Made by a program: the position numbers and the translations under genes. The notes below the pieces were generated by a model that did not search any database, had not been told where the DNA came from, and saw only the letters and a program-made list of their open reading frames with translations. A DNA stretch of 63,145 bases, counting the filler, from Hausera hauseri (taxonomy: Eukaryota): the NCBI GenBank assembly GCA_046269625.1. It is 12 parts of 12 records of this genome, joined end to end, with 100 filler letters (N's around TTAATTAATTAA, not from the genome) between each part and the next. Parts side by side here need not be neighbours in the genome. Positions count along the whole stretch, not along the records: positions 58,679 to 63,145 come from JBJURY010566449.1; 11 more parts are not named here. One strand, given 5' to 3'. Below, one piece after another: positions 1 through 63,145 of this stretch; within the stretch, counting starts at the first letter, position 1; every line of letters starts with the position of its first letter.

Positions 1-2002
1 AAAATTTGAAAAAATTTCTTATTGAAACCGAAAATGTATTGACCGAAAAATTTTGCACTATTTAAACAATTAGTGTTTTTGCAAAAGAACAAAAAATTAA
101 TCAAGGTTGGGTGAATCGACCGTGTGCCAAAATTCGGTACTTGCTCACGTTGGACAATTTATTTACAGACTTAAGAAATTTTTGTGGCTTTCTTGACAAG
201 GTATCTTGACGAAATTATGGAGTCTGAAGTTCATTGAATATTCGAATTTTTATTTTGTTTGTCTTGTCGTAAGTATTAAAGCCATTCGTTTTTAGTACGA
301 AACTTCTGTTGCAAACCGTTTATTTTCAGAATGAATTTGGCGATGTTATTTTTCCTTTTTTTCTTTTTTTTGGTATATTTCGTTGTGGAAAAATAAGATA
401 TCACGGTAGATAATAAATGATTTTTTCAACAGCCGAATTGTTGAATTGTTGATGATTTCTTTACTGCGGATTTGCTTGCATGCCATTCCTGTTTTCTTGA
501 TTACATCGCGTTGTTTTCAGAATTTCGAAAGGAGTAGATGGCTTTTATTATAGACCGTCGGAATTAAAATTTGATATGCACCTAAACAGACGTAATAGAT
601 TTTCAAGAGATGAAAAATAATTTTTCGAGAATTACGTAATTTTTTATGAATTCCAGGTATATTAAATTTGATGAATGATTGCTCGACCGCAAGCCAAATA
701 ATCGCCAAAAAGGCGATGGATAAGCGGAAGACACGCCGGCTAAACGGCATCAAATGGCGAATTAATTGCTGAGAATGGTGGTTGCGCCTGAGGCTGCGGC
801 AACATAAATATGAACTTTCAACAGCGCAATGTATGTGTCGACTGAATGATTACAATCGGCCGAAGACATTTTAAAACACTAAAAATTTACATTGTTTATA
901 ATCCTTTAACCTTATACTATCATGACCATAATGACCTTGACATCGTGTGACCTTGACGTGGTGAGGAGTAAGGGTTTTTTCCAGATAGCTCATTTTTCCT
1001 ATTCTCAGGTCATCGTATCCACTGTTTCCTTTGAGGTAAATAAACTCGAATTTTCATCACACGAAATGGCATTCCACATAATAACTAAACCTCTTAAAGA
1101 ATGCCGTTTTGTTAAACATGGCCAACTTGTATGAAAGTTTTGACTAAATTTATGAAATTATCCAGCGTTAAATTGCAACATGAAAAACCTTTTGAACTCA
1201 GCTGAACAGTTGATAAAGGACCATGTATATAGATAATCCATTAAGAACAATAGTTCTTCGTTGGGATATTGTGTTTTATGACTCACCACTTATCGTCCTC
1301 GGACGTCTCCTCCTACGAGTCTGCTTGTCGGGAAATAAGCGGCTTTCTGTTGGGACCAACGATTCAAACATTCCATCCGTCGTGGCGATCAACATCAAGA
1401 AAATTCCCATAAATGACGAAGAGTCGAACATCGAGGTGCTGCACGAATCTACTACACTGTAGGAGTTCACACGCCTTAAGGTAAATCCGAATATGTCGGT
1501 ACGGAGTTCGGCTTGCTTGAGGATTTTCCTGCGAGACAGGTTGATCGAGTGAATCGCTGCAGAGGTACTCTATATTTACTCCAGTGTGACCTGCTAGGGG
1601 TACCCTAATGATTCAGTACGCATGAATCTAAGCCATCGTTCCCACGACACAAGAGCCACCAGATAGAATATCTACGGTTGGAGTCCTTGATTGAGTGTCT
1701 CCGTTACTTCTTTGAGAAACAGGTTCGCCAGTCCTAGCTTTGATAGCTGAGGACTGCGGCCTCGCATCATATTCGCGAAGAGCCTCTGTTTCATATGAGA
1801 GCACGATCTCACTGTCGTCTTGGTCCAGATCTACCATTTAGATTCTCTCGCAGTATGAGAACATAATCTCACTATAAGAGCTACCGAGATCCACAACTTC
1901 CTCCCGTTCGTACAATGATTCGAGCGAAGTTTTCTTTCTGGGTATCCTCGATTTGATGTCCTGAGGTAACGGTCGGACAATCCCATCGGATTTTTCTCTT
2001 TC

Positions 2003-2150
2003 ATCTGCATTTCAGTTTTCTGCATTCTCCTCCATTTGTTCATCGGCCTCAGCATTTCCGTTTTCTGCATTCACGTTTTTTGTTCATCGGCCTCGGCATT
2101 TCCGTTTCTGCATTCTCGTTTTTTCTTCATCGGCATTGGCATTTTCGTTC
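2003..2150. repeat. Short degenerate tandem repeat (~45 bp unit, ttcatcggcctcggcatttccgttttctgcattc)
   Basis: 3-4 imperfect copies visible; minus-strand translation repeats MQKTEM. Confidence 0.6.
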
Positions 2151-2329
2151 CTTTTCGATTGAATTTGAACAATTAATTCTTCTCTAAAACTGTATATACA
2201 AACTGTTAGCCTCGTACGCATCCACACCGCTCACATCGTCTCCCAGCTTGAATTGGGTTGAAGAATCCCCGCACCCTGGTACGTTTGCTAAAGCGAAATT
2301 TGACCATTTGTAATCACTCATTTAAAGGT

Positions 2330-4611
2330 TACCACCAGTTGTTGAAATCTTTATCATTACCTTAAAACAATCATTTCGAAACAAATTTCTTGAAATTTTC
2401 AATTTGAATTTTATCTTTGGATTGGATGAGGAGTACAAATTCTATTCGCTGCATATATATGATGCCGAATTGGAAGATCATAGGGATCTGCTTCTACTAG
2501 ATGATAGAGAAAAGAAGCATTATATTTGGATAAAGAATTTTGAACGTCTAGTAAGATCCCAAATAACAACAAATCATGCAAGAATTGAGATCCATAAGCA
2601 ATGCTTGTCCCATTTCCGTGGCGATGCCGCAGTGGACAGGCTTGCACGACACAAGATGCACTGCAACAGCAAGTATTGTATTAGGCCAGAGTTTCCCAAG
2701 GATGACTACACTGAATTCGAGGAGGTCGAGAAGAATATCAATGTCCCAATAGAAATATATTGCGACATTTAAGCAATGCTGTGACCAGTTCAGAATTGCA
2801 GCCCCAATCTGCAACATAGCAGCAAAACGGCATACAATATTGTGAACTCTCATCATATTGTATGCATGCCAAAGAACTGGACAGTGAACCATATTTATTC
2901 AGGGGTCCAAATGCAGCAGCTCATTTTATAAAGTGACATGATAAAATAACTCATAGGATTGGAGATATGTTGCAGTAGAATAAGAATAAATGAACATATC
3001 GAAGAAGTAAGAAGAAGAATGGCGCAAGGAAACAGCATATTACTTGTGCGACAAGTCCTTCACCACGGAGAATTGGAAAGTCAGGGTCATTGTCATTTTA
3101 CAGGCTAATATCGAGGCTTGGTATGCCACAATTTCAATCTACGCTGAAAAACATTTACACATGTGCATGTAGTATTCCACGATCTCAGTGGCTATGATTG
3201 CCATTTCATATTCCGAGAATTGGGAAATGTTTAAAGAAACTTTGATATGATCCCAAACAGTAAAGAAAAATACGTCACCTTTACAAAACATATCGGCAAA
3301 GTCCGACTTCGCTTCGTAGGCAGCTTCGGCTTCATATCGTCTTCACTTGACAGCTTAGTGAAGAATCTCCCTGCAGAAAAACTCAAGGAGACGAAGAGGT
3401 TCTTCCCCACTACATTTGACTTAGTCAAGAGGAAACGAGTGTTTCCCAATGATTACATAACATCAAAGAAACATTGGATGAGACCTCATTTCCGGACATG
3501 GAGGGCTTTTAAAGCCAGCTGCCAGACAGCCATATCAGTGAAGAGGACTACCGACAGACTCAGTATGTCTGGCGTGCATTTCAATGCAGGACAATTGGGG
3601 AATACAGCGATATATACCTCAAGACGGACATAGTGTTACTGATGGGTGTCTTTGAGGGCTTCAGGGATGTTACGATGAAGAGCCATACATAGGATACGGA
3701 TCATTTCTTTACAGCTCCAGTAATGAATTGGGCAGCAATGCTTAGATATACAGGTTTTCGGCTGCAGATGATAAAGGATTATGATTTGATCATATGATCG
3801 AAAGAGACATTAGAGGTTGAATATGCCAGGTCATTCACAGTCATAGTAAGGCCAACACCAAGTATATAGCCGAATACGAACCAGCAAAGTCATCCTTGTA
3901 TATAATATACCTAGATGGATGGGCAATGAGCATCCCATTGCCATATGATGACTTCAAGTGGACTGAGCATCCTGAAGACATCCTTATACTGGGCTTGGAT
4001 CCCGCTGAGATACGGGCTACATACTGGAGGTGGATGTTGAATATCCACATAGCATCCACACAAGGCATGAACAGATGCCTGATGTAAAAATTCCACTATG
4101 ACATTATGGTCCCCACATTCCAATCTATACATCTGATGTACATGGATGCTGGCAGCTTCTTCTATCAGATCCATACAGAAAACATCTAAGCAGACTTAGA
4201 TAAATTGGCTCAACATATGGATATATTTGACTATCCAAAGGAGCATCCGAACTATTCAATCGCCAACAAAAAAGTCCCTAAAAATTCAGAGACGAGGTGA
4301 ATGGGGCAGTCATTTCGCAATTTGTTGCACTACGGAGTAAAATATACGCGCTTGATGTATATGGCCAGATCATAAAGAGAGCCAATGGCGTTCAAATGGC
4401 TACCTTAGCCAAGAAGATTGACTTTTGTGACTGTGCGAGAGTTCTGCAGGAGCAGACTCACATCATATCAGAGATGCGCAGGATCCAATCTAGTGTTTAC
4501 AACATTGAGACAGTAACACTGCAGAAAAAGAGCCTATATTGGATGGATGAAAATAGGCAGATCCTGGGTGATGGAATTAGCACACTACCTCACGGGCATG
4601 CTGCAATGTGA
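2330..4611 (+). pseudogene. Decayed protein-primed family B DNA polymerase (Polinton/Maverick/adintovirus), family A
   Basis: Fragments HYIWIKNFERLV, IYCD, IPNSKEKYVTF, SSLDSLVKNL, GWAMSIPLP, FVALRSKIYA, TLPHGH; many stops, frameshifts and an internal deletion. Confidence 0.9.
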
Positions 4612-4719
4612 ATATGTAAACAGTTTTGTATTTGTTACGACTTGTTGTATTTTTGTATTAATAAACCTTATAAAAAATATCGTGTTGTCTTCTTGATCAA
4701 GAAATGTCCGATAAGGCGT

Positions 4720-5494
4720 GATCAAATGATAAACAGTATGAAGTGTATTCACCACTGACTTTACTACTATTCTGAAATGTTACCAATACCAATTTTGGTA
4801 GACGTTCATCACTAAATAGATTGTCCTTGTATTCGCCATGTGATTCATTGTGAATGGGAAACTGGACTATTTAAGCTCTTCGTACGGGATATATGGCATG
4901 TTGACTATCAAGACCCAATATATGGGCCATTCTCACAGATTCTTTGGCACGAACACGTCGTATCAATAATTTAGCTTCCACAACATACAGATGATGTTTA
5001 ATATCTGTTTCAGTTCCACACTTTTTATAATGAAAGATATTTAGACTATAATTCCTATGCATCTTGATTGTTAGATTGACACTGAGCATGAGATATTTAG
5101 GCTGCTCAAAAAGTCCAAGTTTAGTGGTCCACATAATGTTATTAAAGTTGATTTTTGGAACCATTTAGTTCTCTCTGCTGCTGCATCATATCCCATACAT
5201 TTGAGAAATATCTTTTTCGTATATGTTCTCAAATTCAATAGTCTCAACGATGGCCTTTTGAAAGTAACTAACATTTGTATCTTCAACATTTGCATTATTG
5301 AGAAACAAGGTCACATCTTTGAATGGGTAATGGAATATATAACTACTTGGTGTCAAAGCTGCGATATCAGTTTCGATGTCTTTTCCATCTGACTTAACTG
5401 CCTTGATTTTGATTGTTAGCATTGTATCATTCAGATCAATGTATTCATCTTCACTACCAATAATATCAAACTCTATATGGGATTTAGCATATCC
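4720..5494 (-). pseudogene. Polinton/adintovirus major capsid (double jelly-roll, hexon-like) protein fragment, convergent with pPolB
   Basis: FDIIGSEDEYIDLNDTMLTIKIK..DG, FKDVTLFLNN, LFEQPKYL, EAKLLIRRV..VRMAH..AIYPVRR and DNLFSDERLPKLV match the Maverick capsid pattern; 3'-truncated. Confidence 0.8.
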
Positions 5495-5594
5495 NNNNNN
5501 NNNNNNNNNNNNNNNNNNNNNNNNNNNNNNNNNNNNNNTTAATTAATTAANNNNNNNNNNNNNNNNNNNNNNNNNNNNNNNNNNNNNNNNNNNN
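5495..5594. other. Artificial contig linker (N44-TTAATTAATTAA-N44); also at 9822-9921, 14540-14639, 18783-18882, 25073-25172, 29617-29716, 36635-36734, 41292-41391, 48230-48329, 53537-53636, 58579-58678
   Basis: Identical 100-nt spacer with a six-frame stop 12-mer recurs 11 times; sequence content changes abruptly across each. Confidence 0.98.
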
Positions 5595-6109
5595 GGTCAA
5601 AGAAAAAAAAATTGATGGTGAGGAGATGCAGAAACTGACACAAAAGTTGTCTGATGCTGAAAGGGAACTAAAAGAAAAAGACGTATTCATAGATGGATTA
5701 AGGGACAAAATTTACGAACAGTGCTGTACAATATTTCGTTTGTGCAAAGATGGTGGGAGAAAGATGCAGGCAGAGGATTTGGATAAAAAGAAAGCACACA
5801 ATGAAAGAAGGTCGATTCAGACAGTCAATCTTCAGATTAACAAAATGCAGATTCACAAAGAAGTCCAGACATTGTTCCTATTGAACAGAAACAGTGTGGA
5901 GACACAAACAATGTTTCAGACCGGTTCAATGCAGGTCAAAGAAATCTAGACGGTGGAGAAGGTAACGGTTGAACATTCATATAGCAATTATTAAATTGTG
6001 TATAAAACTTACAATTGCTATAAATGAAGTTGTAAATATTTTATTATTTGTTGTATATATATATTTTTTAATAAATTTCTTATTTTGTTTTTATTTTATG
6101 TGCATACTT

Positions 6110-9100
6110 GTTGATAACCTCCATGAGTTCTACGCATACGGGAGCGATTAAGGTGGTTCGACTCGTCTATATACGTGCCCATATTCATCCGGTTGGTGGC
6201 TGCGGTTGACCGTTTATTCGAATCGGTGATTCCTTCTGAGAGTCAGCTGATTCCCGGCAACCGAACTAGTGAACGCGGCGCCCAAAGACTTTGAGTTCCA
6301 GCTCGGATGACTTGCCTATTCTTCTGCGGTGATGATGCAGGCCGGAACCGACCCAATCCTCACTTAAGGACTTGTACGCCTGTGCGGACAACACAATTGG
6401 TTTATGTAAACGTTTACAATATTATTTATCGATTTTGTTTTTTCTCATGTCATTTTTCTCCGTCGTTTTATTTGACGGATTATGCAGCTTTATATGTAAG
6501 ACTGCAGATTTCTTTAGATTTCTAAAAGTGGCAGCGGTTACCGCATTTACGCCTAACACACCAAGCACAACTGTTAATAACAATACGCTGACAATACTTT
6601 CAGCAGGGCTAACAATTAAAAAATCATTGTGAATGATTTCACACAAGAGCCGACGTCTAAAAGCTCGAACATTAACAAACACTACGATAACACCAATTCG
6701 GCACAAATCCCGAGACTTAACAACCCCTCGAGAAATTCAATTTTTCATACGCGGATTACGCAACACTTACAGCTCGCCACTTTTTATCCCAACCACATTT
6801 TTTCGCAACGCAAACCGTCTGCTCTGCTTCAAACTCTGCACCCAGATTTGAGCAACGCTGAGTTTGATCTTAAAAACAGCCAGCACACTACGGCGCTACT
6901 TCCTCAGTAGTTTGTCATAGCAAGTTCAAGCCACAATTGTGCTATTACCGTCCGATACTACATTGGACGATATGGCATCGAAATCCGATAAAATATGCGA
7001 GTGCACTAAAGGCACCACAGAATCCGCACCAGCGGAAAAGAAACTACATCACAGCGATCCAGCACCATCAGCTGGACACAATTATCGCTACCCTGCTGGC
7101 ACTTGTAACGCACAATAATCCGCCTGCCAGCGACAAACCGTCATCTCGACGTCAATCCTCCAATCGAAAGTCAAATTTTCAAAAATTGTCTACTTTCATA
7201 TTGCGATTTGGCGAGTCCGCCCAGAAATGTTACCATGGTTGGCCATTCGATAAACCGTCCGCAAGTGATAAAATGCAAGACACTTACATCTATCACGATC
7301 ACTTTGGTCCATATGCAAAAATCTGTCAGACTGGCTGCAAATTTTGTAAGCCGTCAAAAAACTAAATGGGTCTACACAACCATCGGCAAGTCGACTGGAA
7401 ACCCAGTCACCACAACTGCCGCAAAAAGTAGCGAACACGTCGTCAACGCTATTTTCACACTCGAAGCAATGCCACAACATTGATATCTCGAAAACACTCG
7501 ATTTCCTAATCGACACGTGCATTTTTGTCGCTGATACTTAGCGCATACTCCAGAACTATGGTGGTCTTACATGCATCGCTCAAAGGCGCCAATGGCACGC
7601 AGATTGCAACCACAGGTACATTACACTTACAATTTCAATGATAAGACTGTCCATACGTCACCGAAGATATTCCAAAAACAGCCATGATAATGCATTTTGG
7701 ATTGTTTGAGTACTTACGCATGCCATTCGGCTTACGGGGTGCAAGTCAAATATTCCAACGCCACATTGACCAAGCGCCTTATGCCATCCCATATATACAT
7801 GATATTGATTGCATCACTTGATGAAGCGACTCACAAAACACTTCGAACAAGTGTTTCATAGGTTGAATGAAAACATTCTACAGGTGAACATAAACAAATG
7901 TTCACTTTTCAAAACAGAAGCTTGCTTTCTCGGACTTCACTTAACACAACATGGTCACGGTTCTCTTCCTAAGCTACTGTAAGCCATCAAACAGATGCCA
8001 AAGCCGTCCACCGTGACGGGGCTTCGCGGCTTACTTGGCATTATAAATTCCTGCCATTGCTACATTCCGCACTTCTCGGAAATCCTGTCACCTCTGCTCT
8101 AAGTCAGGGACTTAATAAATCCCAAATAAACTGGACAGATGAGGCTGAACAGACATTTGCTGATGCAAAGACAGCACTACTTCGCATGCCCACACTACAC
8201 TTCCAAAACAGATGCACCGTTTATTTTAATGACAGATGCATCCACAAACGCTGCGTGCGCTGTGCTCACCCAATCAATCCATGGCAAAAAAGCTCCAATT
8301 CTTTTCCCCCAAATTCAATTCCGCTGAACTACGCTACTTTACTTTCGACCGAGAATTACTAGCCGTAATTTTCAGCGTCAAACACTTCAGATACTTCCTC
8401 GAAGTAAATGTGTTCACATTCCGCACGGATCACAAACCACTCATTCTCATGATGAATATGAAAAACGCACCGCCTCGTCAAGAGCGGCACTTCACTTCTA
8501 TCGGAATTTTCATTCCAGATTAAACACATAACAGGAAAAGATAATACAGTTGCTGATTTCTTTTCCAGAACAGGAATATCAACAATATCCTTCCACCAAA
8601 TTTTTACGGACGAAATTCTCTGATCAAACCCCACAAATGAAGACAATATCACGTTTTTCACAAGTCGACAAAGGATGGAATACACTCCAACACCATCTTG
8701 AATAGTTGTCCACGCCCCATTCTTTCAGAAAACCTGTAGAAACAGGCATTCGACACCATCTGCAATATTCATCACCCTGGATCAAAAACGTCTCGTCTAT
8801 TAAGCTGTAAAGTCTGTTGTCCTCTCATGTTAAGCGATGTAATGCGTTGGACAAAGGAATGTTCACTTATCCAACAATACAAGGTCAACAAGATCATACA
8901 GCCACTGATACTACACTATCATACTGGCTCAGTTTGAAACCACGCATATGGATATTGTAAGACCACTTCCCGGATATCAGTATATTCTAACCATTCTGAA
9001 TAGGAAAACATGATGGCACGAAGTTATTCCAATTCGCCAAATTATAACGTAAAGCGTTATGATGATATTACAAAATACATGGATTTTTCTATTTGGAGTA

Positions 9101-9821
9101 CCCAAAAATATTGTAACAAATCAAGGTGCCCAATTCGAATCAGCCATGTTCAATCAATAATCCTTACAAATCCTATTCCACGACAAGAACTGGTTGGATG
9201 CAGTACCAATTGTGCTATTAGGTTTGAGAAACACTTTCAACATTAGTACCGATTCCTCTGGCACAAAAGTTTGGTGCCCATATCACCTTCCCGCATGATC
9301 TGGTCAGCAATGACGAAATAACTTCCATCCTTGCTCAACCAAGCTCGGAATTATTTCTTGTCCATTGACACGAACCACAAAAAAACACTCGTTCCGAAGA
9401 ATCTACAAGAAGCTTCCTTTGTCTGGCTCTAAAGCCAACAAAGATACGGGTTTGAACCGTACTACACGGGTCCCTACAATCTCGCAGAAATTACTGAGCG
9501 CATATTTTACGTTGGCAACGCCAAAATATTACGCGACAATGCTGAAGATATAGTTCAATTGTCAAACGTAAAACCAGCATTCGTCTATCATGAGTCAGAT
9601 ACCGAAGAAGACAAAACAAGAATGTAGGAAGTAGACAAGCTTCAGGAAAACTACGAGAAAATCGATCCTTTCGATATGGACACTCCCGTTATGCATGACC
9701 CAACCCCATTCAAACTGAAACAAACCTCGCATTAACGTCCGTACTTCCTGAAATGGAATGTTCGACAATGCTCAACCAAACTCCTGCTGCACGGGTATCA
9801 AGCTATGCCAGAAGTGCGTCA
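6110..9821 (+). mobile_element. Decayed Ty3/gypsy LTR retrotransposon, CsRn1-like (putative 5' LTR ~6110-6527, gag ~6600-7365, protease ~7500, RT, RNase H, integrase)
   Basis: Gag CHCC-like YHDHFGPYAKICQTGC; protease FLIDT; RT GLFEYLRMPFGL; RNase H MTDAS, FDRELLAV, RTDHKPL; integrase HMDIV. gtggcagcggt at ~6528 resembles a tRNA-Leu PBS. LTR limits are tentative. Confidence 0.88.
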
Positions 9822-9921
9822 NNNNNNNNNNNNNNNNNNNNNNNNNNNNNNNNNNNNNNNNNNNNTTAATTAATTAANNNNNNNNNNNNNNNNNNNNNNN
9901 NNNNNNNNNNNNNNNNNNNNN

Positions 9922-10097
9922 GTACGAGACTGTCAGCTTATGTGTGTACTATGTAAACAAAGAAAAGTGGATACGGTATTCTTAATGTGCGGCCATCTCA
10001 TTGTTTGTCAAATGTGTTCAACCACCACCAAAGAACCCACCAATGTCCAGAATGTAAATGTGCCATAATGGAAATTGTGCAAATTTATTACGAATGA
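9922..10097 (+). pseudogene. IAP/Mdm2-type C3HC4 RING finger C-terminus (frameshifted), convergent with pPolB
   Basis: Manual translation CVLCKQRKVDTVFLMCGHLIVCQMC-[fs]-QCPECKCAIMEIVQIYYE*. Confidence 0.75.
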
Positions 10098-10199
10098 CGT
10101 CGATCAAAACAGTGTCACGGACTTCAGTGACGTGGAGGTAATTTGTATCATTGTGATGAGACAATACCCATAAAGTAAATGTATATTGCTTACAATTAA

Positions 10200-13100
10200 A
10201 ACCTTCTTCTTCTTCTTCTTCTTCTTGTCCATCATAGATGCGTCGATAATCACCGTGATTTATTTCCGTCTGTTTCAGCTGGATGCCTTTTGCCCGAATT
10301 TTCGGTCCGCATTACGTCAGAAGACTGTAGCACTTTGGGCGCAAAAATATCCATTCCCTGTATTGAACCCGACCTTTACTTTCGTCCTTGAAGCATCTGA
10401 TTTTGTTTGTTATCGCGCTGCTGTACAGAGGATGGTTCTGCGGGTAGTTGGACGTGTCCAGTAGTCCATCTGACATCATTTATCGGATCAGCTGCTTTTG
10501 ATTGATGTTTTTCAGTTGAACGAAAAAGCTGTCTGTGTCACCGGCAACGATGCTAATCTCACAGCCGTCGAACGTTTGCCAGTAACGTGCCAAGTCGCGA
10601 TACTGGAGCTCGTACATTCGCAACTTTCTCAGGTCAAATACCACTTGTCCTATATAGCCTGGTCGGTCCAGCACGACTTCTTCTCTGTTTAGAAGCATAG
10701 CGACCAATCCATCGGCAAAGTGCATTAATTTCCTGAGCAGCGCCTTGCTAGTGTACGGAACCAGTCGTTTTTCGTTGTTGCACAGGCGCACATTGAACCG
10801 CTTCTTCAAATATTCCACTGTTTTTCCATACAGTGAATTGTTTACGAGCTTGTAATCGTCCTTTTTGAACTTTGTACAAGCTATGGCTCGTTTCCCGGAA
10901 TTCCCATCAATGTACGCATTGAATATCATCGCCTGATTGAGGAGGATTGCATGATGCAGCTGTGTAACGTGTACACCGAGCTGCATGTAAAACTGCAGTA
11001 GACGCTAATGAACCATGCAATTCGATTTGCGTTCATGCGTCATGAACAGCTTCTTTACTTTTGAACCCGGGTGGACATTGGCTGATTGGTGCCGCGGGTA
11101 ATTCATCCAGATCGTCATGCAACTCATCTGGTACCAAAAGATCGACTTCCATTAGGTAGCCGACTGAGCTGCTTTCTGTCGTCTTTGCTGCTGCTGCTGC
11201 TGGCAGACTGTCCAGCAATGTATCCAGTTCTTGTTTGTCCATTATCCATTCAAATGAACCGTACGGCAAGGATTGCGAAAGCTCCCAGCCGTACAGGTTA
11301 TTAATATGGATGTACAACATTGACGCTGTATCATCGTCATCACTGGTTATGTGATGCTTGTTGACAAATGTCATGCTACCGCGAATACCAACATCAAACA
11401 GCCGGTACATTTCTGGGTCTTGCAATAGCTCGATATCCCGATCCAGTAACATCAGAGCTGACGCCCAACTCATTCCGGGTATTGAGTAAAAGTGGAGCGG
11501 TTCCAACCTATCTTCCTCCAACGCTCTAGCCCGAAATGTCCGAAAAACATCGGCTAATAGGTACATGTCGAGCTTTAGATACTGAAGCATATAGTCCAAC
11601 AGGTTTCTGCAGCCGAGCTCTGCCCAAAACTACTGTGCTGTGTGATATTCTTCTTCTTCTGTGATACCGAGCCATTGCGGTGATAATTCGCTTGTCGTCT
11701 GGAGCCGCTCGTACGATATCGCAAAGTCATACGGGAATATGCCTTTGCTGCGTACAATATGCGCGGGGAACTGTGTCAGTGTTAGCGGCACATTCGACAA
11801 GGAATTTATCAGCTTTGCAAAAGACTCATTGAGGAACTGTAATGAGTCAAGGAATCGCAGCTGTAACCGGTTTATGCGTGTCGACAGAAACAGGTATTTC
11901 TCAGTCGTTGTTGAGATTATGGACAGTTCCCAGTGTGGAAATCCATTAATGGCCCATTTCAGAATATGGTGACAGTTATAACCCCTTAAGTTATGAAATA
12001 TCACCGGCAGGAATAGTCGCACCCGTCTTGCCAAATGGCATGAATTGCGTGCTGCTCCCAAGTATCAGCCAGTAAAATGATCGTGATCCGGTACGAGCCG
12101 TTCCTATGCATCGAATGGCAACATTTTGTGACACAGGTAACATTCGTCAGTGGTAGTGAAAAGCAACAGTTCATAGTCGTTTGCCCAGATCAAGGGTTTA
12201 GTGCTATTATTCCGATACCACGGCGCGATTTCCGTTTCCACTATAGTCTCCAGCTAATGTAGGAAATCATGCACACAATTCCATCCGTGGGAAACGTCGT
12301 ATTGCTGTTGTTCGTCAGCATTAATAGGCACAACCAGCATGCCGACGGCGATTGGAACATGCTTCTGGTCATACACGTTGTGCTGTAGTAGAATTGCTTT
12401 GATATCGACATATAAGACATATGACGGACTGTCCGTTTTTGACCAATCACTGAATCTTAGAGCTTTTTTGACGGGTATGACGTACATTGTTGTTCCTAAG
12501 CAATGTTTTATACACAGCGTCACATAATTTTCCATGTAATTTCTGACCTGAATCCGTGTAAACATTCAGGACACCATTTACATTGTATTCGTTTTTTGAT
12601 CAACTGGTCATGTGCCATGTTCAGCAGTATGTCTATATTTGTCACTGCAGCATAATGGAACTTTTCCTCTTGATCCAATATTGACTGTCCATTCAGGTTT
12701 CAACTGAGGTAGATTATATCCACATGTGGATTTTTGTATATCTCTTCGTCTGCCGGTATTTTAATTATTATGTTGTACCGGAACACGTTGATTGCCAGTG
12801 TCGGATTACGCCGTTCAAATGTTGCAACTGTTTTTAGTTTCATCGGAATCCAGATTTTATAGAAATCCAATTCCGAAAAATACTGCCCATACAAACTTGG
12901 ACAATTCGCATGTTGCCTGGACACTTCGATATATTTTAATACTGCTAGAATACTGTATAGAAAACAGTATTTATTATCAGTATTTTTCGAATTCACTATC
13001 GCATGTTAGTGTTTCAGAGCCTCAAGTGTCGGTAAGAATGAACGTCCGGACAGGTAAATTATGTCACTCGACTTTGTTGTAATAAAACCGAGAGTGACAA

Positions 13101-14022
13101 TTTTGATTATTCGCCATCCACTGGCTTTTTCCTTATAGTTGACAATTTTTTAGCCCCGCTTTTCGCCTACGTCGCCAATAAAATTCTCTAAATAGGACAC
13201 AGTTCCATATGACAGGTACCATTGTTTCCTGTCACCTTGATGTTTTCAAATTCTGCAAGTCCATAACAATGCACTCTGCAATGTTTGAATTTCCGCACTT
13301 CAGCTTCCAGTCGGTATCGCACACTAGACGGACATGACTCAATTGCGTTTTTGTGTTCGCGGGCATGTCCACCTTCATGTCCACGTACGATCTGTTTAGA
13401 TCGTACGTGACGGTAATGTGTGGTTCCTCCTCCTCCTACTACTCCTGCTGTTGCTGCTGTTGCAGTTGCTGCTGATTACTGCTGCTGTTTTGCGCGTATT
13501 CGTCAAGGCTTGTGGATGCTTAACGTTTCCTTGTTGTCGTTGTTGTTGCTTTTTGTTGCGTCCATGAGTATCTGCTTTTTCGACCGATTAAACTGGTTCA
13601 AGTGGTCCTTGTGTTGATTGTAGAATTGTTCATAGTTGATTTGATCATCATCATCATCATCATCAACTATAGAACAACAACCCGGACAAACATAAGCCCG
13701 TTTACCGTTCAGAGTTATGGCTGTGCCATAGTGTTGCTGCATTTCAATATGGCAACCAGCAACGTTATGCATTCTACCAGTACAGTAACGTGGGTATTTA
13801 AGACAATGCACAAGTATCATTTTCTTGGACCGCGTAAACGGCCCGAGATGATGCTTGTGCATTTCATAAAATTCGGAGTACGGGTATTGGGTTAAAATAT
13901 TGCAGGTTGGACACAAATAGCTGCCATCCGTGCCCACACCGTAATACTTCGCCATCTGCTGATGGCACTGCTCCTAATCTACATGTATGCGTGATACGCA
14001 ATACACGGGATAATGTTTGCAT
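10200..14022 (-). pseudogene. Decayed pPolB (Polinton/adintovirus), family B, with N-terminal Zn-finger-like repeats and EndoVII-like insertion
   Basis: CFLYSILA, PVIFHNLRGY, RFLDSLQFL, KGIFPYD, YLKLDMYLLADVF, INNLYGW, KLVNNSLYGK, GDTDSFF. Confidence 0.92.
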
Positions 14023-15439
14023 TTCTGAATGAGAAACAAATTAAAGTAAGCGTAAAATGCAATATATATGAATATTAACTTATTAACACTTTAAATTAAA
14101 ATAAAACTACTTCTATGGTGGGGTGATGGTGGTCTAAGGGCGACTATAAATATTTTCTACTCTCAGCATTCAATGTCACAAGTAAGATAGATGGAAGAAT
14201 ACATAGAAAGTGAGATTGAGAGATTGACCGATGACATTTTGATCGGACATGCGTTTAATGTTCAGTACCTATGTGAGCTGTCCTAAACGAGAATAATGAG
14301 CAGTAGAGAATATATTGATTTAATAGTCAGATCTCTGTTCGTAAAACGTATCGAGGATGAAATGAGACGAAAACGACAAAAACGACGTATTAATTTCCCC
14401 ACTAGACTTGTATTTATTGTTTCGCTTTGTATTGTAATGAAAAAGCTGATTGACCGTGTAAGTAGATCGCGTATCTACCATTCCGACTTCTACATCACTT
14501 GATGATTGAAAAGTTGAATTATCCATAAGATGTTTATTANNNNNNNNNNNNNNNNNNNNNNNNNNNNNNNNNNNNNNNNNNNNTTAATTAATTAANNNNN
14601 NNNNNNNNNNNNNNNNNNNNNNNNNNNNNNNNNNNNNNNTTTAAAATAAATTGATTGGGTAACTTTGATAACTTGATCCAAACTTAATAGCCAATTGAAT
14701 TCGCCAATTGATACAGTCGTCATTTCTTGTTTGAATTTGAATGTCCTCATATCGATGCCCCTTTTAACGACAACTACGTTGTTGAATAATCAATTATGAG
14801 GAATGGTATTTTTCTGTAAGCGAAATATATTTTGCTGTACCGACTACCGTGTACAACATTTAATTTAATTGATTTTTCCAGTGAATGACCATGCCAAAAG
14901 TAATTTGAATGAATCCAAATATTCTTCGAGTTAAACAAACAAGGAAAGTCACAGCCAGCTGTAGTCAAACTGCAGAAAGTCTTACATGCTATAAAAAGGG
15001 TTCAGGAGCTTATCACTGATGCTGACTTTAGAGTGTTTCGCATACTCGATTGAATTGCGTAATGTTGATAAAATGTCGGTTACTTGTAACCACGACCGTC
15101 CCATAGGAGTAGAATTTAATAATTCTGGCATAATTTTGAACGATATATATTCTTCGGGTAATTGTCCAATTAATAACAGAGCATTTCCGTGGATCAATAT
15201 TTTATGTTAGGTCAGCGACCTAGGATGCATATGTTACAAAAGTCTTCCAAAAATCTAGATTCGCAAATATTCGCAGTCGTTTTTCCATGGATAATGTAGA
15301 TAAATAATGTTTCTAACAGATACTGTAAAAATCGTTACCCAGTAGAATCCAATAGTATGAAAAAAATTCAGCGGAATGTACAAATGTTTAAGAAAATAAG
15401 TTATTCATCAGTAACATAGAGATTGGTCATTTTTCATCA

Positions 15440-17135
15440 CTATGAAGAGGGAAAACTTCTACGTGAAAGCTACAGGTTGGCATGCTAATCAGCGATTGCT
15501 GTATGAGATCGAGTCAGGATACCCACTCAACGCATAGACTCATGCATTAGAAAGCTGAAGAAACTACATGAAGAGCACTTATCCATACAGAAACACAGAA
15601 CTAAGCAACGGGAAAGTGATAGACAGAATGAAGAAATTTTTAAAAGTGAACTCAAACAGCTGCTCGATATTGCCGCAAAAGATGTTTTGACTAAACTCAA
15701 AAAGGAGAGAAGATCGAGAATTTCTACAAAATCAAAAGCGGAACGTGTTTTCTTGCAGTATGAGTGGAGTTGACCTTCAAACAACTGATAAAGAACGCAG
15801 AAAGAGACAGTGTGAGGAAAAGAAAGCCCTGGCAAAAGTAAGATATGAAGAAAGGCAGACTAAAGCAATTTCCAGTTCAACAACGGAATTTTCTTCAGTG
15901 CCATCTACTGAGTCTGAAAGCGAACATGAATATCAATCTGTGAAATCAGTGTCTATTGAAGTTACCAGTAATGATGCAGTAACAGAAACATCTAAGAATA
16001 TTTTCACATCCCCTGTGGTTGTTGGTGCTCTGGATCGAGTCAATCTTTCTGACCGGAGTGTGGTATTTGTTGCAACAGCAGAAGAAACAAAAATTTCCTT
16101 TAAAGGTCCTCTTCCTTTACACTGGAATGGAAAATTGTTACCGGATGTAGATGGGTCAAAGGTAGACCGATGTGTTATCATTGTTACTGGAAATGGAGAT
16201 GGAACGTTACTGGGTATACCAAAGATAGGGAAAGGAATAGGAGAGGCACAAGCAAATACTTGTGTTGATGCTATCAAGAAGTGGAACCTTACTTCAAACA
16301 TTGAAGGTCTTGTCTTTGATACAACAACAAGCAATACATGACTTCGTAAAGGAGCTTGTTTCCGACTTGAACATTTTTTGGGAACTGCATTAATTTGAAT
16401 CACGTGTCGCCATCATGTAATAGAAATCAAGCTGTCTGACGTCTTTTGTTGTCTGTTTGGCTCAAGTGGAAGCCCGCAAACAGAACTTTTCAAGCGATTT
16501 CAGAAGCAGTAGCCATTAATAAATAAGTCTAATTTTGCAGCTGCGAGTGATGATCTCTTTCACGATCATGCACTAGGCAATCTACATCGAACAATGCTTG
16601 ACTATTTGCCTCATGCTCTTGAAACACAACAATAAAATGTTGCGTTTGTCTCTCTTGTTCCTTTGTGCACAATACCCTGGTAAAGTAATTCGAGCACCTG
16701 GCCTACACATCACTCGCGATGGATGGGGAAAGCCATTTACGCACTGAAGTTATTCCTATTCAGAACACAGTTTCAGAACGGCAACTCAGCAGAAACGACG
16801 TACAAAAACGGCTTAAACGTACAGATGAAGCAGAACCTGTCCTGTTTGAGGATCTTGTAACACAAAGTACACAGTCACTTTCTGATCTCTTAATTAAAGA
16901 AGGATCAAAAAAAGAAAAATCATTCTTGGAGAAACACCCCGCTGAGTGGACTGATGATCCCGTTTTCAAGGATCTTTGAAACCAGGCATCCAAAGTGACT
17001 GTTGTTAACGACGCCACTGAACGTGGAATAATTCTAATTGAAAAATACAATAATACCATGGCAAAAGATGAAGAATAGAAACAGTTTGTTTTTCGACTCG
17101 TGGCAAGTCACCGAAAGAAATTTCTTAAAAGTTCT
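15440..17135 (+). mobile_element. Decayed DDE DNA transposase, hAT-like (hATm-type)
   Basis: LHWNGKLL..VDR..LLGIP..GxGEAQA..FDTTTSNT..GAC..CRHH and C-terminal VVNDATERG; several stops and frameshifts. Subfamily assignment is from memory of motifs. Confidence 0.7.
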
Positions 17136-18891
17136 TTCGTATTTTCAAAATCTACAGAATTAATATTATCTATAAGAAATTCATGAATTTTGTTCGTAGT
17201 AGATTTTAGCGTACGAAACTGTAGCAATAGTTACCAATTAATATTGAAGATTAACAAACAAATTTCACGAATTATACAACAAAATGTAAACAGTGTTCAT
17301 GGTTATGTAATAAGTGTTGGCATTTCGTAACCGAAAAATGGATCGTTTTCTTCACGTTTCAGAAAAAAACAGTATATGTCAAAGCGCATGATGGGGTGAA
17401 TTTGTTTCAATTCATGAGGAACCCATTGACGAAGAAAGTGATGAAGGATTTTCATGTGAAAAGCTATAAAAATACGATGTGCCCTTGCAACACGATGAAT
17501 TGATGATAAAGCGTAAACAAATGAATAAAATGTTGCTACGGTGCTTCCAAAACAGCGACCCCTGTCGATTCTTTACACTGACGAAAAGTTCAACAAACCC
17601 AAGATGCTAACAAATATGGTCAAGTCAAGAATGAAGAAATAAATTTTGCAAATATTGGTACTTATATACTATATCCCCGTTTAAGTATGTATCCAAATGC
17701 GTACTGGAACATTTCAATCTCCCATATTTAAGACCAATGTGTTGTCATACTCATTCCATGGTTTGTCGAAATATTCGGTAGTTTGAGTCAGATTAGCTAC
17801 AATCTATATACGACGAACCAGCAGGTGAATATCAGCAGAAACGTTCTGAAGAAGTGCCAATTAGGTATGAAGGCATAATGAGGTTGTACCATTATTATGA
17901 AGTACCACAGTTTGAACTAATAATATTTCACACAATTTTAACTCTTTTGCTGTTATCTGTGTTTACTAAATATTAACAAATTGGAATTTAATAATTCTCT
18001 GAATATTCAGAAATTTCAAGCTGGAAAAAAGATAAAAGTGCATCTGCGTGGGACCTTCTAGTAGATGTGCCAATAAAATTTTTTAGCAGTATTAGTGTGG
18101 GTGTGCATGTGTGTCAACCCACTTCCTGTTTCTAATCCTGCCCATGATTCCAGACTGGGAATCATCAAACCTAAAGCACCTATCCTAACTATAATCTTAT
18201 CTCAAAGTACAACCTCAACATCGATGTCAGTGTTGTTATGGTTGTTACGGACGCGGCTGGCTCGTGGTTTTTGCTCTTCGGCTCAAATCCCACCATTAAC
18301 AAAACTGTTCCGCTAAGTCTAAAGGAGCCTAAATGTAATATGCTATTTATTTATTTTAAAATCATAACAGAGCAACCTGCACGAAATTAACTGCAGTAGC
18401 AATCCCATCTTTATGCCGTCGCTAACATACGTACTGTGGTACCTGGCCACTAGCTGACATGGTGGAACAAACAAGAAAGATGAACAGAAATAATAAAATA
18501 TCATAGAATAATTGTACAATTAACACAACAGCAAGAGATTTCAGACAACGATCCACGTAGACACCGACTAAAGAATGGACAACATAACATATGGGCAGAT
18601 ATGTATCATACCCGGTGTGTTACTAACAGACAAACATAAAGGTGGGAAACGGTCAAAGCAAGACAACCACATACACTAGCGAACAGCGTTTCGAGTAAAG
18701 TGACTTTTTTCTGCATTCTTCCCAGGAAGTGCATTGTAATAGTATTCTGATTTAGTATTAACTAAAGAGTTAACTATTTTAANNNNNNNNNNNNNNNNNN
18801 NNNNNNNNNNNNNNNNNNNNNNNNNNTTAATTAATTAANNNNNNNNNNNNNNNNNNNNNNNNNNNNNNNNNNNNNNNNNNNNATCAGACTT

Positions 18892-19690
18892 CTATAACAA
18901 TTTTTCTTTATCCATTAGTCTATTAGCACATGATATCTGATGAGTTTTACTATGGTCCGATCGATAAAATCTATCGCCACAAACTTGGCACTGAAACAAT
19001 TGTAATTTTAAATGTTCTTTGCGCTTGTGTCTCGTTAAGTGGTCTGAACGAGTAAAGGATTTTCCACACTCTGTTCCATAGGTTTGAATAAATTTACAAA
19101 CGTATAGTTTCTCTCCTATGTGAATTCTGATGTGTGCTTTCAAATGAGCACAATTCATATAGGCTTTGAAACAATCTGAATGAGGACACCGAAAATTTCT
19201 TGGAGCACCAGTTGATAAATTTTTTGCGATAGAAAATCGTCGTACAGTTTGGATGGGTTTTCCTAACTGATTTCATATTTAGTGGCATCATCACATTCCG
19301 GTGGAAGTTGGGATGTAACTGTGACTGTTGGTGTTCGATTAACAATTTGAGTGACAGATGAATATACGAAATTGGGTGGTAAAGATGCAATGAAGGATGG
19401 GTTTGACTGCTGGAGAGATCGATTGATGAAGAGCACCGGCTGAGAATTGACGATGAGACGTTGAGGAGTCATTGATGACTAAATCTTAACGGGAATCTGA
19501 ATTTGGGATAGAGAAGGATTGGAGAATCCGTTGGTGACGACATTTGATGTCCTTAACTGTAAAACGTTTGAGCTAAGATTGACCGACAGTGATGAATGAG
19601 ATGGAGGAATGGGCAACTTTAAGTGGCTTGATATGTACATGTTCTGTAATTCGGATAAAGCGATAGCGTACTGCGGCACATGTGAATTTG
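18892..19690 (-). pseudogene. Intronless decayed KLF/Sp-family C2H2 zinc-finger transcription factor copy
   Basis: S/P/Q-rich N-terminus then three fingers: CPHSDCFKAY..HLKAHIRIH(I)GEK, CGKSFTRSDHLTRH, CQVCGDRFYRSDH; in-frame TAGs at 19479 and 19263, frameshift near 19220. Confidence 0.85.
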
Positions 19691-19706
19691 TCAGAGTGCT
19701 GTCGTA

Positions 19707-22700
19707 ATTTCTTTCGAGGCGGAAGATCGCGGCCCGCCTGTGGGCCCGACGCGACGGCGGCGGACGCCCAGTCGTGTCCAACCAAAAGGGCCAGAAGGCA
19801 CCGGCCGCTGTGAGCACCACATCACCCCCCCTCCGTGGCAAAACAAAAACTATGAAGGGTAAAAAGAAGGAAAAAAACGCAAAACGAAAAAGTGTCTGTG
19901 TTAGCTGGCCTTAGTGTTGACAAGATGTTGGGTGCCTTCTGGTGACTTTTCCCTGCTATATTTGCTGAATGTGACTCTGCGTGTTTTGTTTTTAACCTGC
20001 GTGTTTGTTTGCACAGGTTTAAGTTGGGAAAAACATTATTGGATTTTGTTGTAAGTGTTGTGTCGTGCGAAGATGAATCAGAATGAAGAGAAGAAGGTGA
20101 AGGAGAAAGAGAGATTGTTGAAGATGAATGGTTAAAGGTATTCAAGAAAGTGTTAGAAGATGGAGGGATGATAAAAGGTGTAGTGGCGGATAAAGGAAAA
20201 GAAAGAGAAGTTGTAGTAGAGGTTGGAATTTAATTGTGTGAGAGAGTGGAAGTAGAAGATGAAACATAAGTTGTAGTAGAGAGGAAAAGGGATAGGGAAA
20301 TAGGTAAAGAGAAGAAAGTTAAAGGTGATGTGTGAGGAGAAAGAGGGAAGAAAGCGTCGAAGATGAAGAAGGTGTGGAACGACAGGGAGAGAAAAAGAGA
20401 AAGTAACGAAGAGGTACAAGACGAAAGAGAGCGAGAAGATAGAGAAGGCAAAGGAAACTAGTTGTAGGGTGGTGTGCAAGAGGTTGGAATGATGAAAGGT
20501 GTAGATAGAGAGATTGCTGAAGTCGAAATGGTGTTTGATGGAGGAAGTGCTGTAAAAGGAGTAAGCAGGTTGTGAGAAGATGAAGGAGGTGATGGAAAGA
20601 TTGAAGGTGAAAAATCGGATGGGGAGAAAGAAGCTGAATTGTTTAAAAAAATTGAAGTGGAAGTTTTGGGAAAAAATGTAGGCGAAAGTGGGTTGAAGAA
20701 CTAAGCAGAGATAGAAGGTGGATTGTTAGATTGCTGCGCGTCGTGTAAAGATGTTGGTCGAGAAGTGGTTTCGATGGGAGACGTGTCGTCAACGAAGAAG
20801 GCCGGTTTAGCATTATGGATGTGAACGGTTACTTCTTTGTCGTTTTTGAGGATAATGATGTTGTGGGAGTGCAAGCGAATTACTTTGTAAGGGCCGACAT
20901 ACTGAGGTTGAAAGTAACACGGCGTCTGATTCCTTAGCCAAACGAACTTGGCTGTATGTAAATCGTCTGGTATGTAGGGTTTATTTGCGTGTAACAATCT
21001 GCAAAATGAGTCTTTGCTGATCTCAACGAAGTGTCTCTGTGCCGCTTGTATGGTTTTGTCGGTAGGAGTATTGTCCAGCTCAGTCAGCTCGACTAATGAT
21101 CTGATGAAAGTGCCAAATAATGCTTCTGCAGGTGAACAGCAAGTAGAAGTTGATGGTGTGTTCCGCGAGCCAAGCAGAACGTACGGAAGTAGTGTAGTCC
21201 AACTGCAATTGGACTCAGCAAGAATTTTAAGAGACGTTTTCATTGTTCGGTGAAAGCGATCGAGAAGGCCGTTCGATTGGGGATGGTATGGTGATGTGTG
21301 AATGTGGTTTATTGCCAATTGATTGACAAGAGCTTTAGATAGGTTGGATTCGAACTGTGGACCTTGGTCCGAAATGATATGACGAGGTGATCCAAACCTG
21401 CTGACACAAGTGCGGATGAAAACGTCTGCAATGGTTTCTGTGTTGGTGCTCCGAAGCGGGACAGCCTCTGGCCATCGCGAGGAACGGTCTATCATTGTGA
21501 GGATGAACTGATGGCCGTTATCTAAGGGTAGTGGGCCTACAAGGTCAATGTGAACAGATTCAAAACGAGACGTGCAGGGAAAATGATATTGTAGTGCCTA
21601 ACCCATGCCTGCACGTCAGAGCGCATCGACGGCCATACTACTTGGCGTTGGTAGAGGCGAAAAGTGGCCTTGGCACGAGGATGATGCAGCGAATGTACGC
21701 TGTGGAACGCTTCCTTTGAAGCGATTCAAAAAGAATAATTTTGGGATTATTAGGTTTGAAGGTGTCAAAGGCTACACCGTCGATGGTTTTGCAAGATTTA
21801 AAAGATTTAAGGATGTCAGGAGGTGGCTGGTTTTGTTGAAGCTTGGTTTGAGGAAAAATTAATGTAAAATCAATCGAGCTGACCGATCGGGACAAAAAGT
21901 TAGCTACTAAATTGTCGACTCTGTTTAAATGTTTAATTTGAAAACTAAATGTTGACAAATACGATATTTGCCTCTCCTGACGTGGCGAAGGCGATATCAT
22001 GGTGAGAATTTGAAGCAAGGGCTTGTGGTCCGTTTGTATGGTAAAAGTTCGTGCAGTTAGGAGATGTTTAGTGTCTTACGGCAAGGACCATTGTTAGAAA
22101 CTCGCGGTCAAAGGTGGAATACCGTTTTTCTTGTGCTGTGAATTTTCGAGAGAAAAACTCTAATGGCTCATGGAATCCATTTTTGACTTGATGGAGGACA
22201 GCATCTGCAGCTGTTGTGGATGCATCCGTGGTTAAGAAAAGTTCTGCACGGTAGTCCGGATAAGCCAGGATTTCAACCGTTTTTAAATTTTCTTTGAGAC
22301 GATCGAAAGCACTGACTAAATTGGCGGCCCATTGAATAAGCTGTTTCTTCTTGCCAGAGCTTAGTGATGCAAATGGAGCGGTTAGAGTGGAACAGTGCGG
22401 AACGTACTTATGAATAAAGTGCAAGGTTCCTAGGAAAGAACGCATCTCTGTGGATGTGCATGGTAGTTGTATGTTTTTGAGCTGAGTGATGCGATCCGGC
22501 TGAGGTGAATGTCCAGAGGAGCTAATAACGTGTCCTAGGAAATTGACCTTATGTTGAAAAACGATGCATTTGGAGAAGTTAATTTGCAACTTGTTTTGGT
22601 GCAAGAGCTGGGAGATTAAACGTAAGTGTTCAGAGTGTTGCTTGGGGGAAGATGAGGCAATTAAGATGTCATCAATATAGGGATACGAGAAGTCTAAGCC

Positions 22701-23800
22701 TTATAATACTGTGTCGATATTACTTTGGAAAGTCTGAGAAGCGCTGCGGAGTCCAAAAGGCATAAAGAGATACTCGAAAAGGCCGAAAGGTGTAATGACA
22801 GCCCTTTTGGGAATGTGTTCTGGTGCTACCGGAATTTGGTGTTATGCTTTATATAGATCAATGCAGGAATAGACGGTTGCACCATAAAGCCTGTGAAGGA
22901 TATCGTTGACTAATGGTAGAGGGTAGGCATCAATTGTTGTTATGGTGTTGAGTTGGCGGTAATCACCGAATGGGCGAAAGGTGCAATCTTTTTTTGGAAC
23001 CACATGCAGTGGTGAAGACCAGGGTGATTTGGATCTTTTGATTATTCCTGATTTTTCAAGGTCGAGAAACTCAGACTCCACTGCCTGTCTGCGGCGAGGC
23101 GATAGCGGGCGGACCTTTTGCCGGATTGGTCGTTGATGTGCAGTTACGATGTGATGAAAGGTGGATTGAGGTGGTACGAATGATTTGTCCTTTTGCAACA
23201 GACGCGTGTCGGAAGACGAAATATATTGCTGTAAGTCAGAGGGCAACGATGAGAAGTTTTCAGATGGTGTCGATGCCTCGTGACTGGATGCAGTTGAGGT
23301 ATGTGTTGTAGACAAGGTGTTGCGACTAGGTGGTATTTGGTGCAGGATGTTCGTATTGAAAATGGTGTTGGCAGCTGTGCTATTAGTAATGGGTGCCACG
23401 CAGTTGGCAATATCGCATTTGTCACCGTAATAAAAAATTTCTATATAATAAATGATTATGAAAATAATTCATATCAATAGTATTTTCTTTAGTACTGACT
23501 TACTGGACTCGATCGCCGGGGTGGTCATCGAAATTCTGCTGATTTGATTAATATTATTTCCACTTTTTAAGGAACATTGTTTGCAATCTACAAGTAAATT
23601 GTAGTGAGACAGAAAGTCTGAATCCAATATAGGTGTGCGTACATTAGCTATTGTAAATTTCCATGTGAATATGTTTGTGAAGTATGGGATAGTGAATGTT
23701 AATGTGGTAACTCCAAAAATTTGTAAGGGTTCACCGGACGCAGTGAACAGTTACTTTTTTGAAGTGTGAATGACACAGCCTGGTGGATCTGAGAAGAGCT
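19707..23800 (-). mobile_element. Decayed CsRn1-like gypsy element (family G1): partial protease, RT, RNase H, integrase, S/P/T-rich tail, PPT, LTR head
   Basis: SPWSSPLHVVPKKD, GDYRQLN, YIDDILIAS, TTDAS, FDREFL, SDQGPQFES, YHPQSNG, GPY; PPT GGAGGGGGGGTGA (19822-19834) then TGTGGTGC (from 19821). Confidence 0.93.
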
Positions 23801-25072
23801 GGGAATTTTGGTTGAACACAGTCTAGCCGTAACCGAATGTACTAGCTGCTTTGTTCACATCTCCAGTACCGGAATGCGGTTCCTGCGGAGGTAGAACTGG
23901 CATCGATGGGCTCGAATGATGCCAAGATAAACTGGCTTTTTCCTGATTACTTTTTCCAACGTAACAACCGGACATGAACATTTGGCCGGAAATATTATCA
24001 GACACGACGTTTACTGGCGCTTTTATAGTGTCTGCTGTGGCGTTGCACACTTTTTTGTACCTGGCGTTCTGGACAACTGCCAAATCAACCTCGTGTGGAT
24101 TCATCAACACGGTGGGATCCGTGCCCACTATATGCAGAACGGGCAGTTGAGAAAACGAATAACCCTGATTAATCGAAGTCGACTCAAGGGATTCTCGCTG
24201 TTCCTGACTCTGCAAAAGACTGCTTATTTCATTATTCGCTGCACCCGATTCACTGTCGAAACTCGACTGAGCCGGACTAAACTGTAAAACAGCGTACTGG
24301 GAGTGTTGTCGAGGCTGCACCGGAGGTGCTAACGTTAACGGGGTATGACTGTATTCGAATGCATTGTTATATTGTTTCGTCTCTGTCACATTTGATATTT
24401 TCTGAGTAAGCTTAAATCGTAACTTTATGCTACCGGTCGATTTCGACGGCGGCGGGGACTCGCACTTTGGTGACTGTGCTCATTCCGAAGAAAGCCTTAG
24501 TATTAATGGAGGACTTTTCACAACCGATGGACTGAATTTCTTATTGTTACTTGGCGACCGCAGCTGCGGAACGCGTCTTGGTTTTACTTCTGTTGATACA
24601 GTTATTGCACTGCTACGGCGATCTTCTTTTCTTGTACAGAAAATGTGCTTTGAATTTGTTTCTCTTGGCAATTTTTCGGGTTTCTGGATCGGTGGTGGCG
24701 CCAATGGCTTTTAATGCAATTGACGAGCAGGCTTTGGTGGTGTTTTTTTGATGGTAGACTCAACAATTTCTAACTGCGGTAGACGAATACGCATTTTTAA
24801 CGACTCTGTAGACTCCATCATGGCAGTTGAATAGCAGTGAATACAGATTGTCTATTACGTTTCTTGGTAGCTAAAGTCCGCAGCCAAAGAAACCTGTCCA
24901 TGGATTTGTTCACGAATTTTGTCGATTTTTCACCATATTTCTTTTTATTTCGACTCATGCGGATTACTAATTTTCAATGATAAACCACCAATTTCTTTAT
25001 ATGTACTTTTTATGCAGATAGACTTTTCTTTCCTTTCAGTCATAGCAGATGGAACTTCAATTATGCGTGAAT
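23800..25072 (-). pseudogene. Decayed fragment of an unidentified S/P-rich cellular-type protein, occupying the position of gag
   Basis: ORFs 24480-24704 and 23823-24389 share a frame, separated by single stops; no gag motifs; abuts the C-terminal half of the protease. Confidence 0.45.
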
Positions 25073-25176
25073 NNNNNNNNNNNNNNNNNNNNNNNNNNNN
25101 NNNNNNNNNNNNNNNNTTAATTAATTAANNNNNNNNNNNNNNNNNNNNNNNNNNNNNNNNNNNNNNNNNNNNGAAT

Positions 25177-25295
25177 GTGTCTAGTTAGTAAGCGTTGGTC
25201 GGAAGTATGGTGGTTTGTGGGAAATGATCTGTTAGTAATCATGTATCTAGTTAGTAATCGTGTGTCTAGTTAATAATCGCGTGTCGACTGTTCGT
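25177..25295. repeat. Short degenerate tandem repeat (tgtctagttagtaatcg-like unit)
   Basis: About 4 imperfect copies. Confidence 0.5.
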
Positions 25296-25499
25296 GTCAG
25301 TCGACTTTCAGTCGTAAACAAAACGGACTTTTTGTCCGTATGCTGTCTGTTAGCGACGGCCATGTCGGCTTTTTAGTGAAAACGTCCTTGCTTTAACTCT
25401 ACCAGACCGCTGTGCCAATTTTTCGGTAATTTCCTAATCTGCTGCTAGACCGCTGGACCTAATTTTCAGTACTTTGCCTACTGCGTGAGAACTCCCAAA

Positions 25500-25567
25500 T
25501 CGCTACACGTCCCTTTGAGACCATCTTACGACCCTTTGGGTGCGCGCCCCCAGTTTGAGAACCTCTG
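25500..25567 (+). mobile_element. Probable 3' end of a hAT/Charlie-type non-autonomous transposon
   Basis: cccagtttgagaacctctg followed by ctcta resembles the Charlie-type terminus and target-site context; 5' TIR not identified. Confidence 0.4.
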
Positions 25568-26013
25568 CTCTAATGTGAAAGAATGTTCACATATACCTCA
25601 CACACACATCACACTTTCTCATTTTTATCTCACGAAAGTGAAGATCAGAAAATACTGACTACCTTCATTTTAAAAGTGAGCTCAGACGCATCAGAAATAA
25701 ATAGCAAGAGATACCTATAAAATCAATGGTTTACTATACAATATTTGAGTTTATATTACAATGCTATTTTCGCTTAAAAGAATATTCACAAACGCAAACA
25801 CCGTGCATTAATTCAGTAGCTAAACTGGTGGAAATATTGTTGATGCATTGTTCAGCACGATAATTATTTTGTTCAGCAGGAAATGTGTCATTTCAAATTT
25901 ATATAAAAATTACATAAATTTAATACTTCAAAAATTAATTATATCTATTTAATTTGTTACAATATTCGTAATTTTCTATCATTATTTTTTCTCAATCACT
26001 TAGTGTTTTGTCA

Positions 26014-29000
26014 ATGAATAAGCTTGAAAAAATCCAATTTGACAGTCTTCTCAATAAGATTACTCAGGAGATTGAAAATCATTTTAATAAAACTAGTCCA
26101 AATGGAGCGAAATTTCTTTTAGCTAATGCTTTAGAATCGAAATCCGATCAGGAGTTTATTAAAAAAATTCCACCAGGAATGTCGGTAACATTTCTGAAAA
26201 ATATTTTCGATGTCACGAAACGAATGACTCCGAAGGGTGGATTTAAAGATTATGAAAAGTTGTTACGACCCAATAAAGGCGAAAATAAATCGGAAATCGT
26301 TGTATCAAATGACACTGGAAAAAATGCTGAAAAGAAAGCGTTACTGCCGTGTTTAGCATTGGAAAACACAAACATTATGGAAGTTGAAAAGGAAACTTCC
26401 GATGAATATATTAGGAATTTGAATCCGGAAACTCTGCAGCAGATTCACGACGTTTTGGAAAATGAGAAAATCAAATCATTAAAACAAAACGCTAGATCGT
26501 CTTCATCAGATCGATCACGATCCAGATCCCGTGACAGACGTGATAAAAGACACGACAGAAAACATCGAAAGAATCATCATAAATCTCGATCTAATTCACG
26601 AGACAAACATCACAACAGGCGTTCAAGAAGAAGTCGATCAAAATCTCTTGAACGAACAGATCGGTCAGAAATGAGTCGTCCGCAAGTCGGTAAAGTATAC
26701 AAAGGTTCAGTAACAAGTTTACGGCACAATGCATTGTTTGTTCGTCTGTCAGGATTTAGCAGGAATGTCGAAGGTATGGTGCACATATCAAATTTACGCA
26801 GCTATCGTGTAAGTGACGTTAAAGATGTCGTTTCAATGGGGGAGAGAGTCTACGTTAAAGTGATGTCAATCGAAAATAATCGCATCAAATTAAGTATGAA
26901 ATTGGTGGATCAGAAAACCGGCAAAGATCTGCTGGATGATATTCAACAAGATCGAATCAGAAATCCGGATAAACCAGAAATATACGGCAATAATCAGTCG
27001 AATGACCAACATCTCCACAGTCCAACGAAACGAAAGGTTCAACGAATCAGTAGTCCAGAACGATGGGAATTGCGGCAAATGGCAAGTGCCGGTGTATTGA
27101 AACTATCGGATCATCCAAACTACATTGAGGGTAACGATCTGATGGAGGAAGATGACGAATCAGACGAGGATGTTGAAATAGAGTTAGTCGAAGAAGAACC
27201 AGTATTTCTCACTGGACAAGGGAAACAAGCCATCGAATTGTCGCCAGTGAGAATCGTAAAGAATCCTGATGGTTCTCTGCAGAATGCGGCAATGATGCAG
27301 ACAGCACTCCAGAAACAACGTCGCGAAATTAAGCAGCAGGAAAAACAGAGCGAACAAATGTCGAAGGATGCCGGCCAACGATCGATGGGTAAAGATTGGC
27401 ATGATCCTGCTTCTTTGAACATGAGTAACACTGTGGATTCGAGATTCAGCAAAAGTGAAAAGTATTCCGACGTTCCCGAATGGAAGAAATACGTGTCGAG
27501 TGGCGTTGGCGGTCGAGGTGCATCAACACTGATGTTGAATAAGTCGATACTCGAACAGCGTCAGAGTCTACCAATTTACAAATTGCGTGATGAATTATTA
27601 ATGGCCATAGCAGTAAAGAACGTGTTAGTCGTTCTCGGAGAAACTGGTAGTGGGAAAACGACTCAAATCACTCAGTATATTGCCGAAGCCGGATTGTCAT
27701 CCAACGGAAAGATTGCTTGCACTCAGCCGAGAAGAGTTGCAGCGAAATCTGTTGCTAAACGTGTAGCAGATGAATTTGGCTGTCTGCTTGGTCAAGAAGT
27801 CGGCTACACTATTCGATTTGAAGATATGACGACACCGGACACTAAAATTAAATATATGACTGATGGAATGTTGCTACGGGAGTGTTTAATAGATCCAGAA
27901 TTGAAACAATATTCTGTAATCATGCTCGACGAAGCACACGAACGGACGATCCATACTGATGTTCTTTTTGGTCTTTTGAAGAAAGCATCTGCCGAACGGA
28001 ACGACTTAAAACTAATTGTTACATCGGCAACACTAAATTCTGTGAAATTCTCTGAATATTTCTTCAGTGCGCCAATATTCCGTATTCCTGGTCGAACGTA
28101 CGAGGTCGAAGTGCTGTACAGTATTGAGCCGCAACAAGATTATCTGGAGGCAAGTCTCAATACGGTGATGCACATCCATCTCACAGAACCACCCGGTGAT
28201 ATTCTACTGTTTCTTACTGGACAGGAAGAAATTGACACGTGTTGCGAGATCATATTCAATCGAATTAAAGCACTCGGACCAGAATGCCCCGAACTGATTA
28301 TTTTACCTGTATATTCGGCAATGCCATCAGAACATCAGTCGCGTATATTTGATCCGGCCCCACCAAACGCGCGTAAATTGGTGATCGCGACCAACATAGC
28401 AGAAACAAGTCTAACAATTGATGGAATATACTACGTAATCGACCCTGGATTTGTTAAACAGAAAGTGTACAATAGCAAATCTGGAATGGATCAACTCATC
28501 GTCACTCCCATTTCTCAAGCGCAGGCTGATCAGAGAAAAGGTCGTGCAGGTCGAACTGGCCCAGGAAAATGTTTTCGACTGTACACTGAGCGAGCATTCA
28601 TGGACGAAATGCTGCCGAATAACGTTCCAGAAATTCAACGTACAAACTTAGCGAGCACTGTACTGCAGTTGAAAGCAATGGGAATTAATGATTTGCTGAC
28701 ATTTGACTTTATGGACGCTCCCCCGACCCAGACATTGGTAAAGGCAATGACCGAATTACACGCATTATCCGCACTGGATGATGAAGGACTCCTGACAAAA
28801 TTGGGCAGAAAGATGGCAGAATTTCCCTTGGAGCCAATGTTGTCAAAGATGTTAATAATGTCTGTTCATCTCGGCTGCAGTGAGGAAATACTAACGATCG
28901 TCTCCATGCTTAGTGTCGAGCCAGCCTTCTATCGTCCGAAGGACAAGGCCGATGCAGCGGATCAGAAAAAGGCCAAATTTAATCAACCGGAAGGTGATCA

Positions 29001-29556
29001 TATCACATTACTCGCTGTTTACAATGCGTGGAAGAACAGCAAATTCAGCACACCATGGTGCTACGACAATTTCATACAGTCCAGGTCCTTAAAGCACGCG
29101 CAGGACGTTCGTAAGCAACTTCTAGGTATCATGGACAGGTATGGTTTAAAAGTGATTAGCTGCGGGAAAAACACAGGGCTCATCCAAAAGGCAATTGTGT
29201 CAGGTTTCTTCAGAAATGCAGCAAGGAAAGATCCACAGGAAGGTTATCGGACGCTCGTTGACCAGCAAGTTGTTCACATCCATCCTTCGAGCTCATTGTT
29301 CCATCGTCAGCCCGATTGGGTCATGTTCCACGAACTTATTCTTACATCAAAGGAATACATGCGAGAAGTTACGACCATTGATCCTAAATGGTTAGTGGAG
29401 TTTGCTCCAAAGTTTTTCAAATTCGCTGATCCAACGAAACTTAGTCAGTCCAAGAAATCTCAGAAGATTGAACCATTGTACAATCGTTTTGAAGATAAAG
29501 ATGCTTGGCGAATCTCTAGAGTGCCTAAAACGTTTCATGTCAAAACTACATTTTGA
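26014..29556 (+). CDS. DHX8: Pre-mRNA splicing DEAH-box RNA helicase DHX8/PRP22, intact and intronless
   Basis: Uninterrupted 1180-aa ORF from ATG 26014: RS domain, S1 domain (GKVYKG..EGMVHIS), [40 protein letters not shown]2, and C-terminal [25 protein letters not shown] at 29574-29579. Confidence 0.97.
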
Positions 29557-29716
29557 AAAACTTTTTTATTGTTAATAAAAAGTATCTTGTTGTATGTTGT
29601 GAGTTGCAGGCTTAATNNNNNNNNNNNNNNNNNNNNNNNNNNNNNNNNNNNNNNNNNNNNTTAATTAATTAANNNNNNNNNNNNNNNNNNNNNNNNNNNN
29701 NNNNNNNNNNNNNNNN

Positions 29717-32700
29717 CGTATTTGTGTACGAAATACAATGTCCCTAGAAAACTCCTCATATCGGTAATAGTAGTTGGCAACGTCACAATTTTTATTTGTT
29801 GTCAGCGATTAGGCTGGGGCGAATGCCCTTGGGTAGTAATTATGTGGCCTAAGAAGTTGACGCGTTTTTGGAAGAAATTGCATTTGGCAAAATTAACTTG
29901 CAGGTTGCTTTGATACAATTTGTGGAAAATAATCCTAAGGCGCTCATGATGTTGGATGGAGCTGGAAGCGACTAATATGTCATCTATGTACGGGTGAGCA
30001 AAATCAAGACCAGAAAGAACGGTGTCAATGTGACGCTGAAAAGTCTGAGATGCGCTACGAAGGGTGAAAGGCATGAAGATGTTTTCATAAAGATCAAATG
30101 GTGTGATGACAGCAGTTTTTGGAATGTCATCAGGTACAAGAGGAATTTGATAATAGGCTTTGTGCAGATCAATGGTAGAATAGGTATTGGTGTTGTTGAG
30201 GCTATGAAGAATACCTTTAATGAGTGATAGTGTATAGGCATCTGTAATAGTTAGACTGTTTAATTGTCGATAGTCGCCACATGGCCTATAGGAACCATCT
30301 TTCTTTACCACTACATGAAGAGAAGCCCACAGTGAATTCGATCTCCGAATGATGCCAGACCTTTCCAGTTTATTAAGTTCCTGTTGCACAGCTTTACGCC
30401 TGCGTGACTACAAAGGTCTAACCTTCTTTTTGATCGGCCTTTAATGCTCTGTTACTATGTGATGATAAGTTGTAGATGGAGGCTTGAAGTTGACGTCCCT
30501 TTTAACTATGCAGAAGCAAGACGTTGTGAAGTATGATGTAAGATTGGAGTCCAGAGACAAGAATGAATGAGGCATATCATTAGAGAGAACAGCTCCAGTG
30601 ATTGACGAAAAGCAACTGGCATAGCTACTGTAGAAGCCTAATTTGGATTTTTGTTTTAGAATAGATTTATGATTGTCGTTCATAATGGAAATATTGGCGA
30701 CTTTATCGGGTTTTTTATAGATGACGAAGCGTTTAACATATTCACAGATGAGTGTAATGAATTGCTTGCTAAATTGTTTACGAGATACATGTTTGGAGTT
30801 GCAATCGAGTTCCTGCTTAAAAGACAGCCATATTTGCAATCGACCAATAAATCATGTGCGGCAAGGAAATCTGAGCCTATTATTGGAGATTTAATATTGG
30901 TCACGTGGAACTTCCAGACAAATTTATCTGGCAAGTTGGCGAAAGTGAAAGTCAGTTCCGCGGTTCCTGCAACATGCAACGGTTGTCCACTGGCAGTGAA
31001 AAGCGGAGGACAAGAAATTATTGTGGATGTAGGGGTGAAGGACAACCGAAGGAGCGAAAAGGCAGCTCCTATATGTGTTAGGAATTCGATATTTGAGGTA
31101 TCTCTGCATAACAGTACAGCTTTCAACTGAAAGACTGCCGAGACGATGTTGAAACGGCCAGAAGATTGAGCGATATTGCCTGTTCCAGAATGTGCCGTAA
31201 AATATGGCGATATTATTAGTTTTTTGAAGTTTTTGGAGAAAAAGAAGAAGAAGAAGAAAAGAGAGGAGATTTATCGCTGTAATGTTTACAACCAGGTACA
31301 CATGATCTAGCCTGTGACTAACTTATTGTGGTAGACACAAATAGTGTTGTTCACAGTGTACAGTTCGCTGTAGAACCGACAATCCAAAAAGCACTTCCTA
31401 GCATCCCTTCGAAATTGCGTGTGATAGAAACAAGTCATGCGTCCGCTAGATAAAATGGATCGAGCAAAGTGTTTGAAAATGCTTCTCTCCTTGAATGTCT
31501 GGTATCACTTCGTCGAGGCCCATTAAGATTATTTAGTTTGGTAGTAATGACCAAAATCGACTGCTGTAACCTGTCAAACTGTTGCTGCATCATTTACAAT
31601 TGTTCAGTAAAAAATGTTATGTCTGTAGTTGGAACACATGTGGTTGCGGCCGCAATAGGGAGAGAACTGTTGGTATGAAGAATCTCAAAGGATCTGTCAG
31701 CCATTATTGCCAGTTTTTCGATAGCAATGGACTCGTCGACAACGGTGAGCAAGACTCTGATTGAGGTAGGCAAAGGCGATAAGAAATAACAGTGAATTAA
31801 ATCAGCCTTATTCGTAGGTGTCACCCCTAGCGCGCTGAGCTGCAAAATGGCCGTTGGGAGAAAGTTGGATGGCTTTTGGTTCCCTATCGCGTGGTCATTA
31901 AAATACTTTTGTATTATGTTGTCAATCGAAGAATCCGTGACATGAAGTACAGTTTCACAAAGTGTCTCGTAAGGTGTCGAGGATTGTAACAGCTCGGAGA
32001 TATTATTAATCTGCTGCTTGACGTTGGCAGGCAGAAGAATTAAAAGGCTATTGGCTCGCACAAAAAATCTGTGATGTTGTGCGATTTTAGCCACTGTTGG
32101 TGGAATTGGAGCCATGGTTTGCTAGAGTTATGTTTGTCGAGAAAGAATTCAACACAAGGTAAATTTAACCAACCTCGTGATTGTTGGGAGTGGCAAACGA
32201 TAGATGTTGCCTGTATTCGTGGATTTATCATCCGAGCAGGACGGATTTGGATCCGATCCACCCCGGAGGTGAAAATGGAGCATAAGGTGGATGATTGGAC
32301 GTTCATGGGATACAAAAGACAAAAGTGAGTCGACGGAATGTACAGTGATACTTCGATGTGTAAAATAGAATTTGGCAGTGTCGAGTAAGGAGGACAGAGA
32401 GGTGTGTAATAGCTGCGCCGTGAAATTGAGTGGCGCCTTAATGGTCGTTGTGTTTATTGTTATTGAAGATAAGGAATGAGAGTTGCGGCGAAGCAATTCC
32501 AGGAGAATGGTAAAATGTAAAAGGAGCTTGTGCGGTTTGCTTCCGTGTTAACAAAAGATATGGGCATGCAGTTGGGATAGCGGTGGCAAGTGATGATTGG
32601 AATAAAGGAGTATCCAAAAATAGTAAGCTGAAAAACATTTTGAAGTGAAGGAGGATGAGCTTTGAAGGATTTGTAAATGCAAAGAACATGGCCGCACCGG
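29717..32700 (-). mobile_element. Decayed CsRn1-like gypsy element (family G1), 5' half: leader, gag, protease, RT
   Basis: Gag PYETL..IGNQKPS..LPTSIR..LAIMAD and CHCC motif CFYHTQFRRDARKCFLDC; protease LFTASG..PIIGSDFL; RT PCGDYRQLN, YIDDILVAS. Confidence 0.92.
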
Positions 32701-32719
32701 TGGACATAAATCAGTAAAA

Positions 32720-33430
32720 AGAACCTCACCCACCTGAGTTTGAATATCTAAGTCCTGGATGTAGAATTTGGACACAACTGAAGTGTTTTCCCCAGTGAAC
32801 CATCCTTCTTGATCAGATGAACACCGGTCTCGTAGACACCTCTCGAATATTGGTTCTGAGGTTTTCGATAGCATTTCAATTAGACTTTTGCTGAGTATTT
32901 AGATTTCCAAGTTGATATCTTGTTTTCGAGTCATCGTTTCGAATTTCTTAGCAGTCTTCTCCAATTCTTTGTTCTGTTCAGCCTTTTTTCTTTTGCAATT
33001 CATCGAGCCACATGTCATACCTTTTCAGTTCATGATCCTCGTCATCAACATTCACATTTCCCGATCCAATGTCATTATCTTCTACAGATACGTCATCGAC
33101 ATCGGCTTTGTTCATTGGATGTGAAACTGATTCAACAGACGATGTATCAGCTGGATGTGAATCGAACAAAGTTGTTTGATAATCGTACTCGTTGTATTCC
33201 GCAGGTTTATTCTCTTGATCAACCAAATAAAACAACAACGAATCACTCGACAAGTTAACTTCAAAATACAAATTATTCATCGATTCATCCTTTTTTCTTC
33301 ACCATCGGCAAACGACAATATTTTTGTCTGTCTGCTCACAAAACGTACGTTTTTCTTCAACGATTTCTTTATCGGTAGACAGTCTGTTACACTTTCTTTA
33401 CAAACCATGTTAAGAAGCGACGCTGAAGTT
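32720..33430 (-). pseudogene. Second unidentified cellular-type gene fragment (acidic region plus coiled coil) joined to the supervillin fragment
   Basis: ORF 32978-33280 lies in the supervillin frame after one TAA but lacks gelsolin-repeat motifs; continues via a frameshift towards ~32720. Confidence 0.4.
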
Positions 33431-33434
33431 TAAT

Positions 33435-35620
33435 TCGAGTAAATGATGAGATGCACGATTCCACGGTCAAATACAATGGCAGGACTTTCTTCATTTTGTT
33501 TGACTCTGATTTGAGAAACTATCTTTATCGAGTTCTATAGTCAATAAGGCACTAGCAGTTTTTTTAGTAACACTCGTTTTAATTCCTTGCCAGAAGAAAA
33601 ATTATGATGAAACATTTCCAGAACCTTGTTTCCGATATCGTCCAAGAGATTTTAATTCATATTACCAACGAATAATATACGCGACTTCACTACAGAATTG
33701 ACCCAAGCTGTCATTTGACAACCGAACAGCGTCATTATCTGTAATGTGCCAAGCTTCGATCATTTTCGTTTCAACATCAAATTCCCGTAATATTCCGTCT
33801 TCAATGATTTTCCAATAACCACCTCGTCCGACATTCTTTTCAACAAAAAATAAATTAACGCATTGATGAGGATTTTTTAAAAAACTACAAAGATCCAAGG
33901 GTTCAAGGATGATGTCAACTTTTTGAGCTTTCGTGTCCAAGGCAGATTTACTAGCAAATCTAATTAACTTTGATGTTTCAGGCCAATCCACAAATTTTTT
34001 CTTAAGTAAAGCAGTTTCCCCCTTTTCAGAAAGTAGTCCAACAACAACCCAGTTTGGCCTTGGATCATTTTTTTGGGATCCAAGTCAGGGTCTTATTCTG
34101 ATAGATGATTAAAAGGATGTACAGAAGAATTTTCATAATTACATCCTCGATCAAAAAGTTGTCTTAGAAAGTCTTTGCCCGTTAATTTATCGCTTTGACT
34201 AGCCTTTATACCGCGCCATAAATATAATTCGGTGCCAAAATCGAAAATTAACACTTCATCCTCCTTTAAAATAGAATATTTTGGTGATGTTCCCCAAAAT
34301 TCATTAATGGGCAAAAGTTGATTTCCCGAAACAGTGAATACCATATTTGTTCGTTTAATTAGTTGTTTATACAATTCGTCTTCATCGCAGTCGCCAGGCA
34401 ATTTTGCAGACTGCACCCGGTCATACTTAAGAGCCTTCCAAAATTCAATTACACCGGTATTGTTATTTGCATCTGTGGATTTCACAACAACCGGCTTATC
34501 AACTGCAGATCGATAATTCAGTTCTTCCCTTTTAGCAGTCCATGATGCTAGTTCATGGGCCTTATTAATTTCAATTATATTGGCAACGTCGCCTTCCCAA
34601 ATAAAAATACGGCTTTCTGTCAGCAGCAAATAACAATCTCCAATATTCATGGAAGAAGCCGAAGGTGTAACGAGCCTTACTTGGATTTTCTTTCGACCTT
34701 TGACAGAAATCAACATCAAATCTTTATATGGACTAATAAATTGTTCAAAAGATTTAATACTTTCAGTTCTGCGCAATTTTACTTGTGAAGAATCCTATTT
34801 ACTTGAAAGACCAGCTACAGCTTCTTCTCATAACCAGCTTTAGCTTGCATGTTTTCAACTTTATATCGTTTGCATTCTCGTTTGGCAACATCCGTCACGT
34901 TCATCATACTCCAACTTAATATCTGTTCTTTCATTTAGCTTTTTGATTGAATTTTTTCCCTGAGGACCTTTTTGATGTCGAGTTGGTTTTGTGGGCCGCT
35001 TCGTTAGTTTTAAATTAATTTCCGAATTGAGAAAAATATCAAAACCATCTGATGTCACTGTATTATTAAATGAAGACTGAGCTTGGTCAAATTGAGGAAA
35101 AAAATTTGAAAGACTCATCGTCGATTTTTGGTGTGGTAACCTTCTGAGAGTGACCTGTTTGTAGAATTTCTTCCTTTTTACATTCTTGAGGGCTTTTGAC
35201 GTTCTGGTTATTATTAGTCAGAGTAGCACCAAGATCTATAGAAATATTCGAGACTAGAGTAAATTTAGGAAGAATCCTCATAACCTCATCAGATCTGGTT
35301 AGACGTGTAACATAACTATTGTGTAATATATTTTCTGATATATTACTGCCATGATAAGTTTGTCTGTCAATATTTTTCCACTTGTTTTCACCTGATTTCA
35401 TCAAAGCAATTCGCTGAACGATTGATAACAAAGAATCGTCCTTTTCTGTTTCTGTACATTCCATGTCGATTTTGGTTATTGGTTGACTGATATGATGTCG
35501 TTTTGTGTATTGTTCATTGGGTAACGTTTCCTTTTCAGTTGAACCAGTTTTAGTTTTATTCTGACACCAGTGTCGTTTTGATAACATGAGTATTAATTCC
35601 ATTAGAAAAAATTCCAAAAG
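33435..35620 (-). pseudogene. SVIL: Supervillin-like (villin/gelsolin family) decayed, 3'-truncated copy
   Basis: SIVQRIALMKSGENKW, PYKDLMLISVKGRKKIQVRLV, GDCYLLL, FDFGTELYLWRG, RPNW..ETALLKKKFVDW, GQFCSEVAYIIRW, FFWQG..SALLTIELD; multiple stops and frameshifts; no introns in this span. Confidence 0.88.
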
Positions 35621-36150
35621 ANNNNNNNNNNTAAAACATTTTGTATTTGACTGTCAAAATTTTCAATTATTAAATCATTAAAAGAAATCAATTTTTTAAA
35701 CCTTCCATTCATACATACATTCAAACTAATATAACTATATACATCAAATATACATAAAGAAAAAGTTGTAGACAAAACAGAAACGTCCATGTTTTATGCA
35801 CTGGTAATTATCGTTTCCCTCCAAAATTAAAATATTAAATTTATCGTTTTATCAGTATTAGACCGGTAAATATGTGCATGTTTTTTTTTGATTATTTCTG
35901 CGGATGATTTACGTGCTGAATATTTATTCGTCAATGGGCCTAACATACCGTCATTTTTATCATCAAAGTCGAATTTCCGTCTCATTACCAGATTTCCACG
36001 TCTTACCCAGATTCGATTCGTCATCGTTTTTCGGACCCGGTGATTTTCTAGCACCAAGCTGACATCCACTGTCTCCAAATGACTTTCTTGGCAAACTCGG
36101 ATTTACCGACGACCGAAATGACGTCGAATAATCCAAGTTCACTAAAGATG

Positions 36151-36634
36151 ATTTCCGCTTTAAAACACGGTGGGAGAAATTCTCTCACCGACTCGACAGC
36201 CTCGAACAGTGCAGCCACGTACCAGGCACCACATCACCCCCCCCCGTGGCAAGACGAAGACTATGAACAGAAGGAAATGAATGGAAATTATAGTAGGAAA
36301 AAGAATAGCTTATACCTATTCGGCTTTGGTACGTGTTAGACGTTGGACTCCATCTATGAACTTCTCCCTCTTGTAAGTGCCGAGCGTCACATTACGTGAT
36401 CTGTTAGATGTTGCTAGTACTTGTGGATTTGTTCGAGGGAGAGATACTGTGGATTTTGTAATACTGGAAGATGCTTCATGAAGAGTTGAAAGTGGAGAGG
36501 AAGCTGAAAACGGAAAAGGATGACGCGAAGAAGGCGATAATGGCGATTGGAGCGATTCGTCCAATGACGGTGAAAGGAGTAGTAGGTGTGCAGGCGATGA
36601 TGGCGAAGTAAGTGGTGAATGAGCAGTAAACGAT
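36151..36634 (-). mobile_element. 3' end of another G1 gypsy copy: pol tail, PPT (36234-36246), LTR head from 36233
   Basis: Tail peptide RNVTLGTYKREKFIDGVQRL is homologous to RRVTFSKYSREKSVQGVQRL at ~60150-60230; the plus strand gcaccacatcaccccc..gtggca nearly matches 19814-19840. Confidence 0.85.
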
Positions 36635-37069
36635 NNNNNNNNNNNNNNNNNNNNNNNNNNNNNNNNNNNNNNNNNNNNTTAATTAATTAANNNNNNNNNN
36701 NNNNNNNNNNNNNNNNNNNNNNNNNNNNNNNNNNTGTGGTATTAAATCACCAGTGTGGAAGTTGAGGAAGTTTACCCTAATGAATTGACTTTAGCTTATG
36801 ATTTGTAATAAAATTTATTTGAGTTTTTGGTGTTGTGTTTTATTGCGTTGTGAAAAGTATTTGAGTTTTTGAGTAATATAAAATTTTTTTTGGTAACCCA
36901 ACTTAAGCCCCATTTCCTTGTTATAAAACAGAAGACAAAAGTTAGTGTACAAATACGTTATTGATTACATGTACAGCAGAATAATGTAAAACAAACAAAG
37001 ATCACAAAAGTCAGTGATCTGGCTGGTTGGTCTGAATTGCATCTTTGTACTGATTGGACTGTTATTTTG

Positions 37070-40000
37070 TTACTGAGAAATAAACGTGTGATAAGTCAAA
37101 CGCAAATGTCCGTACGCCCAACTCTTATTTCGCCCCACCCACTTTCGCTTGTCATAGTTGCATGACAAAGCAACCTTTTTATTTGTGATGGTATACAGCT
37201 GGTGCTCAATCGATCGTGTGGTCGCTTGAGACACAACAGCCTTTTCTCCGTTTTCTCCGTCTTCTTGTCCATCATAGACATGGCGATAATCAACGTGACT
37301 TATTTCCGTCTCTTTCAGCTGGATGCCTTTTTCCCACATTTTTGGCCCACAGTCCGTCAGCAGACTGTAACACTTTGGGCGCAAAAATATCCATTCCATG
37401 TATTGGATCCGGCCTTCGCTTTCTTCCTTGAAGCAGCCGATTTTGTTTGTTATCTCGCTGCTGTACATCGGATGATCCGACAAATAGTTGGACGTGTCCA
37501 GTAGTCCATCTGCCATCATTTGTCGGAGCAGCTGGTCCCGATCGATGTTTTTCAGCTTCAAGAAAAAGCTGTCTGTGTCACCGACAACGATACTGATCTC
37601 ACAGCCGCCGCCAAACATTTGTCGGTAGCGTGCCAAGTCGCGATATTGGAGCTCGTACATTTGCAACTTGCTCAGGTCCAATATCACTTGTCCGACGTAG
37701 CTTGGCCGTTCCAGTACTACTTCTTCCCTGTTGAGAAGCACTGCAACTAACCCGTCGGTAATGTGCATTGACCGCCTGAACTGAGCCTTGCTTGTGTACG
37801 TAACCAGCCGCTTTTCGTTGTTGCACAGGCGCACATTGAGCCGCTTCTTCAGATTTTCCACTATTTTCCCGTACAGTGAATTGTTTTTGAGCTTGTCATA
37901 GTCCTTTTTGAACTTTGTACAAGCTGCGGCTCGTTTCACGAAATTTTAATCGACGTACGCCTTGAATATTGGCGCCTGATTGAAGCGGATTGCACGATGC
38001 AGCTGTGTGACACGTATGCCAAGCTGCATGTAAAACTGCAGCAGACTCCAATAAACCACGTAATTCCATTTGGGTTCATGCGTCATGAGCAGTTTCTTTA
38101 CTTTTGTTGAGCCGCCGGGTGGACATTGGCTAATTGGCGCGACCGGCAGTTCATCCAGAGCGTCATGCAACTCATCTGGTACCACGAGATCGACCTCCAT
38201 CAAGTAGCCGACTGAGCTGCTTTCTGTCGTATTTGCTGCTGGAAGACTGTCCAGCAATGTATCCAGTTCTTGTTTGTCCATTATCCATTCAAATGAACCA
38301 TACGGCAAGGGTTGCGAAAGCGCCCAGCCGTACAAGTTATTAATATCGATGTACAACATTGACGTTGTGTCATCGTCATCACTGGTTACGTGATGCTTGT
38401 TTACAAATGTCATGCCATCGCGAATACCAACATCAAACAGCCGGTACATTTTCGGTCTTGCAATAGCTCGATATCCCGATCCAGTGACATCATAACTGAC
38501 GCCCACTCATTCCGGGTATTGAGTAAAAGTTGAGTGGCTCCAGCCTATCTTCTGCCAACGCTTTAGCTCGAAATGTCTGAAACACATCGGCTAACAGGTA
38601 CACGTCCAATTTCAGTACTGAAGCATGTAGTCCAACAGGTTTCTGCAGCCGAGCTCTGCCCAAAACGACTGTGCTTTGTGATATTCTTCTTCTTCTGTGA
38701 TATCGGGCCATTGAGGTGGTAATTCGTCTGTCGGGTGGAGCCGCTCGTACGATATCGCAAAGTCAAATGGGAAAATGCCCTTGCTGCGTGCAATATGCGC
38801 GAGGAACTGTGTCAGTGTTAGCGGCACATCCGGCAAGGCATTTACCAGCTTTGCTACAGACTCATTGAGGAACTCTAGTGAGTCAATAAATCGCACCTGG
38901 AACCGGTTTATGCGTGCCGACAGCGACAGGTATTTCTCCATCGTTGTTGGGATTATGGACAGTTCCCAGTATGGAAATCCATTAATGGCCCATTTCAGAA
39001 TAATGTGATAGTCATAACCCCTGAAGTTATGAAATATCACCGGCAGGAATGGCTGCACCCTTCTTGGCAAATTGCATGAATTGCATGCTACTCCCAAGTA
39101 TCGACCAGTGAAATGATCGTGATCCGGTACAAGCCGTGCCTGTGCATCGAACGGCAATAGTTTGTGGCACAGGTAACATTCGTCAGTGGCAGCGAAAAGC
39201 AGCGTTTCATATTCGTCTGCCCAGACCAAGGGTTTAGTGCTATTATTCCGATACCACGGCGCAATTTCCGTTTCCACTATAGTCTCAAACTGATGTAGGA
39301 AATCACGCACACAATTCCATCCGCCGAAAACGTAGTATTGCGGTTGTCTGTCGGCTTTAATAGGCACAACCAGCATGCTGACGGCGATTGAAACATGCTT
39401 CTGGTCATACACGTTGTGGTGTGGTAGAATTACTTCGATATCGGCATATACGACGTATGCCGGACTGTCTGTTTTTGACCAGTCACTGAATCTTAGACCT
39501 TTTTTGACGGATATGACGTACATTGTTGTTCCTAAGCAATGTTGTCTACATAGCGCCACATGCTTTTCCGATGTAGTTTCTGACCTGAATCCGTGTACTC
39601 ATACAGGACACCATTTACATTGTATTCGTTTTTTGATGAACTGGTCATGTGCCATGTTCAGCAGTCTGTCTAGATTTGTCACTGCAGCGTAATGGAACTT
39701 TTCTTTCTGCTCCAACAATAACAAACATATTGGCTGTCCATTCAGGTTTCGACTGCGGTAGATTATATCCACATGTAGATTTTTGTATATCTCTTCATCT
39801 GCCGGTATTTCAATTATTATGTTGTACCGGAACACGTTGGTTGCCACTGTCGGATTACGCCGTTCAAATGTTGCAATTGTTTTTAGTTTCATCGGCATCC
39901 AGCTTTCATCGAAATCAAGTTCAGAAAAATACTGCCGATACTGACTTGGACAATTTTCATGTTGCCTAGACACTTCGTTATATTTTAGTACTGCTAGAAT

Positions 40001-40995
40001 ACTGTATAGAAAACAGTATTCATCGTCAGTATTTTTCACATTCACTATCGCACGTGAGTGTTTCAGAGCCTCAGGTGTCGGTAAGAATGAACGTCCGGAC
40101 ATGTAAATTATGTCACTCGACTTTGTTGTAATAAAGCCGAGAGTGACAATTTGGATTATTCGTCATCCACTGCCTTTTTCCGTATAGCTGATGATTTTTT
40201 CGTCCAGCTTTTCGCCTCCGTCGCCAATAAAATCCTCTGAATAGGGCACAGCTCGATGTGAGAGGTACCACTGTTTCCTGTCACCTTGCACGTTTTCAAA
40301 TTCTGCAAGTGCATAATACTGCACTCTGCAGTGTTTGAATTTCTGCACTTCAGCTTCCAGTCGGTTTCCCACACTGGACAGGACATGACTCAATTGCATT
40401 TTTGTGTTTGTGGACATGTCCACTTTCATGTCTACGTACAATCTGTGTAGATTGTACTTGACAGTAATGTGTGGTTCCTCTTCCTCCTCCTGCAGTTCCT
40501 GCTGTTGCTGCTGATGCTTTGCGCGAATTCATCAAGGCTTGTGGATGCTTAACGCTTCCTTGTTGTTGTTGTTGTTTCTCTTTGTTGCGTCCATAAGTAT
40601 TTGTTTTTCGACTGCTTAAACTGGTTCAAGTGGTTTTTGTGCTGATTATAGAATTGTTCATAGTTGATTTGATTATCATCAACTATAGGACAACCGGGAC
40701 AAACATAGGCCCGTTTACCGTGCAGCGTTATGGTTGTGCCATAGTATTGCTTCATTACAGTATGGCAACCAGCAACGTTATGCACTCCACTAGTACAATA
40801 ACATGGGTATGTGGGGCAATGCGTAAGCATCATCTTCTTGGACCGCGTACGGGGTACAGGCACTGCGTTAAAGTATTGCACGTGGGACATAGATATGTGT
40901 TTGCCCCAATAATGTAATACTTCGCCATATGTTGATGGCACTGCTCCTGATCTACGTGTACGCGTGATACGCAATACACGGGATAATGTTAGCAT
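37070..40995 (-). pseudogene. Decayed near-complete pPolB, family B (close paralogue of 10200-14022)
   Basis: VVYADIE, CYLC..DHDHFTGRYLGVACNSCNL, YIDINNLYGWALSQPLP, KLKNNSLYGK, GDTDS, LRPKCYS, DKR..SWAYGH; long collinear nucleotide similarity to contig 3. Confidence 0.95.
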
Positions 40996-41391
40996 TCATG
41001 AATGCGAAAACAAATTAAAGTAAGCGTAAAATGCAATATATATGTATATGAATTATTAATATTTTACATTAAAATAAAACACTAATTCTATGGTTGGATG
41101 GNNNNNNNNNNNNNNNNNNNNNNNNNNNNNNNNNNNNNNNNNNNNNNNNNNNNNNNNNNNNNNNNNNNNNNNNNNNNNNNNNNNNNNNNNNNNNNNNNNN
41201 NNNNNNNNNNNNNNNNNNNNNNNNNNNNNNNNNNNNNNNNNNNNNNNNNNNNNNNNNNNNTATAAGGAAGGTTATGGCCCGGCCCCTCAATNNNNNNNNN
41301 NNNNNNNNNNNNNNNNNNNNNNNNNNNNNNNNNNNTTAATTAATTAANNNNNNNNNNNNNNNNNNNNNNNNNNNNNNNNNNNNNNNNNNNN

Positions 41392-42450
41392 GTCTGATTT
41401 TGCCTTCCTGCTGCATTAATTTGTATAATGTATTCTGTCTGAGGTTTTAATGTGTTACATTCTACTTGCCGTGTATTCTGTATAAGTTTTACGTTTTGTC
41501 TGTCATATAAGGTTCGACAGTTTATTTCTACATCGTAGTTTAATCGTTTCTCAACAAAGAACACTTTTTATACGGATGAATCGAATATCTGATAGGTATG
41601 TCTTCGATTTTTACTTTAGATATATTGGTCATTGTAACAATTCGGGCGGTTGACCTTCTCATCGGGGTTTTCGTTGGAATTTCCCAAATTCTATTTTCTG
41701 GGTGGTAGATTCGTAGTTGTGTGCCTGGTTGATTAAGCCGTATCTCGCATAAGTCAAATCTTATTTTAAATTCTTAATTCACGGGTATTTTACAACATGG
41801 ATGTGGTACACCTGCACGAATGGAACAGTATTCTATTTTTGGAGTTGGTCCTATTACTGCCTCAAACACGATACTGATTTCGCGACTGACGGTTAGTTCC
41901 GTCCGAGTGTTTACTTGAATACATTGTCTTTTCTTATTCACATAGATTTCCTGGATATTTTCGTTTAGCAGTCTTATGTCTGGGTCAGTGGGTCGCAATA
42001 TTTCTTTTAGTTTTACTTCGTGATGCCCATTCCAATCAGGAATGATTAGTTGAAACTGTGGTTTTACTTCATAAAATTTAGATAATTTCGGTAGATACAG
42101 ATAATAGGTCAGATTATAAGTACGTCCGGGATCTATGTCGCAATTCTTTGTTTCTTTTGATACTACATCTTCTAAGACAATTTGGATCCTTCCAGAATTC
42201 CGATGTGGTTTCCGTGTTTTAAATCCAACGCATGTCGAGTTGGGTGAGTAATAGTGGATCCTTATTGCTTGTAGTCGTCTTACATCCTCTTGTTCTTGAT
42301 TTTCTTCGACCATTGATTTCTTTTCCGTTTCACTTTTTCGAACTCCATAACTGTTGTTCCACCATTTAGCTTGTGTTCTTGGAATCTAGGAGGCAATTAG
42401 CGATAGTGCTAAAATTATTTGGATATACGATATTGGTCTATTGATTATGG
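41392..42450 (-). pseudogene. Signal-peptide-like segment plus FN3-like/beta-rich region in frame with integrase (env-position ORF)
   Basis: IQIILALSLIAS*IPRTQA-KWW continues in the integrase frame into ORF 41774-42313; motifs DIDPGRTYNLT and LKPQTEYIIQINA resemble the FN3 LxPxTxY strand. Confidence 0.5.
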
Positions 42451-45400
42451 AGGATGTCTTCGTTTTCTTTTTATCTTGATGCGAGCTAGATCGCAAATTG
42501 TAACGTCTTTCTGGCTTTATTTCTGTTTTAACAACTCTTTGAATAGATACTACCTCTTCTTTGCCATTTTTATTAATGTACACCGTAGTTGGTGTGGTTC
42601 GAATAACTTCATAAGGTCCTCGTCCGGTACGGGTAAGTTTTAATGAGGTACCTTTCTTTGCGACTGGGTAGTGTACGTAGACCCAGTTTCCTTTTTCTAA
42701 ATCGTGAGGTTTGGCCTTTTTATCGTATTGCTTCTTAAACTGTTCTTGGTACTCAAGAGTGAGCGTCTTGGCTATATCCCAACATTTTTGTAATCTGGTT
42801 TGTAAAACTTCTGCGAAATTGGGTTCTAAATCTTCTGGACTTGCATGATACGGAGTCATCCCTAAGTCCGTAGGCAAAATCGCTTCACGTCCATACATCA
42901 TGAAGAATGGTGTAAATCCTGTAGCGGGATGTGGGGTTGTGTTAATAGCAAATTGCGTTCCTTCTAAAAATTCGTCCCAGTCCTTCTGATCCTTTGCTAC
43001 TACGGTTGATAAAACTCGTATAACTGTTGCGTTCATACGTTCGACCATTCCATTACACTGGGGGTGGTAAGCGGTAGTGGTTAGTCGTTCAATTTCAAAG
43101 ATTTTAGAAATTTTGTCAAATAATTCGCTTGTAAAATTTCTTCCTCTATCGGTCAATATTTGATCGGGTGGTCCATATCTGCAGATGATTTTCCTTACTA
43201 CTGTGTCTTCTAGTGTTTCCGCCTTTTGATCGATTAGTGCGATTAATTTCAGTGTGTTAGACGATCTACGCATGTCAAAATATATTTGTTATTTTTGAGT
43301 TGTAGGTAAAGGTCCTACTATATCCAAAGACATGGCTTGCATAAGTCTGACTGGTACGTTGATAGGTTTTAATTCTGCTATATAGTTTTTTACTTTTCTT
43401 TGTTTCGTTGCACAGACTTCACAAGCGTCCACCCAATTTTTTAGATCGATATATACGCTTGGCCAGTAATACTTATTTAATATCCTTTCTAATGTTTTCT
43501 TCCACGACATATGTCCAGCTAAATGCGAATCGTGTTCAGCCATTAATACATCCGTTCGTAATCCCTTGGGAATAACTACCAGTTTCCGCCCCTTTCGTTC
43601 GTAATATAGAATATTATCTTGATTCGATGCATAGTATTTATGCCCGTGTCTTTGTAAGTGTTTCTTAGCTGACGTCCTTTTGGCATTTCATCTTGCTCGG
43701 CGAATTTAACTATTTGTTGGATGACTTTATCGTTAGCTTGTTCTGAAGAAATTTTAATTGTCTTATTCAATGTTAAAGTCTGTTGTCGTTCTACTAATTC
43801 TTCGAGCTGGTCTTTCTTCATAGTCGTAATTGAACTTGTCTGTTTTAAGTCTTGATAAAGCATCTGTGTCAATATGTTTGCTTCCAGGTATATATTGAAA
43901 TTCGGTGTTATATCGGGAGATTTCCTCAATCCACTGATTTAATCTACATGTCGAGTTATTGGCCCGTCCTTTTAACGTTGTAACAGCTTTGTGATTGGTA
44001 ACCATAATAATTTTTTATCCGTAGACAGACATTGAAATGTCTCAAGGCTTCTTTTACGGCTAGTGTCTCTAATTCAGTGACTGAATAGTTTTTCTCAGCT
44101 TTCTTAAGCGATCGTCCTCCGTATGCAATTGGATGCTCCAATTCTTCGTCTTCTCGTTTTTGATCTAATTCGTAACCAATTCCTTCCTTACTTGCGTCTG
44201 TCTTAATTATAAATGGTAAATTGAAATCCGTGCATCTTAACACTGGTTCACTGGTTAAAATTTTCTTCATTTCGTCGAATGCTTTCTGTTCAACATCGGC
44301 CCATTTCCATTTGATGCCTTTTTTCAATAGCCGATATAACAATGCATATATTTTCGAATTGTCTGGTACGTAGGTGGCATAATATCCGCATAAGCCTAAC
44401 CAATGTCTTAATTCTTTCTAATGTTGGGGTTCCATGCAGTCTGATACTTTGTTTAATAAGGATTTATCTGGTTTTGATCCTCCTTCTCGAACTATATGTC
44501 TCAAATAAAATACAGCATTTTGTGCCCATTTACATTTCTTTGGTTTCAGTTTTAATCCTACCTGTTCCAACCTCATAAGAGTATCTTTGATGTCCTTTAG
44601 GTGTTCTTCTTCTGTTCTTGACGCTATCATTACATCGTCTAAATACGCAAACGCATGATCTAGTCCCATAAGCATCTTGTTCATCATTCTAGTAAAAATA
44701 GCTAGGCCGGTTGTTATACCAAAGGGCACGACGGTAAATTCATAAACTCCATCGTGCGTTTTAAATTCTGTCTTATAACGATCATCTTCTTCGATTTCCA
44801 CTTGCCAATATACGGATTGTAAATCCAGTGTGGTAAACAATTTTGCTGTTGATAATCTGTCTAGAGCTTCCTTTACTGATGGTAGTGGAAATGAATCCTT
44901 CATCATCAGTGTATTTAGGGCTCGGTAATCTATACAGAATCGATGTTTTGCAGTACCTTTTTTCTTGACCATGAGTATTGGTGAGTACCAAGATCTGTAG
45001 CTTGGTCGCATTATGTCGGCCTTTAACTTACGTTCTACTTCTTTTGTTATTTCTGGCCTTAACGAATGCGGCGGTGGGTACCATTTTGGTATCTTTCGCT
45101 CTTCCAAATCAGTTTCATCATTGGAGCCAGGTTTCTTTTTTAGTGGAATGGTTAGTCTTAAGGTTTTCGCTGTGCCTATGTCTTCTTCATTTTGGGCAAT
45201 AATTGACTTATATTTGCATAGTAGTTCGTAAAATTGACAATATGCTTCTGGTGAAAACTTTGTTTCGACATGAGGTGGAAATTCAGCATATTTATATGGT
45301 TTCTCTTCGATTGTTATTGCTGACACTTTATAAGTATAACCCAATGTAGTATTGGCATACAACTTTACGGAAGTTGGTACGTTATTTACTAGTGTGGCTG

Positions 45401-46000
45401 GCACTTTTTCTGGCGTTACTGTTGTCAAAATGTTACTAAGTATGATATTTGGATTGACGTCTTCTTGTGGTTCAAAATACACTGGTTGGTCGTCTTCTTC
45501 GCGAATCTGAGCATAAATTAGCATTTCAGTTCTAGGTGGAATATGTTCATCGACAGGAATCCACACTTCTTCCTGTTTTTTTTCTTTCATTGTCTTAATT
45601 CCTTTTACTGGTCCGAGTTCGATTAGTTTTCCAGTTTGTAAATTTATTGCTATATTGGGTAATTGCTTTAGTATATCGCAACCTAATACTACATCGTCGG
45701 TTAGTTGGTCCATTATGGCAAACTCGTATTGGATAATCTGACCAATTAATTGAACTAGGGGACTTTGGTTTTTATTCTTGTCCGAAGGCTCCTATGCTGC
45801 CTGGATCTGATGATGATACTGGCTGCAGCTGTTTTCGTAATGTCGGCGGTATCGATTCTAACTTTATAAATGATTTCTCTGATCCGATGTCTATTAGGGC
45901 ATAGACTTCTCAGTCTTCTATGATAACATTTGTGAAAGGCCTTCCTTCCATGACTGACTCATAACAGCTCGACACGTCCTTTGGCCGCTTAATCAAAGAA
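42386..46000 (-). mobile_element. Decayed Ty3/gypsy pol (protease, RT, RNase H, integrase) of a family distinct from G1
   Basis: VYALIDIGS, RFCIDYRALN, YLDDVMI, IKTDAS, ELETLAV, HHCC (H..GH..CEVC), TDRGRNF, AYHPQCNGMVER, GPY. Confidence 0.93.
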
Positions 46001-46589
46001 ATTCTATATCCGTTTATTGTTATCTCTGGTGATAACTTCTCGGTCAGCTGTTTCAGTTCTTCGTTGGGGTATAAATCGTTAACTGCCATGTTATTTGTGT
46101 TGGTTCTAATTAACGTTTCTTTTACTATTAGATTTTGGAATGACTTCACGCCTTGTGTTCCCCAGACTGTCGATCTGGTCTCTATATTGCGAGCTATCCT
46201 CGGCGAGTACAGTATCCTATGCTCATCTTCTGCTCGTCTTTGATTAGTGATCTGCATTTTTTAATACTCCGCATTGTTTTGTTCCTTTATAAGGATCTTC
46301 ATAGTTAAAAGGTTTCTGACAGAATGCTGATCTATATGACACTATAGATGTTTTGTCGCAATCCTCGTATATTGAAGCCATTGGCGGCATTATGGGCAAG
46401 GGTGTCTTGGTTACGGAATACATTTTGTGTCTATTTGGTCCAAGGATTACTTCTCCTCCCTTAGGCTCATCATTATCTGAATTATTTCTTCGCGTCATTG
46501 GTTTCTTAACCTTGCGTTTCAGTCGAAATATGGGTCTTGCTCATCGTTTGTAGTTATAATAACCGACGTGAAGTTCGACGTCATTCTCC

Positions 46590-48229
46590 CATCGATTTTC
46601 TTCATAAGATTTAAACATTTTGCCGAATGGAGTGATAATTGCGGTTAAGATTTTGCAGGAAAACCCTGTTAATGTAAATATTTTTTACCCATTTATAACC
46701 GCTTGAATTACCGCTTTTACTAGTTGTACTACGAAATAGATTGCTAAAACCCCTTATGCAGCTTGTCCAAAAATTAAAAATCTTCCCCATATTTTGTAGA
46801 ATATGTCTGTGGTTACCCGTTGGTAATGGTTCGCACCAAGTAAGGATTCCCATTTAGCCTGATATCGAGTATCATCAACTACTGATGCCATAGCCCGGTT
46901 TAATTCGTGTGTCCGCTGTCGTAGAAAGGCAAGAAATTATCAGAAAGCTTCAATCTCTTTTGGCCTATAAATACCCTTTTGGGATGCATCCTGAAATTTG
47001 TCATCCGTGATTTCTCTTGCCCAATTCGTTCCAGTTACTTTTTAAGGAATGATAGTGACACCTGCATTTGGTAAGCTAACCCAATCTGTTTCGCTACGCC
47101 TAAACATTGGTTCACCCAGACTTGCCTTACAATCATTTAAAATGGTTGGTTGTGTTGCATTATCAAGCAACACTCTAGTGAGAAGCATGGCTAGACGTGG
47201 AGTATTCTGGTAAATTACAGGAAGCTCCTGTATTCATCGTTTCTCTTCGACATTGATTGGTATATCTTTTTTTTACATTCATATGTCAGTAGAACCTCGA
47301 CAGTAACTCGGCCAAAAATTCCTTCACTCATGGGAAGGATCGGTGAGGCTAACTCAGGATTCGCATAAATAAGGGCTAATTTTGTCATAATAATTTCCGT
47401 GTCTAACTTGCAGTCATTAGTTATCATTTTTTGGTATAGTTCGGCTATTCCGACTTGTCCTTTATAATAAAAATAATCGTCTCGGTTTTTCAGATAGACT
47501 TCTATTTGGATGTCTTGCGTTTCCAAGTTGTATGTTTTTGCGTTTATCTCCGTTTCTGCGACGAAGAACGCTCCGTAGTTAGTGGTGAACATTACTAAGT
47601 CGCAGTGTGAAATCATTTCCTTTTTTATGAATTTCAGTCCGTGTTGATCAGAGATTAGTATCGTAGGTGTATGATGTTCGGATACGTCTTTACGTGCTCT
47701 CGAACTGATGTCGGATTTATTTATGTATCGTTTTCCGGTAGTTTCATTAAATTTTAGTTTTTTGATCTTAATAAAATTACAAGCCTTTCCGGTGGGCGGT
47801 TCCCATATGACTACAGAACTTCTGAAGGCACAGGTTCAGTCTTGCATGTGACATTTTTGATTCTCAGTATATAGCTTAGTGACACTATGGTACATTACTT
47901 TTTGGACTCGCATCTCCGATTCGTAAAAGTTTACTACTACTACGTTTGCTTCCAATCCTTTTCCGATATCGTATTCCGTTCCACTACAATGCCCGTCATG
48001 CATATCCAGCCTTCCGGCAACGATCTTATATGCTCTGATTATTTTTCCGGGGTGCATTTCTAATTCCATGCTATTCCATTTCAGTCTTCCGGTTTCTCGA
48101 GCTTGTTTGCAATGTTGTCTTTCCAAATTCATTGGAATTGGAAGGGTTGTTAGTTTAATTATCGAGGAGTGTCCGTGCATTAACCCACAGTGAAAAATAC
48201 TACGAGATCGTCTCAACATACATTCCATG
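46590..48229 (-). pseudogene. Chuvirus-like / herpes gB-type (class III) envelope glycoprotein, decayed, upstream of pol
   Basis: Cys pattern HCG..HSS..C, G.C.G, VVIWE..C, LYQKMITNDC, G..GRV..EVL..EC, GIY, and membrane region WGRFLIFGQAA.GVLAIYFVVQLVKAVI typical of chuviral and retroelement glycoproteins. Confidence 0.75.
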
Positions 48230-48329
48230 NNNNNNNNNNNNNNNNNNNNNNNNNNNNNNNNNNNNNNNNNNNNTTAATTAATTAANNNNNNNNNNNNNNN
48301 NNNNNNNNNNNNNNNNNNNNNNNNNNNNN

Positions 48330-50703
48330 TACTTCGAAGTATTCTGCCTCGCATTATGCTGCTGGATCTGGTGCAGCAGCTGCGAAACATCTTAGAGAAT
48401 TGAAACGCGCAACCGCATCATACGCAACAGGCCCATAAGGTGCATCAGACCCATCGGGCGCAGCGGCTCCATCAAAGAGTAAAAGACAGCGGCCAGTTAA
48501 TGCTGCAGCATTAAAGAGAAAATGCCGCAGATATGTTATTGATGCAACTGACCAAACAACCATCAAGGAGTTTCTGGAATATACAAAGAAAGAAACAGAG
48601 GGAATTCTCCAGGACAACATAGCTGAGCTCAAGGCCCTTAAGGTTAATATGAAATTGGAGGCCACATACATCAATGATGATGCCGAAGAATCCAATAGAT
48701 CCTTCAAGACCAAAAATAGGCCCATATTGTAAAACACCAATATAGCAGAATGGCTGCATAAAGAGCATGCGAAGCTGATCCGTGAAGCTGAGGAGGGTCA
48801 GGATAAGAAGAGCGGATGGACTCTGGCAACCATCAAGAGATTGCTCGTGTATGTTCACAAGTACTCTCCCATGCAGGGTAGTTCATATATTCAGCTCCTT
48901 GGTTTAATCGCTAATAAAAAAGCATGCATCAATGTTCTTAATGATGACAACAAGTGTTTCATGTATGCCATTTTATGAAAACTGGTATGGGATCAAAAAC
49001 ATGCAGCAGATTGAGTTTGGCTATATAATGATCTAAAGCACAACTATGAATTCCAATGTATTAAGTTTTCGCCATTCATAGATGAAGTAAAGAAGTTTAG
49101 TCGAATCAACAATATATCCATCAACATCATTGGATTGGATGATTAGGACAATTTCTATCCCCTGTAGATATGCGATACTGAATTGGAAGATCATAGGGAT
49201 CTGCTCCTACTAGACGATGGAGAGAAGAAACATTATATTTGGATCAAGAACTTTGAGCGTCTAGTCAGATCCCAAATTACGAAACACACAACAAGAATTG
49301 AAATATGCAAACGATGCTTTTCCCATTTCAGTGGTGATGCAGCAGTGGACAGGTTTGCAGAGCACAAGATATACTGCAACAACAATTACTTTGTAAGGCC
49401 AGAATTTTCCAAGGAAGACTATATTTAATTCAAGGAGTTCGAGAAGAAGATCAAGGTCCCAATAGTTATCTATTGCGACTTTGAAGCTATTCTTCGGCAA
49501 ATTTACAGCTGCAGTCCCAATCCCCAACATAGCAGCACAACGGAATACCAATACCATGAACTCTGATCGTATTGTATGTATGTCAAAGGACTGGACAGTG
49601 AACCATTTCTATTCAGGGGTTCAGGTTCAGCAGAAAATCTCATGAAACGACTTGAAAATATGGCTCATAAGCTTGAAAACATGCTTCATAAGCATAAAGA
49701 TACAATGAGCATGTTGTGGAAACAAGCAGAAGAATGGCGCAAGGCAACATCATGTTACTTCTGCGACAAGTCCTTCACCAAGGAAAATCATAAAGTCAAG
49801 GATCATTGCCATTTTACAGGTGCATATCGAGGGGCAGCATGCAACAACTGTAATCTTCGCTGCAAAACATTTACATATGTGCCTGTAGTGTTTCGCAACC
49901 TCAGTGGCTATGATTCCCACTTCATTGTTCGGGAACTGGGCAGCATTGAAGGAAACATTGATGTGATTCCCAACAGTGAGGAAAAATACATCACCTTTAC
50001 CAAGCATGTGGGCAAAATCAGGCTTCGCTTCATAGACAGCTTTCGTTTCATGTCGTCTTCACTGGACAGTTTAGTGAAGAATCTCCCTGCAGAAGAACTC
50101 AAGAAGACAAAGCGATTCTTCTCCACTACCTTTGACCTAGTTAAAAGGAAAGGTGTGTTTTCCTATGACTATATAGCCTCATGGGAAACACTTGATGAGA
50201 CCTCATTGCCGGACAAGAAGGACTTTTACAATATCCTCTCTGATTGCGATACCAGTGATGCTGACTACCAGCATGCCCAGAATGTCTGGCATGCATTCCA
50301 ATGCCGAACAATAGGGGAATACAGCGACATATACATCAAGACGGACGTGCTGCTGCTGACAGATGTCTTTGAGAGCTTCAGGGATGTTACAATAAAGAGT
50401 CATACATTGGATCCGGCGCCTTTCTTTACAGTTCCAGGGATGAGCTGGGTAGCAATGCTGAAATATAATGTTATTAAGCTAAAGATCATTAAGGATTATG
50501 ACATGATCCTTATGATCGAGAGAGACATTAGAGACAGAATATGTCAGGCCATTCACCAGTACAGCAAGGCATATAACAAGTATATGGACGAATACGCCTC
50601 ATCCAAGGAATCCTCATATATATCATACCTGGATGCCAACAACTTGTATGGATGGGCAATGAGCGTCCCATTGCCATATGATAACTTCAAATGGGTCGAG
50701 AAT
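48330..50703 (+). pseudogene. Decayed pPolB family A, N-terminal two-thirds, truncated after motif A
   Basis: SGW..GSSYI..KKACINV..KCF, IYCDFEA, KVKDHCHFTGAYRGAACNNCNL, RFIDSFRFM, YIKTDVLLLTDVFE, YLDANNLYGWAMS. Confidence 0.95.
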
Positions 50704-50724
50704 AACTGTGTATTAACAAAACAA

Positions 50725-51006
50725 TCACAACACTTGTATAACATCTTTAATGACAGTATCATCATTACTGTCTTTATCATCGTCCGAATGAATTATCGCT
50801 GGCAGCACCAATACGATGTATATCACCTGCCCATAGTCATCTTGGACAACGGCATGATAACATTCTGTCCTACAAATTGAACAAGTATTGTTGTATCGCA
50901 TTCAAGTTTTGAGGCAATCAATGCAGAATATATGATCTTTACATGTTGCTAATCTTACATTGAAACGGTTCCCATCCTCTAGACAAATAGGGCATGCACT
51001 GTTCAT
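50725..51006 (-). pseudogene. Small C3HC4 RING-finger (E3 ligase-like) ORF with one in-frame TGA; absent from the ORF track
   Basis: Manual translation MNSACPICLEDGNRFNVRLATCKDHIFCIDCLKT*MRYNNTCSICRTEC...VIQVL*; the TGA sits at the conserved RING Trp. Confidence 0.8.
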
Positions 51007-51279
51007 TTTTGAAAATAATGACAGTAATACAAGCTTTGGTTTTATTCATAAGTATATTGGCGTATTGTATTGATTTATTGAATAATTACCAATATATGTC
51101 ATAAATGATCTTATCTTGTATTTTACCTAAATTGTCCATATATTACCCAATCCATATTACCAGCATATTACATAGTGGATTAACCATATTTCATATATGC
51201 CGCCTGTATTTCATACCCAATACATTCTATATATTTCCTATTTCACATACATGCTCCCCATGTATTACCTGCATATTAC

Positions 51280-51775
51280 TCATATTAGCTAAATATTACT
51301 TGCATTTTACACATGCACAAGCATACAGACATATCTCAGCTATACATTTTCCCAAGTTACTCGCATTTTACATACATTCACATGCACTTACATATATCTG
51401 AGCTATACATTTTCTCAGGTCACTTACATTTTACAAGCACAGACAAACACTCACACAGGCAAACACACAGACATATACCTGAGATATACCTTCTCTCAGG
51501 TTACTTACATTTTACAAGGACATACATGCACATACACCATATATCTTAATTATTCATTTCTCAGGTTACTTACATTTTACATGCACATAAAATACATGCA
51601 CAAGCATACAGACATATATCTTGGATATAACTTTTCTCAGGTTAATTGCACTTTACATGTACAGACAAGTGCAAGCACATGCACGCAAGCAAACACCATA
51701 TATCTTAGTCATTCATTTCTCAAGTTAATCACATTTCACTCACACAAGTACAGACATGCACAGAACCACACACAC
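51280..51775. repeat. Tandem repeat array (63-83 bp units, core tcaggttacttacattttaca) between pPolB and the RING gene
   Basis: Core recurs at ~51352, 51415, 51496, 51561, 51637, 51720. Confidence 0.8.
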
Positions 51776-51976
51776 AATATAAAACGTGTTTAACTTTATG
51801 TAAAAGTTATGTTGATGTGAAATAAATGTGTTATGAAATTAGTTGGCCTTATCCTATATAGTAGTTACTTAGTTTTACTTAACCCTATCCTATATCCCAC
51901 ATTACTTGATCAAGAAGACAACACTATATTTCTATACAACGTGTATTAAACAAAAATTAACAATGAATAACAATAT

Positions 51977-53536
51977 TTACAATGCCACATGTCCGTGAGG
52001 TAGTGTATAGATTCCATCGCTCAGGATATGCCACTTGTCCTACACCCAATTTAGGCTTTTCTTATGCAGTGTTACTGTTTGGATGTTATGATCCCTAGAT
52101 TGGATCCTTCTCATTTCCGTTATGATGTGACTCTGCTCCTGAAAAAGTCTCGCATAGTTCTCAAAACTCATCTTCTTGGCCAATGTAGCCCTTTGAATGC
52201 CTTGGCTCTCTTTTTTATCTGACCATATACATCAGTTGCATACATTTTGGACCTAAGAGCTACAAGTTTCGAGATGATTGCCCCATTCCTCTCGTCTTTG
52301 AACTTCCCTGGGACTTTCTTATTGGTAATTGAATAGTTGGGATGTTCCTTTGGATAGTCCGAGGTATCCATATGTTGGGCCAATTGGACAAAGTCCTCAT
52401 AAATGTCCACAGTATGGATCTGATAGATGAAACTATCAGTATTTATATACATCAGCTGCATTGACTTGAACTTGGGGACCATGATGTCATAATGGAATTG
52501 ATACATCAAGGTATTTAACAGATCCAATATTGTCATACCCACATATATGGGCTTGTTGAATACCAATGCTGTTTTTAGCATATGGATGCCTACCAATTTC
52601 TCAGTATATATGGTGTTACTATAGAAGTTAGGCTTGGAAAAGAGCTTCTTTGCCCGCTTCCAGTCACATACTAGCTCAATGTTGACCCTATTGCGGATAT
52701 TCTTTATGATCTTGCCAAAAACGCTGTTATTATATAGTTTGAATTGGTCTTTCTCAAAGTCGTTCTTGGAATTAGTCCGCAGCTTCGTATTGAGATCTAT
52801 GTATGACTGCAGCTACATGGACTGGCTGAACTGGAGAGCTTTATGGATCTTGGTAATAAGAAGTCCATGTCTAACTGCCTGCTGGAGATTGATGTAGTGA
52901 ACTACATACCTCTCCTTATTACCCAGATGACAGAGCAGCTTTCTCTGCTTTCCATGGGGCGGAGGCATGCTCGCAGGGAGGAAAGGAAGCTGTTGATGCC
53001 TTGCGTGAATGGAAGCAAGATATTCCATATCCACCTCCAGTATGCATCCCGTATTTCCAGTGGGATCTAGGTCCAATATAGGGATGTTTCCAGGATTCTC
53101 GACCTATTTGAAGTTATCATATCACAACGGGACGCTCATTGCTTATTCACACAAGTTGTTGGCATCCAGGTATGATATATGAGGATTCCTTGGATGGATC
53201 ATACTGGACTATATACTTGTTGTTGGCTTCGCTACACCGGTAAATTGCCTGGCGTATTCCTCCTCTAATGCCCCTCTCGATCATAAGGATCATGTCGTAA
53301 TCCTTTATGATCGCAGCCTAATACCTGTATATCTCAGCATAGCTGCCCAGCTCATCCCTGGAGCTGTAAAGAAATGAGCCAGATCCAAAGCATGGCCGTT
53401 CATTGTAACATCCATTAATTTCTCAAAGACGTCTGTCAGCAGCAGCACATCGGGTTGGAGATATATATCACTATATTCCCCTTATGTTACGCATTGGAAT
53501 GCATGCCAGACGTTCGGAGCATGCTGGTAGTCCTCA
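51977..53536 (-). pseudogene. Decayed pPolB family A, C-terminal half, inverted relative to the 48330-50703 copy
   Basis: GCILEVDMEY, NSVFGK, FNKPIYVGMTILDL, YINTDSFI, NKKVPGKFKDE, LRSKMYA, TLPHGH; downstream gtgttgtcttcttgatcaag is shared with contig 1. Confidence 0.92.
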
Positions 53537-54249
53537 NNNNNNNNNNNNNNNNNNNNNNNNNNNNNNNNNNNNNNNNNNNNTTAATTAATTAANNNNNNNN
53601 NNNNNNNNNNNNNNNNNNNNNNNNNNNNNNNNNNNNCAATGTGCTTCACCTTCAAAATCAACTCAATTGCTTAATCAATATAAGAATTACTTTGCATTTA
53701 ACAAGAACTTTTAACATGTTTAAAAAACCTTGTTTTTTATACACTTCACCGCACTGCACCGCACTACTATTCATTGCCCATATAGGTTTTCGACCACGGG
53801 GAATCGAATGCCGTAATTAGATTCTTCGAATAATGCTTGCTTGATCGAGTTTTCGAGTTCGAATAGCCAAGTATTTGACTTGTAAGCTCGATGTCGAATA
53901 TCTCATGCCACATTCTGATTTGACATACATTACTTCCTATCCAGCCCCGCTATTAGATTTATCGATTTCCGCTTCACCGCGCTTCAAATGCACATATTGC
54001 TGAATTCGAAATATTGATTTTATGCCTATATAGTACATTTTCATGGAAAAAATTTTATGTACAAGGAGGTTTTCATATACGATGAATCGATTCCCGCTGT
54101 TAGATTTTTCGAATAGTTCGAAATTCGAGCTCGAAAATCTTCGAATTTCGAATTTTCGAGCACAGATTCGAGTTCGCCATAGTCAATTTCCTATCCATTC
54201 CCGGTCAATGTTATATCGAATTTTGCTTCCATAGGCTTAAAAAACCCAT

Positions 54250-55595
54250 GGAAAATATGACCAGTTTGAACTTCAGATCGATACTAATCGATAACCAATC
54301 GATAAATTTAAATTCTAACTGCACATTCATATACTACACTAAGTTTCCATTCGAATACATCCGATCACATGTCCTAATCATCTATATTGGAAATATCGGA
54401 AATTCGATATTATTGATTTCTGCACACTTGCACACATGTGTTTGCACTGCATGCCATATATCAAGGTGCACCTCGATGTTCTCTATCCATCTACACTTGA
54501 CCCAGATCAACTCCATCACTCCTACGCTGCACGACTGCCAATGTGTGCAAAGTGAAAAAGTACCCTGGCAACCGTATCCATGTGTACACCACACTCGAGT
54601 TTTGCACTGATCGAATGTACATCAAGTGCTGCACCTGCCAGTATACGCGCCATATTGATATTATTGATTTAAAATTTATAGCGGAAAGGCCTGTGGCGGT
54701 TCGGTCCCACTTTCGAATTATTCGAACACCAATCAATCGATTTAAATTCTAACTGCACATTCACATATAGCATCATGTGTGCTACCGATTTCACCCAATG
54801 CCAAGTGCTAATCATCAATATTGCATTTATCGGAAATCTGATATTATTGATTTTGCACACATGTACATATGTTGCACACATGGAAAGTGTACCAATCGAT
54901 GCGCCCCGATGTGCACTATCGATTAGCATTTTGTCCCGATCGATTCGATCAATTCTGCACTGTGCAGCGATCGATTTGTCATAAGTGCAAAAGTGCCCCA
55001 AGCAACGGTGCCTAGCGGCACCGTTGCCTAGCACCCTTTGGATCGATAGTGCTCCGGGTGCACTATCGATTGGCACATGTACGATATCGATTTGCACACC
55101 CACCAGGGGGTGGGACCGAACCGCCATTTTCCTCCTACTTTGTAGTTTTCTCGTTTAATTAAAACAAACAAGTACTATCAGTGAATAATGTTAATTTAAT
55201 GTACAACGATGAATTCTGCGTCGCCCGTTATCTTGCCGGTAAGGTTTTCACATGTGAAATCCAATAGAATGGTCAGATGCTTAGAATAACATACGTATTG
55301 CTTACTATTATAATTGAATAGGCGATACCAAGAGATTGTCTGGTCTGTTCTTTGTCGTGAGTAAACACTTTCCTTCGAAGATTTAGAATAATAAGTCTGC
55401 CAACAACAATTAATAACTGACAAAATTTGCTGCAAAAAAGAGTTTCAAAAAGATTTCAAAATTCAAGCTGTATGCTGCACCGTTGCTTAGCACTTTTTGG
55501 ATCGATAGTGCTCCTGGTGCACTATCGATTGGCACATGTGCAATATCGATTCGCACACACATCCCTCCGGGGGGTGGGACCGAACCGCCATTTTC
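54250..55595. repeat. Complex repeat: internal duplications rich in palindromic 6-mers, with 17-bp inverted/direct motif tggcggttcggtcccac
   Basis: Motif at 54694-54710, inverted at 55110-55126 and 55574-55590; ~54290-54480 resembles ~54735-54920; ~55030-55130 resembles ~55490-55595. Confidence 0.7.
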
Positions 55596-58500
55596 ACACT
55601 ATTAATGAGACTAGAGCTATGCTCTATTTGAGATCTCCAAGAAAAGATCAGAAGTTATCCACTACAAGGACAAAGAGCTATTCCTCGCTTTCCTCAGAAA
55701 CGTTACTATTCATAAGTATGTGCTTAGTTTCAATGATCATTGTAGCGGACGACACAGAAAACTATAAACAAAAAGCTAGTTCTACATCATTAATCACGTT
55801 ACAACTTTGGATATTTTCATTATTCATGTTGAATGGATTCTCTGACCCTAATGATGCCATAGATGGATATTATAATGACTACGAGGAAGTAGAAGTTGAA
55901 AGATTGAATAGTACGGGCAGTTCCGACTCTACAACAGAAAATGAGGAAAACACATCAAACTTCTCACTCTTAGCTGAGGACTCGTCAAATGAAATAAACG
56001 AGTCACTTTATCAAGAGTTTCAATAAATTGATTTTAAAAACAACACAACTTCAGTAATCTGTGCAGAACAATACTTAATGATTGAGACCTTAAACAAGTT
56101 CTGTCAAGAAGACTCTATACATGACTGTCACCACACTTACCATTTCGATTTTGACGTTTAGACTCCTAGATTGAAGTCATTAAGATTAATCCTACAATAA
56201 GATATCATGAAATACACGCTTCGGTATGGATATTCCGAGACGACTATGCTGACACCTAAGCATGGAAGGAATTACCTGAACTTCTACTAAAAACCCACGC
56301 AGAACTAGCTAAGACCAAATGCGTATTGAACAGATATAAATCAAAAATAAAAATCAAAACGGAATTAATAACGTTAGTCTACAAAGACATTAACTTAACA
56401 AATCATTAATTTCAACTAGAAACTAATACCATGCTAATTATAATCTCGGACGATATAGACCCTTTGGAAAAATAATAAACAGCCTGCTGAAGAGCCCATG
56501 CGATATCCCTAAAAATAGAACGGAGTTGGAAAGAGTGACAAATCGATTTATGTATCGACCATGAGATCAACAAGTTGTTAGCTCGAATGAAATATGCCTT
56601 CATGACCAGTTTATTCCAAATGCGATAATTAAATTGTGCCACATAATATTTCAAAACGAAAAAAATGAAAGAAATCGCGTTATATTAGCCACCGCAATGA
56701 ACTATGCATCGAATGTATGGTAGAACACCTAGGGAGATGGAAAACAATGAGCCTCGGTGCATACAACTAATAAATAAAATATCAATTATCAAAGAATTAA
56801 CAGAAAGATTTTGTAAAGCTTTATATAATTTTGTATAGACAATATTTTGATCCAATGGAGCAAGAGTAAGGAGTGGATTATCGAAAGGTGGATCAGCGAG
56901 ACAGACTGTTTTTAATAATCTTTTTTTATATCACTCACAAATACCTATACGAAATACTACAGTTCGAACAGATAACAAATTTTAAAAGCCGTGTATACGT
57001 CGAAGGATTTAAATTATTTCATGGGATACTTGAGAGAACTTTGACACATTTAACATGGTTTCAACTCGCGAATATCATGATCGAAATATGGAATATTAGT
57101 GTTTAGTTAAACGAAAATAAGCAAACATTCTCAAAGCATGAATCCTTATTAAAGAATTGATTAAAAACTCATTCCATAGTGGAAGTAATACGTTGTATCT
57201 GCACCCTTAACTGGGAAACGTTCATATACGAAATGACCGACGAAGACAATTTCGTTCAAGGAGATAGAATCAAATACCAACCTCTATTTGTCGGAAGTTG
57301 TAGAGAACGCATATTTCTCACACATCCTGCAAGAAGAATCATTACCACTTTCCTGGATGAATATAACCACATTCTTTGGACGAGAATCTCCGCGTTACAA
57401 CATATGTATAAACAAACACAGACTCAGGAATAGGTGGTAAATGTGCTAATTATTCAAAGGATGTGGCTGAAAATTGACAGAAGAAATAACAACGGAACCC
57501 TTTATCACCAAGTGCTGGACATTTTACACATTAATGACCATAAAAGATGAGTTAACAGAAAACGAGGAACACGACATGGACAAGGAAGAAATACGTATAC
57601 TATGTAGCGACTATTTAAGTAGAGGTAAAACTATAGACCTTACCACAGAAGATTAGGACGATACTGAAAAATTAGATATGGCAAATGCAGGCGGATTAAA
57701 AGGCAAATTAAATGCTTTGCGTTACCGCCTAATATTGTGTATATTGACTAACGACCAAGAGATAGCTAAGCCCTTCAAACAGGAAATTGCAAAGTACAAA
57801 GACACTCGTCAAACTATGACTTCAAAAAGGAACTAAGGGACGCCCTCAATTACTCCGACACAAGAACGACAAACAATGACCAATTTCCAACGCGCAGTAA
57901 AGCGTCACCCCACGAATGATCACCCGAACATTAATGTGTCAATGGCAAAACGAAGGAGTAACAGTAATATGAACAGTATTGGAACACTGAAAAATAGTCA
58001 GAACCTCCAACATTTTTCATTTGGATTAAGCGACAGTAGAAAATAATAGCCATAACGGATCAAATATGCATATCAATGACGACCCGGCAGTGTCCGAAAA
58101 AAGGAAATTTAAATATTGTCATTAGGATTTGACAATGAACTATTCTATACTATAATAATGCTCATCATGTTGCTATTCATTTTATTCATGACGGCCGAAG
58201 CTAAAGTTGTCCAGAAAACTTAAATGACTGGTATGCCTCCAAATTGAAAAATTTCCCATTGACATGTTATCAATTAATGTGAAAACAATTTTTCCCATTT
58301 TGTGAGGGATTCTGCGTCCCTCAAAGCTGCAGAGCATGTATACCTCCAAAATCGCGAAAATATGCGTATTTATTTCAGTTATTTTCACTTCTTTATTTTG
58401 TATTTTCATTTGCATGTACAGTAAAGAGTGTTTGTCAATACATTTTGGTTGCCATAATTACGGCCAGCAAGTTCACGTCACACAGTTCATCACAGTATTG

Positions 58501-58678
58501 TTGCACACTGGCACAGTGGCACATACTAGCGGCAGCGACTGCTGTAGTAACTGCTTGTTGCTGCTCTGTTACTGTGCGNNNNNNNNNNNNNNNNNNNNNN
58601 NNNNNNNNNNNNNNNNNNNNNNTTAATTAATTAANNNNNNNNNNNNNNNNNNNNNNNNNNNNNNNNNNNNNNNNNNNN

Positions 58679-59852
58679 TCGCAACAGTTCAATAAGATTA
58701 TTTCGAAATTTCCTGCTACTTGCTGCATATACAAACACATTTAAAAACAAACTGATTTCCACGAAGAAATTAGAAAACAAGTCTGGATAAACGTAAAACG
58801 TTTGATTTTTCACCAGCATCAAAATGCACGTTATGATAAATGTTGGTAATTGTAAAAAACCAAAAACGAACGATAACATCATGACTAAGTGTGTCGTGTG
58901 GTTTCGTGATTTTGTCACTGTTAAACGCCGTTTGCTCACTGGATGTTTTAAACACTTGCAATTTGCTTTGGAATTATTCGTATCGCGTTTCCTCGAATTA
59001 CCGCGTGCTATTCGAAAAATAGATTTTCTTTGTTAACTAATTTTAATCCAAAGAATTGACGTTGCCATGATTATTAAAACAACGGGAATACAGGATTGAA
59101 ACACAAATAATCAATAAACAGTAAAACTGTTGTACAGATCATAACTTCCGAGAAAATAGTCAAGAATTACGTAATTCAATATATTGACGCAAATTATTGC
59201 TTTGTAGCGTAACGTTTTCATAGTTGATAATCCGAACGATAACAGAATCAAAGTCATCAGTATGGATTTTAAACTTTTCCTGCTAAGAAATAATTTTCAT
59301 CGAAGAGCTAATGGCCTTAATACAATTTCACACTGGGATAATGAAATCAGTACAAACGTCCGATTTCTGGTTGAGAACATAGCATTAATAAAAGTGTGAA
59401 TTATTGTTGTGCATAATGATGAAACTGGATAACGATGTCTTTCAACTTTCAAAAGTATTAACAAAGATTCGATAAATATTATCATCTGGAGCAGTACTTC
59501 AGCCAAACTTATTGTAACCAAATTAAAATGAACTGCTGCATTGTCAATAACTTGTCGAAAAAATACAATAAGTGATAGTCCCTTTAGAAATGAAAATGAA
59601 CGTTTATCAATTTCTGACTGATACCGAAAATGAAGTCCAGATGCAATTGGTGTTAAACTTTAAAAATGGTGTAAACTTTTCTTCAGTATATGAATATTCA
59701 TCGTCCAATAATACATCGTCCAGTGATACGTCGTTCAATATTCCATCGTCCAATAAATCCATTAAATAATTTTCATTTGAATACAGTTCGGTTGCTCCTA
59801 ATTCATCGAAATCTTCCGGTTGGAAGGTAAATCCGGTCAAGTCACTTGTCAT
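58679..59852 (-). pseudogene. Intronless decayed class A (rhodopsin-like, FMRFamide/peptide-receptor-like) GPCR
   Basis: Acidic N-terminus from ATG 59852, hydrophobic helices, TM3 RNRTFVLISLSQCEIVLRPL, TM5 IPVVLII, TM6 FGFLQLP, TM7 LNVFVY..SRKFR; several stops and one frameshift. Confidence 0.82.
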
Positions 59853-59948
59853 TATCTGTCTTTTTTTTAAATACGCGAAAGTTTTAAAGTTTAAAATTGC
59901 GGATCACAATTAAAATCAAAGGATCAATTGTTTTTGATTCGACAAGCC

Positions 59949-62900
59949 ATTGCCGCTTTAAAGCGGAAAACCGGGGGCCCGCCTATGCGCCCCACGCTCC
60001 CGCAGCAGAAAACCCGGCCGTGCCCAACCGAATGGGCCGGAGGGTGACGATCGATGCGGGCTCCACATACCCCCTCCAATAGCAATGTTAAAACTATAAA
60101 GAATAAAAGATAGAGAGAAAAACCGCAAAACGAACATGTGTTTGTGTCAGTTGCGCTTAGTGTGTATAAGACGTTGAACACCTTGAACTGATTTTTCCCT
60201 ACTATACTTGCTGAATGTGACTCTGCGTGTTGTGTGTTTATGCAATGTGTTTGTTTGCAGAGGTTGAGGCTGGGGAAAAATTGTTAGATTTTGGTGTAGG
60301 TGGTGTGTTGTGCAAAGATAAGTCAGAATAAAGAGAAGAAGAAAACGAAAAAGGAAGAGGGATTGCCAAAGACAAATGGTTAAAGGCATTGAAAAGATTG
60401 TTAGAAGGCGAAGGAGTGATGAAAAATGTAGTGGCGGATAAAGGAAGAAAGAAAAGAGTCGGAGTGGAGATTGGAATTGTGTTGAGTGAAAGAGTGGAAG
60501 AAAAAGATTATCCAGAAGGAGTCGTATGAATAGAAGTAGAAAGTGTAGAAAATGGCGGAGCATGACTAGGCGTAGAAGTGGAAGGTGGAAATGATGTAGC
60601 AATAGATGTAGGAATAAAAGGGAGTGGAGGCGTGAGAAAAGAAGTTGACGTGTCGGTTGATAAGGTGTCGTTGACAAAGAAAGCGGGCTTTAAGTTGGCG
60701 ATGTGTACTGTAAGGTCTTTGCCGTCTTTAGAGATGATGGCGTTGTGTGAGTGCAGCTGTATCAGTTTATAAGGCCCCAGGTACCGCGGCTGAAAACTCC
60801 AAGGCGCTTGATTCTTTAGCCATACGAATTTAGCCTTATACAAATCTTCGGGTAAGTATGTTTTGTCTGTGTGAAGTATCCTTCAAAACGAATCTTTGCT
60901 GACCTCGACGAAGTGATTTTGCGCCGCCCGTATCGTCTCATCTGTGGGAGTGTCATCTAGGGCGGTTAGTTCGAATAATGATCGGACAGGAGCTCCGAGT
61001 AAGGTTTTATCAGGTGAGCATCCTGTAGAAGTGGACGGAGTGTTCCGCCAGCCGAGCAGAACGAACGGAAGAAGATTCGTCCAACTACTGTTGAACTCTG
61101 CGAGGATTCGTAGTGACGTTTTCAGTGTTCGGTGGAAACATTCTAGAAGGCCATTCGATTGGAGATGATAAGGTGCAGTATGAATGTGGTGGATCCCCAA
61201 TCGGTTAACAAGGGATTAAAACAGGTTAGACTCAAACTGTAGACCTTGGTCCGTGATGATGAAACGAGGTGATCCAAACCTGCTAATCCATGTGCGAATG
61301 AAAACGTCAGATATGATGTCGGTGTTTGTGCTCCACAAAGGGATGGCTTCTGGCCATCGGAAGGAACGGTCCATCATGGTGAGAATGAATTGATGTCCGT
61401 TGTCTGGAGGAAGAGGGCAAAAGATGTCAATATGCACGGACTCGAAACGCGATGTGCAGGGAAAGTGGAATAGTGGTTTGGTGGAAACGTTTAGCTGTTT
61501 TGTATTTTTGGCAAGCCACACACTCCTTAACCCATGCCTGCACATCAGAACGCATTGGCGGCCATATTACTTGTTGATGGAGTAGACGAAAGGTGGCTTT
61601 AGCACCAGGATGGTGTAGTGAATGCACGCTGTGAAAAGCTTGCCTTTGCAATGATGGTGCTAGAATTATTACGGAATGGCCTGGTTTGTAGGTGTCTAAA
61701 GCCACCCCGTCAACGATTGTGCAAGTCTTAAAAGACTTAAGCATGTCTCGAGGTGGCTGGTTCTGTTGAAGTTGGTCTTGTGTAAAGATCGGTGAAAAGT
61801 TAATCGAACCAACCGACCTAGATAAAAAATCAGCAACTAAATTGTTAACCCCGTTGATATGTTTAATATCAAAGTTAAATGCCGATAAGTATGACATTTG
61901 TCCTTCTTGGCGTGTGTAAGGGTGTTTCATGGCCATGATGTTAAGTAAAGGCTTGTGATCCGTTTGTAGAGTGAAATGACGAGCTACGAGTATATGTCAG
62001 AAATGCTTTAAAGCGAGAACGATGGCCAATAGTTTACGATCGAACGTGGAATATCTAGTTTCAGGTGCTGCTAGCTTGCGAGAGAAAAATTCATATGGTT
62101 GATTTTTTCCTTTGTTGATCTGGTGGAGTACAGTGCCTACAGAAGTGGTTGAAGAGTCTGTAGTAAGGATGAGTTATGCATCAGGCTTGGGAAAAGCTAG
62201 AATATCGACAGTTTTGATGCCATCGAGTAGCTTATCGAATTTTTCAACCAATTCAGGTGTCTACTAGATTGGCTGGTGTTTTTTGCCGCCGCTTAGGTTT
62301 GCGAATGGAGCTGTCAATTCGGAGCAATAGGGTACATATTTATGTACAAAGTGTAGTGTACCTAGGAAGCTGCGCATTTCGGTGGTTGTACGTGGTAACT
62401 GGATGTTTTTAAGAGCTTCGATGCAGTCCAATTGGGGAGAATGACCGTCTGGTGTAATAATGTGGCCTAAAAGGTTAATGCGCTTTTTGAAAAAATCGAA
62501 TTTGTCGAAATTAATCTGGAGATTATGATGGTTAAGATGTTGGAATATTGCACGAAAGTGTTCTTCGTGTTGTTTGGCAGAATATCATCGATTTAAGGGT
62601 GTGCAAACGGGAAGTCTGAAAGAATTGAATCGATGTGGCGCTGAAAAGTTTGTGCAGCATTCTGCAAACCGAATGGCATAAAGATGTATTCATAGAGACT
62701 AAAAGGAGTAGTTACTGCAGTTTTTTCTATGTCTTCGGGTGCTATCGGTATTTGATGGTATGCTTTAGGTAAATCAATGGTTGAATAGATGGTGGTTGAA
62801 TTAAGACAATGCAAAATATCTTTTATGAGTGGTAAATGGTCCGCATCCATAATAGTCAAGTTATTAAGTTGTCGGTAGTCACCGCATTGTCTAAAAGTAC

Positions 62901-63145
62901 TGTCCTTTTTTGGACAACGTGTAACGGTGATGATCAAGGAGATTTGGAACGGCGTACTATTACGGAACGTTCTAACTCAAAAAAATCGGCTTCTGCGGCC
63001 TGTCTACGACGAGGTGACAGAGGCCGTACCTTTTGACGTATTAAACGTTGATGCTGTGTGACTATATAGTGTAAAGTACTGTTTGCGGTAGTAAACGTAC
63101 GGTCTTTTTTAAGTACGCGTGGATATGATGTGTTGACGAATTTCT
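59949..63145 (-). mobile_element. Decayed CsRn1-like gypsy element (family G1): RT, RNase H, integrase, tail, PPT, LTR head
   Basis: CGDYRQLN, MPFGLQNAAQTFQR, HHPG..CVAC, TDQGLQFES, APYHLQSNG, GPY; PPT GGAGGGGGTA (60068-60077) then TGTGGAGC (from 60067). Confidence 0.93.

Follow-up and report, generated by a model that had tools for sequence, protein, structure and literature searches.

How did a gene for a KLF-type transcription factor come to lie directly behind the polypurine tract (PPT) and LTR head of a decayed retrotransposon, and has it multiplied with the element? We addressed this in a stretch of 63,145 nucleotides from Hausera hauseri (the window), composed of 12 small contigs with spacer blocks between them, in which the KLF locus is the left end of the contig at 18883-25072. 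The KLF at this locus is co-mobilised, and most likely a passenger that occupies a cargo slot present in the LTR throughout the family.

The element end and its sister copies

The element carries a decayed Ty3/gypsy pol, whose order (protease-RT-RNase H-integrase) is as expected for this group (Table 1). RT, RNase H and integrase were placed with Pfam, and the protease by its motif and by tblastx against copy 3 alone. Reading frames and tblastx against the sister copies showed pol to be interrupted by 3 stops and shifted in frame at 3 points. The LTR head begins with TGATGTGG from 19824 (minus strand), immediately after the PPT, and its TG start fits a Ty3/gypsy LTR. There are exactly three PPT-TGTGG sites in the whole window (regions of 19834, 60074 and 36245), one in each of the three element ends that we call copy 1 (the KLF locus), copy 2 and copy 3.

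Table 1. Features of the KLF locus and of the two sister element ends in the window.
Feature	Position	Strand	Basis
Three-finger KLF-type DNA-binding domain and stop	18892..19222	-	Pfam zf-C2H2; structure comparison; Cys/His spacing
KLF N-terminal region, Pro/Ser/Thr-rich	19223..19718	-	frame reading; TAGs at 19481 and 19265; Pfam silent
LTR head, likely U3, starts TG, 71% GC, common to copy 2	19719..19824	-	sequence comparison; U3 role putative
Polypurine tract (PPT) GGAGGGGGGG	19825..19834	-	sequence; same motif at 60074 and 36245
Pyrimidine-rich 3' untranslated region, common to sister copies	19835..20700	-	74.7% over 569 nt to 59963-60526; strand skew
Decayed Ty3/gypsy pol (protease remnant, RT, RNase H, integrase)	20701..23750	-	Pfam RVT_1, RT_RNaseH_2, rve; tblastx
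Copy 3 element end: 3' region, PPT, first LTR bases common (36226-36405)	36150..36405	-	sequence comparison
Copy 2 element end, then GPCR-like remnant to 58679	59963..60526	-	74.7% identity up to 19719; GPCR by eye

The heads of copies 1 and 2 are identical in 75 of 106 columns, and similarity between these copies ends at the same point (19719 in copy 1); over the next 100 bp identity is 47.7%, compared to 48.0% in shuffles. A preliminary description of this DNA had placed the KLF frame about 115 bp past the PPT, in agreement with this loss of similarity to the sister end. At the head end, copies 2 and 3 have TTTAAAGCGG (the TTTAAAG motif of both sister copies) and copy 1 has a degenerate form; we read TTTAAAGCGG as a putative TATA-like motif. 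No common LTR end (CA) closing the head was found in the three copies.

Behind each of the three element ends lies a different host-like frame, always in the sense of the element. The GPCR-like remnant behind copy 2 (58679-59960, minus strand) shows hydrophobic segments and a seventh-helix-like motif at the contig end; its label is a by-eye reading, and Pfam gave no match. Behind the head of copy 3 there are about 3.4 kb with a supervillin-like remnant and more sequence of coding-like character (32750-36150, minus strand; Gelsolin repeat at 34096-34794, E=5e-13), followed by gag-protease-RT of a related element, and no clear PBS, second head or LTR tail was found between this head and the next gag.

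The contig of copy 1 ends 9 bp after the KLF stop, and holds only the 5' joint of the KLF unit; the distal LTR end, PBS and target-site duplication would lie beyond it. On its 5' side the element of copy 1 is joined at the protease to an unrelated frame and not to KLF; paired LTRs are therefore not seen, which counts against a reading of capture into the LTR. This neighbouring frame (23826-24881, minus strand) is decayed, host-like and Pro/Ser/Lys-rich, and is joined in sense to the protease where gag would be expected. It gave no Pfam match, and the Atlas gave none for 23826-24479.

Copies of the joint in public sequencing runs

We compared contigs from four of the six public runs matching the stretch (X1-X4), none of which is on record as RNA. 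As a reference we took DHX8/PRP22 (25972-29556, plus strand), which is intact, intronless and at single-copy depth in X1. This run, which may be related to the source of the window, contains DHX8 as one 2281-bp contig with 2 differences and a depth of 13.9, showing that the same species is present in it. Single KLF contigs of X1 at 19118 and 19222 have depths of 738 and 776, so that the ratio of KLF to DHX8, which is one of depth and not a copy count, is 53-56 for single contigs and 84-211 for summed bins. In X2-X4, KLF contigs occur at depths of 3.7-25 and DHX8 is nearly absent (bins 26067-29616 mostly 0), the pattern that a repeat would give when coverage is thin.

Two contigs from other runs cross the junction between head and KLF. 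Record 25 of X4 (19124-19764) has 45 letters on the head side and differs from the window by 8.6%, and record 18 of X3 (19439-19750) has 31 letters on the head side and differs by 11.2%. Being diverged from the window, they indicate that the joint exists in other copies. At least two such contigs occur among the 32 matches listed. Record 9 of X2 extends, unbranched, 1840 letters past the contig end, so that the repeated unit, counted from the PPT, measures about 2.8 kb or more. The part of the contig 5' of the element (23851-25072) reaches a depth of only 6-18x in X1, and X2-X4 contain almost none of it; the low depth of this part implies that the contig was not amplified as a single block. 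The host-like frame at 23826-24881 is present in X1 at 6-18x, as copies 85-90% identical.

KLF was likely amplified together with the element. Co-mobilisation, which the preliminary description had proposed, is supported by a depth about 55 times that of DHX8 and by the X3 and X4 contigs over the junction.

The 5' part of DHX8 (26067-26662) has extra diverged copies, with up to 8 contigs and a depth of up to 120, as if front pieces of DHX8 mRNA had also been captured.

The KLF frame: identity, decay and search for a parent

The frame behind the head is about 827 bp long (minus strand) and unbroken by introns, with the fingers at 19188-18928 and the stop at 18894-18892. From the first Cys at 19188, the spacing is C-X4-C-X12-H-X3-H-X7-C-X9-C-X7-D-X4-H-X4-H-X7-C-X2-C-X12-H-X3-C; finger 2 thus has C-X9-C and H-X4-H, and the final ligand is a Cys. 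Among solved structures with three to four fingers, the best scores were obtained for WT1 (72 bits), KLF4 (62), KLF5 (61) and EGR1 (54), and longer multi-finger proteins outscore these only through summed repeats.

According to the definition given in the available part of Presnell et al. (2015, PMC4558859), KLF/SP proteins have three C-terminal fingers with a strict 81-residue pattern ending in H-X3-H. Our frame agrees with KLF as defined there in having only three fingers, at the C-terminus, a C-X4-C first finger, X7 linkers and the canonical Asp of finger 2 (C-X7-D-X4-H), but C-X9-C, H-X4-H and the terminal Cys ligand break the 81-residue spacing. The longer spacing is common to other copies, as X3 record 17 shows no gap besides the one at 19222. 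The Btd box of the SP subfamily (C-X-C-P-X-C) occurs neither in the N-terminal frame nor in the 28 residues preceding the first Cys, the N-terminal region (19223-19718) gave no Pfam match, and the strict SID motif is absent from the KLF frame, with only a loose ALSEL. Judged by spacing, the fingers are KLF-like and fall outside strict KLF membership, as would those of triclad Klf4l.

Planarian Klf4l is required for germ cells and yolk progenitors (PMC9286257, available part). The S1 Fig legend of that paper describes five additional residues in its finger 2, present in seven triclads, absent from two polyclads and called triclad-specific. Our finger 2 resembles it in having five extra residues between its two Cys, by count alone, but it carries a sixth extra residue, and the host is not placed among triclads. 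The length of our frame (827 bp) is similar to that of two planarian Klf4l proteins, which align over 265 residues (PMC12654950, available part). A link between the element-borne KLF and this germ-line regulator is therefore possible from the residue count, as a lead and not as orthology.

As the preliminary description stated, the frame is open from the PPT through the head into the KLF N-terminus, and two TAGs and a frameshift interrupt KLF. We find the frame open from 19910 to the first TAG at 19481-19479, the second TAG at 19265 and the frame change near 19222. The open frame through PPT and head carries no weight as support for capture: in composition shuffles it arises with a chance of 52% (19841-19720) or 21% (19910-19720), which is expected because the head has 71% GC. 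The first in-frame ATG is at 19640, with none upstream of it in frame, and base 19640 differs from the window in every compared contig (4/4 runs); this ATG is thus private to copy 1. A fusion protein of head and KLF was considered and rejected, given the chance-level openness and the lack of ATG 19640 in the other contigs.

Behind the head, the open stretches of 79 codons (P=0.015) and 71 codons (P=0.037) are longer than chance would give, and there are 2 stops in the KLF frame vs 7 and 4 in the other frames. These open stretches indicate that the KLF coding sequence probably extends close to the junction with the head. Its decay resembles that of the element, as had been proposed: KLF has 3 breaks in 828 bp and pol 6 in about 3047 bp, and these rates are compatible (P=0.22). 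The absence of introns was also correctly described, yet it is weak evidence for retrocopying since the native DHX8 likewise lacks them.

At least one of these breaks is not common to other copies. The frameshift near 19222 is missing from the main contig of 4/4 runs, and in contigs of other copies net length differences preserve the frame in the stretches 18883-19399 and 19439-19750, with a single net off-frame gap in X4 record 25. The window alleles at 19118, 19584 and 19640 were not seen in X1 contigs; the breaks of copy 1 are nevertheless probably real, because over the 2281 bp compared at DHX8 the assembly shows just 2 differences. Divergence from the contigs was 4.3-5.1% in the fingers vs 8.4-11.2% in the N-terminal region (Fisher P=0.0007, 0.06 and 0.09 in three non-independent runs). 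This lower divergence of the fingers is not predicted for a purely neutral passenger, and could alternatively be caused by CpG density (4.6 per 100 bp in the N-terminal region vs 2.9 in the fingers) or by mixed subfamilies.

No parent KLF was found across searches of proteins, viral contigs and metagenomes. Among longer proteins, 3 of 14 candidates were retained, all of them generic finger proteins; proteins of near length gave 0 of 2 candidates and viral contigs 0 of 4. The best 150 matches in a representative protein library were multi-finger proteins, with the best single stretches being of SP/KLF type (P0230, 62 bits; P0220, 52 bits). In metagenomes the PPT motif had 0 matches and the fingers 1 of 108 candidates, an unrelated multi-finger gene (L001). 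A search of the Atlas with the fingers returned generic C2H2 clusters, with a KLF9 fragment at rank 5, and a scan of the window for a second KLF found none.

Origin of the cargo

We favour, with a probability of roughly 0.6, that KLF was captured from a host mRNA into the terminal repeat, behind the PPT and a 106-bp head, and afterwards amplified there as a passenger. What we observe is its position, its orientation in the sense of the element, its high depth, a junction common to other copies and a frameshift that the main contigs lack; the mechanism that follows is inferred. The head would be U3 and the KLF cargo would occupy the position of R. During the first (minus-strand) transfer, reverse transcriptase would copy a co-packaged host mRNA and then rejoin the element RNA at the U3/R boundary, leaving a nearly full-length KLF message as R; plus-strand synthesis would copy KLF into both LTRs. 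From then on KLF would be transcribed from the promoter of the head and inherited by all daughter elements. Transcription of KLF from the LTR promoter, as the preliminary description proposed, is plausible from its position and sense, but the TTTAAAG motif is degenerate in copy 1. Germ-line or stem cells, in which the element replicates, probably contained much KLF mRNA, and the cargo would most likely be of no lasting benefit, decaying along with the element.

For LTR elements, both template switching and secondary amplification have been established (PMC5131818, sections 5 and 10). In the available parts of the same paper (Tan et al., 2016), 15 of 15 fly cases of LTR-mediated retroposition have some of their internal ORF sequence replaced by the retrocopy, and retrocopies are partial (median 26% of the transcript) with few insertion sites (one to five copies for Bs1). 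Our locus agrees with these in joining host coding sequence to an LTR retrotransposon, in the sense orientation that is usual among them, and in being re-amplified from a common switch point (ratio of 53-56, two bridging contigs). Unlike in the cases described there, pol, the 3' UTR and the PPT are all in place with KLF on their 3' side, internal ORFs are not replaced, and the cargo looks near full length, at about 55x depth and at a recurring point of the LTR. The captured ORFs covered in the available part of Arkhipova and Yushenova (2019, PMC6431247) are located downstream of pol, around env or between LTRs. With the capture of oncogenes and accessory ORFs treated there, our locus has in common that a regulatory host gene was transduced by an LTR element. 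The analogy with oncogene capture drawn in the preliminary description holds for this transduction in kind, but not further: KLF is one cargo among several, it lies behind the PPT and not inside the element, and a benefit was not seen.

Gene capture by LTR elements is thus already known as a process, and a KLF cargo in the terminal repeat is a variant of it. In the literature covered (titles and abstract openings, with subscription journals mostly outside this coverage), we found no capture in or behind an LTR and no amplified transcription-factor cargo, which is weak evidence of novelty. Genes inside U3 exist, such as MMTV sag, and are not known to be recent copies of host mRNA. Known captures by LTR elements lie within the element and have few copies; new at this locus is that a nearly whole transcription-factor gene passed through the slot and reached tens of copies by depth. 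With a cargo slot behind a promoter-bearing head, captured genes would acquire a promoter and be doubled in each cycle, and standard LTR finders would miss or mis-annotate the family. Element-borne copies will inflate KLF gene counts in this genome, and tens of such copies make the choice between neutral passenger and selected regulator clearly testable.

The closest competitor, which we consider unlikely, shares its product with the template switch and differs in the first step: an element with a short LTR would have inserted just upstream of a native, possibly intronless KLF and, by read-through, the gene would have become part of R and then been amplified, a route nearer to textbook oncogene capture. 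It would fit a near-full-length frame that begins close to the junction, the occurrence of intronless native genes (DHX8) and the continuation of the unit for 1.84 kb past the stop, which could be genomic flank. But no common CA-type LTR end closes the head in the three copies, and 3/3 ends directly precede sense coding-like sequence, which would need strong targeting to gene starts.

Rather less probable is that KLF is a functional accessory gene kept by selection, activating a GC-rich LTR or favouring carrier germ-line cells, with only copy 1 dead. Self-activation through GC boxes was rejected, as the heads contain no more GC-box-like motifs than chance would give (P=0.35, 0.65 and 1.0). ATG 19640 is missing from other copies and no start was located, X4 record 25 has its net off-frame gap, the other cargoes are unrelated genes, and the higher CpG density of the N-terminal region weighs against reading the divergence contrast as selection. 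These points stand against the frameshift missing from the main contig in 4/4 runs, the net lengths that keep the frame, the lower divergence of the fingers and the five extra finger 2 residues, which match the planarian Klf4l count (PMC9286257, S1 Fig legend). We hold as equally doubtful the specific form in which a Klf4l orthologue would have been captured into a flatworm gypsy LTR as a working, trans-activator-like accessory gene in dozens of copies, driving the GC-rich promoter of the element or shifting cells to a germ-line fate. If true, a working KLF accessory gene would be the retrotransposon counterpart of a viral oncogene or of a host-derived trans-activator.

Capture from mRNA also has to be weighed against a native KLF locus with an old upstream insertion, later multiplied at the DNA level by tandem or segmental duplication or by another transposon. 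This is very unlikely given the low depth of 23851-25072 in X1 and its near absence from X2-X4, and given that sister ends have the same layout with other genes, even if a parent was not found, intronless native genes occur and the far flank lies beyond the contig. An assembly chimera, wrongly joining a repeat to a host gene, might be suspected in a window built of 12 small contigs, and X1 contigs lack the window alleles at 19118, 19584 and 19640, but it is largely refuted by the independent X3 and X4 contigs spanning the junction and by the accuracy of the assembly at DHX8.

Other observations concern the rest of the window. In a tree of 26 rows chosen from 120 listed matches, with no free-living flatworm included, DHX8 is a long-branched sister to trematodes and cestodes (support 100/99), which makes the host probably a flatworm that belongs to neither group. 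The start of the DHX8 contig is a short repeat (25173-25470) with a summed X1 depth of up to 140,000. Another gypsy-type element (41392-48229, minus strand) has long frames after its integrase (41777-42385 and 47218-47835) that may be envelope-like. A transposase-like remnant at 15691-16341 (plus strand) was recognised by eye, with no Pfam match. Finally, repeat pairs (D2-D8) and translations reveal decayed DNA-polymerase-B-type frames of two families (9922-14539, 36735-41100, 48330-53536 and 2413-4615), which we take to be Polinton/adintovirus-like.

Follow-up and report, generated by a model that had tools for sequence, protein, structure and literature searches.

A dead two-gene chimera in the LTR position of a decayed CsRn1-like Gypsy element from Hausera hauseri

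Introduction

Host gene fragments joined to LTR elements are known from LTR-mediated retroposition, and the available part of Tan et al. 2016 (PMC5131818) describes chimeras of two or more genes, including the union of a 5' UTR piece with the coding piece of another gene, as well as a fixed switch-back site in one element family, BLASTOPIA. Among Gypsy elements, the CsRN1 group is characterized by a 5' att motif, TGTGGYG, as given in the accessible portions of PMC3601003/PMC2582038, and this motif served for the comparison of element ends below. Two families of host genes are also relevant to the present locus. Srf/w receptors form the most expanded family of planarian receptors, comprising 199 genes, and Srw receptors are presented as relatives of FMRFamide receptors that resemble chemoreceptors (Saberi et al. 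2016, PMC4862687, in the part available). The DNA-recognition loop of Rel proteins follows the consensus RFRYXCEG (PMC2751831; also PMC7060202), with serine at position 6 in Relish and in one Nematostella allele (PMC2751831), and seven divergent Rel-domain genes are reported from Schmidtea (PMC13563047), again according to the accessible parts of these sources.

Here we describe a locus of Hausera hauseri at which fragments of two host genes stand directly behind the LTR start of a Gypsy element. The window, i.e. the whole stretch of DNA that was analysed (63,145 nt), is made up of 12 short contigs with 11 artificial linkers between them, and the locus lies in the last contig (58679-63145). 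A sequence-only reading had interpreted it as a near-full-length G protein-coupled receptor (GPCR) preceded by its own 5' UTR. Alongside database searches we used one public run, hereafter X1, which contains 0.36 of the stretch's words and is possibly not independent of the window's source; its read depth gives no copy number.

Results

All element and cargo features of the locus lie on the minus strand of the window, and they are presented from the pol region toward the cargo. Decayed Gypsy pol sequence occupies 60527..63145, where the window end cuts it, with reverse transcriptase, RNase H and integrase regions in order (Pfam RVT_1, 3.5e-14; RT_RNaseH_2, 3.4e-25; Integrase_H2C2, 1.1e-16; rve, 6e-05). 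This region is 68% identical to a second copy at 20783-23138 and is covered at very high depth in X1. It is followed by a C/T-rich 3' untranslated region (60078..60526), which falls within a 75% match of 59963-60526 to 19719-20278, and by a polypurine tract at 60068..60077, seen directly in the sequence and with equivalents before positions 19821 and 36233. Behind the tract, a GC-rich LTR head (59951..60067) starts with TGTGG, its TG lying at 60067, and retains six of the seven letters of the CsRN1 5' att motif, all seven of which are present in both sister heads. Together these features suggest a CsRn1-like Gypsy element in a decayed state, a class assigned from them rather than from an RT tree. 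A related element of the window (66% RT identity) carries a CHCC Gag signature at 31328-31594. Metagenome scans for the element gave no match, no tRNA genes were found in the window, and the three heads discussed below fold no better than shuffles (z of -0.68, 0.25 and -0.54). A candidate primer-binding site at ~32699, in the contig 29717-36634, was rejected as a chance-level match, the best fit to a tRNA-Trp primer site in that contig (8/12) being equalled by 173/500 shuffles.

Closer inspection of the LTR head revealed a junction different from the one proposed from sequence only. GC content per 25 nt ranges from 0.56 to 0.80 down to 59951 and from 0.20 to 0.32 thereafter, and the head had been taken to end at ~59950, with ~95 nt of leader behind it and capture at a U3/R boundary marked by a TATA-like box. 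X1 depth, which is in the thousands or more over the element versus 8-48 over the cargo, is 213.6 at 59945, averages 123.6 over 59894-59938 and stands at 18.5 at 59894, and two X1 contigs diverge at 59922, continuing in different AT-rich sequence. The fall in depth and the departure of these contigs place the end of the shared stretch at ~59915-59922. Some 30 nt of the 95-nt leader are thus common to many copies and ~69 nt are left, and the junction lies ~30 nt further down than the boundary that had been put forward. The AT-rich stretch common to many other copies (59922..59950), delimited by the X1 depth step and loose end, either belongs to the element or stems from an older capture common to these copies; it includes an ACA whose last letter is at 59929. 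The box itself is present, as TTTAAA at 59957..59962 within a 14-nt palindrome (59953-59966), but it does not hold as a U3/R landmark: it is not conserved in the subfamily, with another letter at 59962 in 17/17 X1 contigs counted and at 59960 in 16. The zinc-finger copy also has another letter at the box, and the third head of the window has TTTAAA. Given this variability, the box is unusable for placing U3/R.

Two further head-type ends were identified in the window, at 19821 (the zinc-finger copy) and at 36233, and different host-type sequence lies behind each of the three heads. AATAAA is absent within 260 nt of any of them; the 3' att motif is absent within 260 nt of the head at 60067 and within 190 nt of all three, one att-like match occurring at 197 nt in a sister head. 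Behind the head at 60067, a low-copy AT-rich leader (59853..59921) of 69 nt has a GC content of 0.25, is free of ATG and holds an in-frame stop upstream, after which come an ATG at 59852 and a reading frame. The piece directly behind this head resembles the 5' end of an mRNA and probably represents the 5' UTR of a gene here termed gene A, which is consistent with a forced jump at such an end. In the zinc-finger copy the frame is open from the head onward (GC 0.43, in-frame ATG at 19640) with no AT-rich leader, making it ambiguous, and the third head is followed by coding-like sequence (GC 0.47) that gives way to stops and an AT-rich tail, then to a gelsolin-repeat gene and further pieces. The expectation that cargo starts at an mRNA 5' end is therefore borne out in so far as a 5'-UTR-like piece does follow the head at 60067, but such a start is clear in only one of the three head-cargo copies of the window and, as set out below, does not belong to the mRNA of the GPCR. 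The contig of the third copy, 29717-36634, comprises a mosaic of ~3.4 kb that extends from its head as far as a gag leader. The gag bears the CHCC signature, strand skew flips near 32700, and no second head was detected before this gag (local scores of 20-24 against null means of 20-23 and a positive control of 81). The same window also contains an intact, uninterrupted DHX8 of 1194 codons. Its best named ordinary-length matches are to trematodes (57-60% identity), slightly ahead of those to other animals (56-58%), and together with the one named GPCR relative described below they point to a flatworm as the probable host.

The distal part of the cargo, piece B (58679..59581), corresponds to a rhodopsin-class, Srw-like GPCR reaching from the last part of TM1 as far as helix 8, where the contig end cuts it. 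A full phmmer scan recovered 23 relatives at E<=0.001 (best 1.7e-59, 46% identity), with homology covering TM2-TM7 and helix 8, and by this similarity the decayed 7TM frame on the element's strand, as originally proposed, is judged to be far beyond chance. Whole-frame searches of Pfam, PDB and a word-indexed protein collection gave no match, the phmmer scan alone finding relatives; the TM6-7 piece taken on its own matched Pfam Srw at 5.5e-4, and 11/14 of the relatives scanned matched Pfam, ten of them to Srw or 7tm_1 (weakly). One of the nine relatives that were looked up is named, from Macrostomum lignano, and metagenome scans for relatives yielded 324 pattern matches, none of them confirmed. 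The frame is interrupted by stops at 59299, 59113 and 59035. Position 58679 is a contig end beside one of the window's 11 assembly linkers (58579..58678; N44, 12 nt, N44) and represents no biological boundary for the 3' end of the cargo.

Upon comparison with its relatives, the receptor proved not to be near-full-length. In tblastn searches with the four closest relatives, alignments begin at their residues 46-59, equivalent to 59590-59578, and continue to the contig end, which places the start of GPCR homology at ~59585, inside TM1. Among ten aligned full-length relatives, the TM1 asparagine is found at residue 41-57, preceded by an N-terminus that is not acidic and contains a nearly invariant cysteine. 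In a leave-one-out test their own N-termini added 16.6-39.0 bits in 10/10 cases, versus -0.3 to 1.7 bits against the family profile for five readings of the DNA upstream of piece B, and TM1 hydropathy is 1.89-2.57 in relatives versus 0.72-1.03 in the window readings, from which the conserved N-terminal cysteine is also absent. On these comparisons, the GPCR is without its N-terminus and most of TM1.

Piece A (59582..59852), situated between the leader and the GPCR, comprises ~89 codons with an acidic N-terminus and, in this copy, a frame break near 59653. Its first 66 residues have a D+E content of 0.27 versus 0.00-0.10 in the first 50 residues of the 23 GPCR relatives, and the 89 codons after the ATG gain less than 2 bits against the GPCR family profile, as shuffles do. 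The ATG at 59852, read initially as the start of the receptor, is present but in this copy lies in a different frame from the GPCR and brings no gain in profile score. As far as profile and composition can tell, this ATG and its leader are those of a second, non-GPCR gene, gene A. One motif within piece A (59609..59632) resembles the Rel/NF-kB DNA-recognition loop; the motif, whose FRYQSE core lies at 59629-59612, agrees with the published consensus at 5/7 defined positions, the motif having been chosen after the fact. The core was reached by 5/20000 shuffles, occurs once in 126,286 six-frame window positions and is found in none of 154,354 retrieved residues. Searches with piece A gave no match in Pfam, the Rel homology domain included, of which up to ~30 residues could be present, nothing in PDB but a chance match to FGF13 (E 0.47), and, among 27 candidates from longer proteins, none at E<=10. 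Judged from the motif alone, the chance that gene A belongs to the Rel family is about even or a little better, and the non-GPCR status of piece A is independent of that identity. A 43-nt GT..AG stretch (59624-59582) was also considered as an intron linking the ATG at 59852 to the GPCR frame and was rejected, its excision leaving TM1 unrestored.

X1 contains up to three versions of the cargo per place, which could be alleles, the two LTRs of one element, or paralogues. In one of them (record 6), five extra letters in piece A bring the ATG into frame with the GPCR; three versions possess frame-breaking deletions in the GPCR, of 2 nt, 4 nt and 74 nt, and over 59174-59353 the sole X1 contig shown is frame-broken. 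Differences at 59594 and 59618 are equal in depth, from which we infer a contig over 59550-59649, spanning the join between pieces A and B, and hence that this join exists beyond the present assembly. Of the single-letter differences in the GPCR, 9/27 are synonymous versus 0.25 expected without selection (p=0.23; 40 of 68 differences listed), and the differences among versions look neutral. Among the X1 matches listed (6 of 15 loose ends, 8 of 98 pieces), no intact GPCR version, or parent leaving at either junction, was present. With TM1 mostly missing, three stops, frame-breaking deletions and neutral-looking differences, the suggestion that such capture offers a route for expanding GPCR families finds no support here, and the copy shows no sign of making new working receptors.

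Discussion

The layout of the locus, its chimeric cargo and its decay can be read directly from the DNA: a decayed CsRn1-like element holds a dead two-gene chimera in LTR position, behind a head of ~145 nt. We consider it probable that this arrangement arose through template switching by reverse transcriptase between co-packaged host mRNAs. During minus-strand synthesis, the enzyme would have started on the 3' side of the GPCR mRNA and copied it up to TM1, switched to the gene A mRNA ~89 codons past its start, run to the 5' end of that mRNA, and returned to the element RNA near 59922, such that the mosaic would become part of the LTR; the A/B join would originally have been in frame. Such an RNA route, the order of its switches and the membership of the cargo in the LTR are what we propose for a locus whose far cargo end is lost at the contig end, leaving one LTR-element flank visible and no LTR tail, second LTR or target duplication in view, and whose parent genes are unseen among the X1 matches listed. 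The event is likely of a known kind, a template-switch chimera, in a less usual place, behind the LTR start.

Alternatively, the head may be a complete short LTR (TG at 60067 to CA at 59929, 139 nt) inserted into the 5' UTR of gene A or close to it, with a later deletion or rearrangement joining gene A to the GPCR. In keeping with this scenario, the last letter of an ACA falls on position 139 in this copy and on 141 in the zinc-finger copy, shared sequence stops ~7-14 nt from ACA, and Mag C LTRs average 174 nt in the accessible part of PMC3601003. However, the zinc-finger copy has nine ACA triplets within its first 260 nt, the third copy lacks one at the corresponding site, the AATAAA and 3' att motif that would be looked for in a complete LTR are lacking as described above, and the gag of the contig 29717-36634 has no head before it. 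Furthermore, a second event would be required to produce the chimera, and again to produce the mosaic in that contig, and we regard this origin as unlikely.

Capture at the DNA level, in which break repair or a different transposon patched host fragments in behind the head with no RNA step, appears quite unlikely. The genome appears intron-poor to judge from the uninterrupted DHX8 in the window, so that the lack of introns in the cargo says little about an RNA route, and the 43-nt GT..AG stretch ends at the A/B join. Conversely, that stretch is one of six such pairs in 126 nt and overlaps a conserved-looking motif, and all identified cargo is of coding type. All three identifiable cargo genes (GPCR, zinc finger and gelsolin-repeat) lie on the element's strand (3/3 in sense, p=0.125 alone), whereas in a large genome, whose X1 contigs add up to 1,212 million letters, most of the filler would presumably be non-coding. 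Finally, a single near-full-length mRNA of the GPCR that has a 5' UTR of its own and an unusually long acidic N-terminus (bridged by a frameshift or the 43-nt intron), captured at U3/R, is highly improbable and already largely refuted: although the ATG, leader and 7TM frame are contiguous, one X1 version has the ATG in the GPCR frame, removal of the GT..AG stretch also joins the frames, and MAFFT aligns one proline of piece A with the TM1 proline, neither joined reading beats shuffles against the family profile (equalled by 43/200 and 56/200), the hydrophobic TM1 is not restored and the conserved N-terminal cysteine of the family is missing.

Template switching, our preferred explanation for this copy, might also be extended to its family, in a reading that we put forward tentatively and think somewhat unlikely. 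A flatworm Gypsy family would keep only the fixed head of ~145 nt and rebuild the remaining LTR from host mRNAs, with reverse transcriptase hopping between them and returning to the element at a fixed site on running off an mRNA 5' end; the present copy would then be the fossil of an originally in-frame fusion of a Rel N-terminus with a GPCR, with its own 5' UTR, situated behind the element promoter and copied along with the LTR. If true, such a family would act as an exon-shuffling machine supplying each chimera with a promoter and a start codon, and, were fixed-site capture into the LTR general, it would constitute a gene-shuffling route that leaves a copy of the fragments at each end of a new insertion, behind a promoter. 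As a story about GPCRs, the locus is of little weight, the copy being headless and dead; its value is as a test case for a cargo-in-LTR family of Hausera hauseri. It also illustrates that cargo directly behind a head can pass from one gene to another within 350 nt of the junction; the identity of the gene at the far end is therefore unusable for reading the 5' junction.

Among the titles and abstract openings surveyed, drawn mostly from outside subscription journals, none described capture into the LTR itself or retroposed flatworm GPCRs. Compared with known systems, the element resembles the CsRn1 clade in its RT-RNase H-integrase order, TGTGG start and polypurine tract, and in the CHCC Gag of the related element, and differs in that published LTRs of the clade have a mean length of 330 nt and contain AATAAA as well as a 3' att motif, neither of which follows the head here (PMC2582038 and PMC3601003, in the parts available). 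Piece B is similarly comparable to the flatworm Srf/w rhodopsin-like receptors, since its relatives match Srw and 7tm_1 weakly and one comes from Macrostomum lignano; unlike those receptors it is a truncated pseudogene, and it is Srw-like by profile match rather than by a subfamily tree. As in 3' read-through transduction, host sequence is situated 3' of the element and on the same strand, but transduction, in the accessible account (PMC13317346), takes contiguous flanking DNA, whereas two unrelated genes are joined here within coding sequence. The locus shares with LTR-mediated retroposition the joining of partial, truncated host pieces to an LTR element. In the available part of PMC5131818, however, cargo replaces part of the internal ORF in all Drosophila cases, while in Hausera hauseri it is found behind pol, polypurine tract and LTR start, with pol and the tract in their usual places.

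Cargo and coding sequence beside Gypsy elements

Behind one of the two sister heads, GC-rich LTR starts like that of the main CsRn1-like Gypsy copy, we identified a decayed C2H2 zinc-finger gene (19821-18883, minus strand; Pfam 4.2e-11), which is cut off by the contig end. The other is followed by a mosaic of ~3.4 kb (36233-32700, minus strand), located between one element's head and the gag leader of the next, and comprising a coding-like end with an AT-rich tail, a gelsolin-repeat/supervillin-like gene, and acidic and coiled-coil-like pieces; no second head was found within this mosaic before the next gag leader. On the zinc-finger copy's contig, a coding-like, non-element sequence (25072-23469, minus strand) containing a 218-codon open frame (23823-24479) occupies the place expected of gag and protease, immediately before the RT region, and is possibly a classical internal capture. 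The TATA-like box of the main copy's head lies within a perfect 14-nt palindrome (59953-59966), which is absent from the sister heads.

Another decayed Gypsy element (6100-9821, plus strand) might serve as a control for the cargo-bearing family: its gag is preceded by a GC-richer stretch of ~280 nt, with TATATA and an ACA end, which resembles an ordinary LTR of a different family. A further stretch (41392-48229, minus strand), split over several frames, combines remnants of Gypsy-type pol with two segments, 47218-47835 (E 1.3e-08) and 47839-48228 (E 2.8e-10), that hit the Monjiviricetes fusion glycoprotein family in Pfam.

An uninterrupted frame and paired repeats

An intact, uninterrupted DHX8/PRP22 frame of 1194 codons (25972-29556, plus strand) has no LTR head upstream. 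Either this frame is an intact retrogene or the genome is intron-poor, which touches every argument from intronless to RNA-derived sequence in Hausera hauseri.

Two pairs of related repeats were also found (9922-14539 and 36735-41291, 86% identical; 2413-4713 and 49126-53535, 78% identical), with frames in both pairs that may be Polinton-type DNA polymerase B remnants.
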